A DNA stretch of 64,000 nucleotides from a bacterium (GCA_030427365.1 JAUHWW010000002.1:48-64047), one strand, 5' to 3'; positions 1 to 64,000 are shown, numbered from the stretch's first letter. Made by a program: numbers and translations. Notes: a model not told the origin generated them from the sequence alone.

Positions 1-330
1 CACGACCAATTCTGGTAAAACAAGTCTCCTCTCGTGCTCAAATCTCGATGTTGTGTTGGTTAAATGTGGTTCCTTTTCGTAAGTTCTGCTCAGTGCTACA
101 TCAATTCCAAAAACTTCGCGATGAAAAAATTCCCAAATTTCATAGTTCCAAACAGTGTCTTCTTGTGCTCTCACAGCGGCCATTTGCGCAAGTCGGGCAC
201 GTGTCTCGTCGTCATATTCTGGAGCCTTTATGACTGCTTTTTTAACCGGCATCCACAGCGCTGCCTCGTCCAATAGTTCTGGCTCCAGCTCTTCCTGTGG
301 TATTTCGGTTATTTCTGGTTTTTTCCACAT
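1..330 (-). CDS. hypothetical protein, N-terminal part only (runs off the window edge)
   Basis: Hand translation of the minus strand. ATG at 330-328 directly follows the recA stop (TAAATG). 110 codons stay open to position 1 (MWKKPEITEIPQEELEPELL...). It is absent from the ORF track because no stop lies in the window. Confidence 0.45.
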   Translation of the reverse strand, partial: MWKKPEITEIPQEELEPELLDEAALWMPVKKAVIKAPEYDDETRARLAQMAAVRAQEDTVWNYEIWEFFHREVFGIDVALSRTYEKEPHLTNTTSRFEHERRLVLPELVV

Positions 331-1362
331 TTACTCTTCGCTCACAGTCCTAACTTTTTTGTCGATTTCTTTCAGAACTTTTGGATTGTCTTTGAGATAC
401 TGCTTAGCGGCTTCGCGGCCTTGGGCGACATTTTCGCCGTTATAGGCAAACCACGCACCAGACTTCTCGACAATACCCTTTTCAGTCGCGAGATCGAGTA
501 TGTCTCCTTCGGTTGAAATACCCTGGTTGTACATAATGTCGAACTCGGCTTGGCGGAACGGCGGTGCTATCTTGTTTTTCACGACCTTGACCCGCACACG
601 GTTACCAATGACGTCATCTCCGACCTTAATCTGTGACGTGCGGCGAATATCCATGCGAACGCTGGCATAGAATTTCAGTGCATTTCCGCCGGTCGTGGTC
701 TCGGGATTACCAAACATAACGCCAATCTTCATACGCAATTGGTTGATGAATACAACCGTACACTTGCTGCGGCTAATAATACCGGTCAGCTTGCGGAGGG
801 CCTGGCTCATCAAACGGGCCTGCAGACCCATATGTGAATCACCCATATCACCTTCGATTTCCGCTTGCGGCACCAGCGCAGCAACAGAGTCAACGACAAC
901 GATATCAACAGCATTAGAGCGCACCAGTGTCTCAACGATTTCGAGACTTTGCTCGCCGCTATCAGGCTGGCTGACCAGCAGCTTCTCGATATCGACGCCG
1001 AGTCGTTTGGCATACGCTGGATCAAGTGCGTGCTCAGCATCGATGAATGCCGCCACGCCGCCTTGCTTTTGCACTTCAGCTACCGCATGCAGTGTCAAAG
1101 TAGTTTTACCGCTACTTTCTGGGCCGTAAATTTCAATAATGCGTCCCTTCGGAATGCCGCCGCCAAGTGCAAGATCAAGCGATACGCTACCTGTTGGAAT
1201 CGTCTCAACGTCTATTTTATTATCACCGCTTAGATTCATTATTGAACCTTTACCGAACTGCTTTTCGATCTGATCCATTGCCAGATTTAGCGCTTTTGAC
1301 TTGCCCTCCTCATCTGTCCCTCTCGTTCCCATGCCCTTTACTGCTTTTTCCTTTTTTGCCAT
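331..1362 (-). CDS. recA: recombinase RecA
   Basis: 343 aa. Walker [10 protein letters not shown] and the typical RecA core ([23 protein letters not shown]). Confidence 0.97.
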
Positions 1363-1563
1363 CGTATACCCTCCGATAGTAGTTTACATGTTAATGATTT
1401 ACGCGTTTATTTTTATGCTTACACGATAACGTGACATACCATCATTAATCAACAACATGTTAAGCATTACTACATCTAACTTGCGTTCACTCACTGAGCG
1501 CATCCGTGGTAAAATGACGCTAACGGTTATTCATAGGAGTGGGCACAGCAGCCAAAAACAGAT

Positions 1564-3327
1564 ATGCACATCGCTGAAGAAACACTGATCGATATTCTTA
1601 AAAACAGCAAATCTCTCGATGACGATAAAGTCAGTGAGCTCGTTGAGCAAGCAAAGAATGAAAAAATTGATCTTCAAGAATTGGTCGTTAAACAGAACGT
1701 TCTCAGTGACACTGAGTTAACAAAAGCTTACGCTGAAGAGATTGGCGTGCCTTTCGTCGAGCTTAATATAAAGGAGCTCAACAAAGAGGTTCTGCAGCAA
1801 CTTCCCGAACATATTGCCAAGCTATACAACATGGTTGTCTATGAAGGGTCAATCGATGACAAAGCGGCTGTCCGAAAAGTCGCAATGGAAGATCCTGATG
1901 ATTTGCAAGCCGTGGATGTGCTGCATAAATTATTCGGTCAAAGCCTTGAAATCTCTATCGCGCCACATTTCAATATTCTCGCTGCGCTCGACGCTTACCG
2001 CGGCAATATTGGCAGCGAGATTGATAAAATCGTCACAGACGATGATCCAGAGCCCGACGAAGAAGGTGAAGTTTCTGAGGAAGATATCGCTGAAGACTCC
2101 CCTATTGCCCAAACGGTAAATCTGCTTTTGGAATACGCGATTAAGTCCGGTGCAAGTGATATTCACATTGAACCTCGAAACAAACAAGTGCTTGTGCGCT
2201 ACCGTGTTGACGGTGTGCTTAAAGAAGCCAATCGACTGCCGAAGCGTACACTGGCTGCATTGGTCTCACGTATCAAAATCTTGAGTAATCTAAAAATTGA
2301 CGAACGGCGCGCGCCGCAAGATGGGCGTTTCAAAATCAACATGAATGGCCGCGTTTTCGCATTCCGCGTCTCTACCCTGCCAATTACCGAGGGTGAAAAA
2401 GTCGTTATGCGTGTATTGGATGAATCAAGCGAGCCGCTGTCGCTTGAAACGCTTGGCTTTTGGGGTAAAGCACTTGAAGATATCAAAGCCGCGAGCAGGC
2501 AGCCACATGGCATGATCCTGGTCACAGGGCCAACCGGATCAGGAAAATCAACCACGCTACACAGCGTCCTGCACATCCTCAACAAACCGGATGTGAACAT
2601 TTCTACGATTGAAGATCCAGTTGAATACAAGCTCGAAGGAGTCAATCAAACGCAGGTGAATCCAGTCGCCGGCATGACCTTTGTTGCCGGGCTCAGGGCG
2701 CTGCTCCGCCAAGACCCAAATATCATCATGGTTGGTGAGATTCGAGACGGCGAGACGGCTGGTCTTGCCGTGCAAGCTGCCCTCACAGGCCACCTCGTCT
2801 TCTCTACGCTCCACACGAACAATGCCGCGACCTGTTTACCGCGTTTGCTTGATATGAATATTGAACCGTTCCTTATCGCCAGCGTCGTGCGCGTCGTTAT
2901 CGGACAACGTCTCGTGCGGCGCTTGCAGGCTGAGGATTGTGAAGAATATGCGCCTGATGAGAAGGAAAAGAAAGAGATAGAGCGAGTGTTCGGTCTAAAG
3001 AGCAAGGCCGACTGGGATCAAGTATTCGAGCTTGCAAACGCGGCTCGTGAACATTTTGGCCAAGAAAAAAGTACCAAGCTAACCCTCTGGCGACCAAAAT
3101 CTGATCTCAGCGAAAACAAAACCGGCTATAAAGGCCGAATGGGTATTTATGAGGTGCTCGCGAACGAGGAAGAAATCCAAAAGCTTATCGTCGCCAATGG
3201 TACCGCCGATGAAATTCAGACTGAGGCCATCAATAAAGGTATGGTCACCATGCAGCTAGATGGACTCATTAAAGCTATGATCGGCATGACATCGATAGAA
3301 GAAATCCTAAGGGTGACCCGTGAGTAA
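1564..3327 (+). CDS. pilB: type IV pilus assembly ATPase PilB (GspE family)
   Basis: 587 aa. N-terminal T2SSE_N-like region, Walker A GPTGSGKST, IIMVGEIRD Walker B region. First gene of the pilus operon. Confidence 0.9.
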   Translation: MHIAEETLIDILKNSKSLDDDKVSELVEQAKNEKIDLQELVVKQNVLSDTELTKAYAEEIGVPFVELNIKELNKEVLQQLPEHIAKLYNMVVYEGSIDDKAAVRKVAMEDPDDLQAVDVLHKLFGQSLEISIAPHFNILAALDAYRGNIGSEIDKIVTDDDPEPDEEGEVSEEDIAEDSPIAQTVNLLLEYAIKSGASDIHIEPRNKQVLVRYRVDGVLKEANRLPKRTLAALVSRIKILSNLKIDERRAPQDGRFKINMNGRVFAFRVSTLPITEGEKVVMRVLDESSEPLSLETLGFWGKALEDIKAASRQPHGMILVTGPTGSGKSTTLHSVLHILNKPDVNISTIEDPVEYKLEGVNQTQVNPVAGMTFVAGLRALLRQDPNIIMVGEIRDGETAGLAVQAALTGHLVFSTLHTNNAATCLPRLLDMNIEPFLIASVVRVVIGQRLVRRLQAEDCEEYAPDEKEKKEIERVFGLKSKADWDQVFELANAAREHFGQEKSTKLTLWRPKSDLSENKTGYKGRMGIYEVLANEEEIQKLIVANGTADEIQTEAINKGMVTMQLDGLIKAMIGMTSIEEILRVTRE

Positions 3328-4537
3328 GTTCGAATACACCGCTACAGGTGAAGACAATAAACAGCACTCGGGAACGCTTGATGCAGCTGACGAAAATGCA
3401 GCCCGCACAGCATTGATACGTCTCAAACTTAAGCCAGTCGTCATCAAAGAGCTGAAGAAAAAAGGTGGCTTTAGCATGGAGATTAGCTTCTTAACCAGTA
3501 AAAAGGTAAAGAAGAAAGATCTCGTTGTATTTACGCGGCAATTAGCGACCATGATCAACGCAGGCGTGCCCCTAGTCAGATCACTCGCGACAATGCAGAA
3601 ACAGACTGACAGCGAGCAGCTACAGAAACGGCTAGCTTCGATCAGCAAAGATGTTGAGAGTGGTACTGCGTTTGCAGACGCACTGGAAAAACATGAAGAC
3701 GTATTCGGACCGATTTATGTCAACATGGTTCGCGCTGGTGAGGCTGGCGGCATCTTGGACGAAATCCTCAAAAAACTCGCTACGCAGCAGGAAAAAGACG
3801 CTGCTTTGAAAGCGAAATTTAAAAGCGCTATGACGTACCCAATGGTGCTTGTCAGCATCACGGTGCTAGTATTTATCGCGCTTATGACATTTGTCGTGCC
3901 CACGATCGGTTCGATTGTCGGCGATCTCTCAGGCGGCGAATTACCAACTATGACGAAAGTTCTACTAAAAGTCAGTGACATCATGGTGACCTATTGGTGG
4001 TTGGAGCTTCTTATCGTCTTTGGGGGCGGTTTTTATCTGTTTCGCTTTTTGCGCACTACCCGAGGGCGACAAGTAAAAGACCGCCTGCTACTACGCATTC
4101 CTGGCATCAAAATCATTGTCATTAAAATGGCCGTTGCTCGCTTTGCTCGAATCTTTGCAAGTCTGATGACCGCCGGTGTGACAGTACTTGACTCAATCGA
4201 AATTACGGCAAAAGCGATCGGCAATACCGTTATTGAAAAAGAGCTGATGCAGGCCGCCAAGCAAGTGGCAAACGGAGAACAGTTCTCTGAGCCACTTTCA
4301 AAAAGTTCTGTATTCCCTCCTATCGTGAGCCAGATGTTATCAATTGGAGAAGAAACCGGTCAGACCGATACAGTCCTCTTAAAAGTTGCTGATTTCTATG
4401 AAGAAGAGGTTGACGCAGCCGCTGATAGTTTAAGCTCCATCCTCGAGCCAATTATGATTGTCGTTATGGGCGCTATGGTGGGTGTTATCGCCGCTAGTGT
4501 GCTTGGCCCTATCAGCAGCTTGTCTCAGAATATCTAG
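3320..4537 (+). CDS. pilC: type IV pilus platform protein PilC (GspF family)
   Basis: 405 aa with two T2SSF-like repeats and hydrophobic segments. GTG start overlaps the pilB stop. Confidence 0.9.
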   Translation: MSKFEYTATGEDNKQHSGTLDAADENAARTALIRLKLKPVVIKELKKKGGFSMEISFLTSKKVKKKDLVVFTRQLATMINAGVPLVRSLATMQKQTDSEQLQKRLASISKDVESGTAFADALEKHEDVFGPIYVNMVRAGEAGGILDEILKKLATQQEKDAALKAKFKSAMTYPMVLVSITVLVFIALMTFVVPTIGSIVGDLSGGELPTMTKVLLKVSDIMVTYWWLELLIVFGGGFYLFRFLRTTRGRQVKDRLLLRIPGIKIIVIKMAVARFARIFASLMTAGVTVLDSIEITAKAIGNTVIEKELMQAAKQVANGEQFSEPLSKSSVFPPIVSQMLSIGEETGQTDTVLLKVADFYEEEVDAAADSLSSILEPIMIVVMGAMVGVIAASVLGPISSLSQNI

Positions 4538-4557
4538 TTTTTTGACGCAAAAAACGC

Positions 4558-4586
4558 TTGACTTCTACCCTACTTCATAAGATACT
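4558..4586 (+). promoter_or_regulatory. candidate sigma70-type promoter for the pilin gene
   Basis: TTGACT (4558-4563), 17-nt spacer, GATACT (4581-4586), about 65 nt upstream of the pilin ATG. Confidence 0.4.
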
Positions 4587-4651
4587 CGTAACCATAAGCT
4601 CGATAAAAAGCGGGTTTTACCTATATAACAACAATTAGGAGGTGGGCTCCA

Positions 4652-5125
4652 ATGACCCAAATCAAAAATAAAATGCAGGCCGGTTTCACAATCATCGAGC
4701 TCTTGATCGTGATTGCTATTATCGGTATTCTTGCAACGCTTGTTCTTACGAACTTCCAAGGTGCTCAAGCACGAGGCCGCGACACTGTCCGAAACAGTGA
4801 CATCAACGCAGTCTTCACAAAACTCGAAGAGTACTACACAAACAACCAGAACCAGTATCCTGTTGGGACTGCTGTGACATCAGCTAGCGCAACAACGACA
4901 TTCCCAGGTATTGATCCACAATCACTCGTTGATGAGGATGGCGATGATATTTCAGTGACATACACTGACTCAACCACAGCGCCAACACCTGACCCAGACA
5001 CAGACACCGAGTATATCTTGGCGTTCTACGGCTCAGGCTGTGACAACACCGCACCATGTGACAAGTATGTACTTGCAACATTCCAAGAGACTGGCGCAGA
5101 CATACTCAAGAACAGCTTGAACTAG
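4652..5125 (+). CDS. pilA: type IV (major) pilin
   Basis: Class III signal MTQIKNKMQAG/FTIIELLIVIAIIGILA with G-1, F+1, E+5. C-terminal Cys pair CDNTAPC. AGGAGG RBS upstream. Confidence 0.85.
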   Translation: MTQIKNKMQAGFTIIELLIVIAIIGILATLVLTNFQGAQARGRDTVRNSDINAVFTKLEEYYTNNQNQYPVGTAVTSASATTTFPGIDPQSLVDEDGDDISVTYTDSTTAPTPDPDTDTEYILAFYGSGCDNTAPCDKYVLATFQETGADILKNSLN

Positions 5126-5142
5126 CCAGTTCTAAGCGACTC

Positions 5143-5176
5143 AAAAAACACCCCACTTTTTCCTGGGGTGTTTTTA
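5143..5176 (+). terminator. intrinsic terminator after the pilin gene
   Basis: ACACCCCA / TGGGGTGT stem with an 8-nt loop, followed by TTTTTAT. Confidence 0.7.
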
Positions 5177-5240
5177 TGTTTCGGGCATATCTGATGCTAT
5201 ACTTTAAGCATAACCAATAATAGATAAAGAACAGTAGCAA

Positions 5241-6308
5241 GTGGGCATATTCTATAAAGACAAACCAGTGTTCGGCCTTGACATCGGTCGAAGCTCAATT
5301 AAGGTCATGCAGTTCAGCCGCACGAATAAGCAGACCCAGGTCACCGCTTACGGCTCTGCTACCTTTGACCCGGCCGCACTCAAAGACGGAGTAATTGTTG
5401 ATCACGAAGCCTTTGTAAAGGCTGCCCATAAGCTACTGCAAGAAGGCCTTATCGGCAATATCACCACTTCACATGTTGCGGTCAGTCTGCCAAACTCACA
5501 TAGCTTTAGCCGCGTTTTGACACTGCCGAAAATGGACGACGCTGATATCGCCAATTCGGTGAAGCTTGAGGTCGATCAGTCTATACCGATGCCGATCGAT
5601 GAGTTGTATTACGATTACAGTGTTGTCCAGGAATCATCTGAGGGAGATCGTGAAGTGCAAGTTGTTGCCTCTCCAAGAGCAATTGTTGACTCGTATTTTG
5701 AAGCGTTCCGTCTGCTTGGACTAGATGTGGCGCTCATTGAGCCAAATATCTCTGCGGTTACTCGCATCGTCATGCATGCGGAAGAACATGCTGTTGCAAC
5801 TCTGATTGTTGATATCGGTTCAACCGCGTGTGATCTAACGGTGTACGACGGACAAGCGGTGCGCGTCACGGGCACTGTTGATTGTTCAAGTGAAAAAATA
5901 ACTGACAACATCGCAAAAGCACTTAGTGTTGACCGAGCAAAAGCACAAAATATCAAAACTCGTTATGGATTAGAGGTAAGTAAAAAGCAGAAAGAAATCG
6001 TAGAAGCGGCTAAACCAGAACTCAATAAACTCGTAAACGAAATTCGGAAAGTGATGCGTTATTTTGCCGACAAAGGTCGCGAAGGCAGTGGCAAACCTAT
6101 CGGTCAGATTATCATCCTCGGTGGTGGTGCAAACTTGCCAGGGCTCAGTACGCATCTGACAGATCGCACGCGCGTGCCTACTCGACTTTGTGCACCCTGG
6201 AATAATGTCGACTTTGGTCGTCTGCAACCACCGCATGAACTTGAAAGCACCCTCTATACAACAGCGAGCGGACTTGGTCTCGTCAACATCAAGGAGCTTG
6301 GCTCATGA
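5241..6308 (+). CDS. pilM: type IV pilus assembly protein PilM (actin-like ATPase fold)
   Basis: 355 aa. FGLDIGRSSIKV N-terminus and IILGGGANLPGL motif, typical of PilM/FtsA-like proteins. GTG start. Confidence 0.85.
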   Translation: MGIFYKDKPVFGLDIGRSSIKVMQFSRTNKQTQVTAYGSATFDPAALKDGVIVDHEAFVKAAHKLLQEGLIGNITTSHVAVSLPNSHSFSRVLTLPKMDDADIANSVKLEVDQSIPMPIDELYYDYSVVQESSEGDREVQVVASPRAIVDSYFEAFRLLGLDVALIEPNISAVTRIVMHAEEHAVATLIVDIGSTACDLTVYDGQAVRVTGTVDCSSEKITDNIAKALSVDRAKAQNIKTRYGLEVSKKQKEIVEAAKPELNKLVNEIRKVMRYFADKGREGSGKPIGQIIILGGGANLPGLSTHLTDRTRVPTRLCAPWNNVDFGRLQPPHELESTLYTTASGLGLVNIKELGS

Positions 6309-6940
6309 TTAACCTCATTCCTACCAAGGTAAAACAGATGCGCCAGTACGGTCGTCTTAATCGGCTACTGCTGAAGGTGCTGACTGGTATCTCGGTGATT
6401 GGCGTGGCTGCGACACTGGTCATGCTCTCCGGGTTACAACTAACCAGAAACGACGAGAAATTACTTGATGAGATCATCGCTTCAAAAACAGCTCTTTATG
6501 AAAACAGCAAAATCTATGAGTCTCAGGCAAGCGAGCTCAAAGGTGACCTTGCAACAATACGAAAAGTATTTGATCGCGAAGTGCAGCTATCAAAACTACT
6601 TGTAGAAATTGCCAGTGCAATCCCCGTTAACGTCGAACTAACCAGTCTCTCCCTTACCGGAAATAACACCGCACCGCTGCAGATAACGGCACGTGCAAAT
6701 ACCCAAGAGCTGGCTGGTACGTTGCGCCGTAACTTAGTCGATTCAGGCGTATTTGAAGCTGCTGATATTCAATCTGTTACATTGCAGTCAAGCGAAAACG
6801 GACCAGACACATATAGCGTTTCCATCCTCGCCACTTTGACAGGCGCCGCAGAGCAGTTGCGTCAAGAAAAGGCAGCTGCACAGGCTGAAGCGGCAGCCCA
6901 AGCGGCCCAACAAGCAGAAAATGCACAAGGACAAGAATAA
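6305..6940 (+). CDS. pilN: PilN-like bitopic pilus alignment protein
   Basis: 211 aa. MINLIP N-terminus, one TM, coiled region. ATGA overlap with pilM. Ala/Gln-rich tail. Confidence 0.7.
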   Translation: MINLIPTKVKQMRQYGRLNRLLLKVLTGISVIGVAATLVMLSGLQLTRNDEKLLDEIIASKTALYENSKIYESQASELKGDLATIRKVFDREVQLSKLLVEIASAIPVNVELTSLSLTGNNTAPLQITARANTQELAGTLRRNLVDSGVFEAADIQSVTLQSSENGPDTYSVSILATLTGAAEQLRQEKAAAQAEAAAQAAQQAENAQGQE

Positions 6941-7518
6941 TGAAGCGTCTTTCCCTCACACCAAAAACCGCGTTCTATGGCCTACTCGGCGCACTCGGCA
7001 TCGTACTTCTTGGTGTCGGCTTCATGCTGAACTGGGCAAATGGTCAGCTGCAAGTGCAGGCAGAATCCATCGCTGAAAAGCGTATCGAATCTGAAACGCT
7101 CGAGCGACAAACAGCACAGGCACAACTTTACAAACAAGAGCTTGAAGAACTCGGCGAACTAACTGATGTTGTGGATGCAGTGTTGCCAAACAGTAAATCT
7201 CAAGAAAACATTGTCGGTGAGCTTATCGATATAGCTGCGAAACGTGGCTTGCAACTAGAGAATATTTCGTTCGGCGGGAGTGCTGACGCACAGAACCCAG
7301 AGACTTCTCAAACTGAAAGGGTCGATGGCCTCGCTGGCGTGTTCTCACTCGTCGTGCAAACCCAGATTGAGACAGACTACGAAAACGTTCTGCAGTTCCT
7401 AGAAGACCTCGAAAACAACCGCCGACAGTTTGAAGTGACCAGCCTGTCTATCGCACCGCGTGAGGACGGTGTTAATTTCACCGCAACATTAGCAATAACC
7501 ACCTACATCAAGCCATGA
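6940..7518 (+). CDS. pilO: PilO-like pilus alignment protein
   Basis: 192 aa. N-terminal TM, coiled coil, then an alpha/beta domain. Start overlaps the pilN stop (TAATG). Confidence 0.65.
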   Translation: MKRLSLTPKTAFYGLLGALGIVLLGVGFMLNWANGQLQVQAESIAEKRIESETLERQTAQAQLYKQELEELGELTDVVDAVLPNSKSQENIVGELIDIAAKRGLQLENISFGGSADAQNPETSQTERVDGLAGVFSLVVQTQIETDYENVLQFLEDLENNRRQFEVTSLSIAPREDGVNFTATLAITTYIKP

Positions 7519-8399
7519 AAAGTCTAAAAAACCCACTCGAATCGATCACTCCAAAAAAAATCGCTGATGGCTCATTGCGTATTCTCAGAGATCACACGCC
7601 AGTAGTTCTGACTGTTTTGGCGGCAGGATTGATCGGCTTTGCCCTTTACAGCGTTAGTACACTCACGAGCGATACTTCACAGCAAGTATCACAAGCAGAG
7701 AACGGCACGTTCGAACAGCCAATCACAGGTCTCAACATAGATGAGGATTTAAAGCGGTCCTTAGAATCGTTGAGTGAAGACAGCGACGTTGTTATCTCTA
7801 GTAACATTGCGAGCTACCGTCGAAGCGCGTTCAGTAACGTCACTGCAGAGAGTGACTGGGTACTTAGCGCCGCTCGAGCACTCGAAGATTATTTCGACCA
7901 AAACGAGGCCTACCCTAGAGAAGATCAAATCGTGAGTGTGCTGCGTGATGCCGTCGTGAATCCAGAAGATGCAGGAGGTCGGCTCGTGAACACTGAAGCC
8001 AGTGTATATAGATACCAGCCATCGATTTGCAACGAAACAGGCTGTCAATCATTTAGCCTGAGCGAGAATCTCGGATCGTCAACCTACCAACTTGGAGAAC
8101 GTGACATCGTGAGGCGAACCTGGGTTAACGACACAGCAGAAGCGCTTGCGGCCTATCAAGCTGCAAGTGGTAGCGGCGTGTACCCAACAGAGAAGGAATT
8201 TGTCAGTGACATGAAGGCTTTCTACGAAGCGACGTTTGATCAGCCATTCGAGCCGAATGATCCTCGCGGCAATGAAGTAAATAACGATAACAGCACTTAT
8301 AGTTACATCGGAGTGAACTGCACGTTGAGCGGGTGTCAGAACTTTGTATTGCGCACAACGTTCAATGATGGCGCCCTCTACTTCCAGCAAAGTAACTAG
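7515..8399 (+). CDS. membrane-anchored protein with two tandem pilin-like globular domains (last gene of the pilus operon)
   Basis: 294 aa with one TM (VVLTVLAAGLIGFALYSV). Two internal repeats each carry A.AL..Y......YP ... Y.Y ... C...GCQ.F.L, the same pattern as the pilin C-terminal domain. ATGA overlap with pilO. Confidence 0.5.
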   Translation: MKSLKNPLESITPKKIADGSLRILRDHTPVVLTVLAAGLIGFALYSVSTLTSDTSQQVSQAENGTFEQPITGLNIDEDLKRSLESLSEDSDVVISSNIASYRRSAFSNVTAESDWVLSAARALEDYFDQNEAYPREDQIVSVLRDAVVNPEDAGGRLVNTEASVYRYQPSICNETGCQSFSLSENLGSSTYQLGERDIVRRTWVNDTAEALAAYQAASGSGVYPTEKEFVSDMKAFYEATFDQPFEPNDPRGNEVNNDNSTYSYIGVNCTLSGCQNFVLRTTFNDGALYFQQSN

Positions 8400-8401
8400 T
8401 T

Positions 8402-9046
8402 TTATCGAGAATTAATGAGGTGCTCGCTTGGGCTGTCTTTCGCTGAGTGATTGAGTACTTCACGGCCGAATGGCTGAACGGTCTTGCGCTTTTCATGTAC
8501 GGCGTTCTTTTTCATCTGACCGAGTAATTTTTCACGACCATCAAGAATAATCTTGGCGTAATACCCAGGGCGAGGACAGTAGGTAAAGCGGAAATTAGCT
8601 TGCTCACCAGCTGTCTCGATTGTTAGAACACCGAATCCAAACATCGTTGCCAAAAAACCATCCTCAGTCGCCGTCACGTCCTCAACGCTGTAGAGATTGA
8701 GCTGTGACGTTTTGCGAGTAAATAAGCCGCTCTGGAGCACTTGGGTGATGTTGCGATCAGTAATAATCAGGCGATTCTGCTTGTAGATGAATGTACCTGC
8801 AAAGATAACAATTAATGCAAAAATAAATACCAAACCGCCGAATATACTTGCCAGAAGAAATGCCTGGTCGAGATCGCCGACGAGTGCCGGTAGTAAAAAG
8901 AACGGCAACACGGCTGCAATCGTCATGCCAACAATAACCTGCGCGTACAGCGCCACAAGCCCAAAACCATGCTTCTGCACTTCGCTGAGCTTTACTTCGT
9001 CGGCATCTACGGCTGACATTATGTTGTTTTTTGTACGATGAACCAT
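8402..9046 (-). CDS. bacterial PH-domain (YdbT/bPH_2-like) membrane protein
   Basis: 214 aa. Two TM helices followed by NRLIITDRNITQV...GVLTIETAG, typical of bPH_2. Confidence 0.6.
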   Translation of the reverse strand: MVHRTKNNIMSAVDADEVKLSEVQKHGFGLVALYAQVIVGMTIAAVLPFFLLPALVGDLDQAFLLASIFGGLVFIFALIVIFAGTFIYKQNRLIITDRNITQVLQSGLFTRKTSQLNLYSVEDVTATEDGFLATMFGFGVLTIETAGEQANFRFTYCPRPGYYAKIILDGREKLLGQMKKNAVHEKRKTVQPFGREVLNHSAKDSPSEHLINSR

Positions 9047-9055
9047 TGGAGTGTA

Positions 9056-10114
9056 TTATAGCAGCTTTTCTTGAGGTGAGCTGTCATCTTTATCACGTAA
9101 ATGCTGTGATTTCCCGAGGTGCTTGTATGCCTTGTTTGTTGCTTTACGTCCACGCGGTGTGCGCTCTAAGAATCCAATCTGCATCAAATACGGCTCATAA
9201 AAGTCCTCAACGGTGCTAATCTCATCACCAAGAACTGCAGCTAAGGTGTTGAGGCCAACAGGGCCGCCGCCGTGATTGTCAATAATTGCCGCCAGCAACA
9301 TCCTGTCAGCCGGATCGAGACCATGCTCATCGACCTCTAATAGTTCTAGCGCACTGCTGGTGACAACAGCATCGATAATACCGTCTCCATTCACATCAGC
9401 ATAGTCGCGTACACGCTTTAGAAGCCTATTAGCAATACGCGGCGTCAGGCGTGAACGTACTGCCAGGCTATTTGCTGCGTCTTGCTTTATGTCTGTGTCA
9501 AGTAACTTTGCTGAGCGTTGCACGATCTTGGCAATTTCCTCCGGGTTGTAGTATTCCAGTCGGTGTAGCATGCCGAAGCGGTCACGAAGTGGTGCTGCTA
9601 GAGCGCCAGTTCGAGTCGTAGCGCCAATCAGTGTGAACTTTGGGACATCGAGCCGCAGTGAACGTGCGCTTGGCCCTTTGCCAAGCATAATATCAATCGC
9701 GTAATCTTCCATCGCGGAATACAGCACTTCTTCAACTGATCGGTTGAGGCGATGAATTTCATCGATGAACAACACGTCACCATCGCCAAGGTTTGTCAGG
9801 ATACTTGCCAAATCCGCCGCGCGATCAATTGCTGGGCCACTCGTCACACGTATTTGAGCACCCATTTCGCGGGCAATAATATTCGCAAGTGTTGTTTTCC
9901 CAAGTCCAGGCGGCCCATAAAGCAGGATATGATCAAGCGGCTCACCACGCTTTTTTGCCGCATCAATTGAGACTTTTAGCACCTTTTTTATGCGATCTTG
10001 CCCCACATAATCTTGGAATGAGGTTGGGCGCAAAATATTCTCAATGCGCTGCTCATCCTGCGAATTCTCATCCGCCTCGTCAAGTTCTGGGTTTACAATC
10101 CGCTCAATCGCCAT
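9056..10114 (-). CDS. ruvB: Holliday junction helicase RuvB
   Basis: 352 aa. AAA+ Walker [10 protein letters not shown], Walker B FIDEIHRL, RuvB C-terminal winged helix. Confidence 0.97.
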
Positions 10115-10686
10115 TATCTTGACCTTAATGCGTGTTTTATACGCTCATTTGTTGGGAGTGACTGATCAACGCCTCGCAGCATTTCAGCCGCGTCTTGGGG
10201 GCTATGACCAAGGGCGACGAGGGCTTCAACCGCTTCATCGGTGCTCGCCGCGTCGCCTAAGAAGTCAGTTGCGTCGTCGCTTGCTTCTAAACCAACCTTG
10301 TTCTTCAGATCAACAACTGCTCGTTCAGCGACTTTTTTACCAACGCCCTTAGCTGCGGTAATGAATTTTGTATCGCCTGATGCGATTGCACTACGCACCT
10401 GGCCTTCGGAGCCTATGTTCAAAATTGCCATGGCTGCTTTTGGCCCAATGCCATTCACGCTCGTCAGCAAGTCGAATAGCATCTTGCGAGACTTTCCAGA
10501 AAACCCAAACAGATCGTGTGCATCCTCTTTTATATGTTCAGCGATAAATAGATCAGCAGGCGAGCCAACCGGCAGCTTTGACTGCTCATCCACAGGAATC
10601 AGCACGCCGTAGCCAATGCCATTACAGTCAACAACAATGCTGTTACCATCGTGCTCTATCACTTGCCCTCGAAGTCTTGCAATCAT
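10114..10686 (-). CDS. ruvA: Holliday junction DNA-binding protein RuvA
   Basis: 190 aa. MIARLRG N-terminus, HhH motifs ([18 protein letters not shown]). Overlaps the ruvB start. Confidence 0.93.
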
Positions 10687-10752
10687 TCTAGAGTTATTTT
10701 ACAGGAATTACCCAGCACATCACAGTAACAGCGATAGATTGCGAAAGCGGAT

Positions 10753-11241
10753 TTAAATCCGCTTTAAATCCGCTTTCGGTGCGGCGAGGTGAGTCAATGC
10801 AACAGCAAGCGCGTCAGCGGCGTCATCGGGCGTGGGCTTTTTCTTTAGACCAAGCTGCACACGCACCATCTCCTGAATCTGCGCTTTCTTGGCATGGCCG
10901 TAGCCTGTCATCGCCATTTTTATTTCATTCGGCGCATACTCATAAATTGGAAGAGCGTGTTCTATCAGTGCGAGCAGGATGACACCACGTGCCTGACTGA
11001 CTTGCATGCCGGTCGTAATATTTTGCACGAAGAATAATTTTTCTACTGCTGCAACATCTGGATTTAGTTCTGCGATCAACTCCTTCAGGGATTCATATAG
11101 CTCGAGCAAGCGTACGGCGTCATCTGCCCCCTTTGTAGTCGTAATCACCCCGCCGTCAATCATTTTTGGCGTGCGGCCACTGCCGTCAACCAGCCCAAAG
11201 CCGATCGTCCCTGAACCTGGATCAATTCCTAGTATTTTCAT
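10753..11241 (-). CDS. ruvC: crossover junction endodeoxyribonuclease RuvC
   Basis: MKILGIDPGS... RuvC-type N-terminus. I chose the internal ATG at 11241; the track ORF extends to 11283. Confidence 0.9.
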   Translation of the reverse strand: MKILGIDPGSGTIGFGLVDGSGRTPKMIDGGVITTTKGADDAVRLLELYESLKELIAELNPDVAAVEKLFFVQNITTGMQVSQARGVILLALIEHALPIYEYAPNEIKMAMTGYGHAKKAQIQEMVRVQLGLKKKPTPDDAADALAVALTHLAAPKADLKRI

Positions 11242-11662
11242 TTTTTCCTGGTTTCCTTCTGTGTCTATACAACAGTAGCCCAACCACGGTAACGAGAAAC
11301 CAGATCATAAAATTTAGAACCCGTCCAAGAGGGTAAGATATTCGATCTAGTTGTGCTGTTTTTTCGACGCTTTCAAAGTCAATGCTATACCAAGGTACTA
11401 GATCTGCTGATATTACACTTCGATAGTCATCGGTCATATTTCGCACATCGTCAATATTAGCTGAGACTACAAAGGGTAAGCCAGACCTTCGCTCTACATG
11501 CATACCACTTCTTACACAAAGAACCCCAGTGCATTCTTTATTTTCACCTACATCAATAAAAACAGATTTTTTATATGACACTAACGTACTAAGGTAAGTT
11601 GTTACAAGAGCAAGCACAAACAGCTTTGCGATTATTTTTCTATTTAGGTCCCATTTTTTCAT
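11222..11662 (-). CDS. hypothetical bitopic membrane protein inserted between yebC and ruvC
   Basis: 146 aa with an N-terminal anchor and a C-terminal TM. Visibly AT-rich. Overlaps both the yebC stop and the ruvC start. Confidence 0.5.
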   Translation of the reverse strand: MKKWDLNRKIIAKLFVLALVTTYLSTLVSYKKSVFIDVGENKECTGVLCVRSGMHVERRSGLPFVVSANIDDVRNMTDDYRSVISADLVPWYSIDFESVEKTAQLDRISYPLGRVLNFMIWFLVTVVGLLLYRHRRKPGKNENTRN

Positions 11663-12360
11663 GCGAGGTTTGTGTACGTGTTTACAACGTCGTCAAGTTC
11701 TTCGAGCGCTTCCATCAGATTCATGACTTTTTCCTGCTTTTCGTCATCGAGCTCAACGGTCGTGTTCGGTTCGTAGCTCAACTCTGCATCGCCGATCTCT
11801 AGGCCAGCTTCTTTTATCGCATCACGAACTTTTGCGAGATCCGTCATCGCGGTATAGACAATAATTTCCCCATCTTCTTCTTGAGCGTCTTCAGCGCCCG
11901 CATCTAATACAGTGAGAAGCGCATCTTCGCCACTTGCTTTCACGGTTATGACACCCTTGCGGTCAAACTGAAACGCCACGCTGCCCTTTTCACCCAAGGA
12001 TCCACCCTTTTTACTAAACGTGTGTCGAACTTCAGGGTATGTACGATTGGTATTGTCAGTCGCAGTCTCGACAATGATTGCTACGCCGCCCGGTCCATAG
12101 CCCTCATAGACAACTTCTTGCAGCTGCGCCGCATCTTTGTCTTTTACGCGATCGATTGAACGCTCGATATTGCTATTTGGCATGTTCGCAGCCTTTGCTT
12201 TATCGATGGCAAGTGCTAAAGCTGGGTTCATACTAGGGTCAGTTCCACCACGAGCTGCCAATGCGATCTGGTTTCCCAGCCTCGTGAAAACCGCTCCCCG
12301 CTGCGCGTCGGCAACTGCTTTGCCTCGTTTGATTTTTGACCACTTGTTATGTCCAGCCAT
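11659..12360 (-). CDS. yebC: YebC/PmpR family DNA-binding regulator
   Basis: 233 aa with the MAGHNKWSKIKRGKA signature N-terminus. Confidence 0.93.
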   Translation of the reverse strand: MAGHNKWSKIKRGKAVADAQRGAVFTRLGNQIALAARGGTDPSMNPALALAIDKAKAANMPNSNIERSIDRVKDKDAAQLQEVVYEGYGPGGVAIIVETATDNTNRTYPEVRHTFSKKGGSLGEKGSVAFQFDRKGVITVKASGEDALLTVLDAGAEDAQEEDGEIIVYTAMTDLAKVRDAIKEAGLEIGDAELSYEPNTTVELDDEKQEKVMNLMEALEELDDVVNTYTNLA

Positions 12361-12401
12361 GTTTGCCTTTCTGCTCTATTCCCTCTATTTTAACAGATTG
12401 A

Positions 12402-12430
12402 TTGCAGTCAAATAGTAGCGATGCTATAGT
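12402..12430 (+). promoter_or_regulatory. candidate promoter for the YggT-like gene
   Basis: TTGCAG (12402-12407), 17 nt, TGcTATAGT extended -10 (12425-12430), then AGGAGG at 12441 and ATG at 12453. Confidence 0.45.
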
Positions 12431-12452
12431 GAAACGAAACAGGAGGCGTTCT

Positions 12453-12875
12453 ATGGCACAGAAAAAAGATCAGGTAGAAGTACCGAGTTACTTAAAAATA
12501 TCAAAGGTAGTAGTGTGGTTTCTCTACTTCTTTATCTTGCTTGGAATAATATCGCTTATTTTTAGAGTTTTCTTGCTCTTATTCAGCGCGGATCGAAGTG
12601 CAGGGTTTTCTCAATTCGTTGGCAATGTATCTAATGATTATTTGCAGCCGTTTCGAGGTATTTTCCCACCAAAAACAATTGGTGAAACGGGTTATTTGGA
12701 TGTAGCGGCATTGTTTGCAATTCTCGTGTATCTATTCCTACTTTGGGGCGTCCACTCTCTTATTGAGTATGTCCAAGGGAAAATCGATATCGAAAAAGCC
12801 GAACAGCAAAAGCAGCTTGCAGCTGCACAGCGTCGCACCACTACCTCGACGGTGAAGCGTCAGAGCACTAGGTAA
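12453..12875 (+). CDS. YggT-like small membrane protein
   Basis: MAQKKDQ start behind AGGAGG (the track ORF starts earlier, at 12402). Two TM segments and an LQPFRGIFPP motif resembling YggT. Confidence 0.5.
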   Translation: MAQKKDQVEVPSYLKISKVVVWFLYFFILLGIISLIFRVFLLLFSADRSAGFSQFVGNVSNDYLQPFRGIFPPKTIGETGYLDVAALFAILVYLFLLWGVHSLIEYVQGKIDIEKAEQQKQLAAAQRRTTTSTVKRQSTR

Positions 12876-12878
12876 TTT

Positions 12879-12951
12879 AGGGCCCACCGGGGGAGTGACC
12901 TAAATAATCTGCGCGCCGAGCAGGACTCGGGCGACAGACTATTTAGCGAAC
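12879..12951 (-). repeat. tRNA-Lys 3'-end duplicate (14 nt) fused to palindromic module Z
   Basis: 12879-12892 is identical to 13024-13037 (the tRNA-Lys acceptor/T-stem 3' strand). 12893-12951 is the reverse complement of 56344-56396, with the same 12-nt inverted termini CTAAATAGTCTG/CAGATTATTTAG. Confidence 0.75.
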
Positions 12952-13020
12952 CGCGGCCCGTGTTCAAAATCTCAAGTGAGATTCTCCAAAATAAAAACTC
13001 CCAAACGGGAGCTCTCATTT

Positions 13021-13096
13021 TGGAGGGCCCACCGGGGCTCGAACCCGGGACACACGGCTTAAAAGGCCGTTGCTCTACCAACTGAGCTATAGGCCC
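13021..13096 (-). tRNA. tRNA-Lys (anticodon UUU), CCA encoded
   Basis: Hand-folded cloverleaf: GGGCCTA/TGGGCCC acceptor, GCTC/GAGC D stem, ACGGC-CTTTTAA-GCCGT anticodon arm, CCGGG-TTCGAGC-CCCGG T arm. 76 nt. Confidence 0.95.
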
Positions 13097-13157
13097 ATTT
13101 TGCTATGCAAAATGGTCGATTTACAGAGGTTAATTTTATCCTTTAACAGAGATAAAG

Positions 13158-13637
13158 TCAATGCTTTGACTTTTTATGTGGTTTCTTGCTCGATAGCATC
13201 ACGGCGACCAAACTAAGTGCAAAGGTAAGTGCGAGAATCAGCATGCTGAAACCGTCAATAAACCGCCGCATATCATCGTCGACCGTATCAAGTAGCCAAG
13301 ATAGACCTGTCGCCTCCGGGAGCAACAGCGTAATGACGAGGGCAATAAGCAGCGCAATCAATATATGCAGCATCACAAAGCTGCCCTTTATCGTGTGCCG
13401 AAACAGCATAACGGCCAGTGCAATCGGCAAGGCTACCACTGCAAGTCGGACGTAGCCTTCGCCTTCTGACGGCAACAAAGAGCCGGCTGTTGTCAGCACA
13501 ACAGGATCAACTGTTGACAACAGCAGCAATGAGGCACACGTAGCAAAGAAGATCATGCCGGCGTTTGTGCGAAAGTAATACACAACAAAGGCTAGCAACA
13601 ACGATAAGGCGCCGAGCACAATAAAAAATACGCTCAT
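13158..13637 (-). CDS. hypothetical polytopic membrane protein
   Basis: 159 aa with 4-5 hydrophobic helices. No recognisable motif. Confidence 0.55.
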   Translation of the reverse strand: MSVFFIVLGALSLLLAFVVYYFRTNAGMIFFATCASLLLLSTVDPVVLTTAGSLLPSEGEGYVRLAVVALPIALAVMLFRHTIKGSFVMLHILIALLIALVITLLLPEATGLSWLLDTVDDDMRRFIDGFSMLILALTFALSLVAVMLSSKKPHKKSKH

Positions 13638-13661
13638 GCTTTCAGTCTACCACTGTTTCAG

Positions 13662-14150
13662 TTAGAAGCGCAGTTCGCTACCTGGCGAGATGTCTAGCTC
13701 CTGAGCTCTGCCAGCATTAATCTCAAGACCAAATGCTGCTGGTTGCTCCGGACAAAAAGACGTCGGAAAGGTGTCGGGTGTTATATTTTGTTCCACAGTG
13801 ACGACTATCTTATTCTCATCTAGCCAGATCATGTCGAGTGGGATCAGCGTATCTTTCATCCAGAAGCAATTCTCAGTCGACGTTTGGTCAAAGACGAATA
13901 GCATGCCCTCGTTTTTGTCGAGATACTCTCTGTCTGACAGCCCCTTCGCCCGCTCTTCTGGCTCATCAGCCACCTCAACACTAATATAGCCTTTTGGCGT
14001 CAGTAGACGCGTCTTGTTATCAAGTAGTGAAGAAATGCCGCTGCCAACGGCAAACAACCCAAACACTATCATGGCGCCGCCAATCCAAAGACCAAGTGGA
14101 TTTTTCTGCTTTTTCTTCGCTTCAGCCATACGTGAATCAGTATAGCGCAA
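13662..14150 (-). CDS. DUF192 (COG1430) family protein with N-terminal anchor
   Basis: GMLFVF...FWMKDTLIPLDMIWLD matches the DUF192 signature. Confidence 0.8.
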   Translation of the reverse strand: MRYTDSRMAEAKKKQKNPLGLWIGGAMIVFGLFAVGSGISSLLDNKTRLLTPKGYISVEVADEPEERAKGLSDREYLDKNEGMLFVFDQTSTENCFWMKDTLIPLDMIWLDENKIVVTVEQNITPDTFPTSFCPEQPAAFGLEINAGRAQELDISPGSELRF

Positions 14151-14161
14151 GCATGAGCACT

Positions 14162-15493
14162 TTACTGAGCTGTTGCTCTTTTTCGTTTGCCCTTTGGCTT
14201 TACCACGATATCGATTGCTTTTTCCATACGGCGAATATCCGCGAGCAGATCTGATCTAGTCTTATTAAACAGGACAATCTCCATCACCGGCTTTCCGCCA
14301 TTTTTTGCAAACAACAGTTGATCGCCTTTGTTTTTTCGCTGAGTTAAATTTACAAAAGAGGTCAAAGACCTGACTTTTCTAATGCCAGAGACCGACTCAA
14401 GCGTACCTTCTTTTCGTGCATACATATTGAAGACAGCTGTATAGCCCTTGTGTTTTTTTGGGATGACAGGCTTTTGTGGAATCCGGATGAGAATATCATT
14501 CAAAATGTGATTGATACCATAAGACCAGCTATACATTGTGTGTCTAAACCCTCCCATGCGAGGGGCGAGCTCTATAACTTTCCACGCGGTGGCGGTTTTC
14601 ATTAGCTCAATATGACATGATGTACTCCGAAGTCCTAGCGCCTTAATTGACTTTACAGCGACTTTATTGGCATCCTCTATCTTTGGTTTTGTCAATTTAG
14701 TTGGCGTTAATCGCTGATAACCAAAGAAGTCATCAAAACCAATCGCTCGACCGGTTTTCACATGGACTGGAGGTGTTAAATAGATGTTGCCTCTATCATT
14801 AACATAGCCATCGATAGAATACATCTCACCTTCCATTAGTTGCTCTACGAGCACCTGGGGTGTCCCGCGGCCATGCCGCTCAGCGTAGACTTTATTTAAA
14901 CGTTTAAATACAGCTTTTAACGCTTCCTCGAGTTCTTCGCGGTGGTACACAATAGTCACAAGCAAACTTGCTGCAAGCCCGGCAGGCTTCACAACACACG
15001 GATAGCCTACGTTCTTCTCAACTGTCTCAATGGATTCTTGAGTTGCATCTCTCACGACAGTATAAAGCGGCGAAATAGCTGGATCGTGAGCCTTTAAAAG
15101 TCGGCGCATCTTAATTTTATCCGTTGCCCAATCAAGTGAATCTTTAGTCGGGCCGTTCAGATAAGGGAGAAACGGTTGCAGTTTCTGCAATGTAGGTATA
15201 GAGTCTTCGAACTGACTCGAAAAGGCAAGAAGTCTATCAACGTACGGCGCAAGAGCTCTTTTCAGCTTAATTGGTTCGTCTACATTAACGGTAATGATTG
15301 TTACACGTTTAAGCTTGCTGAATTGCTCAGCCGCTTTGATTTTATCTTTTTTCGTAGCATCGATTACGATAAGGATGTTAACTTCTTTTCCATATCTAGT
15401 TCGATATGTATCAATAGCCTCAATAGTAGAATGGCGTATGCCGTTCACAAATAATATCGTATCGCGATGAGTCGCTTCTCTAAATAATGACAT
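14162..15493 (-). CDS. ATP-grasp domain ligase (large, with unique N-terminal domain)
   Basis: 443 aa. GYPCVVKPAGLAAS..., EQLMEGEMYSIDGY, VIELAPRMGG fit an ATP-grasp fold. Confidence 0.7.
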   Translation of the reverse strand: MSLFREATHRDTILFVNGIRHSTIEAIDTYRTRYGKEVNILIVIDATKKDKIKAAEQFSKLKRVTIITVNVDEPIKLKRALAPYVDRLLAFSSQFEDSIPTLQKLQPFLPYLNGPTKDSLDWATDKIKMRRLLKAHDPAISPLYTVVRDATQESIETVEKNVGYPCVVKPAGLAASLLVTIVYHREELEEALKAVFKRLNKVYAERHGRGTPQVLVEQLMEGEMYSIDGYVNDRGNIYLTPPVHVKTGRAIGFDDFFGYQRLTPTKLTKPKIEDANKVAVKSIKALGLRSTSCHIELMKTATAWKVIELAPRMGGFRHTMYSWSYGINHILNDILIRIPQKPVIPKKHKGYTAVFNMYARKEGTLESVSGIRKVRSLTSFVNLTQRKNKGDQLLFAKNGGKPVMEIVLFNKTRSDLLADIRRMEKAIDIVVKPKGKRKRATAQ

Positions 15494-15550
15494 ATTGATA
15501 TTTCAACTAATAGGTATCTCCTCGTAGGGTAACGCTACAAGCATTCTTTG

Positions 15551-16480
15551 TCAAGCGGTTAATAGATCTGCGAGTCGATTTTGATACTGCTCTGCTTGGG
15601 TATGATAGCTACTTGGCCACATTGCCGGACGCGAATTTAGCTCAATTAGCCTTGCATCGCCAGAACTGTCAAATGCCATATCGACTGAGTACGCTCTATC
15701 ACCTTGTTCATTAAAGTGCTCATCGACTAATTTTGCTATCTCTAAAGCGGACGCGGGGAGATCTTCAGCAGGGACAAAGTGTAACTTTCCGCCCTGAGAA
15801 ACGTTTACCAGCAAGCTACCCTCAGGAGGTGTGCGGAAAAAACTCATTACAATGTCCCCATTCATAATTACTAAACGAAGTTCATGTACACCTTCTATCA
15901 AGCCCTCGACACCGCCAGATGAGTCGATAAATTCTTGGACAATTACTGGGTAGTGCTGTTGATCAATTTCAAGATCATCTTCAGGCTTTACTATTTGCAC
16001 GCCCACTCCCTCAAAGCCACTATATGGCTTAACTACGACCTTTTTCTCCGCACCAAACGTTGCTCTGGCTGAAGCAGCCTCCCCATAATTTTGGGCAAGA
16101 ACACTCTTCGGGGAAAATTGAGGAAAAAGTTTATATGTTTTGTCTTTATCAAAACATATTTCGTTTATATACCTAGGGTTGATAAGCTTTTTCGCATCAG
16201 TAAAGCGGAACGTGTCTTTGTCACCCTTGTCAAAGACGACATCAGCGACAACCTCACCGCTTTCCTCTAACACACCCTTTTCTGAGAATCTATACGTCTT
16301 TTTAAAGACACTTTTAGCGTCATATGATTTCGGCGAGCGAGCGATAAAGCAGTTAGCTCCGCGGTTTTTTATCTTTTCTGATAACTCATAGTAAGATGTT
16401 AGGTATTTTTCCTGTGTAAAAGGGTAGTCATACACCCCAGGATCATCAAGATAAATTACTATATTAAGAGGTTTTTTCAT
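15551..16480 (-). CDS. ATP-grasp domain ligase (RimK/YheC-like)
   Basis: 309 aa. KKVVVKPYSGFEGVGV, VIVQEFIDS, ELRLVIMNG, LIELNSRP motifs. Confidence 0.7.
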   Translation of the reverse strand: MKKPLNIVIYLDDPGVYDYPFTQEKYLTSYYELSEKIKNRGANCFIARSPKSYDAKSVFKKTYRFSEKGVLEESGEVVADVVFDKGDKDTFRFTDAKKLINPRYINEICFDKDKTYKLFPQFSPKSVLAQNYGEAASARATFGAEKKVVVKPYSGFEGVGVQIVKPEDDLEIDQQHYPVIVQEFIDSSGGVEGLIEGVHELRLVIMNGDIVMSFFRTPPEGSLLVNVSQGGKLHFVPAEDLPASALEIAKLVDEHFNEQGDRAYSVDMAFDSSGDARLIELNSRPAMWPSSYHTQAEQYQNRLADLLTA

Positions 16481-16523
16481 CTAAATCTTATCCTTTTTCT
16501 ATCAATTTTAGCAATGTGTCACA

Positions 16524-16628
16524 TCAATTTGAGACGTTCTGGAACGCGAAAAAAACTACCAGCCCAACGATCAATAGCATGAGAACAATCATGGTGATAA
16601 AACCAGATTCGGTATCTTTTCGGTTCAT
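16524..16628 (-). CDS. possible 34-aa single-TM microprotein
   Basis: Hand-translated MNRKDTESGFITMIVLMLLIVGLVVFFAFQNVSN. Below the ORF track cutoff and has no strong RBS. Confidence 0.3.
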   Translation of the reverse strand: MNRKDTESGFITMIVLMLLIVGLVVFFAFQNVSN

Positions 16629-16666
16629 GGCTGCATCATAGCTTGCACGTACCCATTGCGCAAGAG

Positions 16667-17779
16667 CTAATTAAACAGGCCTTTTTTCTTAGCTTCGCGG
16701 AATTCTTCAAGTAGTTCTTTCTGCTTTTTGGATAGTTTTTCTGGGGTATCGACATTAACCGTCACGATGTGTGCACCACGCCCCGTTCCGCGAACGTGCG
16801 GCACACCATGCCCAGAGAGCTTAAAGTCAGTACCGCTCTGCGTACCGGCTGGAACTTTCATCTTGACGAGTCCATCAACCGTCTCAACCTCGACTTCAGT
16901 GCCAAGCGCGGCATCAACCATCGGAATGTGTACTTTACTGAGTATTAGATCACCCTCGCGCGTAAATTCTTTGTGCGCTTTTACGCGTACGTGTACATAG
17001 AGATCGCCTTTCGGACCATCTGCAGTTGCTTCCCCGTAGCCGCTAAGACGAATTGTAGCGCCGTCATCAATGCCCGCGGGAACTTTGATCTTCACCTTTT
17101 TCTCTACGCGCTGCGTTCCGCGCCCGCCGCACACGCTGCACTCTTCTTCCGGGACTTTCCCGCGGCCGCCACACTTTGAGCACGTGACGGCTTGCTGGAT
17201 ATTCCCAAGAATCGTTTTTGCGACGCGCACTTCTTGGCCTGAGCCGCGGCAGACATCACATGTTTTGAGTTCATGTCCTGGCTCAGCTGTTGTGCCCTTG
17301 CAGTGCTCACAGGTGTCATCAAGGTTCAGCTGCACTTCAGTCTCAACACCAAATACCGCTTCTTCAAAATCAAGCTCGAGCATGACTTCAACGTCGCGGC
17401 CACGTTTTTTGCGGCGACTTCTTTGTCCACCCGCTTGACCACCGAAGAAACTACCGAATAAATCACCAAAGCCGCCCAAATCATCAAAATCGAAATTAAC
17501 TGAGTGGCCTTGACCGCCAAACCCTGTAAATGGGTTACCGCCCGCAGAGCCGCCTGAGCCGCCAACACCAGCGTGTCCAAACTGGTCATAGCGTTGACGC
17601 TTCTGCTGGTCTTTCAGTACCTCGTAGGCTTCATTGACTTCTTTGAACTTCACCTCATCGCCACCCTCTTTATCTGGGTGCAACTCGATTGCTTTACGCC
17701 GAAATGCTTTTTTTATTTCATCATCACTGGCGCCTTTTGACACGCCCAAAACTTCGTAATAATCACGTTTCTCAGCCAT
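16667..17779 (-). CDS. dnaJ: chaperone DnaJ
   Basis: 370 aa. J domain with HPD, G/F-rich linker, four CxxCxG zinc repeats. Confidence 0.97.
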
Positions 17780-17788
17780 TACTTTATT

Positions 17789-17815
17789 TTAGCACTTAAG
17801 CCTATTGAGTGCTAG
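17789..17815. promoter_or_regulatory. CIRCE (HrcA operator) upstream of dnaJ
   Basis: TTAGCACTT-N9-GAGTGCTAG against the consensus TTAGCACTC-N9-GAGTGCTAA. Lies 10 nt upstream of the dnaJ ATG. Confidence 0.8.
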
Positions 17816-18402
17816 CCAAAATAGTAGTCCTGGAACTTGATAAAGAACAGCGCAATCATGACGCCGTACAGCAACAAAACAGCGGTGAAGGCGTGCTGAT
17901 TGAGCAGATCGCGCTTCCATTTGACGATACCTTGTGGTTTTTTTATCGTATTGAGAAAATCTTGCGCGCCATATATGCCAATCGGTACGCTTGCTGCCCA
18001 TATAAACACGCAGAATATACAGATTTTGCCGAGCACATACAGACTTACCCAGAAAAACCATAGACTAAATAGCAAAATAATCGTACTCAGTCCAACTACT
18101 ACCTTCTGGACGACTGAGGTCCAGCTACCGCCGCTTAGTCGTTGCAAGCCAAACGCAAGCAGCAATGAGAAGACAACGACCCCAATCAATGCATTTGGCG
18201 GGCCAAATACTGCTGCGAGTTTGTCTCCAAGCACGCCGCCGCAATCAACGACCGGGCTTAAATTGCAGCTAAGCTCCTGCGCTGGATACTTCAGCATATG
18301 CACGCGCTCGGCGGCCTGCCAAAACGACGCAACCAGTCCAACAAGTGAAGCGCCAACCAATAGCCGAGGATACAGTTTTGAGTTATTTTGATTTTTTGCC
18401 AT
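17812..18402 (-). CDS. vitamin K epoxide reductase (VKOR) family thiol oxidoreductase
   Basis: 196 aa with 4-5 TM. Loop cysteines CNLSPVVDCG and a CIFC (CxxC) in a TM helix. Confidence 0.75.
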   Translation of the reverse strand: MAKNQNNSKLYPRLLVGASLVGLVASFWQAAERVHMLKYPAQELSCNLSPVVDCGGVLGDKLAAVFGPPNALIGVVVFSLLLAFGLQRLSGGSWTSVVQKVVVGLSTIILLFSLWFFWVSLYVLGKICIFCVFIWAASVPIGIYGAQDFLNTIKKPQGIVKWKRDLLNQHAFTAVLLLYGVMIALFFIKFQDYYFG

Positions 18403-18511
18403 CTTTGATCTCCATTATCTTTAGTAGTATACGCGAACTTTTATCTGCCGTTGTTCGCTGCAATCATGGACAAAAACCTAGACATGTAGTATATGGAAAG
18501 CGGAGGTACCT

Positions 18512-18781
18512 ATGTCACACGGTAAAGAATTTACAAAGGAAGAAGCAAAAGAAATCGGCGATGCAATCGGTGTTCGCTGGGAAGAAACGGATCTTGAGCA
18601 GTTCCGGCTCGGGCTGGCTGTTGAGCTCGAGCATGGCAGCCACGACCCTGAAACTGACGTGATCGGCGATGACTATCATCTCGCAGGTAAAATCACGTGG
18701 GCTCACCTAAAGGAGCTGCCGGACTACTACACGCGACTCATAAAGATGGAGGAAGAGGCCGAAGCGGAGCTTGATAGCTAA
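18512..18781 (+). CDS. small acidic protein (DUF5661-like by recollection)
   Basis: 89 aa. GGAGG RBS. LEQFRLGLAVELEHG...AHLKELPDYY motif. Confidence 0.5.
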   Translation: MSHGKEFTKEEAKEIGDAIGVRWEETDLEQFRLGLAVELEHGSHDPETDVIGDDYHLAGKITWAHLKELPDYYTRLIKMEEEAEAELDS

Positions 18782-20310
18782 GCTTCACTGTCAAACACAT
18801 CATCCCCGAGCAGCTTTTTCAGCCGAGCACGTATGCTGCCGGTATGCCTGCCGAACTGCGAACTGAGTTCTTTCACTCCAAGTCCGCGTCCAAACAATTT
18901 CGTTAGTTTCTTATCGTCTGCTTCCGACCAAGGTTTGTAGGCATTCGGGTGCTCTTCGCGCATTTTTTCGATTTTTTCCTGCCAGGACGCACTACTGTTA
19001 TTCTTTGATGCGATCTTCTTCTTTTTTCTTTTTTGTTCATAGTCTTTTTCTAGATGGGCATGTTTTTCAGCGTCTTTTTTGGATTTTTTGCGCATCATTC
19101 GATCAATCTCATAGGCCTCTTCGTGCATCATCAAAGCGACGCGGTTTAGTCCACCAAGCGTGAGCGTATCAAGCGAGCGCACGCGGCTCAGTGCGACATA
19201 GCCCATGCCTGGCACAAACGCTTTTGACAGGTCGACATGCGCGGCATCGAGCGTCATTCCTTGACTTTTATGGACGGTAATCGCCCAGGCAAGGCGCAGC
19301 GGCAATTGCACCAAACCTGCGACTTTCTTATCACCATCACGCATTTCCCATGAATCACGATCAACAACTATTTTCCTGCCATCGAGTGTTTTTACAATAG
19401 GCAAGTCTGTTTCTTCGTCGAAATCAACGACCGTGCCCAGCGTGCCATTCACGTACTTTTTATCTAACGAATTCTTCACAAACATAACGAACGCGCCTTT
19501 TTTGAGCCGCAGCAGCTCTGGCGCTAAACAGGATTTCTTCAAGCCTTCTACCCGGCCGGCACTACCGGTCGTTGTCATTTCATACTCATGTACATCGCCC
19601 TCCATCGCCGCCAAACGAGAATTATTTATCGAGTCGACATCGGCGTTTGTCGTGTAGAGCTCGGTGACCGGTTCATCAAACGGCGTTCGCACTTTTTTGC
19701 GCGTCAGCAGGGCCTCAGCATGTCGGCGACGAATGTCATTATCGCGTAGAGCGGTGAGGATGTCGCTTAAACTATCATCATCTTGCCGGTGTTGTTCTTC
19801 GAGATAACAAACAATCGGATCAAGCTCCTCCCAGGCGCTAGAATGCACGACAAATCCACCCTCTTTGCTGTCCACGCGGTTCACCGGGGGCAACTGATAA
19901 AAGTCTCCACTCATCACCACCTGCAGTCCGCCAAACGGCGCTGAATCACCTCGCACCTCACGGCATATCTGATCCACCATATCTAATCGGAAATCGTGCA
20001 GCATAGAGATTTCATCAATCACGAGAATATCTGCATTGATAATCTTATCCTGCCGAGTTTTACTCATGTCACTCGCAGTGCGTTTATGCAGCTCATCCGC
20101 GATGCCGATACCTGACCATGAATGAATTGTTGAGCCGCCGAGGTGCGTAGCCGCGAGGCCTGTCGATGCAGTCACGGCAACTGATTTTCCATCAGCTCGA
20201 GCATTACGAACAAACTCGTTCAACACATAGGTTTTCCCTGACCCCGCAGGACCAGTAAGAAAAACCGAATGCCCTGCATCAAGCAGCGCTAAAGCAAGTG
20301 TTTGTTTCAT
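18778..20310 (-). CDS. Pif1/RecD-like SF1 helicase with C-terminal HTH tail
   Basis: 510 aa. Walker A GPAGSGKT, LVIDEISM, SGDFYQLPPV, TVHKSQG motifs. Lys-rich linker, then an HTH-like tail. Confidence 0.85.
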   Translation of the reverse strand: MKQTLALALLDAGHSVFLTGPAGSGKTYVLNEFVRNARADGKSVAVTASTGLAATHLGGSTIHSWSGIGIADELHKRTASDMSKTRQDKIINADILVIDEISMLHDFRLDMVDQICREVRGDSAPFGGLQVVMSGDFYQLPPVNRVDSKEGGFVVHSSAWEELDPIVCYLEEQHRQDDDSLSDILTALRDNDIRRRHAEALLTRKKVRTPFDEPVTELYTTNADVDSINNSRLAAMEGDVHEYEMTTTGSAGRVEGLKKSCLAPELLRLKKGAFVMFVKNSLDKKYVNGTLGTVVDFDEETDLPIVKTLDGRKIVVDRDSWEMRDGDKKVAGLVQLPLRLAWAITVHKSQGMTLDAAHVDLSKAFVPGMGYVALSRVRSLDTLTLGGLNRVALMMHEEAYEIDRMMRKKSKKDAEKHAHLEKDYEQKRKKKKIASKNNSSASWQEKIEKMREEHPNAYKPWSEADDKKLTKLFGRGLGVKELSSQFGRHTGSIRARLKKLLGDDVFDSEA

Positions 20311-20324
20311 ACAACTAGTGTAGC

Positions 20325-20642
20325 CTAGCGAGACAAGATAAAATCAATATAGTGCCTGAATCCAGATCTGTTGTCTTGCTCATCCTGGGGCCGGGGCTGC
20401 CTATCTTGACATAGGTTACCTAACCGCTCAAAGTCCACTCCATCTGTATCGCCAATGACCTGAAATTCTGCTGTGACATCCATGCTCGGCTGTAAGAGCG
20501 GGTCGCCAGGGATGACTTGAGCATTTCCTTCACCATCAGCAAAAATCTGCTCAGTTATTTCACGTACCCCTTCACCTGGCACAATATCCACATCAAGAAC
20601 CCTAATCAGTATTTCGGGCGTTACTCGTGAATTGTCTCCCAT
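20325..20642 (-). CDS. hypothetical protein
   Basis: 105-aa acidic ORF. Stops 15 nt before the helicase start. No motif recognised. Confidence 0.4.
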   Translation of the reverse strand: MGDNSRVTPEILIRVLDVDIVPGEGVREITEQIFADGEGNAQVIPGDPLLQPSMDVTAEFQVIGDTDGVDFERLGNLCQDRQPRPQDEQDNRSGFRHYIDFILSR

Positions 20643-20684
20643 AGAGATAGCTTAAAATAATGAAAAGTTTGATGCTAGTAATGC

Positions 20685-21494
20685 TTATTGGGGGCGCAAA
20701 GGGATAGCGGTGCGCTGGAGTTTTTCTGGCAATTCGCGCGTTGCTGCTGCCTCCTCACCGAGAGCGGCAAGTGTTTGGTCGACTGCCTCAATATGCTGCT
20801 CAATATCACTTGCGAACTGTTCGATATTGCTATCATTTCCCTGTAAGCTCTCGCCCAACGCCACAAAATGATCATTCAATGCTTTATGAACCTTTCCGGC
20901 AGCATCCGGAATCCGATTGATAGCTTTGAACTGCTGATAGGCCGATTCAAACCGTACTAAATAATTTTCTAGCTGATTCGGCTGCAGTGCCGAAATACCT
21001 TCAACTGTTGAGAGCTCACGCAAAAACCACATATTTGATAGTGTTTCTGCCACCGATGCACAATACTGCAGCATCGTGCTCGGTTGCGATAGCTTTTGAA
21101 GTGCGATTTTAGATACGGCAATTTCGCTGTGAAGCTCCCTTGCCTCAACAACGCGCGGGAGAAGCACGCTGGCGGAGTAAAATTCTGGGAACGGTGTCAC
21201 CGAGATCGAAGTTTCGAGCTGCTGTAGTGCAGCTATCGAGCTATGTTCGTAGCCTTGCAGCAGCAAGATTTCCGATGTCAGGTCGCATAACTGCGAGGCG
21301 CTGCTTTGCTCGATTGAGTTGATAACAGCGAGGGTAGCTTGTGTTGAGGCATCCTGCCGAAATTCTTCGACGGCATCAATGTAGCGCTCTGCGCGCGCGT
21401 GCTCAACCAGCGAATACACCCCAAAAAGTAGCAAGGACACTAGCACAGCAATGAGCCATGGCTCCCGCCGCAAAAACTTCCACACCCTAGTCAT
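20685..21494 (-). CDS. hypothetical N-terminally anchored helical protein
   Basis: 269 aa. One TM (WLIAVLVSLLLFGVYSLV), then a long helical region. Confidence 0.5.
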   Translation of the reverse strand: MTRVWKFLRREPWLIAVLVSLLLFGVYSLVEHARAERYIDAVEEFRQDASTQATLAVINSIEQSSASQLCDLTSEILLLQGYEHSSIAALQQLETSISVTPFPEFYSASVLLPRVVEARELHSEIAVSKIALQKLSQPSTMLQYCASVAETLSNMWFLRELSTVEGISALQPNQLENYLVRFESAYQQFKAINRIPDAAGKVHKALNDHFVALGESLQGNDSNIEQFASDIEQHIEAVDQTLAALGEEAAATRELPEKLQRTAIPLRPQ

Positions 21495-21522
21495 GCTTGT
21501 AGTGTAGCACCCCTATAATAAA

Positions 21523-21963
21523 TTATCGTGAATCAGTAATCCACGCAGCTGTCTGTCTCACCGAGCCATTAACGAGTCGACTACCGAAAATTCTGTAGAA
21601 TTCTCGCAATCCTACATCTGTTGGTGCGCCTGATTCGTATCGATTTAGGTCAAAAAACTCTCCCGCAGCACGATCAATACGCGCACTTACTTCCATAGTT
21701 GGGTCGTCGAACAGCTCTGATGACATTACTCTTCCTAGGAATGACCACGCAGTCTGCCAGCCCATCTCTGCAGCATCTGAAACCTCAACTCCACCAATTT
21801 CGACTAAATTTTGCTCAAGGTATCTGGCGTGTGATCTAACGACTGCGATAAGTGATTCTAGAGTGCTAGATTCAGTCGAAGTTCCAGCAGTTCGTGCTAA
21901 TTCAAGATACCTTTGCTCAAGGCTTTCTTTCGCCTCTGGTTGAAAAATACTATTTTCACTCAT
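21523..21963 (-). CDS. hypothetical cytoplasmic protein
   Basis: 146-aa ORF with no recognised motif. Confidence 0.5.
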   Translation of the reverse strand: MSENSIFQPEAKESLEQRYLELARTAGTSTESSTLESLIAVVRSHARYLEQNLVEIGGVEVSDAAEMGWQTAWSFLGRVMSSELFDDPTMEVSARIDRAAGEFFDLNRYESGAPTDVGLREFYRIFGSRLVNGSVRQTAAWITDSR

Positions 21964-22027
21964 TTAAGGATATTTAAACACATTATTTTAATACAAGCAA
22001 TTAATGTAAGGCTCGCTACCCGAAGTG

Positions 22028-22369
22028 CTACTCATAGCTAACTTTACACCTAGAACAATACTCCCCATTGATTAAAGGAGCTGGAGCACGAAGTTTAACT
22101 GTGCAAATTGGACATAGCGGTCGATCAGGGCTGGACGGGTCGATAAAGTATTGATGTTTATCTGCAAAATCGTATTTCTTATACTCTTTCAGTAGTTCTA
22201 CTTCTTTTTCAAGCTTTGTTATTTTATCTTTAAGAATCTGTTTTTCTTCTTGCATGTCTAGCATCAGTTTCTGCGCATCAATTAATGAAGTTACCAATTC
22301 TATATTATCCTTAAGTCTTTCTGGGGCTTGGTAATAATCGATAATTTCTCTTATATTTCTAAAATTCAT
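22028..22369 (-). CDS. hypothetical coiled-coil protein with C-terminal zinc ribbon
   Basis: 113 aa. CPIC...CSRC pair and a heptad-rich centre. Very AT-rich. ATG lies only 7 nt after the dnaK terminator T-run. Confidence 0.5.
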   Translation of the reverse strand: MNFRNIREIIDYYQAPERLKDNIELVTSLIDAQKLMLDMQEEKQILKDKITKLEKEVELLKEYKKYDFADKHQYFIDPSSPDRPLCPICTVKLRAPAPLINGEYCSRCKVSYE

Positions 22370-22375
22370 ACTTCA

Positions 22376-22400
22376 AAAACGGGGCTTTTCAGCCCCGTTT
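22376..22400 (-). terminator. intrinsic terminator after dnaK
   Basis: Minus strand reads AAACGGGGC-TGAAAA-GCCCCGTTT followed by TTGAAG. Confidence 0.7.
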
Positions 22401-22407
22401 CCTTTCT

Positions 22408-24318
22408 TTATTTGTCTTCTTCGTCGACGACTTCGCCTTCGACAGGCTCATCTTTGTCGTCTTTCTTTTCGTCACCATCGGCTTTTTCAGCTTCGGATTC
22501 TTTCGCTGCTTCTTCGTAGATCTTGCTACCGATTGGCATCATCTTCTCAGATAACTCTTTGGCTGCTGCTTCTAGTGAGTCTTTGTCAGCGTTCTCATCT
22601 TCGAGGGCTTTCTTAGCCTCTTTTACCGCGTCGTCCAGCGTTTTCTTGTCTTCATCAGACACTTTGTCCTTGTTGTCTGACACGAATTTTTCAGTCTGGT
22701 AGACCGTATTTTCTAGCCCGTTACGCGCTTCGATAGATTCACGCTTTTTCTTATCTTCTTCAGCGTGGGCTTCGGCTTCTTTCGCCATCTTCTCAACTTC
22801 ATCTTTGTCGAGGTTGCCGCTGTTTTGGATCGTGATTGACTGCTCTTTGCCAGTGCCTTTGTCCTTTGCAGTCACGTTTAGGATACCGTTGGCGTCGATA
22901 TTAAAGGTCACCTCAATTTGCGGCATACCGCGCGGTGCAGGTGCAATGCCGTCGAGGATGAATCGACCAAGCGATTTGTTATCTGCAACCATTTCGCGCT
23001 CACCCTGCACCACATGAATCTCAACCTGCGGCTGGTTATCAGCAGCGGTAGAGAATACTTCACTCTTTGAGGTCGGGATAGTAGCGTTACGCTCAATAAG
23101 CTTCGTTGCGATACCGCCCATGGTCTCAATACCAAGTGATAGTGGGGTTACATCTAGGAGCAATACGTCCTTGACGTCACCAGCGAGCACGCCGCCCTGG
23201 ATAGCCGCGCCGACAGCAACGACTTCATCAGGGTTCACGCCCTTCATTGGCTCTTTACCGAAGATGTCTTTTACCTTTGCCTGCACAGATGGCATGCGAG
23301 TCATTCCACCGACTAATACCACGGCGTCAATGTCGCTGGCCTTCACGCCGGCATCTTTCATGGCTTTTTTGCACGGCTCAGCTGTCTTGTCGATCAAATC
23401 ACTAACAAGACTTTCGAGCTTGCTGCGCGTCATTTTGTACTCAAAGTGCTTTGGCCCATCAGCATCAGCGGTCAAGAACGGCAAGTTAATATCAACTGAT
23501 TGCGCGGTTGATAGCTCAATCTTTGACTTCTCAGCCTCATCACGCAATCGCTGCATGGCTGCATTATCTTCAGTGATGTCCATGCCGTGTTCTTTTTTGA
23601 ACTCATCAGCCAAATGGTTGATGATAGCGCGGTCAAAGTCTGCTCCACCGAGGTGCGTGTCGCCGTTCGTGCTCTTTACTTCAAATACCCCGTCACCGAG
23701 CTCGAGGATTGATACGTCGAACGTACCACCACCAAGGTCATAGACAGCAATCTTCTCGTCTTTTTTGCCTTCTTTGTCGAGACCGTAGGCGAGCGCTGCG
23801 GCAGTTGGCTCGTTAATGATTCGCTTTACTTCAAGTCCAGCAATCTTACCAGCATCTTTGGTTGCCTGACGCTGTGAATCATCAAAGTAGGCAGGCACGG
23901 TGATGACCGCTTCGGTCACAGGCTCGCCGAGGAAGCTTTCAGCGTCTGCCTTCAGCTTCGAGAGTACCATTGCAGATAGCTCTTCGGGTGTATATTCCTT
24001 ATCGGCCATTTTGACCTTTACGCCAGTGCCACTTTTCACCATCTCATACCCCATGAGTTTGATGTCTTTTTGCACCTCTTTGTCGGTCCATTTGCGGCCG
24101 ATCAAGCGCTTCATTTCATAAATGGTGTTCTTTGGGTTCGTCACCTGTTGACGACGTGCCACCTGACCCACAAGTCTCTCACCCTTCTTATTCACCGCAA
24201 TAACTGACGGTGTCGTGCGGTTACCTTCCGCGTTCTCAATAATTGTCGGCTTTCCTGACTGCATAACAGCCATTGCCGAGTTGGTTGTACCTAAGTCAAT
24301 ACCGATTATTTTCGACAT
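22408..24318 (-). CDS. dnaK: chaperone DnaK (Hsp70)
   Basis: 636 aa. [18 protein letters not shown], acidic C-terminal tail. Confidence 0.98.
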
Positions 24319-24395
24319 GTGTATTCCCTCTTATCATTATTCTGTTGATTAGCACTCGTTAAGTGCTTCTGCTAGAAATTGTAGCAGACCAAAAT

Positions 24396-24422
24396 TTAGC
24401 AGTCAAGTACTTAGAGTGCTAA
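24396..24422. promoter_or_regulatory. CIRCE (HrcA operator) upstream of dnaK
   Basis: TTAGCAGTC-N9-GAGTGCTAA. Abuts the stop of the upstream gene. Confidence 0.8.
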
Positions 24423-25217
24423 TTACTGTATTACTATGAACGGTAGCGCACCATCAGTTTTGATAGTGTCACCACCGCCGTTACGGTGGTGGTAGCCGCT
24501 TGAATAGTCTTTAACGACCTTAACTCTGACTACTGGATTGTGCTTTTTGAGTGTATTAATGACAAAATCACGTTCAATGTCAGTATTTTCTTCTATTTTA
24601 TGAGTAATTTGGAAGGTATACAGTGATAACCCAACAGATGTATCATACGTCGCGGCGCCGAGATAGTCAGCCTGAAACCCACCTGGCAGCTTCCAGCCCT
24701 TTGGACATTTCCAAAACCGCACATGATGACGTTCTTTTGTACTGCCGCCAACTTCTTGCTGAAAGGCAACGGCCTGCTTATTCCCAAATAGAAATAGTGA
24801 GCTTACTGGCGCATTTGGATAGCTACGCCCTCGAAGCGTGGAAGTAATCATTTTGCGGGTACTGCGCCAATTGAGTTCATCAGCTTCTATCCAGCCTGAC
24901 TGTTTCATCGCTTTCTTCAAATCAACTAAAGAACCGTTGTAAGCAAGATTAATCGGATCGCCAAGAATACCCTCGCCGGTACGCGCCCGTCCAATAAAGT
25001 AATCCGGCAAATATAGCTTCGTGAGAATCCTATGCATGCGTGGCAGGAGCAAGTAGGCGACTGCAAACCATGCCGCCAAAAGTCCTAAGACCGTACTCTG
25101 CGAGAAAATATTGATAGTTAACCGATATATGAGCAGTGCTGCGGCAACCGTAACGGCAAACAGCAGCAATCGCTTAAGAAAGACTGTCCGATCGAACAGC
25201 TCACGTAAGTGCTTCAT
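24423..25217 (-). CDS. LssY C-terminal domain-like membrane protein
   Basis: 264 aa. Two N-terminal TM, then DPINLAY...GW...RHHVRFW...ITHKIEENTDIERD, resembling LssY_C. Confidence 0.6.
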   Translation of the reverse strand: MKHLRELFDRTVFLKRLLLFAVTVAAALLIYRLTINIFSQSTVLGLLAAWFAVAYLLLPRMHRILTKLYLPDYFIGRARTGEGILGDPINLAYNGSLVDLKKAMKQSGWIEADELNWRSTRKMITSTLRGRSYPNAPVSSLFLFGNKQAVAFQQEVGGSTKERHHVRFWKCPKGWKLPGGFQADYLGAATYDTSVGLSLYTFQITHKIEENTDIERDFVINTLKKHNPVVRVKVVKDYSSGYHHRNGGGDTIKTDGALPFIVIQ

Positions 25218-26278
25218 TTTGCGGATGGCATATCGTCTTTTACTTTGACGTATACCTGCATTGTTGTGAGCGCGATGATAAACAGCACTGGTCCGGCAAC
25301 AATACCCAAGAAGCCAAATAATGCGAGACCTGAGAACACCGCTACCATCGTCAAGGCAGGATGAAGCTCAGCTTCTTTTGGAACGAGTTTTGGCCGAATA
25401 ACGTTATCAATGTTGGTAACGACAAGAAAATGCGTTATAAGCACAATCAATCCGCCCGGGACGTTGCCGGCGAGTATCATGATGAAGCCGATGGGGATTG
25501 TCAGTAACCCTCCGCCGAGCGGGATAATGGACAGCACCGTGAGTATCAAAAAGAAGAACGCGAAGTAGTGAATACCGGCGATCTGTACAGATAGAGCACC
25601 GACAAAGCCTTGCGCGAGTGCCACGACAAACTGACCCTTAACCATTGCATTTGTCATGTCTCTTGCTTTTTGCATGTAGAGATTCGACACTTCATCGCCG
25701 AGCGGATTCAACTTGCGTAAAAAATTGAGAAGTTTCTTGTAGTTACCGAGCAGAGCCACGAACACATAAAAGAAAATAATAATTTGCGTAATGAGCTGCG
25801 GGATACTACCGATAGTACTCTTCAAGAAATTAAGCGTCCCTTCTCCTATCGCTTTGGCTGCATTTAGCGAAGCTGTTTGTATGTCCTCAATTGACAGTTC
25901 AACCCGACCATTCGTCCAGCTATCAAGACGCTCATTGAGGGATACAAGAACTTTGTCTTCCTGCAAGAACTCGCTGCCACTTTCAATCGCCGTATCGACA
26001 TCACTCACAAGCGTTTGCACTTGAGCGACGCTGACCCAGACAACCAATATAACGGGGATTATCAGTACTAAAATACTGATGAGTGTCGTTAGTGTCACTG
26101 ACAACCCGGCTTTTTTGGTTTTTTTCGTGAGCCAGTTATTCAGCGGTACGAAAATAACCGCAGCTATTGCGGCAGCAATAATAGCAGATAGAAATTGCCC
26201 AAGTATGAGAACGGCGACAAGTGCAGCGATGCCAACTGCAACGTTCAATGCGCGGCGCTCTTGTAGATTCAGCTTCAT
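25214..26278 (-). CDS. AI-2E family transporter (PerM/UPF0118)
   Basis: 354 aa, polytopic, with a typical C-terminal FGFLGIVAGPVL segment. Confidence 0.85.
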   Translation of the reverse strand: MKLNLQERRALNVAVGIAALVAVLILGQFLSAIIAAAIAAVIFVPLNNWLTKKTKKAGLSVTLTTLISILVLIIPVILVVWVSVAQVQTLVSDVDTAIESGSEFLQEDKVLVSLNERLDSWTNGRVELSIEDIQTASLNAAKAIGEGTLNFLKSTIGSIPQLITQIIIFFYVFVALLGNYKKLLNFLRKLNPLGDEVSNLYMQKARDMTNAMVKGQFVVALAQGFVGALSVQIAGIHYFAFFFLILTVLSIIPLGGGLLTIPIGFIMILAGNVPGGLIVLITHFLVVTNIDNVIRPKLVPKEAELHPALTMVAVFSGLALFGFLGIVAGPVLFIIALTTMQVYVKVKDDMPSAK

Positions 26279-26616
26279 GATTTTTCCTTCGTTTCTGCAT
26301 TGTTAAGAACGCGGCGAGCCATCGCATAGCGAAGCAGGTTATTTACAAACGCCGCTAAAATAGCAATCCCAACGAGCAGGTACCCCATGACAAATAGTTT
26401 TCCGCCCGTTGTTTCTGGAGAAATATCGCCGAAGCCTACGGTCGTTAGCGCTACAACAGAAAAATACGCTGCATCAAGATAGGTAAGTCCTTCAAGATAC
26501 CGCATCATAAACGTACCGATCAGGATAATAACGAGCGCTGTCAGCGCAATGATAACAAAGACCACCCGCACCTTCTTAGCTTCATCTACTGTCATTTGTG
26601 GCGTTGGTTTTTTCAT
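26275..26616 (-). CDS. two-TM potassium channel
   Basis: 113 aa. Selectivity filter TTVGFGD between two TM helices. Confidence 0.8.
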   Translation of the reverse strand: MKKPTPQMTVDEAKKVRVVFVIIALTALVIILIGTFMMRYLEGLTYLDAAYFSVVALTTVGFGDISPETTGGKLFVMGYLLVGIAILAAFVNNLLRYAMARRVLNNAETKEKS

Positions 26617-26619
26617 CGG

Positions 26620-27108
26620 CTAGCTTTCGATATAAGAGTTAAGCTTTTGTGCCACTTGGGATGGGTGCTTTACCCCGCGGAGCACGACCGTTTCTGTTGA
26701 TCCGCTTTTTGCAAACTCCAGTGTGACGTCTCCATGATCACGAGATTTCATCATGCGATAAGCATTTGATGAGGAGACTTTATGCAAATTTTTCAATGAT
26801 CGACTACTGCTAGAGTGCTGGCGTGAGTTGCTTTGAATAATGAGCTTATTATTAGCAACGAAATAACTAACACGCGCCCACCCATCAATCAAGCTATACA
26901 GCGCCATGACCGATGTGAGCGAAATCCCAACAAACAAGAGTATCGACAGCCAAATGAGCGTTGCATCAATGCCAAGTGCGCGCCGAATGGCAACGACAAC
27001 TAATAATGTACCCAGTATCATCGCGTAGCTTGTTAGCACCATCGCAATAACGTTTGCGATAAACGGCTTCGTGCTACGCTCAATCAGAAAGTCTCTCTGC
27101 TCACTCAT
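26620..27108 (-). CDS. membrane protein with probable PH (YdbS-like) domain
   Basis: 162 aa. Two TM helices plus a C-terminal beta-rich region. Confidence 0.45.
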   Translation of the reverse strand: MSEQRDFLIERSTKPFIANVIAMVLTSYAMILGTLLVVVAIRRALGIDATLIWLSILLFVGISLTSVMALYSLIDGWARVSYFVANNKLIIQSNSRQHSSSSRSLKNLHKVSSSNAYRMMKSRDHGDVTLEFAKSGSTETVVLRGVKHPSQVAQKLNSYIES

Positions 27109-27153
27109 GTCTTATCTGTTAGTAAAGCAGATAATCTCTTTTGTTGCAAAATA

Positions 27154-27477
27154 CTATTTGTCGTCTTCTAGACGAAGGCTGATGCCGCCTGATGATTCAG
27201 CGATAAGGTTAAACACTACACCATGCAAATACCCGATGAGCCAACCGAGTCCAAAATAGAGAAACGGTAAGACGAGTATGCTGACGACGCCAGTTGCGAG
27301 ACCGAAGGCCATACCACTTAGAACACTTTGCGTTTCCTCAGCGATGTCAACCGTCGCACGTAAGCTATGGATGATGGCTACACCGAGGCCGATAGCCCCA
27401 AAAAATGTTCCTTCAAATAGTGCTACTGATGAAGCTTTTACTCCAACAACTCTTTTGTTCATGTTTGACTTTGCCAT
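27154..27477 (-). CDS. small membrane protein
   Basis: Start chosen at MAKSNMNK (the track ORF extends to 27519). Three hydrophobic segments. Confidence 0.5.
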   Translation of the reverse strand: MAKSNMNKRVVGVKASSVALFEGTFFGAIGLGVAIIHSLRATVDIAEETQSVLSGMAFGLATGVVSILVLPFLYFGLGWLIGYLHGVVFNLIAESSGGISLRLEDDK

Positions 27478-27487
27478 ACTAAACTCC

Positions 27488-28135
27488 TTATTTCTTACTT
27501 TCAACATACGCATATGCATCTAATCCAAAATCACGCATTGCAATTTTTGCTTGAACATTCATTGCAACGACCGAACCGGCAATCCAGACGAAGAACCAAA
27601 GGAATGATTGATCAACGGTGTCGAGTACAGAGCGGATAACTCCTTGATCATGTAGTTGGTCAAGCGTCACTTCTCCGGCGAATAAGAACACGCCCCCGAG
27701 AATTAGCGCAACGCCGAGCATTGCAGTCACAGTGAAAACGAGTGTCACTGATATTTGACTTCCTGAGCCGTATGCCAGTCCCAGCACAGCTCCAGACAAG
27801 CCAAGCAGCGTCAGCACAAAGCCATTATCTTCAAGCCCGAGCGCGATGCCTAGATAAGTTAACGCCGTGGCGCCAAGTACTGCCATCAATACAGTAATTG
27901 CAACCCCGTAAAACGCAAACGATAACAGTCCCATAATGATTGCCACAATGATGGCCATCAGTATCGCGATAGTCAAACTAATCGCTCCAGATCCAAAAAT
28001 AGCTTGGACGCCACCAAATCCCACCATTGCACCAACGATCAACCCTGTGATCGGCAGCATAATACGAAACAAACGCTGACCATAGACAGCGAGAATCCCG
28101 CCCACGAGCATAAGCCCGGTCGCGAAAACTAACAT
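27488..28135 (-). CDS. Gly/Ala-rich polytopic membrane protein
   Basis: 215 aa, about 6 TM. AGGAGGTG RBS upstream. Confidence 0.55.
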   Translation of the reverse strand: MLVFATGLMLVGGILAVYGQRLFRIMLPITGLIVGAMVGFGGVQAIFGSGAISLTIAILMAIIVAIIMGLLSFAFYGVAITVLMAVLGATALTYLGIALGLEDNGFVLTLLGLSGAVLGLAYGSGSQISVTLVFTVTAMLGVALILGGVFLFAGEVTLDQLHDQGVIRSVLDTVDQSFLWFFVWIAGSVVAMNVQAKIAMRDFGLDAYAYVESKK

Positions 28136-28215
28136 GTAACACCTCCTAGTTAACTTGTTAACGACATAGTAGCATTAATTCGTTAACGCGCCTCATAATG
28201 TGATGAAAATCACAC

Positions 28216-28404
28216 CTAGTTGGTGTCTAGCGGTCTGAACACATCATTTAGCTTCCCAGCCGCCGCATCTTCTTCGCGCCAAGCCTGGACAGCCGCCGCA
28301 TTTGACCTAGAGTACTGCGTCAAATCACCATCCGCCCACTCGCCAGTGAAACCCCTGACCAAGAACTCTTCTGTTTCAATTGTTCCTTTTTCGAAGTCAT
28401 ACAT
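28216..28404 (-). CDS. hypothetical small protein
   Basis: 62-aa ORF directly downstream of grpE. Confidence 0.35.
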   Translation of the reverse strand: MYDFEKGTIETEEFLVRGFTGEWADGDLTQYSRSNAAAVQAWREEDAAAGKLNDVFRPLDTN

Positions 28405-28418
28405 TTTTCCCTCTTTTC

Positions 28419-28895
28419 TTAGCTTTTTACTCGCACCATTGCCGGGCGAAGCAGTTGATCACCAAGCATATAGCCGCTCTGAAGTTCTTCGGAAACGACT
28501 TCATCGCCATCACCCTCTTCGTGGCTGACAGCTTCCATGGTGTTTGGATCAAAGTGTTCGCCAACCGTTTTAATGCGAGTGACCCCTATTTTCTCAAGTG
28601 TTTGCAGGAATTGTTTATGGATCCCGGACACTCCTTTGGCAAATTCGGAATTATCAGCCTGCTGCATAGCACGATCGAAATTATCAATAATCGGCAAAAG
28701 CTCTTTGATCGCAGAACCCTTGAAGAAGTTTGCCAAGGCCGCTCGCTCTGATTCAGCTCGCTTGCGCACATTCTCAGCATCAGCTCGTTCACGCAGCAAG
28801 GCTTCATTCAGCCGAGCATTTTCCTCAGCTAGCTCTTCGGCGACTTTTTTATAATCAACTTCTTCTTGCTTTTTGTCGTCTTTTTTCTTTGTCAT
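28419..28895 (-). CDS. grpE: nucleotide exchange factor GrpE
   Basis: 158 aa. Lys-rich N-terminus, coiled coil, and the C-terminal beta domain typical of GrpE. Confidence 0.93.
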   Translation of the reverse strand: MTKKKDDKKQEEVDYKKVAEELAEENARLNEALLRERADAENVRKRAESERAALANFFKGSAIKELLPIIDNFDRAMQQADNSEFAKGVSGIHKQFLQTLEKIGVTRIKTVGEHFDPNTMEAVSHEEGDGDEVVSEELQSGYMLGDQLLRPAMVRVKS

Positions 28896-29212
28896 GAATT
28901 GATCTCCAAAAGTGCTTCTCCGCCAAGTTCCACTGCTGTCGCTATAGGCTCCACATCGGGAGCTGAACCATAAAGAGGCTTACCTGATGAGCTAAAAGCC
29001 CAAGTACCTCGACGAGGCAAAGCATCTAAATCAGAAGGATTTTTCATACTTAGGAATGAAGCATACAACCCAGAAAACCTTGCTAATCTAGCTGCTTCTG
29101 TCGGATTTACTCCGGCTTCGATATTCAGCCTGAGGGTTTCTGCGTAGCACTGACTTGGTGACCTCAGCTCAGGCATACAATGCATCCTCCAGCATCTTTC
29201 CGGCGTTGCCAA
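28892..29212 (-). CDS. possible small ORF between hrcA and grpE
   Basis: 106-aa track ORF. Its stop overlaps the grpE ATG (ATGA) and its 5' end overlaps the hrcA 3' end. The real start may be an internal Met. Confidence 0.3.
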   Translation of the reverse strand: MATPERCWRMHCMPELRSPSQCYAETLRLNIEAGVNPTEAARLARFSGLYASFLSMKNPSDLDALPRRGTWAFSSSGKPLYGSAPDVEPIATAVELGGEALLEINS

Positions 29213-29882
29213 CGAGGCCCATGACTTCCTTGTAACTTTGACGCGTTGGGCCGATAACCCCGATGAAACTCTTATCAGAATACGGACTGCGGAACTTGCT
29301 GATGATTAGCGAACAGCCTGCACTGCGGCCAATTGGGTTTTCAGAGCCAATATAGACACTAAGCGGTTTGTTCGGTGCAGCTTCACGAAGCCATGGCTCA
29401 AGATTATCAAGCAGCCGGGCGACTTCTTGCACCTGACCAGCTTGCATAAATTCAGGCTGTCCAAACAAGTTTGACAGTCCACTCATATACAGCTGCTTGC
29501 CAATTGTCGCCACGCCCAGATTCTGCGTAAGTTCGACCAATGTATCAACAGTATTGCGAATAGCACGCTCAGGGACACTACCTTCACCGATACGCGCTGT
29601 CAATGCACGCTCTGCCCTGGTTGTCGGCCCTATATCACCTGATTCAGCCGTCTGGTTTACGTAAAAACGATACCCCTTATCTGTTGGAACGCGGCCAGCA
29701 CTGGTGTGGGGCTGTTCGATAAAACCCATATCCTCAAGACGCGCCATTTCAGCGCGAATCGTCGCACTCGATACGTTAAAGATTTTGGCCAGAAGCTGCG
29801 ATCCAACAGGGCTGGCAACTTCAGCGTACTCTTCAACAATAGCGCGCAGGATTTTTTCTTGTCTCTCTGTCATTGTCGACAT
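29169..29882 (-). CDS. hrcA: heat-inducible repressor HrcA (compact form)
   Basis: 237 aa. N-terminal wHTH (ERQEKILRAIVEEY...SSATIRAEMARLEDMGF) and a canonical C-terminus (GVIGPTRQSY). Confidence 0.9.
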   Translation of the reverse strand: MSTMTERQEKILRAIVEEYAEVASPVGSQLLAKIFNVSSATIRAEMARLEDMGFIEQPHTSAGRVPTDKGYRFYVNQTAESGDIGPTTRAERALTARIGEGSVPERAIRNTVDTLVELTQNLGVATIGKQLYMSGLSNLFGQPEFMQAGQVQEVARLLDNLEPWLREAAPNKPLSVYIGSENPIGRSAGCSLIISKFRSPYSDKSFIGVIGPTRQSYKEVMGLVGNAGKMLEDALYA

Positions 29883-29894
29883 AATGCACTAATT

Positions 29895-29921
29895 ATAGCA
29901 CTTGCGGCTTGAGAGTGCCAA
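29895..29921. promoter_or_regulatory. CIRCE-like operator upstream of hrcA
   Basis: ATAGCACTT-N9-GAGTGCCAA. The halves match the consensus at 7/9 and 8/9 positions. Lies 13 nt upstream of the hrcA ATG. Confidence 0.6.
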
Positions 29922-30656
29922 TTAGGCAAGGAGCTTGTCAAAATTTTGCTCATAATCGTCAAGGACATCGCCAACTTCTCGACGCTGATCCTTCGATTGC
30001 TCTTTGCCGGCTACAAAGTCTGCGATTTCTGCTGCAGCTTCATGATAATCATGGTTAATGACGACTCGCACGCGCGGCTCACTGCGAATAAGATCAATGA
30101 CCTTTTTGCCCGTGCGAATCCGGTTCAAAAATTCAGTCTTAGTAATCTCCTCTCGGCCTTCAAATCGCTTGCGCCATTCTTCAAAGCTTGGTGGCAGTAT
30201 GGCGATAATTTTTGTATCAGGCTTTGCCGCTAGCACATTCTTCGCGCCCCCAAATTCAATTTCATTGATGGCTGGCTTACCAGCTGCTGCAGCCTTTTCG
30301 AGTTCTCGTATGCTCGTTCCGCTTACTTGTTGATCATGTATAAGCTCTGCTTCAAGAAACTCACCAGCTCGTAAATCTTCTAACATGCCCTCCTCCGTGC
30401 GGAAAAAGTAATTAACACCATGCTGCTCGGTCTTGCCATCGCGAAACTTCGGAGGTCGCGTAGTATCAGAGACAATCTGCTGAAAATCGTGCTGGCTCAC
30501 AAGCTGATTAATGATAGTATTGCGTCCTGCAGCAGCAGGCCCGATAAGCACCACATATTCAACGCTGTGAAGAACTTTCCGCGCATGTTCTGATACGTGG
30601 TAATCACGTAAAACGTCAATAAAAGCTTGTTTTTGTTTGAGTACAATCTCTTCCAT
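29922..30656 (-). CDS. guanylate kinase-like protein with degenerate P-loop
   Basis: 244 aa. SDTTRPPK and ILPPS motifs of the Gmk fold, but Walker A reads GPAAAGRNT (Lys to Arg, Ser/Thr to Asn). Confidence 0.6.
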   Translation of the reverse strand: MEEIVLKQKQAFIDVLRDYHVSEHARKVLHSVEYVVLIGPAAAGRNTIINQLVSQHDFQQIVSDTTRPPKFRDGKTEQHGVNYFFRTEEGMLEDLRAGEFLEAELIHDQQVSGTSIRELEKAAAAGKPAINEIEFGGAKNVLAAKPDTKIIAILPPSFEEWRKRFEGREEITKTEFLNRIRTGKKVIDLIRSEPRVRVVINHDYHEAAAEIADFVAGKEQSKDQRREVGDVLDDYEQNFDKLLA

Positions 30657-30699
30657 AGGGCAAGTATAGAGCTCAGGGGTAGCACGCGCAAGCTTTCAG

Positions 30700-31395
30700 T
30701 TAAAACAAGTCGTCAGCGTCCCCAAGCTTCTCGAGCAAGTCACCACCTATTTTCCTTGCCATTTCTTGTCGTTCGGCAGGCACTTCACCGCCACTAATTG
30801 CAAGTTTGATGTCACTCACAGCGTTCTCTAGAAGGTCATTCAGTATAAGTATGTAATCGTCCTGTAGCGCTGCATGTAGGGACTTTTTCGCTTCATCTAA
30901 GCGCCGAAGAAATGTGTCACTATCGCCTCTGCCACCAATTCGCCGCATCCACTCTTTATAGCCAGGCGGCATAATATACAGCCTGTAGATCTTTCCGAAG
31001 CCCAATGTTGCGAAGTGATCTATTTGATCGGCACGAATCGCCATCGAAGCCTGGCCATCATTGGGATATGACTTGCGGCGTGTTCCATAAAATTCGTCGG
31101 TTTCCGCAATCAGAAACTGGACGTACTCACCCTGTTTGATGTCATTCAGAATACTCGGCAAATCATCTCGGAAAAAGTAATCTCGTTTGTCTTTTTCACC
31201 CTGACGAGGTGGACGCGTAACATCACTTAGTACCTGCTGGATGCCAAGTTCTTTCATGAGTGTCGTTTTACCAGCCCCGGTTGGCCCAACAAGAGCAACC
31301 AGCTCTACTCCTTCAAGTTCGCGTCGAACTCGCTCATTAGGTTTGTACCCATCGACCAGTACGCGCGCTATCCGTAGAAAATACTCTTTTTCCAT
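30700..31395 (-). CDS. guanylate kinase-like protein
   Basis: 231 aa. Walker A GPTGAGKTT, SDVTRPPRQGE, FYGT, DYILILND. Confidence 0.65.
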   Translation of the reverse strand: MEKEYFLRIARVLVDGYKPNERVRRELEGVELVALVGPTGAGKTTLMKELGIQQVLSDVTRPPRQGEKDKRDYFFRDDLPSILNDIKQGEYVQFLIAETDEFYGTRRKSYPNDGQASMAIRADQIDHFATLGFGKIYRLYIMPPGYKEWMRRIGGRGDSDTFLRRLDEAKKSLHAALQDDYILILNDLLENAVSDIKLAISGGEVPAERQEMARKIGGDLLEKLGDADDLF

Positions 31396-31424
31396 TACCT
31401 TCCATTGTAGCTTAACGCGCTATT

Positions 31425-33203
31425 TTAATCTCTTTTCAACAATACCGTAAATGCTTCAGCAGGAATATCAACTTTGCCAAATCGTTTTAGGCGTTCTTTA
31501 CCACGTTTTTGTTTGGCGAGCACTTTTTTCTTACGTGACACGTCGCCGCCGTACAGACCGCTTGTAACATCCTTGCGGTAGGCACTTAAATCTTCGCGGG
31601 CGATAAACTTACCGCCGATTGCCGCCTGCAAAGCTACCTTAAAGTTCTGCCGTGGAATGATGTCTTTTAACTTTTCGACTGTTGTACGACCCAGCGCCTG
31701 TGCTTCGCTGCGGTGACACATGACACTTAGCGCCTCTACTATGTCACCGGCGACATAGAAATCTAACCGCACCAGATCTTCAGCGCGGTAGTCAGCCAGT
31801 TCATAATTAAACGAACCATATCCCGAGGTTTGACTCTTAAGTTTGTCATAAAAATCCGTAAGCAAGTTCGCCAACGGTGCCTCAAAGGCGACTTGAGCAA
31901 GATGGTCGTCTACATAACTAACATTTTTTTGTAGGCCTCTCGATCCAGTTATCAGCTGGATAACGGTACCGACATATTCCTTTGGAACGACGATTTCACC
32001 GTTAATCCACGGCTCCCGGATAGCTTCAATTTCATTGGCAGCCGGCATGTTGCTTGCGGCCGTCACATCAACTTCCTCTCCATTCGATAACATCACTTTG
32101 TAATCAGTCGACGGGTTCGTTACGATGAGATCAATTTCAAATTCTCGCTCAATGCGCTCGCGAATAATATCGAGATGCAGCAGGCCAAGAAAGCCAACGC
32201 GGTAGCCATGACCAAGCACCGGTGAATTTTCCGGCGTATACTCAAGAGCTGAATCGCTTAGCTTTAGCTTGTCCATCGCATCTTTGAGCTGCGGGTAAAA
32301 CTCGTTGCTACTCGGGAAAAAGCCGGCGTAGACAAATGGCTTTACTTCTTTATAGCCGGCAAGCGGCTGCGGCGATTGTTTTGTTAAGGCTACCGTATCA
32401 CCGACGCGAGCTTCGGACGTATCGTGAAAATTCGTAACTATGTATCCAATTTCTCCAGTGCTCAAAGCTCCTGCCGGCCGCATATCTGGAGAGAGCGATC
32501 CAACTTCAAGCGCATCACCCTGTGCGCCCGTCGCCATCATCTTGATGGCGCTACCTTTGCTAATCGTTCCGTCAATAACTCGCACATACAAAACAACACC
32601 TCGGTATTCGTCATAAAAGCTATCGAATATTAACGCTCGTGTATCAGAGCTTTCTTCACCCTTCGGTGGGTTTACTTTCTCAACAAGCTCATCAAGAACT
32701 GCTTCAACGCCATCACCTGTTTTCGCGCTGATCGATAAAATATCCTCCCGGGCACAACCAAGCAAGCTCATGACTTCACGGCTAACTTTCTCAACATTCG
32801 CCGCTGGCAAATCGATTTTGTTCAGCACCGGGATTATCGTCAAGTCGGCTTCCATAGCAAGATACACGTTCGCAATCGTCTGAGCCTGTATGCCTTGGGA
32901 GGCATCTACGACAAGGATTGCACCTTCACACGCCTGCAAACTGCGTGATACCTCATAACTGAAATCGACGTGACCCGGTGTATCGATGAGGTTGAGCTGC
33001 GTTCCCTTGTACTCCATGCGCACTGGGGCGAGCTTAATAGTGATGCCGCGTTCACGCTCTAGATCCATCTTATCGAGCAGCTGCTGTTTCATGGCGCGCT
33101 TCTCCACCGTGCCGGTTATTTCCAGCAGGCGATCGGCAAGTGTGCTCTTTCCATGATCAATGTGAGCAATGATGCAGAAGTTACGAATAGTTGCTTGTGA
33201 CAT
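31425..33203 (-). CDS. lepA: elongation factor 4 (LepA)
   Basis: 592 aa. G motifs AHIDHGKST, DTPGH, NKID. LepA C-terminal domain. Confidence 0.97.
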   Translation of the reverse strand: MSQATIRNFCIIAHIDHGKSTLADRLLEITGTVEKRAMKQQLLDKMDLERERGITIKLAPVRMEYKGTQLNLIDTPGHVDFSYEVSRSLQACEGAILVVDASQGIQAQTIANVYLAMEADLTIIPVLNKIDLPAANVEKVSREVMSLLGCAREDILSISAKTGDGVEAVLDELVEKVNPPKGEESSDTRALIFDSFYDEYRGVVLYVRVIDGTISKGSAIKMMATGAQGDALEVGSLSPDMRPAGALSTGEIGYIVTNFHDTSEARVGDTVALTKQSPQPLAGYKEVKPFVYAGFFPSSNEFYPQLKDAMDKLKLSDSALEYTPENSPVLGHGYRVGFLGLLHLDIIRERIEREFEIDLIVTNPSTDYKVMLSNGEEVDVTAASNMPAANEIEAIREPWINGEIVVPKEYVGTVIQLITGSRGLQKNVSYVDDHLAQVAFEAPLANLLTDFYDKLKSQTSGYGSFNYELADYRAEDLVRLDFYVAGDIVEALSVMCHRSEAQALGRTTVEKLKDIIPRQNFKVALQAAIGGKFIAREDLSAYRKDVTSGLYGGDVSRKKKVLAKQKRGKERLKRFGKVDIPAEAFTVLLKRD

Positions 33204-33229
33204 TCACGCTATTATAACAGAGGTGGCTC

Positions 33230-34810
33230 CTACATCTTGATTGGTTTTAGGATTAAGCGCGTCAACTTGTTTATAGCTTGCTGGGCTTCTTTGAAGCCAA
33301 ACAACGTTGAAACAGCGATATGCACCGCGAAAGTGGCAGCGACAATTGCACCAAGCTTGGTACCGAGAACAAAGAAACCAACATCGTTTGCTTGTAGCGG
33401 CAAAATCGTCACCATGATAAAAGCTGTTACCATCGTGAATCCGGTTACCGATATTAAGCGCACAATTGTGTGCAGCAATTCAACCGTAAATAATTTCGGG
33501 TCGCGCAAATGGATAACGATTCCCAGCACAGTCACCTCTGCGATAGCGGTGATTGACTGCGCGATGGCCAGCCCGGCGGCGCCGTATGCCTCAGGACGCG
33601 CTAGGGCAAACACCAGAATGATGTTCAGAGCGATCGCAAATACGGAAATGATCAGCGGCGTAGACGTATCTTTGTAAGCATAGAAATATCGTGTCAGCAA
33701 TGTAAAAACAATGCGGAAGAATATCGCTACGGCTAAGAAGCCGAGAATCAGCGCAATCTCTGGCGACCCTCTCTTAAAAATCAAACGTGCCAAATATCCC
33801 CGCGTGAAATACGTCACCACCATAATCGGCAGTGCAATCCACATCAAAATGCGGAGCACGTCTATAAACTCTTTGCGGAACAAATCCGGCCTGCCCTGCG
33901 ACAGGCGCTCGGTCAAACGCGGAAAAGCCGCCGTTGAAATCGATGAGCCAATTAATAAAATCGGCGCTGTGTGAAGAATGAAAGCGTTTTCATAGTTACT
34001 GACGACTCCTTGTCCGATTACCGTTGCGCGGTTCGTCTCGACGATGGAGTTCACTGAGTCAACTCCTTGATCAAGCGAGCGAGCTGGGAGCAAGCGAAGA
34101 ATCTTTCGAAAATCTGGTGATTTAAAACGAATTTCCGGCTTGTAGTGGAATGACAATCCCTTGACACCTATTAGTGCAACCAGAAACTGTGCAAACGCCC
34201 CAATCGCAGCTCCGATTCCGAGTCCGGTTATCCCGATTGTGTCATCAAAAACAAATATGCTGACGATAATGAACGCGTTATACACTATCGGGGTTAGCGC
34301 AAAAATGAAAAATCGCCCGAAGACCTGCTGCGTGCTGGTTAGGATGCCAGATAAGGTAAAGAAAAACGGGTTAAACGCGATATAGCGCATGATAGTAACA
34401 GCGTCGTCATGTGTCTGGGGAGGCAAGTCAGCGATCAAATGAATCAGAGGGTCGGCAAAAATCAGTATGGCGATCCCAAGGATAAACGTGATGATTCCCA
34501 GGAGATTCATCAGACTGTTTGACAGCTGCCACACGCCCCGGCGGTCACCTTTGCTCATCCGGTCGCTCAAAACAGGTATGAGTACGACACTCAGAACACC
34601 CGCTGCCAACACATAGAAAAAGAAGTCAGGAACTTTAAAAGCAGTAAAGTAGGCATCTGTGCTCTCTGACCCGTAGAGGTCGAAGTTCCCGTTGACGAGC
34701 ATGGTACGCAAGAAGCCAAGCAACTGCGCAAACAACATGCTGACCACGAGCAAAGTGGCCGCACCAGGAAGAGAGATCCGCTTGGCTCTGCGGGTTAATG
34801 TATTCGCCAT
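33230..34810 (-). CDS. murJ: lipid II flippase MurJ (MviN)
   Basis: 526 aa, about 14 TM, MurJ-like N-terminal region. Confidence 0.88.
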   Translation of the reverse strand: MANTLTRRAKRISLPGAATLLVVSMLFAQLLGFLRTMLVNGNFDLYGSESTDAYFTAFKVPDFFFYVLAAGVLSVVLIPVLSDRMSKGDRRGVWQLSNSLMNLLGIITFILGIAILIFADPLIHLIADLPPQTHDDAVTIMRYIAFNPFFFTLSGILTSTQQVFGRFFIFALTPIVYNAFIIVSIFVFDDTIGITGLGIGAAIGAFAQFLVALIGVKGLSFHYKPEIRFKSPDFRKILRLLPARSLDQGVDSVNSIVETNRATVIGQGVVSNYENAFILHTAPILLIGSSISTAAFPRLTERLSQGRPDLFRKEFIDVLRILMWIALPIMVVTYFTRGYLARLIFKRGSPEIALILGFLAVAIFFRIVFTLLTRYFYAYKDTSTPLIISVFAIALNIILVFALARPEAYGAAGLAIAQSITAIAEVTVLGIVIHLRDPKLFTVELLHTIVRLISVTGFTMVTAFIMVTILPLQANDVGFFVLGTKLGAIVAATFAVHIAVSTLFGFKEAQQAINKLTRLILKPIKM

Positions 34811-34855
34811 AAGTACCTACAGTATAAGCGCTTTCACACAGATAACGAAGGCGTT

Positions 34856-36739
34856 TTAATACAGCGCTGCTGCTTTTGGCATCTTTGTTCCCTCGAAGAG
34901 CTCTTTCACTTCAGCATCTTCCAGCGTTTCTTTCTCGAGAAGCGCATCTTTGAGTTCCTCGAGTTTTTTGCGGTTTGCCGTAATCACAATACGTGCGCGG
35001 TTTGCCGCCTCACTAATGAGTGCCTCAACTTCATCATCAATCACCTTTGCTGTCTCATCAGAGTATTGCCGCTCGTGCATCATTCGATCCATGATCATGC
35101 CGTCATCAACATGAAAGACTTGGTTGCGCAGTTTTTTACCCATTCCTTGATTCGTCACCATTTCTCGGGCAAGTTCTGCAGCTTTCTGCAAGTCGTTCCC
35201 AGCACCAGTTGTCACGCGGTCCTCGCCATAGATGATTTCTTCAGCAATGCGGCCACCGAGCATCCGCGCCAAAATATCTTTGTACTCAACAATGCTGTGG
35301 TAGCTGCGATCCTCCGGCGGGATAAACCACGTCACGCCGCCAGTACCACCGCGCGGAATAATTGTCACTTTATGGACGTCATCGCTGTCAGGCATGACAT
35401 GACCAACAATGGCATGTCCTGCTTCATGGTAAGCCGTGAGTTCTTTCTCCTTCTCGTTCATGACCTTGCTCTTGCGCTCAGGTCCGATAGCCACCTTCTC
35501 AAAGGCTGCCGTCACGTCGTCATTCGTAATCGTTTTGCGGTTATTTTTGGCAGCGACGATTGCGGCCTCGTTCATGATGTTGGCTAGGTCAGCACCGCTC
35601 GTGCCGGCTGTTTTTCCAGCCAGAGCGTCGAGGTTGACCGCTTTTTCAAGAGGTTTTTTCTTGGCGTGCACTTTTAGAATTGCTTCACGGTCTTTTCGAT
35701 CAGGCAGACCGATATTCACGCGGCGATCGAATCGTCCGGGACGAAGCAATGCTGGATCAAGCACGTCCGCGCGGTTTGTCGCTGCCAAGACAATAACGTT
35801 TTGGCCTTGCTCAAAACCATCCATTTCAACCAAGATTTGGTTTAGCGTTTGTTCACGCTCGTCATGCCCGCCTCCCATTCCTGAGCCGCGGCGGCGACCT
35901 ACTGCATCGATTTCATCGACGAAAATAATTGCTGGCGCATTTTTCTTTGCCTTGGCGAACAAATCACGGACACGTGACGCACCAACACCGACAAACATCT
36001 CAACAAATTCTGAACCGGAAAGTGAAAAGAACGGCACATCCGCTTCGCCGGCCACCGCGCGCGCCAGCATTGTTTTACCGGTTCCCGGCGGACCAACAAG
36101 CAACATACCTTTTGGAATGCGGGCGCCGTTTGATTCATACTTTTTCGGACTTTTTAGGAAATCGACAATCTCCTCTAAGTCTTCCTTCGCCTCGGCGGAA
36201 CCAGCGATGTCTTTGAAGGTGACTTTATCTTTCTCGTTGCCGTACAATCGAGCTTTTGAACGGCCAAAACTCATTGCCTGGTTACCTTGACCCTGAGCTG
36301 AACGCATCATCCAAAAGAGCAAACCACCAATGAGGAACACAGGTAACAGTCCAATCGCGAGGTCGCGCCATACCTGACCTGAGGTATCAGGCTCTTCAAT
36401 ACTCACCTTAACATCACGATTCTCAAGTCCTTGCTCATAGATCGATGAGCCCGGTTCTTTTTGAGATTCCTGCGTTGGTTCTTCTTCACCGTTTGGGGTA
36501 ATTTTCAGCTTGTTTCCTTGCACGACAATCTCTGACACTTCGCCGTTATTGGCTCTTTGCAGAACATCAGAAAACGCGACCTGCTCTAGCTCTGGATCAG
36601 GCGAATAGCTGCTAAACCCAAGCGCTAAGAATCCGACAATCGCAACGATAAATAGCGCTGTTCGAATATTACGGTTATTTCCCCCTTTGCGGCCGCCTGG
36701 CCCAAGTGGTTTTTTTGGTGGTTTCATCTTTTTATCCAT
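34856..36739 (-). CDS. ftsH: ATP-dependent zinc metalloprotease FtsH
   Basis: 627 aa. Two TM, AAA Walker [14 protein letters not shown] zinc motif. Confidence 0.97.
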
Positions 36740-36807
36740 GTACTCTCTTCCTTTTTGGAATACTGACCTTTTTGCCAGCTTGTCTCTATAGTGAAGATTA
36801 TACCGTC

Positions 36808-37674
36808 TTACCCTCGACTTTTTGGTACAGCCTTCACAGTTTTTTTCTTACTTTCGAGCCAGAGGCTTTCGTCGACATCGACTTTCTTGCCAGCAGGCAG
36901 GGTTTTTGCAGCTACCGCTAGACGCTCGATTGCTTGCCTGTCCAGATGTACTGCGCCGCGCGAAACAAGCCACGTGCGCATAATTTCTCGCTGAACTGGC
37001 CATGAAAAATGCAGCAACGGCCAGCGCGGCAACTCATCACTCTCCGGCACGACATACTCAAGCAGCCCATCGACTTCAAAATATATGTCCTCAATCCTTT
37101 TTCGTGCAGCCAACAGATCATGACGCTTTGTTTCAAGCTTTGGCATGACATGATGGCGAACATAATTACGTAGATAATCATCGGACTCGTTGCTCGGATC
37201 TTCGCGCCACGTTAGGCTATTTTCATGCGCGTACTCGATTAAAGCGGATTTCGTTACCTGCAACAGCGGCCGAAGGATATCGTTAGTATTCCGCAAACTA
37301 ACCAACCCTCGTGGCCCTGTCCCGCGCAAGATATTAATAATCATCGTTTCTAAAACATCATCTTGATGATGCGCCGTAATAATGCGGTCAGCTTGATACT
37401 TCTCCATAATCTGGTGCAGAAACTCGTAGCGCTTTTCGCGCGCAAGGGCCTCGCTGGTATTCTCACCAAGCTTCCCCTCTTCTGCCTCAAAGGCTAATTG
37501 CAAGTTTTTTGCAATTTGCTCAACAAACTCCCTGTCTTTGGTTGAATCAGGACGCATGCCGTGGTCGTAGTGCGCTACAACGTAACGAACGTTTTCAGGC
37601 TTCCTCGCAACCAATTTGTGCAGCAAAGCAACTGAATCCACTCCGCCACTGACTGCGACAATAAACTTCTTCAT
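36808..37674 (-). CDS. tilS: tRNA(Ile)-lysidine synthase TilS
   Basis: PP-loop SGGVDS near the N-terminus. Start taken at MKKFIVAVSGG. Confidence 0.9.
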   Translation of the reverse strand: MKKFIVAVSGGVDSVALLHKLVARKPENVRYVVAHYDHGMRPDSTKDREFVEQIAKNLQLAFEAEEGKLGENTSEALAREKRYEFLHQIMEKYQADRIITAHHQDDVLETMIINILRGTGPRGLVSLRNTNDILRPLLQVTKSALIEYAHENSLTWREDPSNESDDYLRNYVRHHVMPKLETKRHDLLAARKRIEDIYFEVDGLLEYVVPESDELPRWPLLHFSWPVQREIMRTWLVSRGAVHLDRQAIERLAVAAKTLPAGKKVDVDESLWLESKKKTVKAVPKSRG

Positions 37675-37690
37675 GTACACTTTATAGTAG

Positions 37691-38314
37691 ATGAGTGAGC
37701 CCGATTATAAAAAACTCTCTGAGCGTATGCTGGAATTTCAGAAATTCTTGGATATGTTTTGGGATATCGAGCGACGAATCTTTCTGCCTGACCATGCGCG
37801 GAAAGACCGACTGGAAACCGACACCGAGCACTCGTATCATCTGGCGATGCACGCATGGTTTCTCAGCCAGCACTTTCCTGGGCTTAACAAAGAAAAAATC
37901 TTAAAATATGCCCTCGCGCACGACTTGGTAGAAATTTACGCTGGTGATGTCATGGCGATTGGCCGCACTGATAAAGAACAGGCCGCAAAAGAGGCACGTG
38001 AAAAAGAAGCGTTTGAGCGAATTACCGCAGAGTGGGCTGATTTCCCAGAAATGCTAGAAGCGCTTAAGGCCTACGAAGAAAAATCTGATGCAGAAGCAGT
38101 ATTTGTAAACGCGCTCGATAAGATAACTCCGATACTTCATCAGTTCAACTCTAAAGGTAAAACGTGGAAAAAGTGGGATATGGACCGCGCCGAAGTGCTC
38201 CATCACAAAGATACAAAAACGAAGCATTCTAAAGAGGTCAATGCTCTATGGAAAGAGCTGAGAAAGGTGCTCCTCGAACATCCAGAATGGTTCAACGAAG
38301 GGAAAACATCATGA
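37691..38314 (+). CDS. HD-domain phosphohydrolase (YfbR-like)
   Basis: 207 aa. H...HD metal motif (TEHSYHLAM ... AHDLVEIYAGD). Confidence 0.8.
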   Translation: MSEPDYKKLSERMLEFQKFLDMFWDIERRIFLPDHARKDRLETDTEHSYHLAMHAWFLSQHFPGLNKEKILKYALAHDLVEIYAGDVMAIGRTDKEQAAKEAREKEAFERITAEWADFPEMLEALKAYEEKSDAEAVFVNALDKITPILHQFNSKGKTWKKWDMDRAEVLHHKDTKTKHSKEVNALWKELRKVLLEHPEWFNEGKTS

Positions 38315-38749
38315 AGTACACGGGGCCATCAGCAAAACCTCATGATAGCGGAGTCGCCGTCGGTATTGTCGTAATCCAGCACGGCAAGCTGTTACTCATG
38401 AAGCGAACAGGCGGTAGCACAGGAGAAGGAACCTGGGCGATACCTGGTGGTGCGGTAGATTTCATGGAAGACCCTGAAGACGCCGCAGCGAGAGAGCTTG
38501 CAGAGGAAACCGGCCTCAAGGCGCAGTCATTCCAGATGCTCGGGTACACAAACGACCAGCACATTAAAGAAAAGTTGCACTACATTGGCTTCCGACTCTT
38601 TTACTGGCGAGCCAAAAATTATGGAGCCCCACAAAGCAACCGAAATAGGATGGTTCGATATCAGTGAGTTACCTTCACCACTATATCGACCAACAGAAAT
38701 AAAGTTAGCGGATCCTAATGTGTTGCGGTTTATAAAGGAAAAGTCATGA
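38311..38749 (+). pseudogene. NUDIX hydrolase interrupted by a frameshift
   Basis: The Nudix box GGAVDFMEDPEDAAARELAEETGL is in the frame of ORF 38248-38667. The conserved C-terminal part (GEPKIMEPHKATEIGWFDISELP) is in the frame of ORF 38498-38749. The switch is near the T-run at about 38598-38604. Total length is 439 nt, which is not divisible by 3. Confidence 0.7.
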
Positions 38750-39306
38750 AACATCTCTATTTCGTTCGTCACGGTCAAGCTGTAAATAACTTAAAGAATA
38801 ATGAACTCGTTGGCGGCCACTTCGATGCTCCCCTGACTGAAAAAGGGATAACACAAGCAAGGGATGTTGCCAGTGAAATCGTAAACTCAGGGTTAACGTT
38901 CGATGTGATACTGAGCTCACCACTTCAGAGAGCACATCACACTGCAAAAATAATCGCAGAATCCATTAGCTTCCCCAAAAGTAACATCGAGTTGCTTGAC
39001 ATTCTGAAAGAACGTGATTTTGGCGAACTGGCTGGCAAACCATTCGAAGAAGCGCTTGGCATGACAATGAGCGAATATCTAGCAAACCCACTTTCTGCGG
39101 ATAGCATCGAAGGTGTGGAAACATTGGCAGAGTTACATAATAGAGCAGGAAAGATAGTTCAGATAGTAAGAGAAAGGCCTGAGGAATCAGTGCTGATAGT
39201 GGCACACGGGGCGCTTGGTAGGTCCATAAAAAAGAACATTGAAGGTGTGCCTTACGACAAAGAAGTAGAAAAGATACCAAACGCTAAGCTCATAAAGCTT
39301 ATCTAG
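38746..39306 (+). CDS. histidine phosphatase (phosphoglycerate mutase-like) family protein
   Basis: 186 aa. RHGQ catalytic motif at the N-terminus. ATGA overlap with the upstream gene. Confidence 0.85.
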   Translation: MKHLYFVRHGQAVNNLKNNELVGGHFDAPLTEKGITQARDVASEIVNSGLTFDVILSSPLQRAHHTAKIIAESISFPKSNIELLDILKERDFGELAGKPFEEALGMTMSEYLANPLSADSIEGVETLAELHNRAGKIVQIVRERPEESVLIVAHGALGRSIKKNIEGVPYDKEVEKIPNAKLIKLI

Positions 39307-39330
39307 AGAATGCAATTAATCGTTACAATG

Positions 39331-39354
39331 AAAAAAGACCCACAGATGTGAGTC
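39331..39354. terminator. bidirectional intrinsic terminator between the phosphatase gene and the tRNA
   Basis: GACCCACA-GA-TGTGAGTC stem flanked by an A-run and a T-run. Confidence 0.65.
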
Positions 39355-39362
39355 ATTTTTCT

Positions 39363-39439
39363 TGGTAGCAGGAGCCAGGATTGAACTGGCGACCTCAGGC
39401 TTATGAGTCCTGCGCTCTAACCGACTGAGCTATCCTGCC
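39363..39439 (-). tRNA. tRNA-CAU, elongator type (probably Met), CCA encoded
   Basis: 77-nt cloverleaf: GGCAGGA/TCCTGCT acceptor, GCTC/GAGC D stem, CTCATAA loop, GCCAG-TTCAATC-CTGGC T arm. Confidence 0.92.
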
Positions 39440-39503
39440 ATATGTTGAACGTGAGCTTGATTTTATCAAATTGACATCTGTTTTGCTAGTATCGGCACAA
39501 TTA

Positions 39504-39551
39504 AAAACTTCTTTGGGAGAGGACTGACCCTTACATTCCCAAAGAAGTTTT
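39504..39551 (-). terminator. strong hairpin, likely minus-strand intrinsic terminator
   Basis: Perfect 15-bp stem AAAACTTCTTTGGGA/TCCCAAAGAAGTTTT with an 18-nt loop. On the minus strand it is followed by TTTTTAATT. Confidence 0.5.
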
Positions 39552-39980
39552 GTGGTATCTATTCAGCTGATTGATAGATGTATTGGTCGGCGCTTGTTCA
39601 CGCGTCGAATAGTTTGTCGTAGATCTTTACAAGAAAGCTCTTCGAATCTGATCGTTCGTAACTCATGTGGGTTGTTTGCCCTGCTCGTTTTCCTTTTTAT
39701 GCGAGGGAAAAGGAACTAAAAGCTACTCCTTTCGCTGATATTTGTTTTTGTTATGTCTAAAGCGAAAACTAATTTTGGCTTTGCTTTAGTGTTTTTGTTT
39801 TTGCTTACGCTTGGACTAGTATCGCATAAACACATTCTGAAAAACAACTAGTTTTATGCACATTTTTCAGAACTGCTGTCGAACTGATTGTTCGCAGCTC
39901 ATTTTGTTGGGTTGCGAGCAATTCTATCGGCAGATAAAATTACTCGTTCTCTCCAAAATGGCTGTGCTTGGGTGAGAGGA

Positions 39981-40010
39981 GATGCGCTATCTCCTCTCAC
40001 TTGCATATAG
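39981..40010. other. perfect 12-bp hairpin just downstream of the microprotein stop
   Basis: GTGAGAGGAGAT-GCGCT-ATCTCCTCTCAC. No clear U-tract on either strand. Confidence 0.5.
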
Positions 40011-40018
40011 CTGGGTGC

Positions 40019-40177
40019 CTAACAAAAGGCACATTCGTCGCCCTGCTTCTTCTCTTCCATTTTCTTGAGAATCGCAGCGGCTTCGTCGGCCTGGCTTCCG
40101 CCAGACGATTTCTTGCTTGATTTGCTTGACGACTTTGTTGCTTTGTCGTCTTTCTTTGATCCTAGGCCAAAAACCAT
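40019..40177 (-). CDS. 52-aa Lys/Ser-rich microprotein ending in CxxC
   Basis: Hand-translated MVFGLGSKKDDKATKSSSKSSKKSSGGSQADEAAAILKKMEEKKQGDECAFC. AAGGA RBS 8 nt upstream. Driven by the consensus promoter at 40257-40285. Below the ORF track cutoff. Confidence 0.5.
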   Translation of the reverse strand: MVFGLGSKKDDKATKSSSKSSKKSSGGSQADEAAAILKKMEEKKQGDECAFC

Positions 40178-40256
40178 GATGGGATCCTTTCTCGCAGTTT
40201 TATTTTATATTGTTTGTTTTGTTGAAACTTTGTTTGTTTTATTCAACAATAGCTAC

Positions 40257-40285
40257 ATTATAGCTTATGCTTTTAATTTTGTCAA
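40257..40285 (-). promoter_or_regulatory. consensus sigma70-type promoter
   Basis: Minus strand reads TTGACA, a 17-nt spacer (AAATTAAAAGCATAAGC), then TATAAT. Lies 13 nt after the ATPase stop. Confidence 0.65.
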
Positions 40286-40297
40286 TAGTATTTTTAT

Positions 40298-43222
40298 TTA
40301 TGCTTTTCTGGGTTGGTTCTCGAGACCGACTGTGCGATCCAGAATAGGGTTGATGAGCTTCATCATGACAAACAGTGCAACGGAACCAATCGCCATAAAG
40401 ACCCAGTCGTGAGCAGATAGCGGTCCAACTTCGAAATAATCTGCAATAGCAGGTACATACAAAACTGCCAACTGCAGCGCAACTGAAATAATCATTGCGA
40501 CGGTGAGCATCGGATTGGCAAACCACTTTATCTTATAGTCAGTGCGGATATCGACAAGTCGTACGAGCTCATACACGACCATGGCGGTGAATGCTGCGGA
40601 GACAGCGGCCAGCTGACTCTCATGGTGTACGTTGTACCAGTACTGAAGCAGCATCGCAACTGTCATCAGCGCACCGAAAACGAATATTTCTGTCCACACT
40701 CGCTTGGTGAGAATCGCTTCTTGGAATCGATTTGGCTTGGCTTTGAGCACGTCGCGGCGAGCTGGATCACTACCAAGCGCGATCGCTGGCAAGCCATCGG
40801 TCACAATGTTAATGAATAGTAGCTGCGCTGCGGTAAGAAGCAGGTTGTTAAAGAACAAGATGCCGAAGAGAATGACAAGAACCTCGGCGATATTACAGCT
40901 AATGAGGAAGTTGACGAACTTGCGGACGTTATCGAATATGCCGCGCCCCTCCTCTATTGCGTTAATAATTGTCACGAACTTGTCATCAAGCAAAATGAGA
41001 TCTGCCGCTTCTTTGGCAGCGTCAGTACCTGTTATCCCCATCGCGATGCCAATATCTGCGGCCTTGATTGCCGGTGCATCATTCACGCCGTCACCTGTCA
41101 TCGCAACTTGATGGCCGTGCTTCTTCAAAGCTTTCACGATGCGGATCTTGTGCTCCGGATTAACGCGGGCATAGACAGATATTTCTTCTACCTTTTGCTC
41201 AAACTCCTTTTGGCTCATAGCTTCAAGTTCGTGGCCGCTGATAGCCTCGCCTTGGATACCAATTTCCTTTGCCACCGCTTTGGCCGTCTCAATATAGTCG
41301 CCGGTAATCATAACAACGCGCATACCTGCCTCAGATTGCACCTGATGAATCACCTGCACCACTTCTTCGCGCGGTGGATCCATCATCGCTTGCAAACCAA
41401 TGAACACAAGATCTTTTTCTATCTGTTTTTCACCTGACGGCTGCGCTTTTACTTCTTTGTAGGCAAAGCCAAGCACACGCAAAGCCTGCGCGGCTAAAGC
41501 TTTATTCTGCTCAAGGATGGCTTGCTTATCCTGTGCTGATAGTTTTACCTTCTTCCCGTTTGCATCAAGCATGTGGCTGCTGCGATCAAGACAAGCTTCG
41601 ACAGAACCCTTACTCGCGACAATGAACCCGTCCTTTGTGTTGTGCACGGTACTCATAAATTTACGGTCACTCGTAAAGGGCACTTCATCGACACGCTTAT
41701 TTTCTTTCTGAGCGTGCTCATACATAAGCTGCGCTTTGCCTGCACTGACCAGTAGAGCCGCTTCGGTTGGATCGCCAAGTGCTTGATCATCTTTCAGGCG
41801 GGCGTTGTTACACAGCGCCCCCACAAGTAGTAGTTGCTCGTGTGCTTTACTGAGTTTGGCCTTTTTGCCGTCAGACGTGAATTCTCCTTGCAGCCCATAT
41901 CCGCCGCCGCTCACGTCTACCTGCTTGCCGCCGGCAACAATTGAGCGAACTGTCATTTCACCGCGCGTTAAGGTGCCGGTCTTATCCGAGCAGATGACAT
42001 CAGTTGAGCCCAGTGCTTCGACCGCGCTTAGACGTCGCACTAACCCGTTCTTTGCCGCCATACGGCGAGCGCCGAGCGCCAGAGAGATACGCACCACAAA
42101 GGCTAAGCCCTCCGGTATCGCGGCCACCGCTAAGGCAACTGCAGCGGTAAAGGCAAAAATAAGTCGCTGCAACATATCTTTGTCACGCGCTTCGTCCACG
42201 AGGAACACGACAATGACAAAAACGACAAGGCAGATGACGAGAATCATCAGACCAAGTTTTTTACCGAGGTCATCAAGCTTCTTCTGCATCGGTGTCTGCT
42301 CAGTTTCGACGTCGTTCACGAGGCTGGCGATTTTACCGAGTTCTGTGGTCTGAGCCGTTTCTACCACCACACCCTCGGCAGTTCCTTGGGTTGCAAACGT
42401 ACCAGCAAACGCCATATTTTTCTGATCACCCAGAGCGGCATCTTTCTCAACTAAAGTGTCCTGCTTGCTTACCGGCAAGCTTTCGCCGGTCAAGCTAGCT
42501 TCGTTCACTTGCAGGTTATGCACCGTAAGCAAACGCATATCAGCAGGAACTTTTTGTCCTTCTTCTAGAATGACAATGTCACCAGGGACAATTTGCGCGG
42601 CGTCAATTTCTACTAGTTTGCCACCTCGACGCACGGTTGCTTTTTGACCAACTAATTTCTTTAGTGCTTCAACGGTTTTTTCAGCTTTGTACTCGTTAAA
42701 GAAACCAATCAACGCGATAGCGAAGACGATAGCAAAAATGAGCAATGCTTCTTGCGCACCTTCACCTGATTCAGCCTGCGTTTCCGTGCTGTTAATGACT
42801 GACTCACACGCAATATTTAACTTTGCTGCTTGGGCCGCTTCACTCTCAGACAGCTCTAGGTCAAAACATATTTTCTCAACGAGACCACATGAATTTGTTT
42901 CTTCACATACAGGGGCTGCATCCCCCTCTCCCACCAACCCAACCGCGTAGGAAACAACAGCTGCAACCAGCAAAATAACTATCAATACATCCTTGAATTG
43001 CCCTAAAAATAGCGTGAGGGGATTAATTTTCTTACCAGCCTCAAGCTTGTTCTCGCCATACTGACTCAGGCGTTTTTCTGCCTCACTATTAGATAGCCCC
43101 TGCGACTGTTCAACATGCTGCTCTTTGAGCACATCTTCAGCGTGTTTCGTAAACCAAATATTCACAAGTTGTTGTCCACCTTTTCCATACATGTTATATT
43201 TCTTTCTAGACATAAGCAACAT
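40298..43222 (-). CDS. P-type (P2, Ca2+/cation-type) ATPase
   Basis: 974 aa. DKTGTLT phosphorylation site, [22 protein letters not shown]. Carries an unusual insertion of about 60 aa between TM1 and TM2. Confidence 0.93.
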
Positions 43223-43250
43223 GAATAACCTTAGGTGGGCCTAAACAAAA

Positions 43251-44321
43251 ATGCATTCACTTCTGACCTTATTCGCAGCAGCAGCCGAACGACAAGACAT
43301 CAACGGAGACGTGAAGTCTCTAAGCATACGCGTCATCGGTGCGGCGTCACTTGCACTCGTTGTCCTACTCGTTTTGGCAGCAATCACCGTTAAGAATAAA
43401 CGGTTCCATTCCTTTAAGACGCCGCTATTCGTAGCAATTGCCGCTACGATAATCGTGCCGTCACTCCTACTTGTCGGATCAACGATATACGTCAACGTGC
43501 AGTCAGAGTCAAAGGGACCAGTACACTGGCATACTGACATTGAGTTCTGGGTATGTGGGCAGGAAATCGAGCTGCGCGATCCTTATGAATTTCTGAGTAA
43601 CAAAGTCGGTACCAGCACCTATCACGAACATGATGACAAGCGTATCCACCTTGAGGGAGTTGTATTTGAAAAATCATATGATGCGTCTTTGGAGAAATTC
43701 ATGATAGTCACCGGTGGAGGCATCACTGATGACCAATTAGTTATTCCAACCGACCCACAACTATTCGAAAACGACGTCGATGGTGACACGGTAAGCGGCA
43801 GCGAGGATGACGTACGTCAATTCGTTGACGCTGACAAAGACGGAAGGCCAACCATTAATGTGCGCAACGGCGACCGCTGTAACGACAGCAGTGATCCTGG
43901 TGAAATCCAGGCATTTTTGATGCGGTTTGACGGCACAACAAATACGTACGAGCAGATCAAGCTTGAGGATCCAAAAAGCTACTTAATGCGTGATGAGTCC
44001 ATTGTTCCTCCTGGCGACTGCTTAATTGTTGAGTTTGGTCCTTCAAAAGACTTCACCGACAAGCTCTGTCAACAATATGGCGTCAGAGACGCTGAGCGAT
44101 GCACTGAGTTCGGAGTGAGTGAATACAACGAAGAGCTGTGTAATATTCGCCAAGTACGTGATAGTGGCCAAAGCGATGAAGATGATGCATCAGCTGCCGA
44201 ATCTCAGAATAATCAGAATGCGGAAGTTCCAGCCGTACCAGAAGAAGAAGGTACACCTGAGGAAGATAATGCCCCAGTCGAAGTACAAGAAGTTATTGAG
44301 GGAGAGGTGGAGCAACTGTAA
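43251..44321 (+). CDS. membrane-anchored extracytoplasmic Cys-rich protein with acidic tail
   Basis: 356 aa. N-terminal TM helices, VHWHTDIEFWVCGQ motif, at least 6 Cys, Asp/Glu-rich C-terminus. The start codon is uncertain. Confidence 0.55.
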   Translation: MHSLLTLFAAAAERQDINGDVKSLSIRVIGAASLALVVLLVLAAITVKNKRFHSFKTPLFVAIAATIIVPSLLLVGSTIYVNVQSESKGPVHWHTDIEFWVCGQEIELRDPYEFLSNKVGTSTYHEHDDKRIHLEGVVFEKSYDASLEKFMIVTGGGITDDQLVIPTDPQLFENDVDGDTVSGSEDDVRQFVDADKDGRPTINVRNGDRCNDSSDPGEIQAFLMRFDGTTNTYEQIKLEDPKSYLMRDESIVPPGDCLIVEFGPSKDFTDKLCQQYGVRDAERCTEFGVSEYNEELCNIRQVRDSGQSDEDDASAAESQNNQNAEVPAVPEEEGTPEEDNAPVEVQEVIEGEVEQL

Positions 44322-45025
44322 TGCTTGATTTGCCACAATTATCTATTGTCCTAGGAGCAGCTGCCATAGACTCAATCAATCCGTGTGCTATCGGCGTGCT
44401 TATCCTCATGGTGTCAGTTGTTCTCGGTCAAGGAGGAAGCCCTGCGCGACTATTGAAGGTCGGTGGCGCCTACATCTTTGCGATCTTTGCAACCTATCTG
44501 ATTGCCGGACTTGGACTTATCTACTTCTTCTCTTCTATTCCGATCGTTTTGGCAGAATACCTGTCAATCGCCGTCGGTCTGCTTGTCATCTTTGCTGGAA
44601 TCCTCGAGGTAAAAGACTTCTTCTGGTACGGCAAAGGCTTTAGCCTGCAAATACCAAAGAAATACGCTGACAAAATCCATGACTGGTCAACGAGTAGCCG
44701 ATCAGTGTGGAGTGTTATGTTGCTTGGCGCGTTCGTAGCGGCCGTCGAATTACCGTGTACAGGCGCGCCGTATCTTGCGATCCTTACCATTCTGCGTATC
44801 GATTTCACTATCTGGGCGTTCCTACTCATGGTGCTCTACAACGTCGTCTTTGTTCTTCCACTCATCATTATTCTTATTATGGTGGCGAGTGGCACGAAGA
44901 TCAGCACCGTCAGTAAATGGAAGGAAGACTCCAAAGGCAATATGCGCCTCGCCATGGGTCTAATGTTCGTCGCACTCGGCTGGATATTGATACTTATTGC
45001 AAACGGAACCATAAACTTCGGTTAG
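44321..45025 (+). CDS. ccdA: CcdA/DsbD-family thiol:disulfide electron transporter
   Basis: 234 aa, 6 TM. Conserved Cys in TM1 (SINPCAIGVL) and TM4 (ELPCTGAPYL). TAATG overlap with the upstream gene. Confidence 0.8.
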   Translation: MLDLPQLSIVLGAAAIDSINPCAIGVLILMVSVVLGQGGSPARLLKVGGAYIFAIFATYLIAGLGLIYFFSSIPIVLAEYLSIAVGLLVIFAGILEVKDFFWYGKGFSLQIPKKYADKIHDWSTSSRSVWSVMLLGAFVAAVELPCTGAPYLAILTILRIDFTIWAFLLMVLYNVVFVLPLIIILIMVASGTKISTVSKWKEDSKGNMRLAMGLMFVALGWILILIANGTINFG

Positions 45026-45034
45026 GGGGAGCTG

Positions 45035-45304
45035 ATGCGTCACATTGTTAAACGAGCAGGTCACACCGAGCCTTTCGACGAGAAAAAAGTCTACGCGGCG
45101 GTTTTTTCTGCATGCACCGCACTACGTGAACCAGCTGCAAGCGCAGAATTAATCGCTGATAAAGTGGTCAAAGAAGTCAATCAGTGGATTGAGAAGAAGC
45201 ATGAAGTAACCGCCAACGATATTCGCAACCAAGCGAGCAAGCATCTCGAAAACTACAATCCTGATGCTGCTTATTTGTTCAAGCACCACAGGATCGTGAG
45301 CTAA
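45035..45304 (+). CDS. stand-alone ATP-cone domain protein
   Basis: 89 aa. MRHIVKRAGHTEPFDEKKV... matches the ATP-cone pattern. No zinc ribbon or RNR domain is attached. Confidence 0.7.
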   Translation: MRHIVKRAGHTEPFDEKKVYAAVFSACTALREPAASAELIADKVVKEVNQWIEKKHEVTANDIRNQASKHLENYNPDAAYLFKHHRIVS

Positions 45305-46701
45305 TGCAGTCTATGAAAGCACGTGAACCAAAAAAGACAGATTATGATTTGATCGTCATCGGCACAGGCTCCGGAGGCGGTACTGCTGCACACATGACGA
45401 ATCTCAATGGTAAGAAGGTTGCCGTTGTCGAGCAAGAAGTCATGGGCGGTGAATGCCCAAACTTTGGCTGCATCCCAACCAAAGCCCTCCTGCAGGCTGC
45501 AGAAACCCTTGATACTATCCGCAGAGCTGATGACTTCGCTATTAAAGTTAAAGGTGAGCCAGAAGTAGACTATCCTGCCCTCAAAAAGTGGAAAGATAAA
45601 GCCGTGTGGAACACCGGAACACACGCTGGTGAGGAAAGTTATAAAGAAGACGGCATTGATGTTCTGAAAGGTCACGCCCACTTCATTGATCCCTGGACAC
45701 TGTCAGTCAAAGGCAAGCGCTATACTGCGCGTCGTTTCTTGATTGCGACAGGAACACACGACTTTGTCCCGCCTATTCCTGGCCTGAAAGAATCAGGCTA
45801 CATCGGCTACCGCGAAGCGCTTGATTTTACCAAAGCGCCGAAGAAGCTGTTTATTATTGGTGGTGGCGCAATCGGCTGTGAGTTCACAGAAATATTCTCG
45901 ACATTCGGCGTGCAGGTGCACATCGCTGAAGCTGGTGAGCGACTGCTCGGGAAAGAGGACAAAGAGATTGGCGAGCTGGTAGAAGCTCTATTCGAACACA
46001 AGGGCGTATCGGTACACGTCGACTCAAAAGTCATCAAAGTCGAGAAGAAGGGGTCTCAAAAAGTCGTTCATGTCGAAACACACGGTAAAGTCAGTAAAGT
46101 GACCGTCGATGAAGTGATGCTGGCTGCTGGGAAGCTGCCAAATATAGACCTCGGACTTGAAAATGCTGGCGTTGATTACGACGAGCGTCGAGGCATAAAG
46201 GTCAACCGTGAAATGCAAACGACAGCTGATCATATTTACGCAGCTGGCGATGTCACTGGTGGCTACATGTTTACGCACACAGCCACGTATCAGAGTCGTA
46301 TTGCTGCCAGCAACATGTTCAGTAATCTCAAACACCACGCAGACTACAGCGCTGTTCCCCGCTGCGTCTTTATTTCTCCGGAAGTTGCTGCCGTTGGTAA
46401 AACAGAGGCTGAGCTGAAAGAAGCTGGTGTTGACTATCAAGTTGGAGCCGTGCCAATCAGTATCCTCGGCCGTGCTAATACCTCTCAAGCTGATACAGGA
46501 TTCGTGAAATTACTGGCAGATAAAAAAGGCCGGTTGCTCGGCGGCAGCATTGTTGCGCCGCGTGCTGGCGAGATGATCCACGAACTTACCTTAGCTGTTC
46601 AGTGGAGGATGAAAGCCAGCAAACTCGTCTGGACTATCCACGCCTTCCCTACCTGGTCGCAGGCAGTGCGCACTGCTGCTAATAAGATCACCTGTCGATA
46701 A
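45304..46701 (+). CDS. pyridine nucleotide-disulfide oxidoreductase (Lpd/GR/MerA class)
   Basis: 465 aa. FAD motif VIGTGSGGG, redox-active GGECPNFGCIPTK, NAD motif IIGGGAIGCE, dimerisation-domain HAFPTWSQ. Confidence 0.9.
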   Translation: MQSMKAREPKKTDYDLIVIGTGSGGGTAAHMTNLNGKKVAVVEQEVMGGECPNFGCIPTKALLQAAETLDTIRRADDFAIKVKGEPEVDYPALKKWKDKAVWNTGTHAGEESYKEDGIDVLKGHAHFIDPWTLSVKGKRYTARRFLIATGTHDFVPPIPGLKESGYIGYREALDFTKAPKKLFIIGGGAIGCEFTEIFSTFGVQVHIAEAGERLLGKEDKEIGELVEALFEHKGVSVHVDSKVIKVEKKGSQKVVHVETHGKVSKVTVDEVMLAAGKLPNIDLGLENAGVDYDERRGIKVNREMQTTADHIYAAGDVTGGYMFTHTATYQSRIAASNMFSNLKHHADYSAVPRCVFISPEVAAVGKTEAELKEAGVDYQVGAVPISILGRANTSQADTGFVKLLADKKGRLLGGSIVAPRAGEMIHELTLAVQWRMKASKLVWTIHAFPTWSQAVRTAANKITCR

Positions 46702-46707
46702 TCGCAA

Positions 46708-48399
46708 TTATAGCTTGGTCGCGTCGATTCGTTGTTGAATCTTTGCGCGCTCAGCCGGTGTTTCTGCACTCCGCAGTAGTTTTTTGTATTTTTCCCTCAT
46801 TTTTGCAAGCTTTTTGACTTTACGCTCCGGCAAGTCAGAAGCGAAAGCGTTTCTCAACAAGTGTAGGTGTACTTTGATTTCTCGAGGATCCGTCTGTTTG
46901 CTGGGGTTTCCTTGTTGATCTAGTTCCGTAACTTTAATCTGCAATGCACTACCCTTTTTCGTTATAAGTGCGTGTGTTCTGACCGCATCGGGTCCGCTGC
47001 CGCGTAACAAGGTTGCTTCGTAACGAATAACTTCATCGTCGCCACTACGAGATCCAACGCTGCGCCGGTAAAGGCTGTAGAGTAACCCCTCTGTTGCATC
47101 TTTGGAAACGTCAAAATTGACTGGGGATCTTAGTTCTATACTCTCTGGGTTTACATCACTCTCATCAAGACGTGCCTGCAAAACTGAGAAATAGCTAGAA
47201 ACAATTGGACCATTCGTATCAAGCAAAAGCTCAAAAACGTCGATATCTGAAGCAAGTGCCGGGTCAGCGAGCATCTTTTCTTCCCCAAGAGACTGCTTTG
47301 AACCTTCGGTCAATGGTGTAATGAGAGGCAGCTTTCGGATAGGTTTTTGTTGGTCACTAGGCTTTTTCTCTGGGTGATCTTCATAGTATTTTCTTACAGC
47401 TACTTCACGTCTTTCTTGCTCTTCTCGCTGTCGTTCTATCTGTCTTTTTGCCGCTTCACTACTAGCTTCATGGTTTCTTTTACGCTCTTTTGCTTTTTCT
47501 TTCATAAATTTCTTGCGCTTTTTTGTCTTTTTCGGTATTCGTTCTTGTGGTATACCTCGCTTCATTACGAGCACGAAGTCTTCACCGAGCGCTTCTGCAA
47601 TCTCTTGCTCACTCATATCCAACGCTTTCATAGCCCAGTATCGTGTTGATTTTGGCTGTTCGGCGTCTCCTGCTTTTTGCTGTAGTTCTTTTCTACGCGA
47701 AGCTTTCGAAGATAATGTGTCCCTTGGAATTGAAGACCCCAAAATATGCTTGAGAACGTTGCTGTGTAGCTGCTGTAGCCGTAATGCCTTATGTAGAATA
47801 GCCTGATCCTGCACACCCGTCCCGCTTGAAAGGTCAACTTCTTGGTAACCACTTTGTGTCAATTCATGAACAATGATGCCAATTTCTTGACCGAACTTCT
47901 TAATTTCAGCGATAGATCGAGAAGGAAAATCATAGTTTGGCAGCTCACCTGCCTCAACCTGAGCAGCTAAGAGGCCAGGCGACATATCGAGGAATCTTTT
48001 GCCGTCGATCGTGACTATTCTATTTGCATCTCTCCGCTCGTTACCTGTATCAGCTTCTTGGCCATCTACGCTTGTGTAGCCTTCCGCTATTTCATACAGC
48101 AGGCTTTGTGCCGTTTCATCCTCAGTGCGTGCTGTGATACTTGTCATGTATGCAGCTTCATTGGGATCGGGATCATACGTCACGATTACTCTTGATTGGC
48201 CCCAGGCAAGTGCACTGTTTGTAGCCGCTTCAAAATCTAATCTTTGAGTCGTGGGGTTCAGTCTGGCGAGGTCAGACGTTTTTACAATGCAATTCGCAAT
48301 AACAACTGTCCCAATTCCCATAACACCATCGTGCTTATATGACAGCGCTTCAAACCTATCCATTCGTTGCGGCAAATCTCTTGCCTCGATTGTTCTCAT
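46708..48399 (-). CDS. large hypothetical protein with a highly charged central segment
   Basis: 563 aa. The central Lys/Arg/Glu block (KKTKKRKKFMKEKAKERKRNHEASSEAAKRQIERQREEQERRE) separates two globular halves. No motif recognised. Confidence 0.6.
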   Translation of the reverse strand: MRTIEARDLPQRMDRFEALSYKHDGVMGIGTVVIANCIVKTSDLARLNPTTQRLDFEAATNSALAWGQSRVIVTYDPDPNEAAYMTSITARTEDETAQSLLYEIAEGYTSVDGQEADTGNERRDANRIVTIDGKRFLDMSPGLLAAQVEAGELPNYDFPSRSIAEIKKFGQEIGIIVHELTQSGYQEVDLSSGTGVQDQAILHKALRLQQLHSNVLKHILGSSIPRDTLSSKASRRKELQQKAGDAEQPKSTRYWAMKALDMSEQEIAEALGEDFVLVMKRGIPQERIPKKTKKRKKFMKEKAKERKRNHEASSEAAKRQIERQREEQERREVAVRKYYEDHPEKKPSDQQKPIRKLPLITPLTEGSKQSLGEEKMLADPALASDIDVFELLLDTNGPIVSSYFSVLQARLDESDVNPESIELRSPVNFDVSKDATEGLLYSLYRRSVGSRSGDDEVIRYEATLLRGSGPDAVRTHALITKKGSALQIKVTELDQQGNPSKQTDPREIKVHLHLLRNAFASDLPERKVKKLAKMREKYKKLLRSAETPAERAKIQQRIDATKL

Positions 48400-48589
48400 C
48401 GGAAATCATTATTACAGCGCATGTCGGAAAACCAAAGCATAAGCATTTGAATTAGGTATATTTCAAATTTTATGGTTTAATGATGCGTGCAAGAGTTAGT
48501 AAGAGTGAAAATTAGACAACAATACGTTACACAATCTTTCCTCAAACAATCAAGGTCGAATTGCCTAAGTAAATTTGAGGAGAGAATAC

Positions 48590-48838
48590 ATGGCTAAGTT
48601 ATTTATCGGCGGTTTGCCGTTTTCTACAACTGATGATGAGCTCGCAGAAGCTTTTTCACAGTTTGGTAACGTCAAAAGCGCTAAAGTAATCACTGATCGC
48701 GAGACTGGAAAGTCACGTGGATTTGGTTTTGTAGAGTACGAGAGCGACGAAGAAGCGAAAGCTGCTATCGAAGGTCAGGACAACAAAGAACTCGGCGGCC
48801 GCACTATTCACGTAAGTGAAGCCCGCGAACGACAATAG
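48590..48838 (+). CDS. RRM-type RNA-binding protein
   Basis: RNP-2 LFIGGL and RNP-1 RGFGFVEY. GGAGAG RBS. Start taken at MAKLFIGG. Confidence 0.9.
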   Translation: MAKLFIGGLPFSTTDDELAEAFSQFGNVKSAKVITDRETGKSRGFGFVEYESDEEAKAAIEGQDNKELGGRTIHVSEARERQ

Positions 48839-48933
48839 ATTAACTATTGTTCCAAAAAGAATCGAGACTAACCTCTCGATTCTTTTTTTATCTTAATCAG
48901 TTTATTCTCAGGCTCGGACGTATACTGATAGGC

Positions 48934-49614
48934 ATGCGAATACTTGTTGTCGAAGACGATCCGAAGATTTTAGCGGCGCTCAAGCGCGGGCTTGAGCGGC
49001 AAAGCTACGCCGTTGATGCAATCGGCAACGGCGACGAGGGTGAGGCCATGGCCACAACTGAAGAATATGACCTGGTTATCCTTGATCGCATGCTACCGGG
49101 CACTGATGGCGTCAGTATCCTGAAAGCAATGCGCGAAAACTCAATCCAAACGCCAGTGTTGTTGCTCACTGCCAAAGATAAAGTACTTGACCGAGCAGAG
49201 GGGCTAAACGCCGGTGCAGACGACTACCTCGTGAAGCCATTTGCTTTTGTTGAGCTCATTGCCCGCGTCCGTGCCCTGCTTCGCCGCAATCCACAATCGA
49301 TCGATAGCAATATAGAATCACACGGCGTGGAACTTGACCGCGATTCCTTCACTGCTCGCCGCAATGGCACATCTATTGAGCTAACCGCAAAAGAATTTGC
49401 CCTGCTGGAATACTTACTCACCCATACTGGCCGAGTGTTTTCTAAAGATCATTTGATGCAGCACGTCTGGGATTATGACGCAGATATTTTGCCGAATACT
49501 GTCGAAGTCTATGTCGGCTACTTGCGCTCGAAAATTGATAAGGCTTTTCCTGATCAGCCTCCTCTGATTCATACGCGCCGCGGATTTGGCTACGTGTTTG
49601 GAGAAAAGAAATGA
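48934..49614 (+). CDS. OmpR/PhoB-family response regulator
   Basis: MRILVVEDD receiver domain with DLVILDRMLPG, and a C-terminal winged-helix domain (RRGFGYVF). Confidence 0.93.
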   Translation: MRILVVEDDPKILAALKRGLERQSYAVDAIGNGDEGEAMATTEEYDLVILDRMLPGTDGVSILKAMRENSIQTPVLLLTAKDKVLDRAEGLNAGADDYLVKPFAFVELIARVRALLRRNPQSIDSNIESHGVELDRDSFTARRNGTSIELTAKEFALLEYLLTHTGRVFSKDHLMQHVWDYDADILPNTVEVYVGYLRSKIDKAFPDQPPLIHTRRGFGYVFGEKK

Positions 49615-50621
49615 CAAATAAAAATCTATTTCACAATACTTCTCTGCGCCTGACTGCAAAATACTTACTGATCATCATGACGATTAGCCTGCTATTTAGT
49701 GTTGATTCTTACAGAAACTACGCTCGTGAGACGGATCTAGCACTTTCGCGTCCCGTTCCCCAAGCCGTCCGAAGACTCGAAAATCGAGACATTCGGGAGT
49801 ATTTTAATGGTCTAGAAGGTATCAGTGAGACTATAAAGCGAAACTACCAATACCGGCTTATAGTTATTAACGTTTTCATACTTATTGCTGGAGGATTGGT
49901 CAGTTATTACTTCGCACGTCGTACTCTGCGCCCAATAGAAGAGGCGCATGAAGCGCAAAGCCGCTTTACTGCCGACGCATCTCATGAATTGCGCACACCG
50001 ATAACTGCCATGCGCGTCGAAACTGAGCTGACGTTAACTGACCCAAAACTCTCATTGAAAAAAGCCAAAGCCCAGCTCGAAAGTAACATTGAAGAGCTCG
50101 ATAAGCTGACGTCACTTTCTGAAGGGCTATTGCAACTCGCGCGTGTTGAAGGGGGCGAGCTCACAACGAAACCATGCTCACTTGATTTAATCGTCGAGTC
50201 CTCTGTGCAGCGAGTGTTGAAGACTGCCGAAGTTAAAAAGCAAATTATTACAGTGAAGGGTGATAAAAATATACAACTGAAAGCGCATGAAGCTTCATTG
50301 ATCGAAGCACTCGTCGCAATTCTCGATAATGCTGCAGTGTACTCCCCTGCCGGCTCTGAAATCGTTATTGCAAAAAATTTGCAATTAGGAAATGTGGAAC
50401 TATCCATAACTGATAAAGGCCCAGGGATAAAACCATCTGATCAAAAACGAATATTTGAGCGGTTTTACCGCGGTGACTCTTCCCGCACCTCCAGCTCTGA
50501 AAACGGCTATGGAATCGGCCTATCGCTAGCAAAGGCTATCGTTGTTGCTCACGGCGGCAGTATCAGCGTGAAAAGCTCACAAAAGAAGGGCTCAACCTTT
50601 ACACTCACCCTTCCCCAGTAA
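49611..50621 (+). CDS. sensor histidine kinase
   Basis: 336 aa. Two TM, H-box SHELRTP, HATPase boxes (DNAAVY, DKGPGI, GYGIGLSLA). ATGA overlap with the regulator. Confidence 0.9.
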   Translation: MTNKNLFHNTSLRLTAKYLLIIMTISLLFSVDSYRNYARETDLALSRPVPQAVRRLENRDIREYFNGLEGISETIKRNYQYRLIVINVFILIAGGLVSYYFARRTLRPIEEAHEAQSRFTADASHELRTPITAMRVETELTLTDPKLSLKKAKAQLESNIEELDKLTSLSEGLLQLARVEGGELTTKPCSLDLIVESSVQRVLKTAEVKKQIITVKGDKNIQLKAHEASLIEALVAILDNAAVYSPAGSEIVIAKNLQLGNVELSITDKGPGIKPSDQKRIFERFYRGDSSRTSSSENGYGIGLSLAKAIVVAHGGSISVKSSQKKGSTFTLTLPQ

Positions 50622-50635
50622 GGTATACTTCCAGC

Positions 50636-51085
50636 ATGAAAATAGATAGCAGACTAGACGATGTGATCGATTGCTTGTACCGCGTGGCAGTAAAAGCAGT
50701 CATTATTCGCGATGGCAGGGTATTGTTAACGCGGGATGAGCGTGACACTGGCTGGACCTTCCCGGGTGGTGGTATCGATGTTGGTGAATCGCCTGAGCAA
50801 GCTTTGGCTCGGGAGTTGGAGGAAGAAATTGGCGTACCTCAAAGCGCTGTCGTTATTGAAGACATACATTTGCCAATCTCAATAGGACATATTAAAAAGG
50901 AAATTCCGCGCTGCAATATCCATTACGCTGTTATGTTAAACACTGATGACATTAAAGGAGTTGGAGAAATCGTTGATCTCAAATGGATAGCTATCGATGA
51001 ACTTGAAGATCAAGAGTTTGATACTTCTGCTGGAAATAAAAACGAGTTCATCCAAATCGTTAAACTCGCTCTCAGCAAAAACTAA
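50636..51085 (+). CDS. NUDIX hydrolase
   Basis: 149 aa. Nudix box GGGIDVGESPEQALARELEEEIGV. Confidence 0.85.
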   Translation: MKIDSRLDDVIDCLYRVAVKAVIIRDGRVLLTRDERDTGWTFPGGGIDVGESPEQALARELEEEIGVPQSAVVIEDIHLPISIGHIKKEIPRCNIHYAVMLNTDDIKGVGEIVDLKWIAIDELEDQEFDTSAGNKNEFIQIVKLALSKN

Positions 51086-51179
51086 GCCAAGATTAAGTAC
51101 CCTATCAGTAACTCTACGGATAATGAGACTGTTCACTAGGCTCATTGGTGAACGAAGCAACTAAACGATAGGAGAATCT

Positions 51180-51704
51180 ATGAGTAAAGCAAAAAATATC
51201 ACCCAAACAGCAGGCATCAGCCTGGCAGTGCTTGTCGCATCGCTATTAGCAGTCAGTGCAGCCAGTGCCCACTTTGGTGGCGGCAACAATGAACAGCAGC
51301 AAGAACGCGTTGCTGAACTCGCAGAGCGGTTCAATCTCGATGAGAGTGAGGTGGAAAGCTATTTTGAAGAAAAGCGAGCTGAACATGAAGCTGAGCGTGA
51401 ACAAAAACGGGCTGAGCACATTGCATCGCTTGTCGAAGCAGGTACGCTGACACAAGAACAAGCCGATGAGCTGACTGCGATGCGTGAGGCAGCTCACGAG
51501 GAAGTAAAAGCGCTGCGTGATTCTGGTGCTAACCGAGATGAAGTGAAAGCACTCATGGATGAAAATCGAGCGGAGATTAAAGCTTGGGCTGATGCGCAGG
51601 GTCTTTCTCTCGATGACATTCGACCAGAACATGGTCGTCGCCATGGTCATGGTCACGGTCACGACGATGATAGTGGTGTTGAAGACGACAGCGCCGAGTC
51701 ATAA
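51180..51704 (+). CDS. secreted helical protein with His-rich tail
   Basis: 174 aa. Signal-like N-terminus ending AASAHF, Glu/Ala/Arg-rich helices, C-terminal HGRRHGHGHGHDDD. Confidence 0.55.
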   Translation: MSKAKNITQTAGISLAVLVASLLAVSAASAHFGGGNNEQQQERVAELAERFNLDESEVESYFEEKRAEHEAEREQKRAEHIASLVEAGTLTQEQADELTAMREAAHEEVKALRDSGANRDEVKALMDENRAEIKAWADAQGLSLDDIRPEHGRRHGHGHGHDDDSGVEDDSAES

Positions 51705-51720
51705 GTAAAGACATCGAAAA

Positions 51721-51762
51721 AGAACGGACGAGGTGGATTAATCCAATCCTCTCGTCCGTTCT
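51721..51762. terminator. long hairpin between convergent genes
   Basis: AGAACGGACGAG / CTCGTCCGTTCT 12-bp stem enclosing a GGATTAATCC palindrome. A-run on the left, giving a T-run for the minus-strand gene. Confidence 0.55.
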
Positions 51763-51816
51763 ACTCTTCTATTTAACAACGCTTACACGTTTTTCGCTGT
51801 TAAAATAATTACGCTT

Positions 51817-52062
51817 TTAGACTTTTAGCACCCGTAGTTTCACAAACAGCACGAGGCACGCACCACCGATTGCAACAAGTGTCGTGTAGAGCAGTCCGCC
51901 GCCGTCGCTTCCAAGTGCGTTCATTATGAAACCACCAACTAGTCCACCGACGATTCCGACAATGATGTTACCAATGGCACCTTGTGATTCTTCATTTCCC
52001 ATTATCATTGATGCAATCCAGCCTGCCAAAGCGCCGACAATAATCCATGCAATAATTCCCAT
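51817..52062 (-). CDS. GlsB/YeaQ/YmgE family small membrane protein
   Basis: MGIIAWIIVGALAGWIASMIMG... signature. Start chosen at the internal Met. Confidence 0.8.
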   Translation of the reverse strand: MGIIAWIIVGALAGWIASMIMGNEESQGAIGNIIVGIVGGLVGGFIMNALGSDGGGLLYTTLVAIGGACLVLFVKLRVLKV

Positions 52063-52267
52063 TCGTAATCCTTTCATTAGGGTTGAGGCTGTCATAATAC
52101 CAAGGAAGCAAAAGGAATTCTGTAAAGCTTTTTACGAATCGAGCTCGAAAGCACCCCGTATAACGCAAAAGAACTCGGGGAAAGCTTGCGAAACGAGCTC
52201 TCCCTGTCGAGTTCTAGGATGTTACAGTATCATGTGCGTGACGGACATGCTGTAAACACGCTTACGA

Positions 52268-52702
52268 TTATTTTGTTTTCTTTTTCACAGCTATCTTTTT
52301 CGGCTTTGGAAGTTCTTTAAATGGAACCGTAACTTTCAGGACGCCGTCTTCCATATGAGCGGAGACTGCATCTTGGTCAGCGTGCTTCGGCAAACGAACG
52401 CTGCGATAAAAGCTGCTTGACGACTCCCGCACAACATACTTTTTCTTTTTATCCTCTTCCTTTTCGTGTTTCTCAGCACGAATGACCAAATTGCCATTGT
52501 CGACGTGAACATCTATATCCTTTTCTTCAAAATTAGGCATGTGCGCCTCTACGACGAGCTCTTTGTCCTCGTTCGTGTAAACGTCGGTTGTGGGCAAAGC
52601 AAGCGTACTCGCGCTACTAAGACCCCACTCATCACCAAAGAATTGCTTTTGCAATGCTCGCATCTCTGCAAAAGGATCCCATCTTTGCAAACCGTTACTC
52701 AT
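52268..52702 (-). CDS. small heat shock protein (Hsp20/alpha-crystallin)
   Basis: 144 aa. Alpha-crystallin domain (DVYTNEDKELVVEAHMPN...GVLKVTVP). Confidence 0.93.
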   Translation of the reverse strand: MSNGLQRWDPFAEMRALQKQFFGDEWGLSSASTLALPTTDVYTNEDKELVVEAHMPNFEEKDIDVHVDNGNLVIRAEKHEKEEDKKKKYVVRESSSSFYRSVRLPKHADQDAVSAHMEDGVLKVTVPFKELPKPKKIAVKKKTK

Positions 52703-52765
52703 AGTATTTCCTCCTTTGTTTAGTTAAAAACGCGCGGGAGAAACCCGTAGTTCTATTGTAGATAA

Positions 52766-52792
52766 TTGGCACTCGCATGTCAAGAGTGCTAA
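52766..52792. promoter_or_regulatory. CIRCE (HrcA operator) upstream of hsp20
   Basis: TTGGCACTC-N9-GAGTGCTAA. Confidence 0.8.
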
Positions 52793-52860
52793 TTATCGCA
52801 ATCCTTACCTCTGTTGACAAAAGATTTATTCTCTGCTAATCTAATACATCTACCAGATAT

Positions 52861-52935
52861 CGCGGGGTGGAGCAGCGGCAGCTCGCGTGGCTCATAACCA
52901 CGAGGTCGCAGGTTCGAGTCCTGCCCCCGCTACCA
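52861..52935 (+). tRNA. tRNA-CAU, initiator-like (fMet), CCA encoded
   Basis: 75-nt cloverleaf. C1 is unpaired with position 72, and A11:U24 sits in the D stem (GAGC/GCTC); both are initiator hallmarks. CTCATAA loop, GCAGG-TTCGAGT-CCTGC T arm. Confidence 0.92.
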
Positions 52936-52948
52936 AGTGAAACTTTGG

Positions 52949-52971
52949 AACCATCCTCCGGGATGGTTTTT
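52949..52971 (+). terminator. intrinsic terminator after the tRNA-fMet
   Basis: AACCATCC-TCCG-GGATGGTT followed by TTTTTAAG. Confidence 0.7.
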
Positions 52972-52999
52972 AAGTTTCGCTTAGTTTCGGCGAGCAGTG

Positions 53000-53088
53000 C
53001 TCGAGCCAAAAAGGTTCGCACAACAGTCACAGCCCCCAGCGATAGCGGGCGGCTGGATTGGAGTGGTCACTCTTCCTGCCCCCGCTAC
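53000..53088 (+). repeat. repeat unit A: module Y plus an exact 15-nt copy of the tRNA-fMet 3' end
   Basis: 53000-53019 is identical to 54493-54512 (CTCGAGCCAAAAAGGTTCGC). 53074-53088 is identical to 52919-52933 (TCCTGCCCCCGCTAC). Followed by its own hairpin plus T6 at 53099-53122. Confidence 0.8.
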
Positions 53089-53255
53089 TACGACAAGAGT
53101 CCATCGCAAGATGGGCTTTTTTCGTGTTACTGAGACAGGCTCCAGCTAGCGACCTCGCGAGGTCGGAGGTGAGAAATGCCAGCGGCATTTCGGAAACGAA
53201 TCTTCTCTTGCAAACTTGTTTGCAAAGATGAAGTTCGGGGGTCGCCGAAGGTGAC

Positions 53256-53267
53256 CGAGTCCTGCCC
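53256..53267 (+). repeat. second partial copy of the tRNA-fMet T-arm
   Basis: CGAGTCCTGCCC is identical to 52915-52926. Preceded by a variable-loop-like GAAGGTGAC. Confidence 0.55.
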
Positions 53268-53333
53268 TTCTTCTTGAAGCTTATCTCGCTACTGCTTGTG
53301 AACTGATAAGGATAATGAGAACATACATCCATT

Positions 53334-54362
53334 ATGCAAATGATTGAGTTAAATCCCGAAGTTTCTATTTCACGATTGGGCTTGGGGACGTACCACTTAA
53401 CCGACCGATTGTCTGAGATTGATGCGATTGAAGCATTGCGTGCTGCAGAACACGCAGGAATTACATTAATCGATACTTCTAACAACTACCGTAGTGAAGC
53501 AGTTATTGGGCTCGCGCTGCGAGATGGCGTTTTACACGAAGCCGACACGTTTATCGCGACAAAAGCAGGATTGGCAATTACATGGCCGCAGCATCAAAAG
53601 CTGCGTACACAAGGCAGGACTGCTGACAGCACTCCTGAATACTTACGCTCTAGTGTCGATGGGAGCATTAGTGTACTTGGAGTGAAAGCGCTTGACCTGT
53701 TCCAACTACATGACATCGACGAAACGGTGACTCCTCTCTCGATAGCTTCGACAATGACTGAGCTGGTTGAAAGTGGCAAGGTGCGCCAGTGGGGTGTGAC
53801 GAACTATAGTAAAGAAGCAGTTGATGATCTGCTATCTGCTTGTGACAAGTACGATGCAGTTCGGCCTGCAACGGCGCAACTGCCCCTTGATTTGGTTACT
53901 GGTGTTACGGACGCTGTGCAGATAGCACGCGATGAGGGCATGATTGTACTCGGCAGATCACCGCTTGGGTATGGACTTTTTACGGATTCTGGTATCGATC
54001 AAGCCAGAGACATAATCGAGCAGGCTGATCCAGAAAAGAACATCAAAGACGCACTTTTGATCACATTAGATAAATTAGACGAAATAAGAGACCAAGCACA
54101 CAGCGTCGGAGTTGCTTTTGAAGAACTAGCTCTTGCGTGGGTAATGAGCCACGACCGTACAGCTGTGCTAAACAGCTGCTACTTGCCAGAGTATTTACAG
54201 CGTAGCGTCAGAGCAGAAAGATGGGATGCTCCCCAGGCATTATTTGATACTGCCAATGAACTCCATGAAAATCCATTGTATAGAGAAATGGGCAATCGTC
54301 TTATACGCGTGATGCACAGTACCAGACCGCAGCTGAATCGCTCAGCCCACCCACCGCAGTAA
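53334..54362 (+). CDS. aldo/keto reductase
   Basis: 342 aa. LGLGTY...GITLIDTSNNY...ATK... AKR pattern. Confidence 0.88.
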   Translation: MQMIELNPEVSISRLGLGTYHLTDRLSEIDAIEALRAAEHAGITLIDTSNNYRSEAVIGLALRDGVLHEADTFIATKAGLAITWPQHQKLRTQGRTADSTPEYLRSSVDGSISVLGVKALDLFQLHDIDETVTPLSIASTMTELVESGKVRQWGVTNYSKEAVDDLLSACDKYDAVRPATAQLPLDLVTGVTDAVQIARDEGMIVLGRSPLGYGLFTDSGIDQARDIIEQADPEKNIKDALLITLDKLDEIRDQAHSVGVAFEELALAWVMSHDRTAVLNSCYLPEYLQRSVRAERWDAPQALFDTANELHENPLYREMGNRLIRVMHSTRPQLNRSAHPPQ

Positions 54363-54387
54363 TAATTATTGCGTAGTCTTGCACAAA

Positions 54388-54476
54388 ATAGCACCTATAG
54401 AAGGCAGTCTTATGTATCCCCCAGGGCGAACCCGCTACCAAGAAAACAGACTCAGCAACCTGCTGGGTCTTTTTTC
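54388..54476 (+). pseudogene. degenerate tRNA-CAU-like pseudogene plus a copied terminator (paralog of the 39.3 kb tRNA locus)
   Basis: ATAGCACCTATAGAAGGCAGTCTTATGTA... aligns to the D and anticodon arms of the tRNA at 39363-39439. GCTACCAAGAAAACAGACTCAGCAACCTGCTGGGTCTTTTTT parallels that tRNA's 3' end and terminator (GCTACCAAGAAAAATGACTCACATCTGTGGGTCTTTTTT). Confidence 0.65.
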
Positions 54477-54492
54477 TTTGTCGGAGACTAGA

Positions 54493-54682
54493 CTCGAGCC
54501 AAAAAGGTTCGCTATTCCCCCCGCAAAGCGTTGCTTTACGGACGGGCGGATTACATTCATAGCTCCTGCCACGGTCTTACTTGAAACATGTTTCAAATCA
54601 GCCGTCGCCACATCTCAACTCGGCCAGGGCCGGGTTTCCGATCTTGCAGAATTTCACTGAACTTCCTCACCCCGCTACCAAG
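54493..54682 (+). repeat. repeat unit B: module Y, a perfect 16-bp palindrome, and a tRNA-fMet 3'-end copy
   Basis: 54493-54512 equals 53000-53019. TTGAAACATGTTTCAA lies at 54581-54596. 54663-54682 matches tRNA 52918-52937 at 17 of 20 positions, including CCAAG. Confidence 0.75.
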
Positions 54683-54718
54683 CATAAGCATTTTGAAATC
54701 CGTAAACTGGTGTCATTT

Positions 54719-55516
54719 TTATTGAAGAAATTGATTTGTTGCTTCGGCTACCCAAGCGTATTTATCGGCAACAAAATCAAGAGGCTGGCCGTCACGATAT
54801 AGCTGCTTGTCAACCATCTGATTTGAATCACCGCCTGGCCATATACGCCACGAATCATTATCGATTACATCCGCTACTACAAATCCATTGGGTGTTCTAC
54901 CGCATTCGATTTTCATATCGACCAAAGTTACGTCCTGCTCTGCCCAGGCGGCTTCAATAACTTCAAATGTGGCTACAGAAAGATCGCGTAATTGACTAAT
55001 TTCGTGGTCACGTAGGCCAAACGGAGACTGAACGATATTTTGTTGATCGATAAGTGATGGTTCGTCTATTGGCTGTTTTGGATGGTAACGAAAAACCATG
55101 TCGCAGGAGTAATCTAGATACGGGTCATGATTTTCGTCATCTTTAGCGAACATTTCGAATAAAGGTGGTTCAAATCTGGCTCCTTCTGCCACGCCAGGGT
55201 TTCGTTTTAGGTACGATCCGTATGCTAATCTTCTAGTCACTAATTCAATTGGCACCATGTCTACTCTCAGCGCACGAAACACAACATCGCTTCCAGCTAG
55301 TCGACCTTGATAGTGCGTAGGGATTCCATTTCTTTCCAGTAGTTCAAAGCAGTTAGATGTTGTTTGTGTTGCAAGAGCTGCCTTGCCCTCGATTTGATCA
55401 CGTCTAGCCCCATCACCTGCTGTTATATCATCCTTGCTCTCTATTAGTACCGTTGGTTCTTCTGCATATATTCTTTTTGTTTTGCCTTCAGCAATTACCT
55501 CGCCGGATACTATCAT
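54719..55516 (-). CDS. purC: SAICAR synthetase PurC
   Basis: 265 aa. GKTKRIY N-terminal motif and SAICAR_synt-like layout. Confidence 0.88.
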   Translation of the reverse strand: MIVSGEVIAEGKTKRIYAEEPTVLIESKDDITAGDGARRDQIEGKAALATQTTSNCFELLERNGIPTHYQGRLAGSDVVFRALRVDMVPIELVTRRLAYGSYLKRNPGVAEGARFEPPLFEMFAKDDENHDPYLDYSCDMVFRYHPKQPIDEPSLIDQQNIVQSPFGLRDHEISQLRDLSVATFEVIEAAWAEQDVTLVDMKIECGRTPNGFVVADVIDNDSWRIWPGGDSNQMVDKQLYRDGQPLDFVADKYAWVAEATNQFLQ

Positions 55517-55615
55517 ACTAACTTCCCCATTACATAAATCTAGGATATGCTAGTTATACAAAACAAACAAGTTAAGCAAACTAGTATCAAATGCCTAATC
55601 CTAATGGGAGACACA

Positions 55616-56155
55616 ATGACTAAACAAGCCGAACAAGAGCCAATTGTAGGAGTAATTATGGGTTCTGACTCAGACTTGAAAACCATGAAGCCAGCCTCAG
55701 ATATATTGCACCTGTTTGGTGTGCCGCACGAAGTAAGAGTGAAATCTGCGCATAGAACGCCCGAGATGATGGCAGAATATGGTAGAACTGCATTAGATAG
55801 AGGAATAAAAGTAATAATAGCAGGAGCAGGCGGATCTGCTCACCTGCCTGGCATGGTAGCTTCTGAGACTAGGCTTCCGGTGCTTGGTGTAGCTATCGAA
55901 AGTTCTGCGGATGTTACAAATGCCGCCCTAGGCTCAATGATAAGAATGCCAAAGGGCATTCCACTCGCTACAATGGGCAAAGGTGAAGCGGCTGCGGCAA
56001 ATGCAGGATTAGAGGCAGTTAGAATATTAGCCTTAAGTGACGATCAGTTAGGACAAGCATACGAGAATTACGTCGAGAGGATGGCCGCAGAAGTCATGGC
56101 GAAGGATCAAAGGCTAGTAGAGTTAGGCGTAGATACATACTTGCAGCAAATGTAG
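55616..56155 (+). CDS. purE: AIR carboxylase / N5-CAIR mutase PurE
   Basis: VGVIMGSDSDL, SAHRTP, AGGSAHLPGMVAS motifs. Start at MTKQAEQ behind GGAGA. Confidence 0.93.
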   Translation: MTKQAEQEPIVGVIMGSDSDLKTMKPASDILHLFGVPHEVRVKSAHRTPEMMAEYGRTALDRGIKVIIAGAGGSAHLPGMVASETRLPVLGVAIESSADVTNAALGSMIRMPKGIPLATMGKGEAAAANAGLEAVRILALSDDQLGQAYENYVERMAAEVMAKDQRLVELGVDTYLQQM

Positions 56156-56206
56156 TTCCACTCCCAGCTGCTAGTCCAAGTCATATCTTTTGCAATCCCT
56201 AGAATA

Positions 56207-56301
56207 GCTTTCCATCTGTTAAGCTATTTTGCAGATTAGGTTCCAATCCGATTTCAAACGCGCTACCAAGAATAAAAGCTCAGGATTTATCCTGGGCTTT
56301 T
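56207..56301 (+). repeat. tRNA-pseudogene-like direct repeat C1 with copied terminator
   Basis: 56207-56267 aligns with 58140-58198 at about 48 of 61 columns by hand. A D-arm-like GCTT...AAGC and a T-arm-like GGTTCCAATCC end in CGCTACCAAG. The terminator GCTCAGG-ATTTAT-CCTGGGC-TTTT is homologous to those at 39331-39354 and 54448-54476. Confidence 0.7.
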
Positions 56302-56343
56302 GTTCTTGATGACCGAAGGTCGTGACTCGTACCTTCGCGCAGT

Positions 56344-56429
56344 GTTCGCTAAATAGTCTGTTGCCCGATTCGGCGCACAGATTATTTAGGACACTCGTCC
56401 TCCCACACTTCCAAGCATAAGCTATTTGA
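56344..56429 (+). repeat. palindromic module Z followed by a tRNA 3'-end/trailer-like fragment C2
   Basis: 56344-56396 matches the reverse complement of 12893-12951. 56398-56429 (TCCTCCCACACTTCCAAGCATAAGCTATTTGA) is homologous to 54664-54697. Confidence 0.7.
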
Positions 56430-56493
56430 CCATATAAGCATCTTGATGATGTAGCATCTCATTCAAAAGGGTTGGTGCGGTATACTATTCTTG

Positions 56494-57945
56494 ATGAGCT
56501 ATGACCACAAAGAATTGACTGCCCTAGTCGATGAGCTTAGAAATCTAGGCTCAGAACAAGAGTGGATTGAGTTCAAGAAAGATAATTTCCAGCCAGATGT
56601 AATCGGGCAAGCCATTTCAGCCCTTTCGAACGCTGCAGCATTACACGGTAAGGACAAGGCTTACCTAGTTTATGGCATAAAAGATGACACTCACGAAGTG
56701 ATAGGCACTATATTTGACCTCGCGAAGGAACGCGTTGGAGCCGAGGAGCTTGAAAACTGGCTAAATAAGATGCTCGACCCCAAGATAAACTTTATTTGTC
56801 ATGAGTTTGAGTACGTACCGGGAACTAAAGTTGTAGTGATAGAGATAGATGCCGCCTCATCTTACCCAGTCAGCTTCAAGAAAGCATGTTACATTCGTGT
56901 TGGTAGCTACACGAAACCAATCTCAGCCCACCGTGGAAAAGAAAAAGCACTCTGGAGCAAGCTTGAAAAGAAAACTTTTGAGCTCGAGCTGGCAAAAACA
57001 AACCTCAGCAATGACGAGGTGCTTACACTACTAGATTACAATGAGGCCTTCAAAAAGCTCGGCATTCGCCTGCCAGATGACAAGTCTAGCATTATAGAAA
57101 AACTCATTGAAAATGAACTCGTAACTAAGTCCAAAGGTCGGCTAGCCATTACAAACCTGGGGGCGGTGCTGTTTGCAGTCGATCTGACAAAGTTTGATGG
57201 TTTAGCAAGACGTGCAGTACGTGTAGTCAAGTACGATGGTAAGGACAAGCTCGAGACCGAGCGAGAGTTTCGTGGCAAAAAAGGCTATGCGTTAGGTGTT
57301 GACAATATTGTCAGCCTTATAGCTACAATAACCCCGGCAGAGGAGGTTATGGAAGGTGCTTCACTAATAAAAAAGTTTGCATACCCTCAACGTGCAGTAC
57401 GTGAGCTAGTCGCCAACGCATTAATCCACCAAGACTTTAGCATTGGTGGTGCTGGCCCAATGATAGAAATCTTTGACAACCGAGTTGAAATATCAAACCC
57501 AGGTACGCCACTAGTTGATGTACAAAGAATCATTGACCATAGCCCGAGGAGTAGAAATGAAAAGCTTGCTGGCACAATGGCCAGAATGGGTATTTGTGAA
57601 GAACGTGGCAGTGGTGTAGATAAGGTTGTTATTGAGTGTGAGATGAGCCAGTTACCGGCTCCCGAATTCATCGTTGAAGATGATTTTACACGTACGAAAC
57701 TATTCGCTTATAGAACACTTAGAGACATGACGAGGGAAGATAAAATACGAGCTACCTACTATCATGCTGTAATTAAATACATTACTGATGGTTATATGGA
57801 AAACAATACACTCCGGGAACGTTTCGGTATTGCCAAGGAAAACTATCCCACTGCTTCCAACATTATCAGACTAGCTTTAGACGCAGGTGCCATTAAGACA
57901 CGTGACTCAGATACCGCGACAAAGTACGTGCCGTTTTGGGCGTAA
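56494..57945 (+). CDS. Schlafen/AlbA_2 domain plus HATPase_c_4 plus wHTH protein (COG2865-like)
   Basis: About 483 aa. N-terminal AlbA_2-like EWIEFKKD...YLVYGI. Central RELVANALIHQDF...IEIFDNRVEISNPG. C-terminal HTH-like region. The track ORF starts at TTG 56491. TATACT at 56481-56486 lies 7 nt before the ATG, so the mRNA may be leaderless. Confidence 0.85.
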   Translation: MSYDHKELTALVDELRNLGSEQEWIEFKKDNFQPDVIGQAISALSNAAALHGKDKAYLVYGIKDDTHEVIGTIFDLAKERVGAEELENWLNKMLDPKINFICHEFEYVPGTKVVVIEIDAASSYPVSFKKACYIRVGSYTKPISAHRGKEKALWSKLEKKTFELELAKTNLSNDEVLTLLDYNEAFKKLGIRLPDDKSSIIEKLIENELVTKSKGRLAITNLGAVLFAVDLTKFDGLARRAVRVVKYDGKDKLETEREFRGKKGYALGVDNIVSLIATITPAEEVMEGASLIKKFAYPQRAVRELVANALIHQDFSIGGAGPMIEIFDNRVEISNPGTPLVDVQRIIDHSPRSRNEKLAGTMARMGICEERGSGVDKVVIECEMSQLPAPEFIVEDDFTRTKLFAYRTLRDMTREDKIRATYYHAVIKYITDGYMENNTLRERFGIAKENYPTASNIIRLALDAGAIKTRDSDTATKYVPFWA

Positions 57946-57948
57946 TCC

Positions 57949-58034
57949 ACATGTAATCGAGCATCGGTATTTCGTACAACAACAATTTTTCACCCCTGTA
58001 AAAAATACTTATACACATGTAATCAACATGTAAT
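57949..58034 (+). repeat. three direct copies of ACATGTAAT
   Basis: Copies at 57949-57958, 58015-58024 and 58026-58034, just downstream of the AlbA_2 gene. Confidence 0.6.
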
Positions 58035-58056
58035 TGGAAGAGGATGGGGTTGCTGA

Positions 58057-58136
58057 GACTGGGAGCCTTTACTGAGAGAGCCGGCAGTTCTAGACCCAGC
58101 TGCCTGTCTCTGTTAACTGGGGTACTGCTCCCAGTC
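58057..58136. other. about 80-nt imperfect long hairpin
   Basis: Outer perfect 10-bp stem GACTGGGAGC/GCTCCCAGTC. Inner AGAGA/TCTCT and GGCAG/CTGCC stems. Confidence 0.55.
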
Positions 58137-58139
58137 ACT

Positions 58140-58198
58140 GCTTCCACCTGTTAAGCTCTTTTGCAGATGAGTTGTAGTTCGATTTTAGACGCGCTACC
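58140..58198 (+). repeat. tRNA-pseudogene-like direct repeat D1 (partner of C1)
   Basis: GCTTCCACCTGTTAAGCTCTTTTGCAGATGAGTTGTAGTTCGATTTTAGACGCGCTACC. Its last bases overlap the ftsB-like stop codon. Confidence 0.7.
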
Positions 58199-58637
58199 CG
58201 CCGAAAAAGAAGTTCATCCAAGCTTCAAAGTTGCGCTGGTAGGCTGGTTTCGTAGACTCAGGCTCAATGGTTTCGCTATCGAGCGGCGTTTTAAGCGCGG
58301 CAAGAGCTGTTTCTTCAGTAATGGTATAGACACGCTCACCTTCGGCAGCAACGCCGTTCACGCGGCGCGCCTTCAGCTCTGCAAATTCCGGCGTTTTATA
58401 GTACTCAATTTCCAGCTCTCGGTTGCGGTTCTGCAGCTCGAGAACGCGGTTTTCTTCTTCTAAAATTGCAATCTTCTCAGTCAGCTCGTAGTTCTGCTGC
58501 ACCACTTTCGCACCGTTGTAAACAACCGCTAATCCAATCAGCCCAAGTAGCAACACGCCAAGCAAGCGGGGGTCGTCTAAGCCCTTTTCGGCCAGCTTAT
58601 TGCGAATGATTTCTATTTTTGTGCGGATAAGATCCAT
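58194..58637 (-). CDS. septum formation initiator (FtsB/DivIC-like)
   Basis: 147 aa. One TM followed by a leucine-zipper-like coiled coil (LTEKIAILEEENRVLELQNRNRELE). Confidence 0.75.
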   Translation of the reverse strand: MDLIRTKIEIIRNKLAEKGLDDPRLLGVLLLGLIGLAVVYNGAKVVQQNYELTEKIAILEEENRVLELQNRNRELEIEYYKTPEFAELKARRVNGVAAEGERVYTITEETALAALKTPLDSETIEPESTKPAYQRNFEAWMNFFFGG

Positions 58638-58662
58638 ACCTGTATTCTAGCAAAAGTGCTTT

Positions 58663-58738
58663 TGGTGGGGGTACCTGGATTTGAACCAGGGACCAATCGG
58701 TTATGAGCCGACTGCTCTAACCCCTGAGCTATACCCCC
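58663..58738 (-). tRNA. tRNA-CAU, elongator type (Ile2-lysidine or Met), CCA encoded
   Basis: 76-nt cloverleaf: GGGGGTA/TACCCCC acceptor, CTCATAA loop, CCTGG-TTCAAAT-CCAGG T arm. The variable and T region resembles E. coli ileX as I recall it. Confidence 0.92.
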
Positions 58739-58811
58739 ATCAAAAATACTTTTAATCCGCCCAATTATACCTTGGGAAGGTCATTTTCGCTAGGAGTAGC
58801 GATAAGATGAA

Positions 58812-59354
58812 TTACTCGCTCAAGGTCTTCACTGCTGCGACGAAGTCGTCTTTGATGCTAGAAAGCGATTCGTCAATGTTCTTGAACTGTCCCTGTTCAT
58901 CAAATGTCTCTTGCGTCAGTTGAACGGCCATGTCGCGCTCAAGTGTCTGCACCTTCAACCAACCGAGGATGTCTTTCAGATGTGATGAGGCACTTTTGCC
59001 ACCATCGACATAGCCATAACTGACAATAGCTGCTGGCTTATCGTTCCATTCAGCGACGAGATAGTCGAGTGCGTTCTTCAGCGACGCATTTATACTGCGG
59101 TTGTACTCTGGCGTCACAAACACAAACGCTTCAGCCTCGGCGATTTGTGCAGCCCAGGCCTTACCTTCTTCTGTTTCTGTTGGCATGTAAGCCGGTGGCA
59201 CCATGGCGTCAAAAAACGGCAAATTAATTTCCTGCAGATCTAGCACCTGAAGATCAACGCCAGCTTCTTTTGCAGTAGAGACGAGCCAATCAGCGATTGG
59301 TTTACCGACGCGGCCTTTGCGAGTTGATCCGATAATGAGTTTGATTGTTTTCAT
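58812..59354 (-). CDS. NADPH-dependent FMN reductase
   Basis: 180 aa. MKTIKLIIGSTRKGRVG N-terminus typical of FMN_red. Confidence 0.85.
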   Translation of the reverse strand: MKTIKLIIGSTRKGRVGKPIADWLVSTAKEAGVDLQVLDLQEINLPFFDAMVPPAYMPTETEEGKAWAAQIAEAEAFVFVTPEYNRSINASLKNALDYLVAEWNDKPAAIVSYGYVDGGKSASSHLKDILGWLKVQTLERDMAVQLTQETFDEQGQFKNIDESLSSIKDDFVAAVKTLSE

Positions 59355-59452
59355 AAGATGCCCTTTTCATTTAACTTTACTTTGTATAGTAACTATCGTA
59401 GCGCACGTAGCTATACTTTGTAAAGTTAGTTCATGCTAAACTATACACAATT

Positions 59453-59806
59453 ATGTCGTTTGAAGAAGCAACTGATACGAAAACAAGCGTCGAGTCATCG
59501 CCCGGCTGTATTCAGGCTGCACTGCATATTCTGGGCGATAAATGGACTCCCCTTCTCATCGGACAGCTCGTCGAAAGCAAACGAACATTCAGCGACCTGG
59601 AGAAACACTTAACCGGCATCAGCCCACGTACATTAAGCGCACGCCTCGAGAAGCTCCAAACCGAAGGCATTATTGCAAAAAGCCAATACTCCGACCATCC
59701 ACAACGCTTTTCATATGAGCTGACAGGCAAAGGCCGCGGCCTGACCGACATCCTCGCCTCAATGGCAAAGTGGGGTGAAACGCATAAACCAGCAGATCGC
59801 GCCTAA
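59453..59806 (+). CDS. HxlR-family transcriptional regulator
   Basis: 117 aa. LGDKWTPLLIGQL...FSDL...ISPRTLSARLEKL pattern. Divergent from the FMN reductase. Confidence 0.9.
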   Translation: MSFEEATDTKTSVESSPGCIQAALHILGDKWTPLLIGQLVESKRTFSDLEKHLTGISPRTLSARLEKLQTEGIIAKSQYSDHPQRFSYELTGKGRGLTDILASMAKWGETHKPADRA

Positions 59807-60741
59807 GCGAGAAGTTCTAGCGCCTCTTCCGCAGAAGTGGGTTCCATAATTTTGGCGCGCAGCTCTGATGCGCCTGGGAAATCGGAAATATAAATCTTAG
59901 CGAATTTCTTTAGCGGGTTGAAGGGACGCTCACCATTGGGATACTTTTCCCTGTGCATTTCGATTTGCTTTTTTAGAAGAGCGATTCGATCTTCTTTGGA
60001 TGTGCCTTGCCAGATTTCTTCTGCATTCTCTGCAAAACAGTACGGGTTGTGAAACACCCCACGCCCAATCATCACGCCATCGACACCGTACTCTTCTACC
60101 AGTTGCTCACCATGCGCTCGATCGCGAATATCGCCATTCAGAATAATCTTGGTCTCCGGCGATAACGTATTTCTTAGCTCAACAATCGGCTTGATATCTT
60201 CCCAGCGTGCTGGCACTTTGCTCATTTCTTTGGTCGTGCGGACATGCACGGTGAGCACCCATGGTTTGTAATGCAGCAAGAACTCATGCCACGAATAGTC
60301 AAGCTCATGGAACCCTAGCCGCGTTTTGAAACTCACTGGAAAATCACCAGCTCCCTCAAGCGTGGCTTCAATGATATCTGCCGCTTGCGGACGAAGTTCA
60401 ATCTGCTGGAGTGCGGAACAACAACCTGCTTTTACCTCAGATTTAGCCGGGCAACCAAAGTTCAAATCGATTCCGGAAAATCCAGGGATCGTGCCGTCAG
60501 CAATTTCACTGGCAATCTGCCTAAAATTCTCTGATTTCTTTCCCCAAATCTGAGCAATGACAGGGGCAGTATCAAGTGAAGCATCCAGTTTGCGCATAAG
60601 TTTCGGGCGGCCTGGGCTGCAGAGTCCATCGACGTTCACAAACTCGGTCATCGTGTAATCAGGGGTAGCGCAATCAGCAACAACACGGCGAAATACCGTA
60701 TCCGTCACATCATCCATTGGTGCTAGGAGAAAAAATCCCAT
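59803..60741 (-). CDS. dus: tRNA-dihydrouridine synthase
   Basis: 312 aa. LAPMDDVTD N-terminus, GIDLNFGCP catalytic Cys region, TIM-barrel layout. Confidence 0.9.
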   Translation of the reverse strand: MGFFLLAPMDDVTDTVFRRVVADCATPDYTMTEFVNVDGLCSPGRPKLMRKLDASLDTAPVIAQIWGKKSENFRQIASEIADGTIPGFSGIDLNFGCPAKSEVKAGCCSALQQIELRPQAADIIEATLEGAGDFPVSFKTRLGFHELDYSWHEFLLHYKPWVLTVHVRTTKEMSKVPARWEDIKPIVELRNTLSPETKIILNGDIRDRAHGEQLVEEYGVDGVMIGRGVFHNPYCFAENAEEIWQGTSKEDRIALLKKQIEMHREKYPNGERPFNPLKKFAKIYISDFPGASELRAKIMEPTSAEEALELLA

Positions 60742-60747
60742 TGACTA

Positions 60748-61563
60748 TTAACTTTTTGTTGTAGAGGTATCAGACTTGTGTAAATCTATACCTTCCGTTT
60801 CACAGAAATTTCTTATTGCGCCCAATTTTTTACCCCACAATGCGAGCTGCTTCCTGGTATAACCAACTGAAGCGTACAAAATTTTTCTATAGTCTCGAGG
60901 GTTTACCGCACCCCTTTCTAGCTCATTAGCAAAGGCAAGGATACTGTTGGCAACAGTGCGCGCACGTGTATCGCCCCCCTGGAATGCATCATCCATGTTC
61001 GCTGCTATACCATTCGCTAGTTCTTGAAGTAACTCAATCATTACACCTACATCTTCGTCGTTAAGTGCTTCGCCTTCTTTGACTTTAAGCATTACAACTG
61101 CCCCTGTTTCAACTCTTTCTTTGGCAGCTTTAAAGTGCAGTGCTGTCATCCTTCTATTAGTGTGTACGGCGGCACGGCCTATTTCACCTAGTTTTTCAGG
61201 TGTCCTCTCAGACGGGTCTAGGTTCTTCCCTGAACGTTGCTGGCTTCCGTAATAGACATTCTCTGGGGTGGCTCGACCTTCAGCTCTTTGAATCAGGTCA
61301 AAAGGCTTTTTAACTCTTCCTATCCAGTTTGAAACTTCTTGCTGAAGCTCCGGTGTTAGATCAATGCTCTGATCTGTTTCCGGTGAATAACCGATTTCCC
61401 TCGCGAGCGGTTCAAACGGTATAGTTGGTTGTTGGGATCGAGGAGTTGTTAACTCGTTCAGACGACGTGCTTCAGCCCAATCTGGCCAGTTGAAGTATAA
61501 TTCATCGTAGTATTCACCTACTCTGGCTTCTAGTACTTCTGGTGAAAAATCACTGTCGCTCAT
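60748..61563 (-). CDS. hypothetical protein
   Basis: 271-aa ORF with no recognisable motif. Confidence 0.55.
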   Translation of the reverse strand: MSDSDFSPEVLEARVGEYYDELYFNWPDWAEARRLNELTTPRSQQPTIPFEPLAREIGYSPETDQSIDLTPELQQEVSNWIGRVKKPFDLIQRAEGRATPENVYYGSQQRSGKNLDPSERTPEKLGEIGRAAVHTNRRMTALHFKAAKERVETGAVVMLKVKEGEALNDEDVGVMIELLQELANGIAANMDDAFQGGDTRARTVANSILAFANELERGAVNPRDYRKILYASVGYTRKQLALWGKKLGAIRNFCETEGIDLHKSDTSTTKS

Positions 61564-61591
61564 GAACTAATTATACCTATAGCAAACAAAA

Positions 61592-61918
61592 CTAGCTTTT
61601 GTTGTTAAAAAAGGCTCTAGCAGCAAGCTGCCCTGACTGTTGCGATGTTGTTAATCGCTGTGGACTTCTTCCCCTCATTGCATCTACCTTGGCTTTTACA
61701 TCATCGGGCATACCCACAATTAGGTCATCTTTTGTCTGCTCATCTACCGCCTCTGCAGCATCACTCAGTCTTGCACCAGGAAAGTCCTGTCTACCATGAT
61801 CACTTGGTAGTTCATCGCTTTTTATTGCACCAGTCATATCTGCTGCTGCTCTTTGCTGCGCTTGGGCAATAAGATCTAACTGATCTTGAGTAAAATTAGG
61901 AGAATTACTTGATTCCAT
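61592..61918 (-). CDS. hypothetical small protein
   Basis: 108-aa ORF, polar and likely disordered. Confidence 0.45.
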   Translation of the reverse strand: MESSNSPNFTQDQLDLIAQAQQRAAADMTGAIKSDELPSDHGRQDFPGARLSDAAEAVDEQTKDDLIVGMPDDVKAKVDAMRGRSPQRLTTSQQSGQLAARAFFNNKS

Positions 61919-61956
61919 TTTTTTATTATATCACACTTATGCTAGTAAATCAATGT

Positions 61957-63063
61957 CTACTCCCAGCGGAAGACTTTGAAGGCAATGAAATAGATGATTA
62001 CCGTCCAGGCGCCAATCACCGCAAGCTGCGGGCCGAGATCAAAAATAGTCTGCCCTTCAGCCATAATGAAGCGTAATCCATCAACGACCGGCGTCAGTGG
62101 AATAAAACGTGTAATCGCTTGCAGCCATTCCGGCATCAAGAAAACTGGGAAAAACACGCCTGATAGGAACATCATTGGGAAGCTGACGAGGTTCGATAGC
62201 GGTGCTGCTTGGTTTGCGTCCCGTGCCCAGCCAGCAATCGCCATGCCAAAACCAAACAGACACGTCGTCGAGAGAATCGTAAACAGCGACAAGCTGATAA
62301 TATCTCCCCGAATCGTGAAGTCAAAGAACAGCAAGGCAACCGCAATCTGCAGCGCAACTGCAATGATGCCAACAAACACTCGGTTTATCCCTGTCGCGAC
62401 AATCAGCTGCCACGTCTTAATCGGTGAGACCCGCATGCGGCGCAATGCACCAGCCTTTTTATCACCGGTAAATCCTTCACTCATGCTGAAAATACCCAAG
62501 GAGAGAATAGAAAATCCGATAAGGCCAGACACGGTGTAATCAAGCCGAGATAGATCTGATGTTTGAATTGGCTGGGCATTTACGGTGAACGGTTCTGGCT
62601 GCTGACCAACTAGCTCACTGTTGATTGACGAAAATACCGAATCAAGCACCGCCTGCAATGTCGCCGAAAGTTGCTCGTCACCCTGATCATAAAATACTTC
62701 TAGCTCGCCGGATGGCGTGCCTGCTTCGCTGACCTCACCAAAAGATTCTGGCATGACTAAAATTGCGTCCAGCTCACCGCGTCCGAGCTTTTCCTCGGCG
62801 CTCTCCCTGTCTGCGGCGTCCTCATCGATTGTGAAAACATCACTGCCGCCCAGATTCTCTACAAAATTACTCGAAAACTCACTCTGTGAGTTGTTGATAA
62901 GCGCAACATCAAAGTTCGGCCCATCGCCGCCACTGAAAATCGTGCCAAAAATCAATAAGAAAATAAGCGGAAAGAGAAAGGTGAAAAACAGCGCGACTTT
63001 ATCGCGAAAATAGCGCTTGGTAAAGGCCGTGGCCATGCTGAGCACTTGCTTCATGTCTTTCAT
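61957..63063 (-). CDS. ABC-2 type exporter permease
   Basis: 368 aa. N-terminal TM, a large extracytoplasmic loop, then 5 TM. Confidence 0.85.
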   Translation of the reverse strand: MKDMKQVLSMATAFTKRYFRDKVALFFTFLFPLIFLLIFGTIFSGGDGPNFDVALINNSQSEFSSNFVENLGGSDVFTIDEDAADRESAEEKLGRGELDAILVMPESFGEVSEAGTPSGELEVFYDQGDEQLSATLQAVLDSVFSSINSELVGQQPEPFTVNAQPIQTSDLSRLDYTVSGLIGFSILSLGIFSMSEGFTGDKKAGALRRMRVSPIKTWQLIVATGINRVFVGIIAVALQIAVALLFFDFTIRGDIISLSLFTILSTTCLFGFGMAIAGWARDANQAAPLSNLVSFPMMFLSGVFFPVFLMPEWLQAITRFIPLTPVVDGLRFIMAEGQTIFDLGPQLAVIGAWTVIIYFIAFKVFRWE

Positions 63064-63818
63064 TCGCGCAAATCCTTTCCGGTGAGATCAATAAATACGT
63101 CTTCAAGGTCTGCTTGTTTGACCTCTTTCGTTTTCTTAAAGCCCTTCTTGAGCAGATTCTTAATCAGTTTGTCCGGCGTATCGAGCGCAATAATCTCCCC
63201 CTCATCCATAATTGCAATGCGGTCACAGAGCAGCTCTGCCTCCTCCATGTAGTGAGTCGTCATGACTACCGTAATGCCCTTTTTCTTGATTGACTGCACG
63301 AGCTCCCATAAATTACGGCGAGCCTGCGGATCGAGGCCTGTTGTCGGCTCATCGAGAAATAGCACTTTCGGCTTATTCACAAGCGCCGACGCCACTGAAA
63401 AACGTTGCTTCTGTCCGCCCGAAAGCTCTTTCACTTGCGCTTTGGCCTTTTCTTCTAGATTGACCTCTGCAAGCAATTCATCAGGGTGCGCAGATTGGTT
63501 GTACAGCCCAGCAAACATAATAAGTAGCTCGCGAAGTGTGAGATTGTCATAAAAACCGCTACTTTGCAGCTGGACACCGATGATCTCTTTGACCTTGTTC
63601 GGATGCTTGGCAACGTTGATGCCTTCGAGCACTACTTCTCCGCCGTCGATTGGTCGGAGCGCTTCGATCATCTCGAGCGTTGTCGTTTTCCCTGCGCCGT
63701 TCGGGCCAAGGATGCCAAAGACTTCCCCACGCTCAACAGTAAAATCAACGCCTTTTACAACGGTTGTCTTGCCGTATTTCTTTGTTAGGCCCTCTACCGT
63801 GATCGCTACTTTGCTCAT
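63060..63818 (-). CDS. ABC transporter ATP-binding protein
   Basis: Walker A GPNGAGKTT, signature LSGGQKQR, Walker B LFLDEPT. Overlaps the permease start. Confidence 0.95.
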   Translation of the reverse strand: MSKVAITVEGLTKKYGKTTVVKGVDFTVERGEVFGILGPNGAGKTTTLEMIEALRPIDGGEVVLEGINVAKHPNKVKEIIGVQLQSSGFYDNLTLRELLIMFAGLYNQSAHPDELLAEVNLEEKAKAQVKELSGGQKQRFSVASALVNKPKVLFLDEPTTGLDPQARRNLWELVQSIKKKGITVVMTTHYMEEAELLCDRIAIMDEGEIIALDTPDKLIKNLLKKGFKKTKEVKQADLEDVFIDLTGKDLRE

Positions 63819-63845
63819 CGCTATTTAGTATACCGACTGCGGTGG

Positions 63846-63877
63846 AAATAAAAAGACCCCGGTTGCCCAGGGTCTTT
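63846..63877 (-). terminator. intrinsic terminator upstream of the ABC operon
   Basis: Minus strand reads AAAGACCC...GGGTCTTT followed by TTTATTTCC. Confidence 0.6.
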
Positions 63878-63894
63878 CTGCAATCATTATATGA

Positions 63895-64000
63895 TTATTT
63901 CTTGCGGCTGACGGTAAGGAATCCGTTTCGTGGATTCTCATTAACCTGCATACCAGCTGGTACTGAATCAACACCAGTGTCTGGACGCTCGTCTTTTGAG
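63895..64000 (-). CDS. 3' end of an unidentified gene (partial)
   Basis: The minus-strand frame is open from the window edge to TAA at 63897-63895 (...PAGMQVNENPRNGFLTVSRKK*). Confidence 0.4.
   Translation of the reverse strand, partial: SKDERPDTGVDSVPAGMQVNENPRNGFLTVSRKK

Follow-up and report, generated by a model that had tools for sequence, protein, structure and literature searches.

An exchangeable Schlafen gene cassette on a Saccharibacteria chromosome and an apparently undescribed cis-element that accompanies the gene

Prokaryotic Schlafens have only recently been shown to be antiviral tRNA nucleases. About half of them belong to the HisKinase and HisKinase-HTH classes, the latter being among the two commonest, and neither class has a known trigger, regulation or phenotype. 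The HisKinase-HTH Schlafens, as described in the study that defined the Ex4(E/D)xK catalytic motif of Schlafens (Nat Microbiol 2026, PMC13056530), are single-gene systems found in defence or mobile contexts, with the domain order Slfn - GHKL/HATPase_c_4 - HTH and an invariant Ex4ExK motif; a term search of that paper gave no mention of direct repeats, intergenic elements or autoregulation. Two HisKinase-fused Schlafens tested in E. coli provided no phage defence (PMC13056530), so the defence role of the HisKinase-fused class is putative.

Here we analyze a gene of this type that differs from the described members in its setting: it lies on a tiny Saccharibacteria chromosome, and none of its neighbours is a defence gene. 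In a 64,000-nt stretch of that chromosome (hereafter, the window) a single Schlafen-type gene occupies a slot between two tRNA-end-like repeats. An earlier note on this DNA had described the slot as a single-gene cassette with direct-repeat borders, and the features that it named were all found in place. The exchangeable cassette is real, and the cis-element that accompanies the gene is apparently new and apparently undescribed. The explanation that we favour, as a fairly probable one, is that the locus is a slot in a cassette array, carrying a Schlafen module with operator repeats bound by its own protein.

The cassette slot and its counterpart in a close relative

The following features delimit the putative array and its slots:

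52861-52935, + strand: initiator tRNA-fMet gene with a C1-U72 mismatch, ending ...GGTTCGAGTCCTGCCCCCGCTACCA (ARAGORN; Rfam, 60.6 bits)
53074-53090, + strand: relic of the tRNA-fMet 3' end, TCCTGCCCCCGCTACTA (1 mismatch), then a hairpin and a T-run (pattern search)
54425-54442, + strand: junction ...CCCGCTACCA/AG, then a terminator-like hairpin (sequence comparison)
54664-54720, + strand: junction TCCTCACCCCGCTACCA/AGCATAAGCATTTTG..., an empty site in the window (comparison with L146)
54719-56155: cassette slot directly left of the Schlafen slot, with purC (54719-55516, - strand) and purE (55616-56155, + strand) (Pfam; 54673-56275 97% identical to L146)
56154-56268, + strand: left unit of ~113 nt with its conserved 3' half at 56207-56267, ending ...AGGTTCCAATCCGATTTCAAACGCGCTACCA (alignment, repeat search)
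56268-56358, + strand: at 56268-56306 a strong hairpin of 19 bp, with an A-rich tract on one side and a T-rich tract on the other, probably a terminator for both directions; then 50 nt more (fold; blastn)
56386-56440, + strand: degenerate relic of the tRNA-fMet end, GTCCTCCCACACTTCCA (match by eye), with the junction AAGCATAAGCTATTTGACC; the Schlafen cassette proper is proposed to have its left edge here (repeat search; sequence)
58086-58198, + strand: right unit of ~113 nt with its conserved 3' half at 58140-58198 (alignment, repeat search, comparison with L146)
58194-58637, - strand: DivIC/FtsB-like gene that flanks the array on the right (Pfam and protein search)

The evidence for exchange comes from L146, a close relative found by protein search, whose DivIC is 97% identical. 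Its DNA matches the window at 54673-56275 (97%) and at 58137-58774 (91%), i.e. both flanks and both repeats are kept, while the 1861-nt Schlafen segment (1.86 kb) is replaced by an unrelated 895 nt with a 237-aa ORF. The presence/absence comparison precisely between the repeats, which the earlier note had proposed, was thus positive. L146 also has an extra cassette of 425 nt (an 84-aa ORF and one unit) at the site that is empty in the window. It is flanked by ~45-nt direct repeats. In this duplication the left half corresponds to one flank of the empty site and the right half to the other, a pattern that marks insertion at a defined site. In addition, a segment has been relocated from behind the tRNA: positions 56261-56358 of the window are 87% identical (blastn) to the DNA directly after the true tRNA-fMet gene in L146. 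The edges of these three independent differences (replaced cargo, extra cassette, relocated segment) all lie at the same kind of junction. Neither the 237-aa nor the 84-aa ORF of L146, nor an 82-aa ORF of the window, gave a Pfam or PADLOC match. Among more distant relatives, the array is lacking beside DivIC homologues at 76% identity (L151, L152); a DivIC scan of metagenome contigs retrieved relatives at <=63% identity only, with other neighbours, and a purE scan of genome contigs retrieved one Saccharimonadales relative (77% identity), which is not syntenic. The G+C content of the island (0.42-0.45) is slightly lower than that of the flanks (0.45-0.50), a difference that is not diagnostic.

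The repeats that border the slot, placed by the earlier note at roughly four-fifths identity, are 83% identical over 58 aligned nucleotides (56210-56267 vs 58142-58198, E 2e-11), and each of two sub-patterns taken from them has exactly two occurrences in 64 kb, where 0.00 and 0.07 would be expected. The similarity reaches further left than first described (56154-56176 vs 58086-58108, at the same 1932-nt offset), so that the 58-nt repeats are the best-kept part of a unit of ~113 nt, present in two copies in the window and three in L146. The left unit and its L146 copy differ by one mismatch in the 63-nt stretch compared. The last bases of the right unit overlap the DivIC stop codon, and between the window and L146 the right-hand units have diverged far more than divIC beside them, which is what one would expect had each cargo come with a copy of its own.

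The unit ends ...AGGTTCnAnTCC...CGCTACCA, with a resemblance to the 3' terminus of the initiator tRNA gene, which lies 3.3 kb upstream, and in the slot separators, which end in the same way (...CGCTACCA), AG always comes next. Several more tRNA-end relics lie downstream of the tRNA-fMet gene, which we propose as the anchor of the array. A 17-mer of the tRNA 3' end has three matches in 64 kb (0.05 expected), all on the + strand, two of them being recurrences within 1.8 kb downstream of the tRNA; CSCGCTACCAAG has four exact + strand matches, all within 52926-56270 (0.33 expected). The suggestion that the repeats are a degenerate tRNA pseudogene holds in part. The last ~31 nt resemble the T-arm/acceptor end of tRNA-fMet in a co-linear match, which is borderline when taken alone (shuffle p about 0.05), but ARAGORN, which found four true tRNAs in the window, and the Rfam tRNA model, even at E <= 10, were silent on the repeats, and the structure analysis of the units gave no support to the proposed D-arm. 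More generally, Rfam searches of 55900-58800 (gathering threshold and E <= 10) matched neither the repeats nor the iteron module nor the hairpin described below, and we rejected the repeats as a tRNA or another known RNA. We also rejected the units as structured attC-like or RNA elements: RNAalifold on five copies yielded a consensus of -3.8 kcal/mol with almost no covariation. The same strand, the CCA/AG junctions and the homology to post-tRNA DNA in L146 agree with an origin from a tRNA end.

Two kinds of known systems are close to this arrangement. As in tRNA-targeted integrative islands with a tyrosine integrase, the array starts at a tRNA gene, the repeats resemble a tRNA 3' end, the relics all lie on the tRNA strand and close relatives differ in its content; flanking direct repeats that probably stem from a tRNA 3' end are combined with variable presence. 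It differs from them in that it has no integrase, its cassettes are of 0.15-1.9 kb, often with one ORF or none, secondary junctions in mid-array are used, most of the ~113-nt unit is not tRNA-like, and the cargo includes purC and purE. With integron cassettes and Acinetobacter pdif modules it shares small, mostly single-gene, exchangeable cassettes without a recombinase of their own, each ending in a 60-140-nt site conserved mainly at its edge. Unlike integrons, the window has no IntI/tyrosine recombinase and no attI/Pc arrangement, and the Schlafen cassette probably has its own promoter; unlike attC, the unit has no conserved hairpin and the junction is not GTTRRRY; and unlike in pdif modules, the junction is not a dif-like XerC/D site. 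GTTAAGC does occur inside the unit, but the cassette edges are at CGCTACCA/AG.

We propose that 56154-58198 would be one slot in an array of small cassettes that runs from the tRNA-fMet gene to the 3' end of divIC, that the separators of the two slots around the Schlafen cassette would be copies of the ~113-nt unit, and that cassettes would be gained, lost and replaced at the tRNA-end-like junctions, the most likely agent being a site-specific recombinase encoded elsewhere. The units and the CGCTACCA/AG junctions could instead be a local intergenic repeat that bears terminators, with cargo swapped by homologous recombination in the flanks or repeats after DNA uptake. To this account we assign a minor, though appreciable, probability. 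Pfam revealed no recombinase or integrase among the locus genes and 20 further ORFs of the window, which are housekeeping genes (recA, ruvB, dnaJ, hrcA, pilus genes), nor among the Pfam-annotated genes in 16 kb of L146, and two pattern scans of viral contigs for a phage or plasmid carrying the unit or junction returned chance-level matches and an unrelated conserved coding motif. Homologous exchange would find recA and ruvB in the window, together with parts of a type IV pilus (PilM, T2SSF), and Saccharibacteria are thought to take up DNA; flanks that are 91-97% identical are ample for exchange, and the units are without the fold expected of attC-like sites. It fits less well with three independent differences that share junction-type edges, with the ~45-nt duplication at the extra cassette, and with right-hand units that diverge much more than divIC next to them.

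The Schlafen gene and its protein

The cargo of the slot comprises the following features:

56481-56496, + strand: TATACT (-10-like), 7 nt, and an ATG without a Shine-Dalgarno sequence (sequence; orthologues)
56494-57945, + strand: prokaryotic Schlafen gene, 483 aa (Pfam, AlphaFold, Foldseek, homologues; PMC13056530)
57938-57959, + strand: proximal iteron pair with an 11-nt period, GGGCGTAATCC (degenerate, over the stop codon) and ACATGTAATCG (repeat search)
57960-58014, + strand: A+T-rich spacer with CCCCTGTAAAAAAT at 57993-58006 (orthologue comparison)
58015-58036, + strand: distal iteron pair, ACATGTAATCA and ACATGTAATTG, placed 66 nt (6 x 11) beyond the proximal copy (repeat search)
58057-58136, + strand: 80-nt imperfect hairpin (repeat search, fold, comparison with L146)

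The gene starts with the ATG at 56494, and the exact 483-aa product is on record. Its domains follow in the order Slfn nuclease-like, middle winged helix, GHKL/HATPase_c_4 and C-terminal winged helix-turn-helix. The earlier assignment of AlbA_2, HATPase_c_4 and wHTH domains holds: Pfam identifies SLFN_AlbA_2 (PF04326; E 4.3e-18, 66.4 bits against a cut-off of 25.3) and HATPase_c_4 (E 3.7e-23, 81.8 bits against 26), and the AlphaFold model reveals the winged helix. Pfam found no HTH match in the protein, and the C-terminal winged helix is visible only in the model (pLDDT 90.3), where residues 414-480 (block pLDDT 84-94) form helices 414-430, 437-444 and 448-464 and a beta wing. The nuclease motif Ex4ExK is intact in the translation (E21-QEWI-E26-F-K28), and E21, E26 and K28 are invariant among 64 homologues. 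With a Slfn domain, the Ex4(E/D)xK motif, a GHKL ATPase and a C-terminal HTH, the protein belongs to the HisKinase-HTH Schlafens, and it is a predicted tRNA nuclease of the Schlafen type.

Structural comparison points in the same direction. The best matches in the PDB are 3LMM, the N-domains of SLFN11/13/5/14 (Foldseek E about 1e-4) and, for the ATPase, HK853/PDK. The best full-length match, 3LMM (E 1.9e-19), is DIP2311 of Corynebacterium diphtheriae, an uncharacterised structural genomics target with 14-16% identity. A PDB sequence search with the single protein gave no match, and a profile search retrieved 3LMM (residues 271-377, the ATPase region) and weak SLFN14 matches, and nothing else. 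PADLOC, proposed earlier as a check of the locus, did return matches, but these are low-scoring (best E 1.6e-08, 31.2 bits) and fall on pAgo and pAgo-associated models; we read them as reflecting shared domains.

The suggested link of the family to defence and mobile islands is borne out by the published study (PMC13056530) and by the contexts found here, which include a type I R-M operon, conjugative plasmids and prophage-like contigs. For instance, the homologue L149 lies between hsdM and hsdS on Aliarcobacter pAFAEC. In one GenBank plasmid record, CP031753.1, a protein of this class is annotated 'MloB', a name taken from M-linked ORFs in the type I R-M loci of Campylobacter.

The start of the gene is probably leaderless. 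TATACT (56481-56486) stands 7 nt ahead of the ATG, as the earlier note had observed, and in four of five close orthologues (the window, L116, L092 and L093) a -10-like hexamer precedes the ATG by 6-7 nt and a Shine-Dalgarno sequence is lacking (TATAAT and 7 nt in L116, TAAGAT and 6 nt in L092 and L093). A sigma-70 scan of 56100-58300 detected no full sigma-70 promoter. In the orthologue L090, AAGCATAAGC stands about as far from the ATG as AAGCATAAGCTATTTGACC does in the window.

The repeats at the stop codon

Three direct copies of ACATGTAAT had been noticed between the gene and the right repeat, and these are confirmed (57949, 58015 and 58026; 0.36 expected in the window, which has exactly these three). 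A fourth copy, GGGCGTAATCC at 57938-57948, is degenerate and extends over the stop codon. In the spacer, CCCCTGTAAAAAAT is kept as CCTGTnAAA in the closest orthologues and is possibly an extended -10 element; -10-like hexamers just upstream of the distal iterons occur in 15 of 26 loci against about 41% (about 11) expected, a weak enrichment. ACATGTAAT is absent from L146, where the Schlafen gene is also missing.

The module is conserved with the gene family. Of 34 homologue loci, drawn from many phyla, 24 have tandem copies of a lineage-specific motif with an 11-nt period that begin at the stop codon, compared with 12/191 control regions downstream of ORFs and 14/340 shuffles. A second group follows an integer number of ~10.9-bp turns downstream. 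The remaining 10 fail the strict test, four of them having single copies instead of pairs. Homologues on proteobacterial plasmids carry the module as well, and in L106 a second module immediately precedes the ATG. The two groups are in helical phase: the distances between them in 19 loci have a resultant length of 0.85 at a period of 10.9, with a phase near 0, and none of 20,000 random sets scored as high. In loci outside this test the distances are 67, 67, 67, 67, 78, 98 and 87 nt, none of which departs by more than about 2 nt from a multiple of 10.9; the four values of 67 come from one closely related subfamily. This quantised spacing could partly be due to descent from a longer 11-nt tandem array rather than to selection that still maintains the helical phase. 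The motif changes together with the first residues of the recognition helix: NYPxxS goes with ATGTAA(T/C), S(S/A)xxxS with TAACTTGC, and N(S/A)xxxS with TTTGA(T/C). The homologue L130 is overall no closer to the ATGTAAT-class proteins than to others. Between L092 and L093, DNA identity (80%) is confined to the stretch from -46 to +103, counted relative to the gene; their homology begins just 46 nt before the ATG, and their neighbourhoods are unrelated. To judge from these sequences, the Schlafen gene and its iterons form a portable, self-contained module that also appears to circulate among distant phyla. In the literature searched we found no description of repeats downstream of these genes.

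PhoB/OmpR-type winged helices bind direct repeats with an 11-bp period. The module resembles their sites and the R1 ParR-parC system, in which two blocks of 11-bp repeats surround a promoter core, in having 7-9 conserved bases in such repeats and two blocks in helical register around an A+T-rich core, with a winged-helix protein encoded alongside. It differs from both in that the array lies downstream of, and overlaps, the stop codon of its own gene and not a promoter known to be regulated, and in that the protein bears a nuclease-like domain and an ATPase and has no response-regulator or partition partner.

The repeats might instead act as RNA. In such a scheme, which we regard as rather unlikely, a 3' UTR bound by the Schlafen or winged-helix domain would serve as an antitoxin-like inhibitor or control translation or stability, loosely as in type III toxin-antitoxin systems; ToxIN, where a tandem-repeat RNA inhibits an RNase, is a precedent. 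The copies all lie on the coding strand and start at or <=25 nt from the stop codon, with no terminator ahead, and Schlafen domains bind RNA (PMC13056530). Spacers of 55-131 nt, near multiples of ~10.9 nt and unalignable in sequence between lineages, fit the geometry of B-form DNA and have no obvious RNA rationale. The residues that co-vary with the motif are at the start of a classical recognition helix, the second module of L106 is where an operator would be, and Rfam gave no match.

The 80-nt hairpin at 58057-58136, with its perfect 10-bp outer stem, was also confirmed. As RNA it folds at -38.9 kcal/mol (z = -3.3; 0/200 shuffles as stable), and its inner stem (58083-58104) scores as terminator-like; as DNA, in a context of 161 nt, it does not stand out (z = -0.86). 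The first half of the right unit, which is poorly conserved, makes up its 3' arm, and the hairpin is specific to the genome of the window, being absent from L146 and the orthologue loci. With the conserved structure of the unit also lacking, this speaks against a folded recombination substrate. The earlier note had combined that role with ACATGTAAT copies as arm sites of a recombinase and with the 60-nt repeats as a duplicated tRNA pseudogene forming an att core. The position of the copies between gene and right repeat and the tRNA-like ends of the repeats suit this picture, which we now consider highly improbable: the copies travel with the gene, the module following homologues in many unrelated contexts devoid of these repeats and changing its motif with the protein lineage, L146 uses the slot with neither ACATGTAAT nor hairpin, and Pfam found no recombinase in the window. 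There is equally little to recommend a minimal replicon or partition unit active in an excised circle, with the protein as initiator or centromere binder and the phased repeats and spacer as origin or centromere; an ATPase with a winged helix, an architecture recalling iteron origins and R1 parC (two 11-bp repeat blocks flanking a core) and sites directly after the gene, as in cis-acting RepA systems, are offset by the invariant Schlafen nuclease motif, by members that lie within type I R-M operons or on large plasmids with rep and par genes of their own, by a mostly chromosomal family, and by the lack of visible DnaA boxes or a helicase partner.

A proposed self-bound operator and its implications

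Returning to the favoured explanation, a slot that carries a Schlafen module with self-bound operator repeats, the cargo would consist of a compact, probably leaderless promoter, the Slfn-GHKL-winged-helix protein and two pairs of 11-bp-period repeats, 6 helical turns apart. We infer that the protein's own winged helix binds the iterons: the C-terminal domains would line up head to tail along a single face of the DNA, in the manner of PhoB/OmpR-type winged helices, and an oligomer would bridge both iteron pairs, looping out the A+T-rich spacer. The probable outcome would be self-control of a potentially toxic nuclease, whether by autoregulation, by insulation from neighbours or by holding the protein on its own locus.

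A bolder extension, which we put forward tentatively and hold to be doubtful, is that HisKinase-HTH Schlafens are controlled by a co-evolving operator array, in helical phase, at their own stop codon, where new protein would be captured in cis as a looped oligomer, and release or ATP-driven remodelling would license the tRNA nuclease. If this is true, tethering in cis would keep a toxic immune effector silent, and it could explain why members cloned without regard to the element have no phenotype.

For the family, the HisKinase-HTH class gains a conserved cis-element with a simple testable code, i.e. recognition-helix residues versus an 8-9-bp motif. For the organism, a small array of fast-changing cassettes persists behind the initiator tRNA of a reduced Saccharibacteria genome, with no recombinase in sight; the array mixes a defence-type gene with genes for purine synthesis, which bears on gene acquisition by Saccharibacteria episymbionts.

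Organization of the locus and the Schlafen-type protein

The window comes from the core chromosome of a bacterium of the Saccharimonadales (candidate phyla radiation). DivIC homologs retrieved by the protein search are annotated as Saccharibacteria, and in the species-level genome collection the best match to purE, only 77% identical and set in another gene order, belongs to a Candidatus Saccharimonadales MAG. All elements listed in an earlier note on this DNA, which proposed a Schlafen cassette between direct repeats of about 60 nt, were found in place and exceed chance expectation.

Features of the region around the Schlafen-type gene (window coordinates)
54719-55516, minus strand: purC, left neighbor in the array
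55616-56155, plus strand: purE, between purC and the left repeat
56268-56306: strong hairpin (by folding) after the left repeat, between A-rich and T-rich tracts; probably a bidirectional terminator
56494-57945, plus strand: Schlafen-type gene (Pfam)
3' of the Schlafen gene: four short repeats, then an 80-nt hairpin, then the right repeat
58194-58637, minus strand: divIC, right of the right repeat
Beyond divIC, minus strand: tRNA-Met

The 80-nt hairpin is stable as RNA and specific to the window genome; most simply, it may separate the convergent Schlafen and divIC transcripts. It is crossed by a 36-codon ORF (MGLLRLGAFTERAGSSRPSCLSLLTGVLLPVTASTC, 58044-58154), whose stop is the TAA inside the CTGTTAAGCT core of the repeat unit, whose start lacks proper spacing from GGAAGAGG, and which is not conserved in the orthologous loci. 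The start of the Schlafen gene may be leaderless, as had been suggested: comparison with orthologs argues for this, but the promoter scan gave no support.

Pfam searches matched both domains previously assigned to the product, SLFN_AlbA_2 and HATPase_c_4. A confident AlphaFold model built from 64 homologs (pLDDT 90.3) consists of a Schlafen-like domain at the N terminus, a winged helix in the middle, an ATPase of GHKL type, and a winged helix-turn-helix of three helices at the C terminus (residues 414-480). A structural comparison with the PDB (Foldseek) returned one full-length match, the uncharacterized 3LMM, along with the N-domains of mammalian SLFN11/13/5/14 and, for the ATPase part, histidine kinases and PDKs. 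The window protein carries E21-x4-E26-x-K28, which is invariant across the family and corresponds to the E-x4-E-x-K pattern defined as the catalytic motif of Schlafen tRNA nucleases (PMC13056530). According to the same study, the commonest prokaryotic Schlafen architectures are Slfn-HisKinase (34%) and Slfn-HisKinase-HTH (19.2%), and the two HisKinase fusions assayed gave no defense; in a term search of that article, neither direct repeats nor intergenic elements nor autoregulation came up. About 6,000 prokaryotic Schlafens are catalogued.

The family, with at least 7,999 matches at E <= 1e-10, is unusually conserved (about 50% identity between phyla, mean column identity 63%), and its members reside on chromosomes, conjugative plasmids, and prophage-like contigs; the Aliarcobacter member is part of a type I R-M operon, with hsdM on one side and hsdS on the other, and in one GenBank record a member is named MloB. 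The window protein belongs to a known class of predicted function that has been named only recently. A sewage contig (L098) encodes a second, shorter AlbA_2 + HATPase_c_4 paralog of 433 aa (5594-6895), 1.1 kb 3' of the first copy and following a nucleotidyltransferase gene.

Slot content and tRNA-fMet-like junctions

The 58-nt direct repeats are the conserved 3' half of a unit of about 113 nt. The most informative comparison is with L146, a 138-kb metagenomic scaffold of a close relative, whose DivIC is 97% identical to that of the window. Window 54673-56275 (purC, purE, and the left unit) matches L146 at 97%, and 58137-58774 (the right unit, divIC, and tRNA-Met) at 91%, while the 1861 nt between them (56276-58136) correspond in L146 to an unrelated 895 nt with a terminator-like hairpin and a 237-aa ORF without a match in Pfam or PADLOC. 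Both repeats are thus retained with different cargo, a positive outcome of the check that the earlier note had suggested, a comparison of the content exactly between the repeats. A third unit in L146, left of purC, is part of an extra 425-nt cassette (10993-11417, minus strand; an 84-aa ORF plus the unit) flanked by direct repeats of about 45 nt (CGCTACCAAGCATAAGCATTnTG...), and window 54664-54720 is the corresponding uninterrupted empty site. The DNA directly 3' of the genuine initiator tRNA gene of L146 has an 87% identical counterpart at window 56261-56358, a segment that runs from the end of the left unit across the hairpin to 50 nt beyond it.

Two further observations concern insertions and flanking repeats. 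Another insertion in L146, of 958 nt, separates the FMN reductase gene from the elongator tRNA-Met adjoining divIC; it holds a 265-aa ORF (6971-7768) without a match in Pfam or PADLOC, and window 58775-58810 lacks the insertion. A Saccharibacteria ortholog (L116/L118, 60% identity) likewise lies between two direct copies of a 22-nt sequence, CTTAACAAGTCArGTATTmCCT (91% identical, E about 1e-4), at 107-86 nt upstream of the ATG and 181-202 nt downstream of the stop; if the upstream copy is extended leftward by one base, it includes GCTTAACA, which is TGTTAAGC of the window's unit in reverse complement.

Relics of the tRNA-fMet end recur at the junctions, and we therefore read 52936-58198, from sequence comparison, as a series of segments bounded by tRNA-fMet-3'-like ends.

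Putative segments of the array (window coordinates, left to right)
52861-52935: initiator tRNA-fMet, ending ...AGGTTCGAGTCCTGCCCCCGCTACCA
Segments 1-2: two short relics without ORF
Next: aldo-keto reductase gene
Next: 82-aa ORF
Next: purC-purE
56269-56410: relic without ORF
About 56411-58198: Schlafen cassette
Cassette edges: junction motif CGCTACCA/AG (slash, junction)

The last 17 nt of tRNA-fMet recur on the same strand at 53074 (one mismatch) and 54664 (two mismatches), with 0.05 occurrences expected, and CSCGCTACCAAG has four exact matches, all on the plus strand between 52926 and 56270, with 0.33 expected. The unit ends AGGTTCCAATCC...CGCGCTACCA are co-linear with the tRNA T-arm and acceptor end, a similarity that is borderline by itself (p about 0.05). 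A degenerate relic matched by eye, GTCCTCCCACACTTCCA/AGCATAAGC (56386-56420), lies 75-110 nt before the Schlafen ATG, and an ortholog 69% identical (L090) has AAGCATAAGC at about the same distance. All junctions read ...CCA/AG, followed by a hairpin with a T-run. By ARAGORN and Rfam the units are neither tRNA genes nor recognizable pseudogenes, and the proposal that the repeats are degenerate tRNA pseudogenes is borne out in part; no conserved secondary structure was found in the units either.

What the slot holds varies between close relatives, and the edges of the variation fall at tRNA-end-like junctions. The main rival explanation for the exchange is homologous recombination via the conserved flanks; no recombinase gene was found in the window or in the stretch of L146 covered. 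As to the array itself, purC and purE fill the slot 54681-56268, which is delimited by a CCCCGCTACCA/AG junction and by the left unit. Saccharibacteria do not usually carry genes for de novo purine synthesis, and these two may therefore have been acquired through the array hotspot. The same strain is represented by two independent assemblies in Logan (ERR3420974, ERR3428543), whose contigs are identical to the window and start inside tRNA-fMet (52908); one ends inside the tRNA-Met adjoining divIC (58718), i.e. the assemblies break at the array borders. CGCGCTACTAAG, one mismatch from the junction motif, occurs on the plus strand at 52610-52621, 250 nt upstream of tRNA-fMet, inside or beside the HSP20 gene region.

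A helically phased repeat module

Within the 64 kb, ACATGTAAT occurs only at 57949, 58015, and 58026, and a degenerate copy, GGGCGTAATCC, overlaps the stop codon at 57938; the four therefore form two pairs of 11-nt period, 66 nt apart. The motif is absent from L146, which has no Schlafen gene. The same layout is found 3' of orthologs in unrelated contexts, among them plasmids of Providencia (an NDM plasmid, L147) and Cereibacter as well as the Aliarcobacter R-M operon, where the distal pair stops 12 nt before the hsdS start.

Motifs of the module in orthologous loci
L090, L092, L093, L116: ATGTAATCG or ATGTAATTG
L106 (Bacteroidales genome): ATGTAAC, with a second module directly before the ATG
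Other lineages: TAACTTGC, TAAGTTGC, TTGCTTGAT, TATTTGACTG, ATTTGAT, TTTTGATC, TCATGTCA

Two tandem copies at 10-11 nt, with another copy 40 nt or more away, were detected at 24 of 34 family loci, against 12 of 191 control regions downstream of ORFs from the same loci and 14 of 340 shuffled family regions. DNA similarity between L092 and L093 is limited to -46 to +103 around the gene; promoter, gene, and module therefore form the conserved unit.

The distances between proximal and distal groups range from 55 to 131 nt (19 loci) and cluster at multiples of 10.9 nt with phase near zero (resultant length 0.85); none of 20,000 random sets was equally coherent. Loci outside this test gave 67, 67, 67, 67, 78, 98, and 87 nt, the four values of 67 coming from one closely related subfamily. 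The motif class follows the residues at the start of the modeled recognition helix, NYPTAS at positions 450-455 of the 483-aa window protein:

Recognition helix and motif class
NYPxxS: ATGTAA(T/C)
S(S/A)xxxS: TAACTTGC
N(S/A)xxxS: TTTGA(T/C)

In L130 the YP residues again go with the ATGTAAT motif, the rest of the protein being equally distant from all classes.

Two loci groups show variant arrangements. In L106 the module lies on both sides of the gene (2910-3000 and 4441-4535; 89-nt similarity, E 3e-5), the upstream copy ending 3 nt before the ATG, and by eye the reading frame just upstream resembles the C terminus of an HsdS subunit of type I. A distant subfamily from G+C-rich hosts (L133, L135, L138, L140; 33-36% identity) lacks tandem pairs; instead, one copy, GTTCATTT, stands at the stop codon and one, GTTTATTTAAGGCTTTCCCCG, exactly 67 nt beyond it, i.e. 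two sites six turns apart, as in the module.

Proposed function and relation to known systems

The promoter-gene-repeat module is portable, and its repeats are helically phased and co-vary with the winged helix. PhoB/OmpR-type winged helices bind head to tail on direct repeats of 11-bp period. By analogy, we infer that the C-terminal winged helix would bind the repeats head to tail and that an oligomer would bridge the two pairs; such binding could serve autoregulation, insulation from neighbors, control of a promoter in the spacer, or capture in cis of a toxic nuclease. As to a promoter in the spacer, hexamers resembling a -10 element stand just before the distal repeats at 15 of 26 loci, about 11 being expected. 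The main alternative for the module is that it acts at the RNA level.

In its layout the array is similar to tandem integration at a tRNA gene, but without the recombinase and site structure that define such systems; in logic it is also akin to integron cassettes or pdif modules, yet the defining recombinase and site structure of either are missing. No description of the phased repeat module was found in the literature searched, and it is apparently a feature new to this major family of defense proteins. Direct experiments are now possible on an abundant, uncharacterized Schlafen class, and an integrase-less cassette hotspot is documented in the reduced genome of an episymbiont.

Follow-up and report, generated by a model that had tools for sequence, protein, structure and literature searches.

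The palindromic element that occurs twice in the stretch of DNA analyzed here (the window, 64,000 nt in full) is one sequence variant (CTAAAT/ATTTAG) of a larger conserved hairpin family found in Saccharibacteria. In every copy examined, the hairpin takes the place of A58, between G57 and N59, in a partially copied tRNA 3′ end. We favor the reading, to which we give a probability of about 0.45, that the hairpin and its surroundings form an attachment-site module through which small, integrase-less mobile cassettes recombine at tRNA 3′ ends. How genes are gained and lost is poorly understood in Saccharibacteria (TM7), which live as ultra-small epibionts and have genomes of about 1 Mb.

The window carries the housekeeping genes ruvABC, yebC, recA, dnaJ, dus, and hsp20, and the closest named relatives of its YggT and Hsp20 proteins belong to Candidatus Saccharibacteria/Saccharimonadales. 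A search of the 64 kb for the arm pattern CTAAATAGTCTG-N10-35-CAGATTATTTAG returned two exact matches, Z1 (56349–56389, + strand) and Z2 (12900–12946, − strand), and none in 100 dinucleotide-preserving shuffles of the window. Both copies carry the arms CTAAATAGTCTG/CAGATTATTTAG, which pair over 12 bp with one G-T, and enclose an inner GC stem; in Z1 this stem has a 5′ bulged U, a 3′ bulged C, and the loop ATT, while in Z2 it is longer and carries the loop CCU. The predicted hairpin folds reach −22.3 and −29.6 kcal/mol (z −5.2 and −6.5) in Z1 and Z2, respectively. The centers differ by 6 nt (41 versus 47 nt between arm ends), and the base of the GC stem shows a compensatory change, T-A in Z1 versus C-G in Z2. 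An earlier, sequence-only reading had reported the two occurrences, the identical termini with their 12-bp pairing and single G-T, and the presence at both copies of GTTCG before and (T/A)CACTC plus a tRNA 3′-end-like segment after, all of which were borne out. It was also right that both centers still fold, but what it gave as a 7-nt indel is the 6-nt difference and T-A/C-G change just described; similarly, both sequences that it quoted are correct, but the second (60 nt) is the reverse complement of 12893–12952 and not of 12893–12951.

Upstream of the Z1 hairpin, the left part of the unit (56260–56343, +) consists of a tRNA-end remnant, GCGCTACCA (56260–56268), a palindromic terminator (56269–56309), and an inverted T-arm remnant forming the hairpin H1 (56310–56343), as seen in a predicted 146-nt fold. 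The left junction, GTTCG (56344–56348, +), corresponds to T-loop nucleotides 53–57 of the partial tRNA copy and is the point at which homology between alleles is lost. The Z1 tail (56390–56413, +) comprises GACACTC followed by a degenerate copy of tRNA-fMet 59–76 with CCA (GTCCTCCCACACTTCCA; repeat D6), as compared with the tRNA-fMet gene at 52861–52935. Z2 follows an intact tRNA-Lys(UUU) gene (13021–13096, −), the 3′ end of which is repeated after the hairpin. The intervening stretch (12953–13020, −; predicted 149-nt fold) holds a palindromic terminator running from the tRNA CCA to TGG (13020–12986), a small hairpin, and GGGCC, similar to the 5′ acceptor of tRNA-Lys, and leads into GGTTCG (12947–12952, −). 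The Z2 tail (12879–12899, −) comprises GTCACTC and a copy of tRNA-Lys 60–73 (CCCCGGTGGGCCCT), with AAA in place of CCA, abutting the stop codon of the convergent yggT gene. Both hairpins are thus flanked by GTTCG and G(A/T)CACTC, and the similarity between Z1 and Z2 ends at GTTCG on one side and at CACTC on the other (repeats I1 and I2), so the two do not stem from a larger duplication. As Z1 and Z2 lie on opposite strands under a uniform GC skew, the orientation of Z follows that of the tRNA, and replication-strand bias offers no hint of a single-stranded DNA state.

When one genome per species was scanned, three matches to the arm pattern were true copies, each from a Saccharibacteria-type MAG, and the rest were AT-rich sequences matching by chance. 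The metagenome scan used the inner core only (AGTCTGYYGCCCG-N3-30-CGGCGCRCAGATT, arms unconstrained) and recovered 44 copies in 43 metagenome contigs. Since copies are numerous in relatives and the two window copies are not one duplication, the outcome that the sequence-only reading had named as reducing the element to simple paralogy did not arise. A covariance model, R1, built from 37 distinct copies gave 50 matches above 50 bits across 46 Saccharibacteria genome and metagenome loci; with this model, Z1 scores 59.9 bits (E 4.7e-14) and Z2 68.5 bits (E 2e-16). The hairpin was absent from a 55-kb control of tRNA-free Saccharibacteria DNA. The inner-core pattern also gave no match in viral contigs (IMG/VR), and a phage or viral origin was rejected on this ground. 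No Rfam relative was found either, with only four tRNAs returned from the window at the gathering thresholds of Rfam 15 and no match over the hairpin in five loci at E ≤ 1, so membership in a known RNA family was likewise rejected.

The layout of the family, from 5′ to 3′, is GGTTCG, a variable 6-nt arm, AGTCTG, a bulged Y, (U/C)GC CCG, a variable loop of 3 to 12 nt, CGG, a bulged C, GC(A/G), CAGATT, the complementary 6-nt arm, and a short tail. The 6-nt arm occurs as CTAAAT, GTCGTT, GTCATT, ATAATG, CATTTC, GTCACG, and others. Given that the search pattern fixed the inner core, the invariance of this core in the pattern-selected set carries no weight. In the outer stem, the pairs 9-54, 10-53, 11-52, and 12-51 each show three to four Watson-Crick pair types and zero to three non-pairs across the 37 distinct copies. 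The covariation score of the outer stem is 0.214, compared with 0.069 in column shuffles (reached in 0 of 500) and at most 0.089 in slid-partner controls. A covariation analysis had been proposed in the sequence-only reading, and its result also qualifies the 12-nt termini by which that reading defined the element; these are identical in Z1 and Z2 but define a single variant, as across the family the outer arms vary and covary while the inner core stays conserved. On the tRNA-sense strand, copies score 60–80 bits with R1, versus 14–23 bits on the antisense strand (15.9 bits for Z1 and 17.6 bits for Z2), which makes the tRNA-sense strand the folding one, either in RNA or in ssDNA.

An intact tRNA gene lies on the same strand within 400 nt upstream in 31 of the 49 copies, and nine tRNA identities are represented at the hairpins: Ser, Lys, Pro, Met (initiator), Asn, Arg, Ile, Asp, and Val. 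The partial copy is usually located 60–110 nt 3′ of the matching intact tRNA, beyond the terminator and the inverted T-arm remnant. In most of the 22 tRNA-adjacent units scored, the 19 nt that follow the insert agree with positions 58–76 of the upstream tRNA, including CCA, at 17–18 positions, with A58 as the mismatch; 5′ of the insert, the match to the tRNA in these units is usually GGTTCG alone. Between the tRNA and GGTTCG lie two elements, a near-perfect palindromic terminator, often reaching from the tRNA CCA to TGG, and an inverted, degenerate T-arm copy (..GATTCGAACC..) that pairs with GGTTCG to give H1, which folds better on the tRNA-sense strand in 15 of 22 units (p = 0.003). A complete unit is non-coding, spans 110–190 nt, and comprises the terminator, inverted remnant, GGTTCG, hairpin, tail, and tRNA 59–76 with CCA. 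The point at which the tRNA-end copy is truncated differs among loci L036, L037, and L053 and the window.

Two other identities for the unit were rejected. A tRNA with a T-loop intron would not lack the 5′ two-thirds of the tRNA before GGTTCG, where the match extends over 6–14 nt and is preceded by an inverted T-arm remnant, and an intact cognate tRNA is present upstream. A tmRNA or permuted tmRNA was dismissed because none was found by ARAGORN and several copies per genome occur at different tRNAs. As for the terminators, post-tRNA palindromes that include CCA and a matching TGG (window 12986–13023 and many other loci) are found at 15 of 24 Z-family tRNAs, and also at 10 of 25 other tRNAs, most of which carry other unit types, so these terminators were rejected as a Z-specific feature.

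Units of the same design with other structured inserts were found at nine of the 25 bystander tRNAs, and further examples occur in the window (54506–54564 and 53233–53267) and in L071 and L073. The type-2 unit after tRNA-fMet (53013–53088, +) consists of GGTTCG, the hairpin CACAAC AGTCAC AGCCCCC..GGGCGGC TGGATT GGAGTG (53013–53072), the tail GTCACTC, and CCTGCCCCCGCTAC, and scores 14.2 bits with R1. Its core, AGTCAC..TGGATT, recurs in the second copy in L038 (3015–3070; 32 bits with R1) and in L070 (about 7655–7600). Type 2, which was not pattern-selected, keeps the AGTC/GATT frame, the G-T pair, the 9 bp to the 3′ bulged C, and the GC stem that follows; judged by eye, it attains the same geometry as Z through different paired bases. 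Type C occupies the same T-loop position with GGTTCG CTA(A/T)TTCCCC..CGGGCG(A/G)ATTA.. (window 54506–54570; L071 7696–7630; L026 after 3060) and has a 3′ bulged C between its GC and AT stems. A fourth unit type combines a conserved leader, ..TTGTTTGCAAAGA(T/C)GAAGTT(T)CG, with a T-loop insert that is just a 19-nt GC hairpin, followed by the tRNA copy GAGTCC.. (window 53165–53267; L073 6330–6215; L053 after 5790). Type B inserts share the motif GCACAGAAGCTTGCTTCGAGCATG (L014 1717–1900, −; L021 about 5560–5600, −; and L037 near tRNA-Gly(GCC)). Given that AGTCAC..GGATT frames the type B insert in L037, this suggests that all of the insert types are related.

Units of the family lie at the junctions of cassettes. 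In locus L023, the order on the tRNA strand is tRNA-Asn, units U1 and U2, ABC-F and MFS genes, and unit U3, with U2 and U3 as direct repeats around the cargo. One identical unit is found in L021, L036, L038, and L044 with unrelated DNA on both sides; downstream, the four diverge right after CCA or, in L036, inside the acceptor copy. The genes adjacent to units encode accessory enzymes and transporters, including SDRs, an aldo-keto reductase (AKR), a luciferase-like monooxygenase, a histidine phosphatase, VKOR, and DHODH, with further cargo comprising S51 peptidase, CAP, SPFH, ABC-F/MFS, purC/purE, a Schlafen/AlbA_2 protein, and ORFs without a Pfam match. In the window, an island at 52861–58140 is headed by the initiator tRNA-fMet (52861–52935), and its modules each end in a copy of ..CTACCA. 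Its order is a type-2 unit, a short-hairpin pseudo T-arm, the AKR gene, a type-C unit, purC/purE, Z1, the SLFN gene, divIC, and a second tRNA-Met.

We noted conserved stretches at both ends of the cargo cassettes. Right after CCA, cassettes start with a ~45-nt conserved motif, AGCATAAG(C/T)ATTTTGACATCAG..CTGATGTCATTTTT, which forms a terminator-like hairpin (window 54679–54725 and 56414–56450, partly degenerate; L070 5487–5440 and 7487–7440; L028, L030, and L032). They end in a ~110-nt conserved, pseudo-tRNA-like stretch, GGTTCTAGTCC..GGTAGAG-like..CAGATTAGGTTCCAATCCGATTTCAAACGCGCTACCA, that has no hairpin insert (window 56156–56268; upstream of units in L038, L044, and L036; L070 4640–4520). 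The gene directly 3′ of Z1 (56491–57945) encodes a protein with Schlafen/AlbA_2 and HATPase_c_4 domains and is missing from the sister strain. Some members of the Schlafen family are nucleases that cleave tRNA.

Sister strains proved polymorphic in these modules. At the tRNA-Lys gene with unit Z2, the window is 100% identical to the sister strain (137.9-kb ENA contig; contigs L074–L076). In yggT homologues of relatives (65–70% identity), tRNA-Lys is not adjacent. In the fMet island, sister strain L070 has neither the AKR cassette nor the type-C unit, and a 237-aa ORF takes the place of the SLFN cassette. Unit Z1 (56269–56413) is also absent in L070, exactly between ..CTACCA repeats; L070 reads ..GCGCTACCA|AGCATAAG.., and the window reads ..GCGCTACCA, the 145 nt of the unit, and ..CACACTTCCA|AGCATAAG... 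The purC/purE block (window 54673–56275) has CTACCA at both ends and is 97% identical between the window and L070, compared with 88–92% for the flanking core genes, and so purC/purE appear to travel as island cargo. The Saccharibacteria group is usually described as lacking de novo nucleotide synthesis. The left part of the first unit after tRNA-fMet (the terminator plus ..cgcgcagtGTTCG) is common to L070 and L071, where it is followed by a type-2 and a type-C insert, respectively, and the same left part precedes Z1 in the window. Because one left part thus precedes Z, type 2, or type C, homology breaks exactly at GTTCG|. By contrast, the hairpins of L015 (at tRNA-fMet) and L029 (at tRNA-Arg) are identical, including the loop, while their flanks are unrelated.

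In the attachment-site reading, the 18–19-nt tRNA-end copy would be the shared core of the attachment site, and the adjoining hairpin would be a structured arm recognized by a recombinase encoded elsewhere in the genome. Recombination would be site-specific. Recognition would probably take place on the folded tRNA-sense strand, as for integron attC; the hairpin would act as DNA and not as RNA, and the trans-acting enzyme would insert and remove cargo-free mini-units and cargo cassettes alike at tRNA 3′ ends. The position at cassette junctions, the indel bounded by tRNA-end repeats, and the break at GTTCG favor one of the suggestions of the sequence-only reading, that of a recombinase or HUH-enzyme recognition hairpin tied to tRNA-linked cassettes, but no recombinase or RAYT was found to go with it. 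When the ORFs of 100 aa or more from the window and all loci (674 in total) were searched with jackhmmer, no match was obtained with XerC or lambda Int (about 350 kb of flanks) or with RAYT; a tyrosine-recombinase catalytic-motif regex on the ORFs found nothing, and Pfam scans of 70 neighboring ORFs showed no mobility genes. With all of these searches negative, a recombinase encoded in cis was rejected, and, as the XerC, lambda Int, and RAYT queries found nothing near the copies, the enzyme is hypothetical.

This lack of a recombinase among the 674 ORFs counts against the attachment-site reading, as do several further points. Variation in where the tRNA-end copy stops in some units can be explained by decay or homologous recombination just as well as by a fixed crossover, and the identical hairpins in L015 and L029 would require gene conversion or an exchange of the insert alone, neither of which is expected from a simple att model. 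The covariation and the tolerance of G-U pairs suit an RNA equally. The polymorphisms could also come from homologous recombination after natural transformation, with the units serving only as portable homology; such recombination probably contributes to the island differences under any reading, given the contrast between 88% identity in the fMet island flanks and 100% at the tRNA-Lys locus.

The main alternative, that the unit is transcribed and acts as an RNA, is unlikely, although it draws on some of the same data. The transcript would be a tRNA-like minihelix mimic, with an acceptor/T-stem-like closing helix and an NCCA end, in which the hairpin would be a protein-binding arm; it could act as a decoy or regulator, or have a processing or stability function linked to the matching tRNA, with cassette shuffling a by-product of repeat recombination. 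Compensatory covariation, with G-U pairs on the tRNA-sense strand only, agrees with an RNA, and the whole unit, beyond the hairpin, folds better on that strand. The unit is always oriented as the tRNA, has terminators on both sides, and has a 3′ part nearly identical to the cognate tRNA including CCA. Units are also common, counting the other kinds at nine of the 25 bystander tRNAs. However, no sigma-70-like promoter was found between the strong upstream terminator and Z, the CCA is often paired with TGG in predicted folds, and a relative in Rfam is lacking. A role as RNA further leaves unexplained the pseudo-tRNA remnants at cargo ends, the units at cassette boundaries, and the swapping of inserts at an orthologous site.

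We regard as quite improbable that the ~60-nt insert (hairpin and tail) is a selfish REP- or PATE-like ssDNA hairpin, copied into the GGTTCG|A of T-loop-like DNA by an HUH or other transposase acting in trans. Since insertion into a real tRNA would be lethal, such an insert would survive only in dispensable partial tRNA copies. This account would accommodate the invariant insertion point, the insert of L015 and L029 that is identical including its loop in unrelated tRNA contexts and flanks, and the change of insert type at one orthologous site with both flanks unchanged; the imperfect palindrome with conserved bulges and 5′ head is also as in REPs. Nonetheless, no RAYT/Y1 transposase is found near any copy, copies are few per genome region and confined to partial tRNA copies, and beside palindromic terminators we never saw a partial tRNA copy whose T-loop was empty. 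The constant company of partial copy, inverted remnant, and terminator would also go unexplained. Finally, a chance palindrome or paralogy from one segmental duplication has practically nothing in its favor beyond there being just two exact-arm copies in the 64-kb window, and was rejected given 0 chance matches in 100 shuffles, unrelated flanks, and 50 covarying copies in other genomes.

Returning to the attachment-site reading, a broader proposal follows in outline, possible but on balance doubtful: that Saccharibacteria hold an undescribed integron-like cassette-capture system. Its sites would be tRNA 3′-end mimics with a T-loop hairpin (types Z/A1, A2, B, C, and D), real tRNA genes would be the array anchors, and a recombinase encoded elsewhere would shuffle single-gene cassettes (e.g., purC/purE) between strains. 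The prediction would be a trans-acting enzyme that recognizes a structured single strand. The hairpin family marks the junctions of strain-variable cassettes, and R1 provides a sequence handle for such islands in any CPR genome. Should the units prove to be recombination sites, a major uncultivated lineage would possess a cassette system that is integron-like without belonging to the integron family; should they prove to be RNAs, each tRNA species would have its own member of a new class of transcripts that mimic tRNAs.

In terms of kind, hairpins that serve as recombination sites are already known, and so are islands anchored at a tRNA and carrying partial tRNA repeats. The conserved T-loop hairpin in a partial tRNA, found at many tRNA species in Saccharibacteria and delimiting integrase-less mini-cassettes, is not in Rfam, and we found no describing paper in the literature on Saccharibacteria/Patescibacteria. 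Among repeat families, REPs and REPINs resemble the hairpin in being short, imperfect, strand-specific palindromes with a conserved 5′ head and mismatches. REPs, however, comprise hundreds of dispersed, rayT-linked extragenic copies, whereas the Z family occurs only in the T-loop position of partial tRNAs, with no RAYT found; the window holds two strong copies, both tRNA-linked, and the 55-kb control none. In contrast to MITEs, the "termini" of Z are the stem of a single hairpin, and its flanks, GGTTCG and N59–76, are consecutive tRNA positions and not a target-site duplication. Rickettsia RPEs lie in frame within genes, unlike both window copies and the examined locus copies, which are intergenic, either 3′ of a tRNA or between cassettes. 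Membership in the MITE, RPE, or REP classes, with which the sequence-only reading had compared the element, is not supported, as there are no transposon TIRs, no target-site duplication, no dispersal, no copies in ORFs, and no RAYT/Y1 nearby.

CIMEs are decayed ICEs/IMEs of kilobase size, presumably moved by an enzyme supplied in trans. In concept, they are cis-mobilizable, att-flanked segments without an integrase (PMC5704250). Z units are similar to CIMEs as non-autonomous segments between attL/attR-like repeats but differ in being a conserved, structured family of ~150 nt at many different tRNAs. Tycheposons in Prochlorococcus are tRNA-anchored islands in which successive insertions each leave a partial tRNA 3′ end (bioRxiv 10.1101/2020.12.28.424599), and the ssrA islands of Dehalococcoides are tandem integrative islands anchored at tmRNA (PMC3146451). 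Shared with both are the variable island at a tRNA, the full tRNA with partial 3′-end repeats, and the accessory cargo. These islands, however, span several kb and come with replication genes and a tyrosine or serine recombinase of their own, whereas Z modules span 0.1–2 kb. Unlike in tycheposons, all of the scanned cargo in Saccharibacteria consists of enzymes, transporters, and unknown proteins, with no tyrosine recombinase in about 350 kb of flanks, and the partial tRNA of Z units carries a structured T-loop insert; the word "hairpin" is absent from the tycheposon paper (10.1101/2020.12.28.424599).

Another close parallel is the integron attC site, an imperfect hairpin in which structure is conserved more than sequence, with single-nucleotide bulges, a variable tip, and folding of one strand (PMC5027507, PMC3053210). 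The Z-family hairpin is likewise imperfect, with a 5′ bulged Y, a 3′ bulged C, a variable loop, and folding of one strand, and, as in integron arrays, it stands between accessory cassettes that share one orientation, lack an integrase, and mostly hold a single gene. In contrast to integrons, no IntI-type integrase was found beside Z arrays (674 ORFs, XerC and lambda Int queries), and the arrays are anchored at a tRNA gene, where integron arrays are anchored at attI with its Pc promoter. The Z hairpin, unlike attC, is embedded in a tRNA 3′-end copy, and its cassette boundaries are ..CCA repeats. The R″/R′ boxes of attC (RYYYAAC/GTTRRRY) also find no equivalent, as the base of Z reads CTAAAT/ATTTAG or GTCGTT/AACGTG and GTTCGGT/GTTCGCT has C at the first R; an AAC..GTT core, in the flanking CGAACC..GGTTCG, is all that the two have in common. 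By analogy with these systems, the Z unit would thus work like an integron attC site or a tycheposon island, while belonging to neither.
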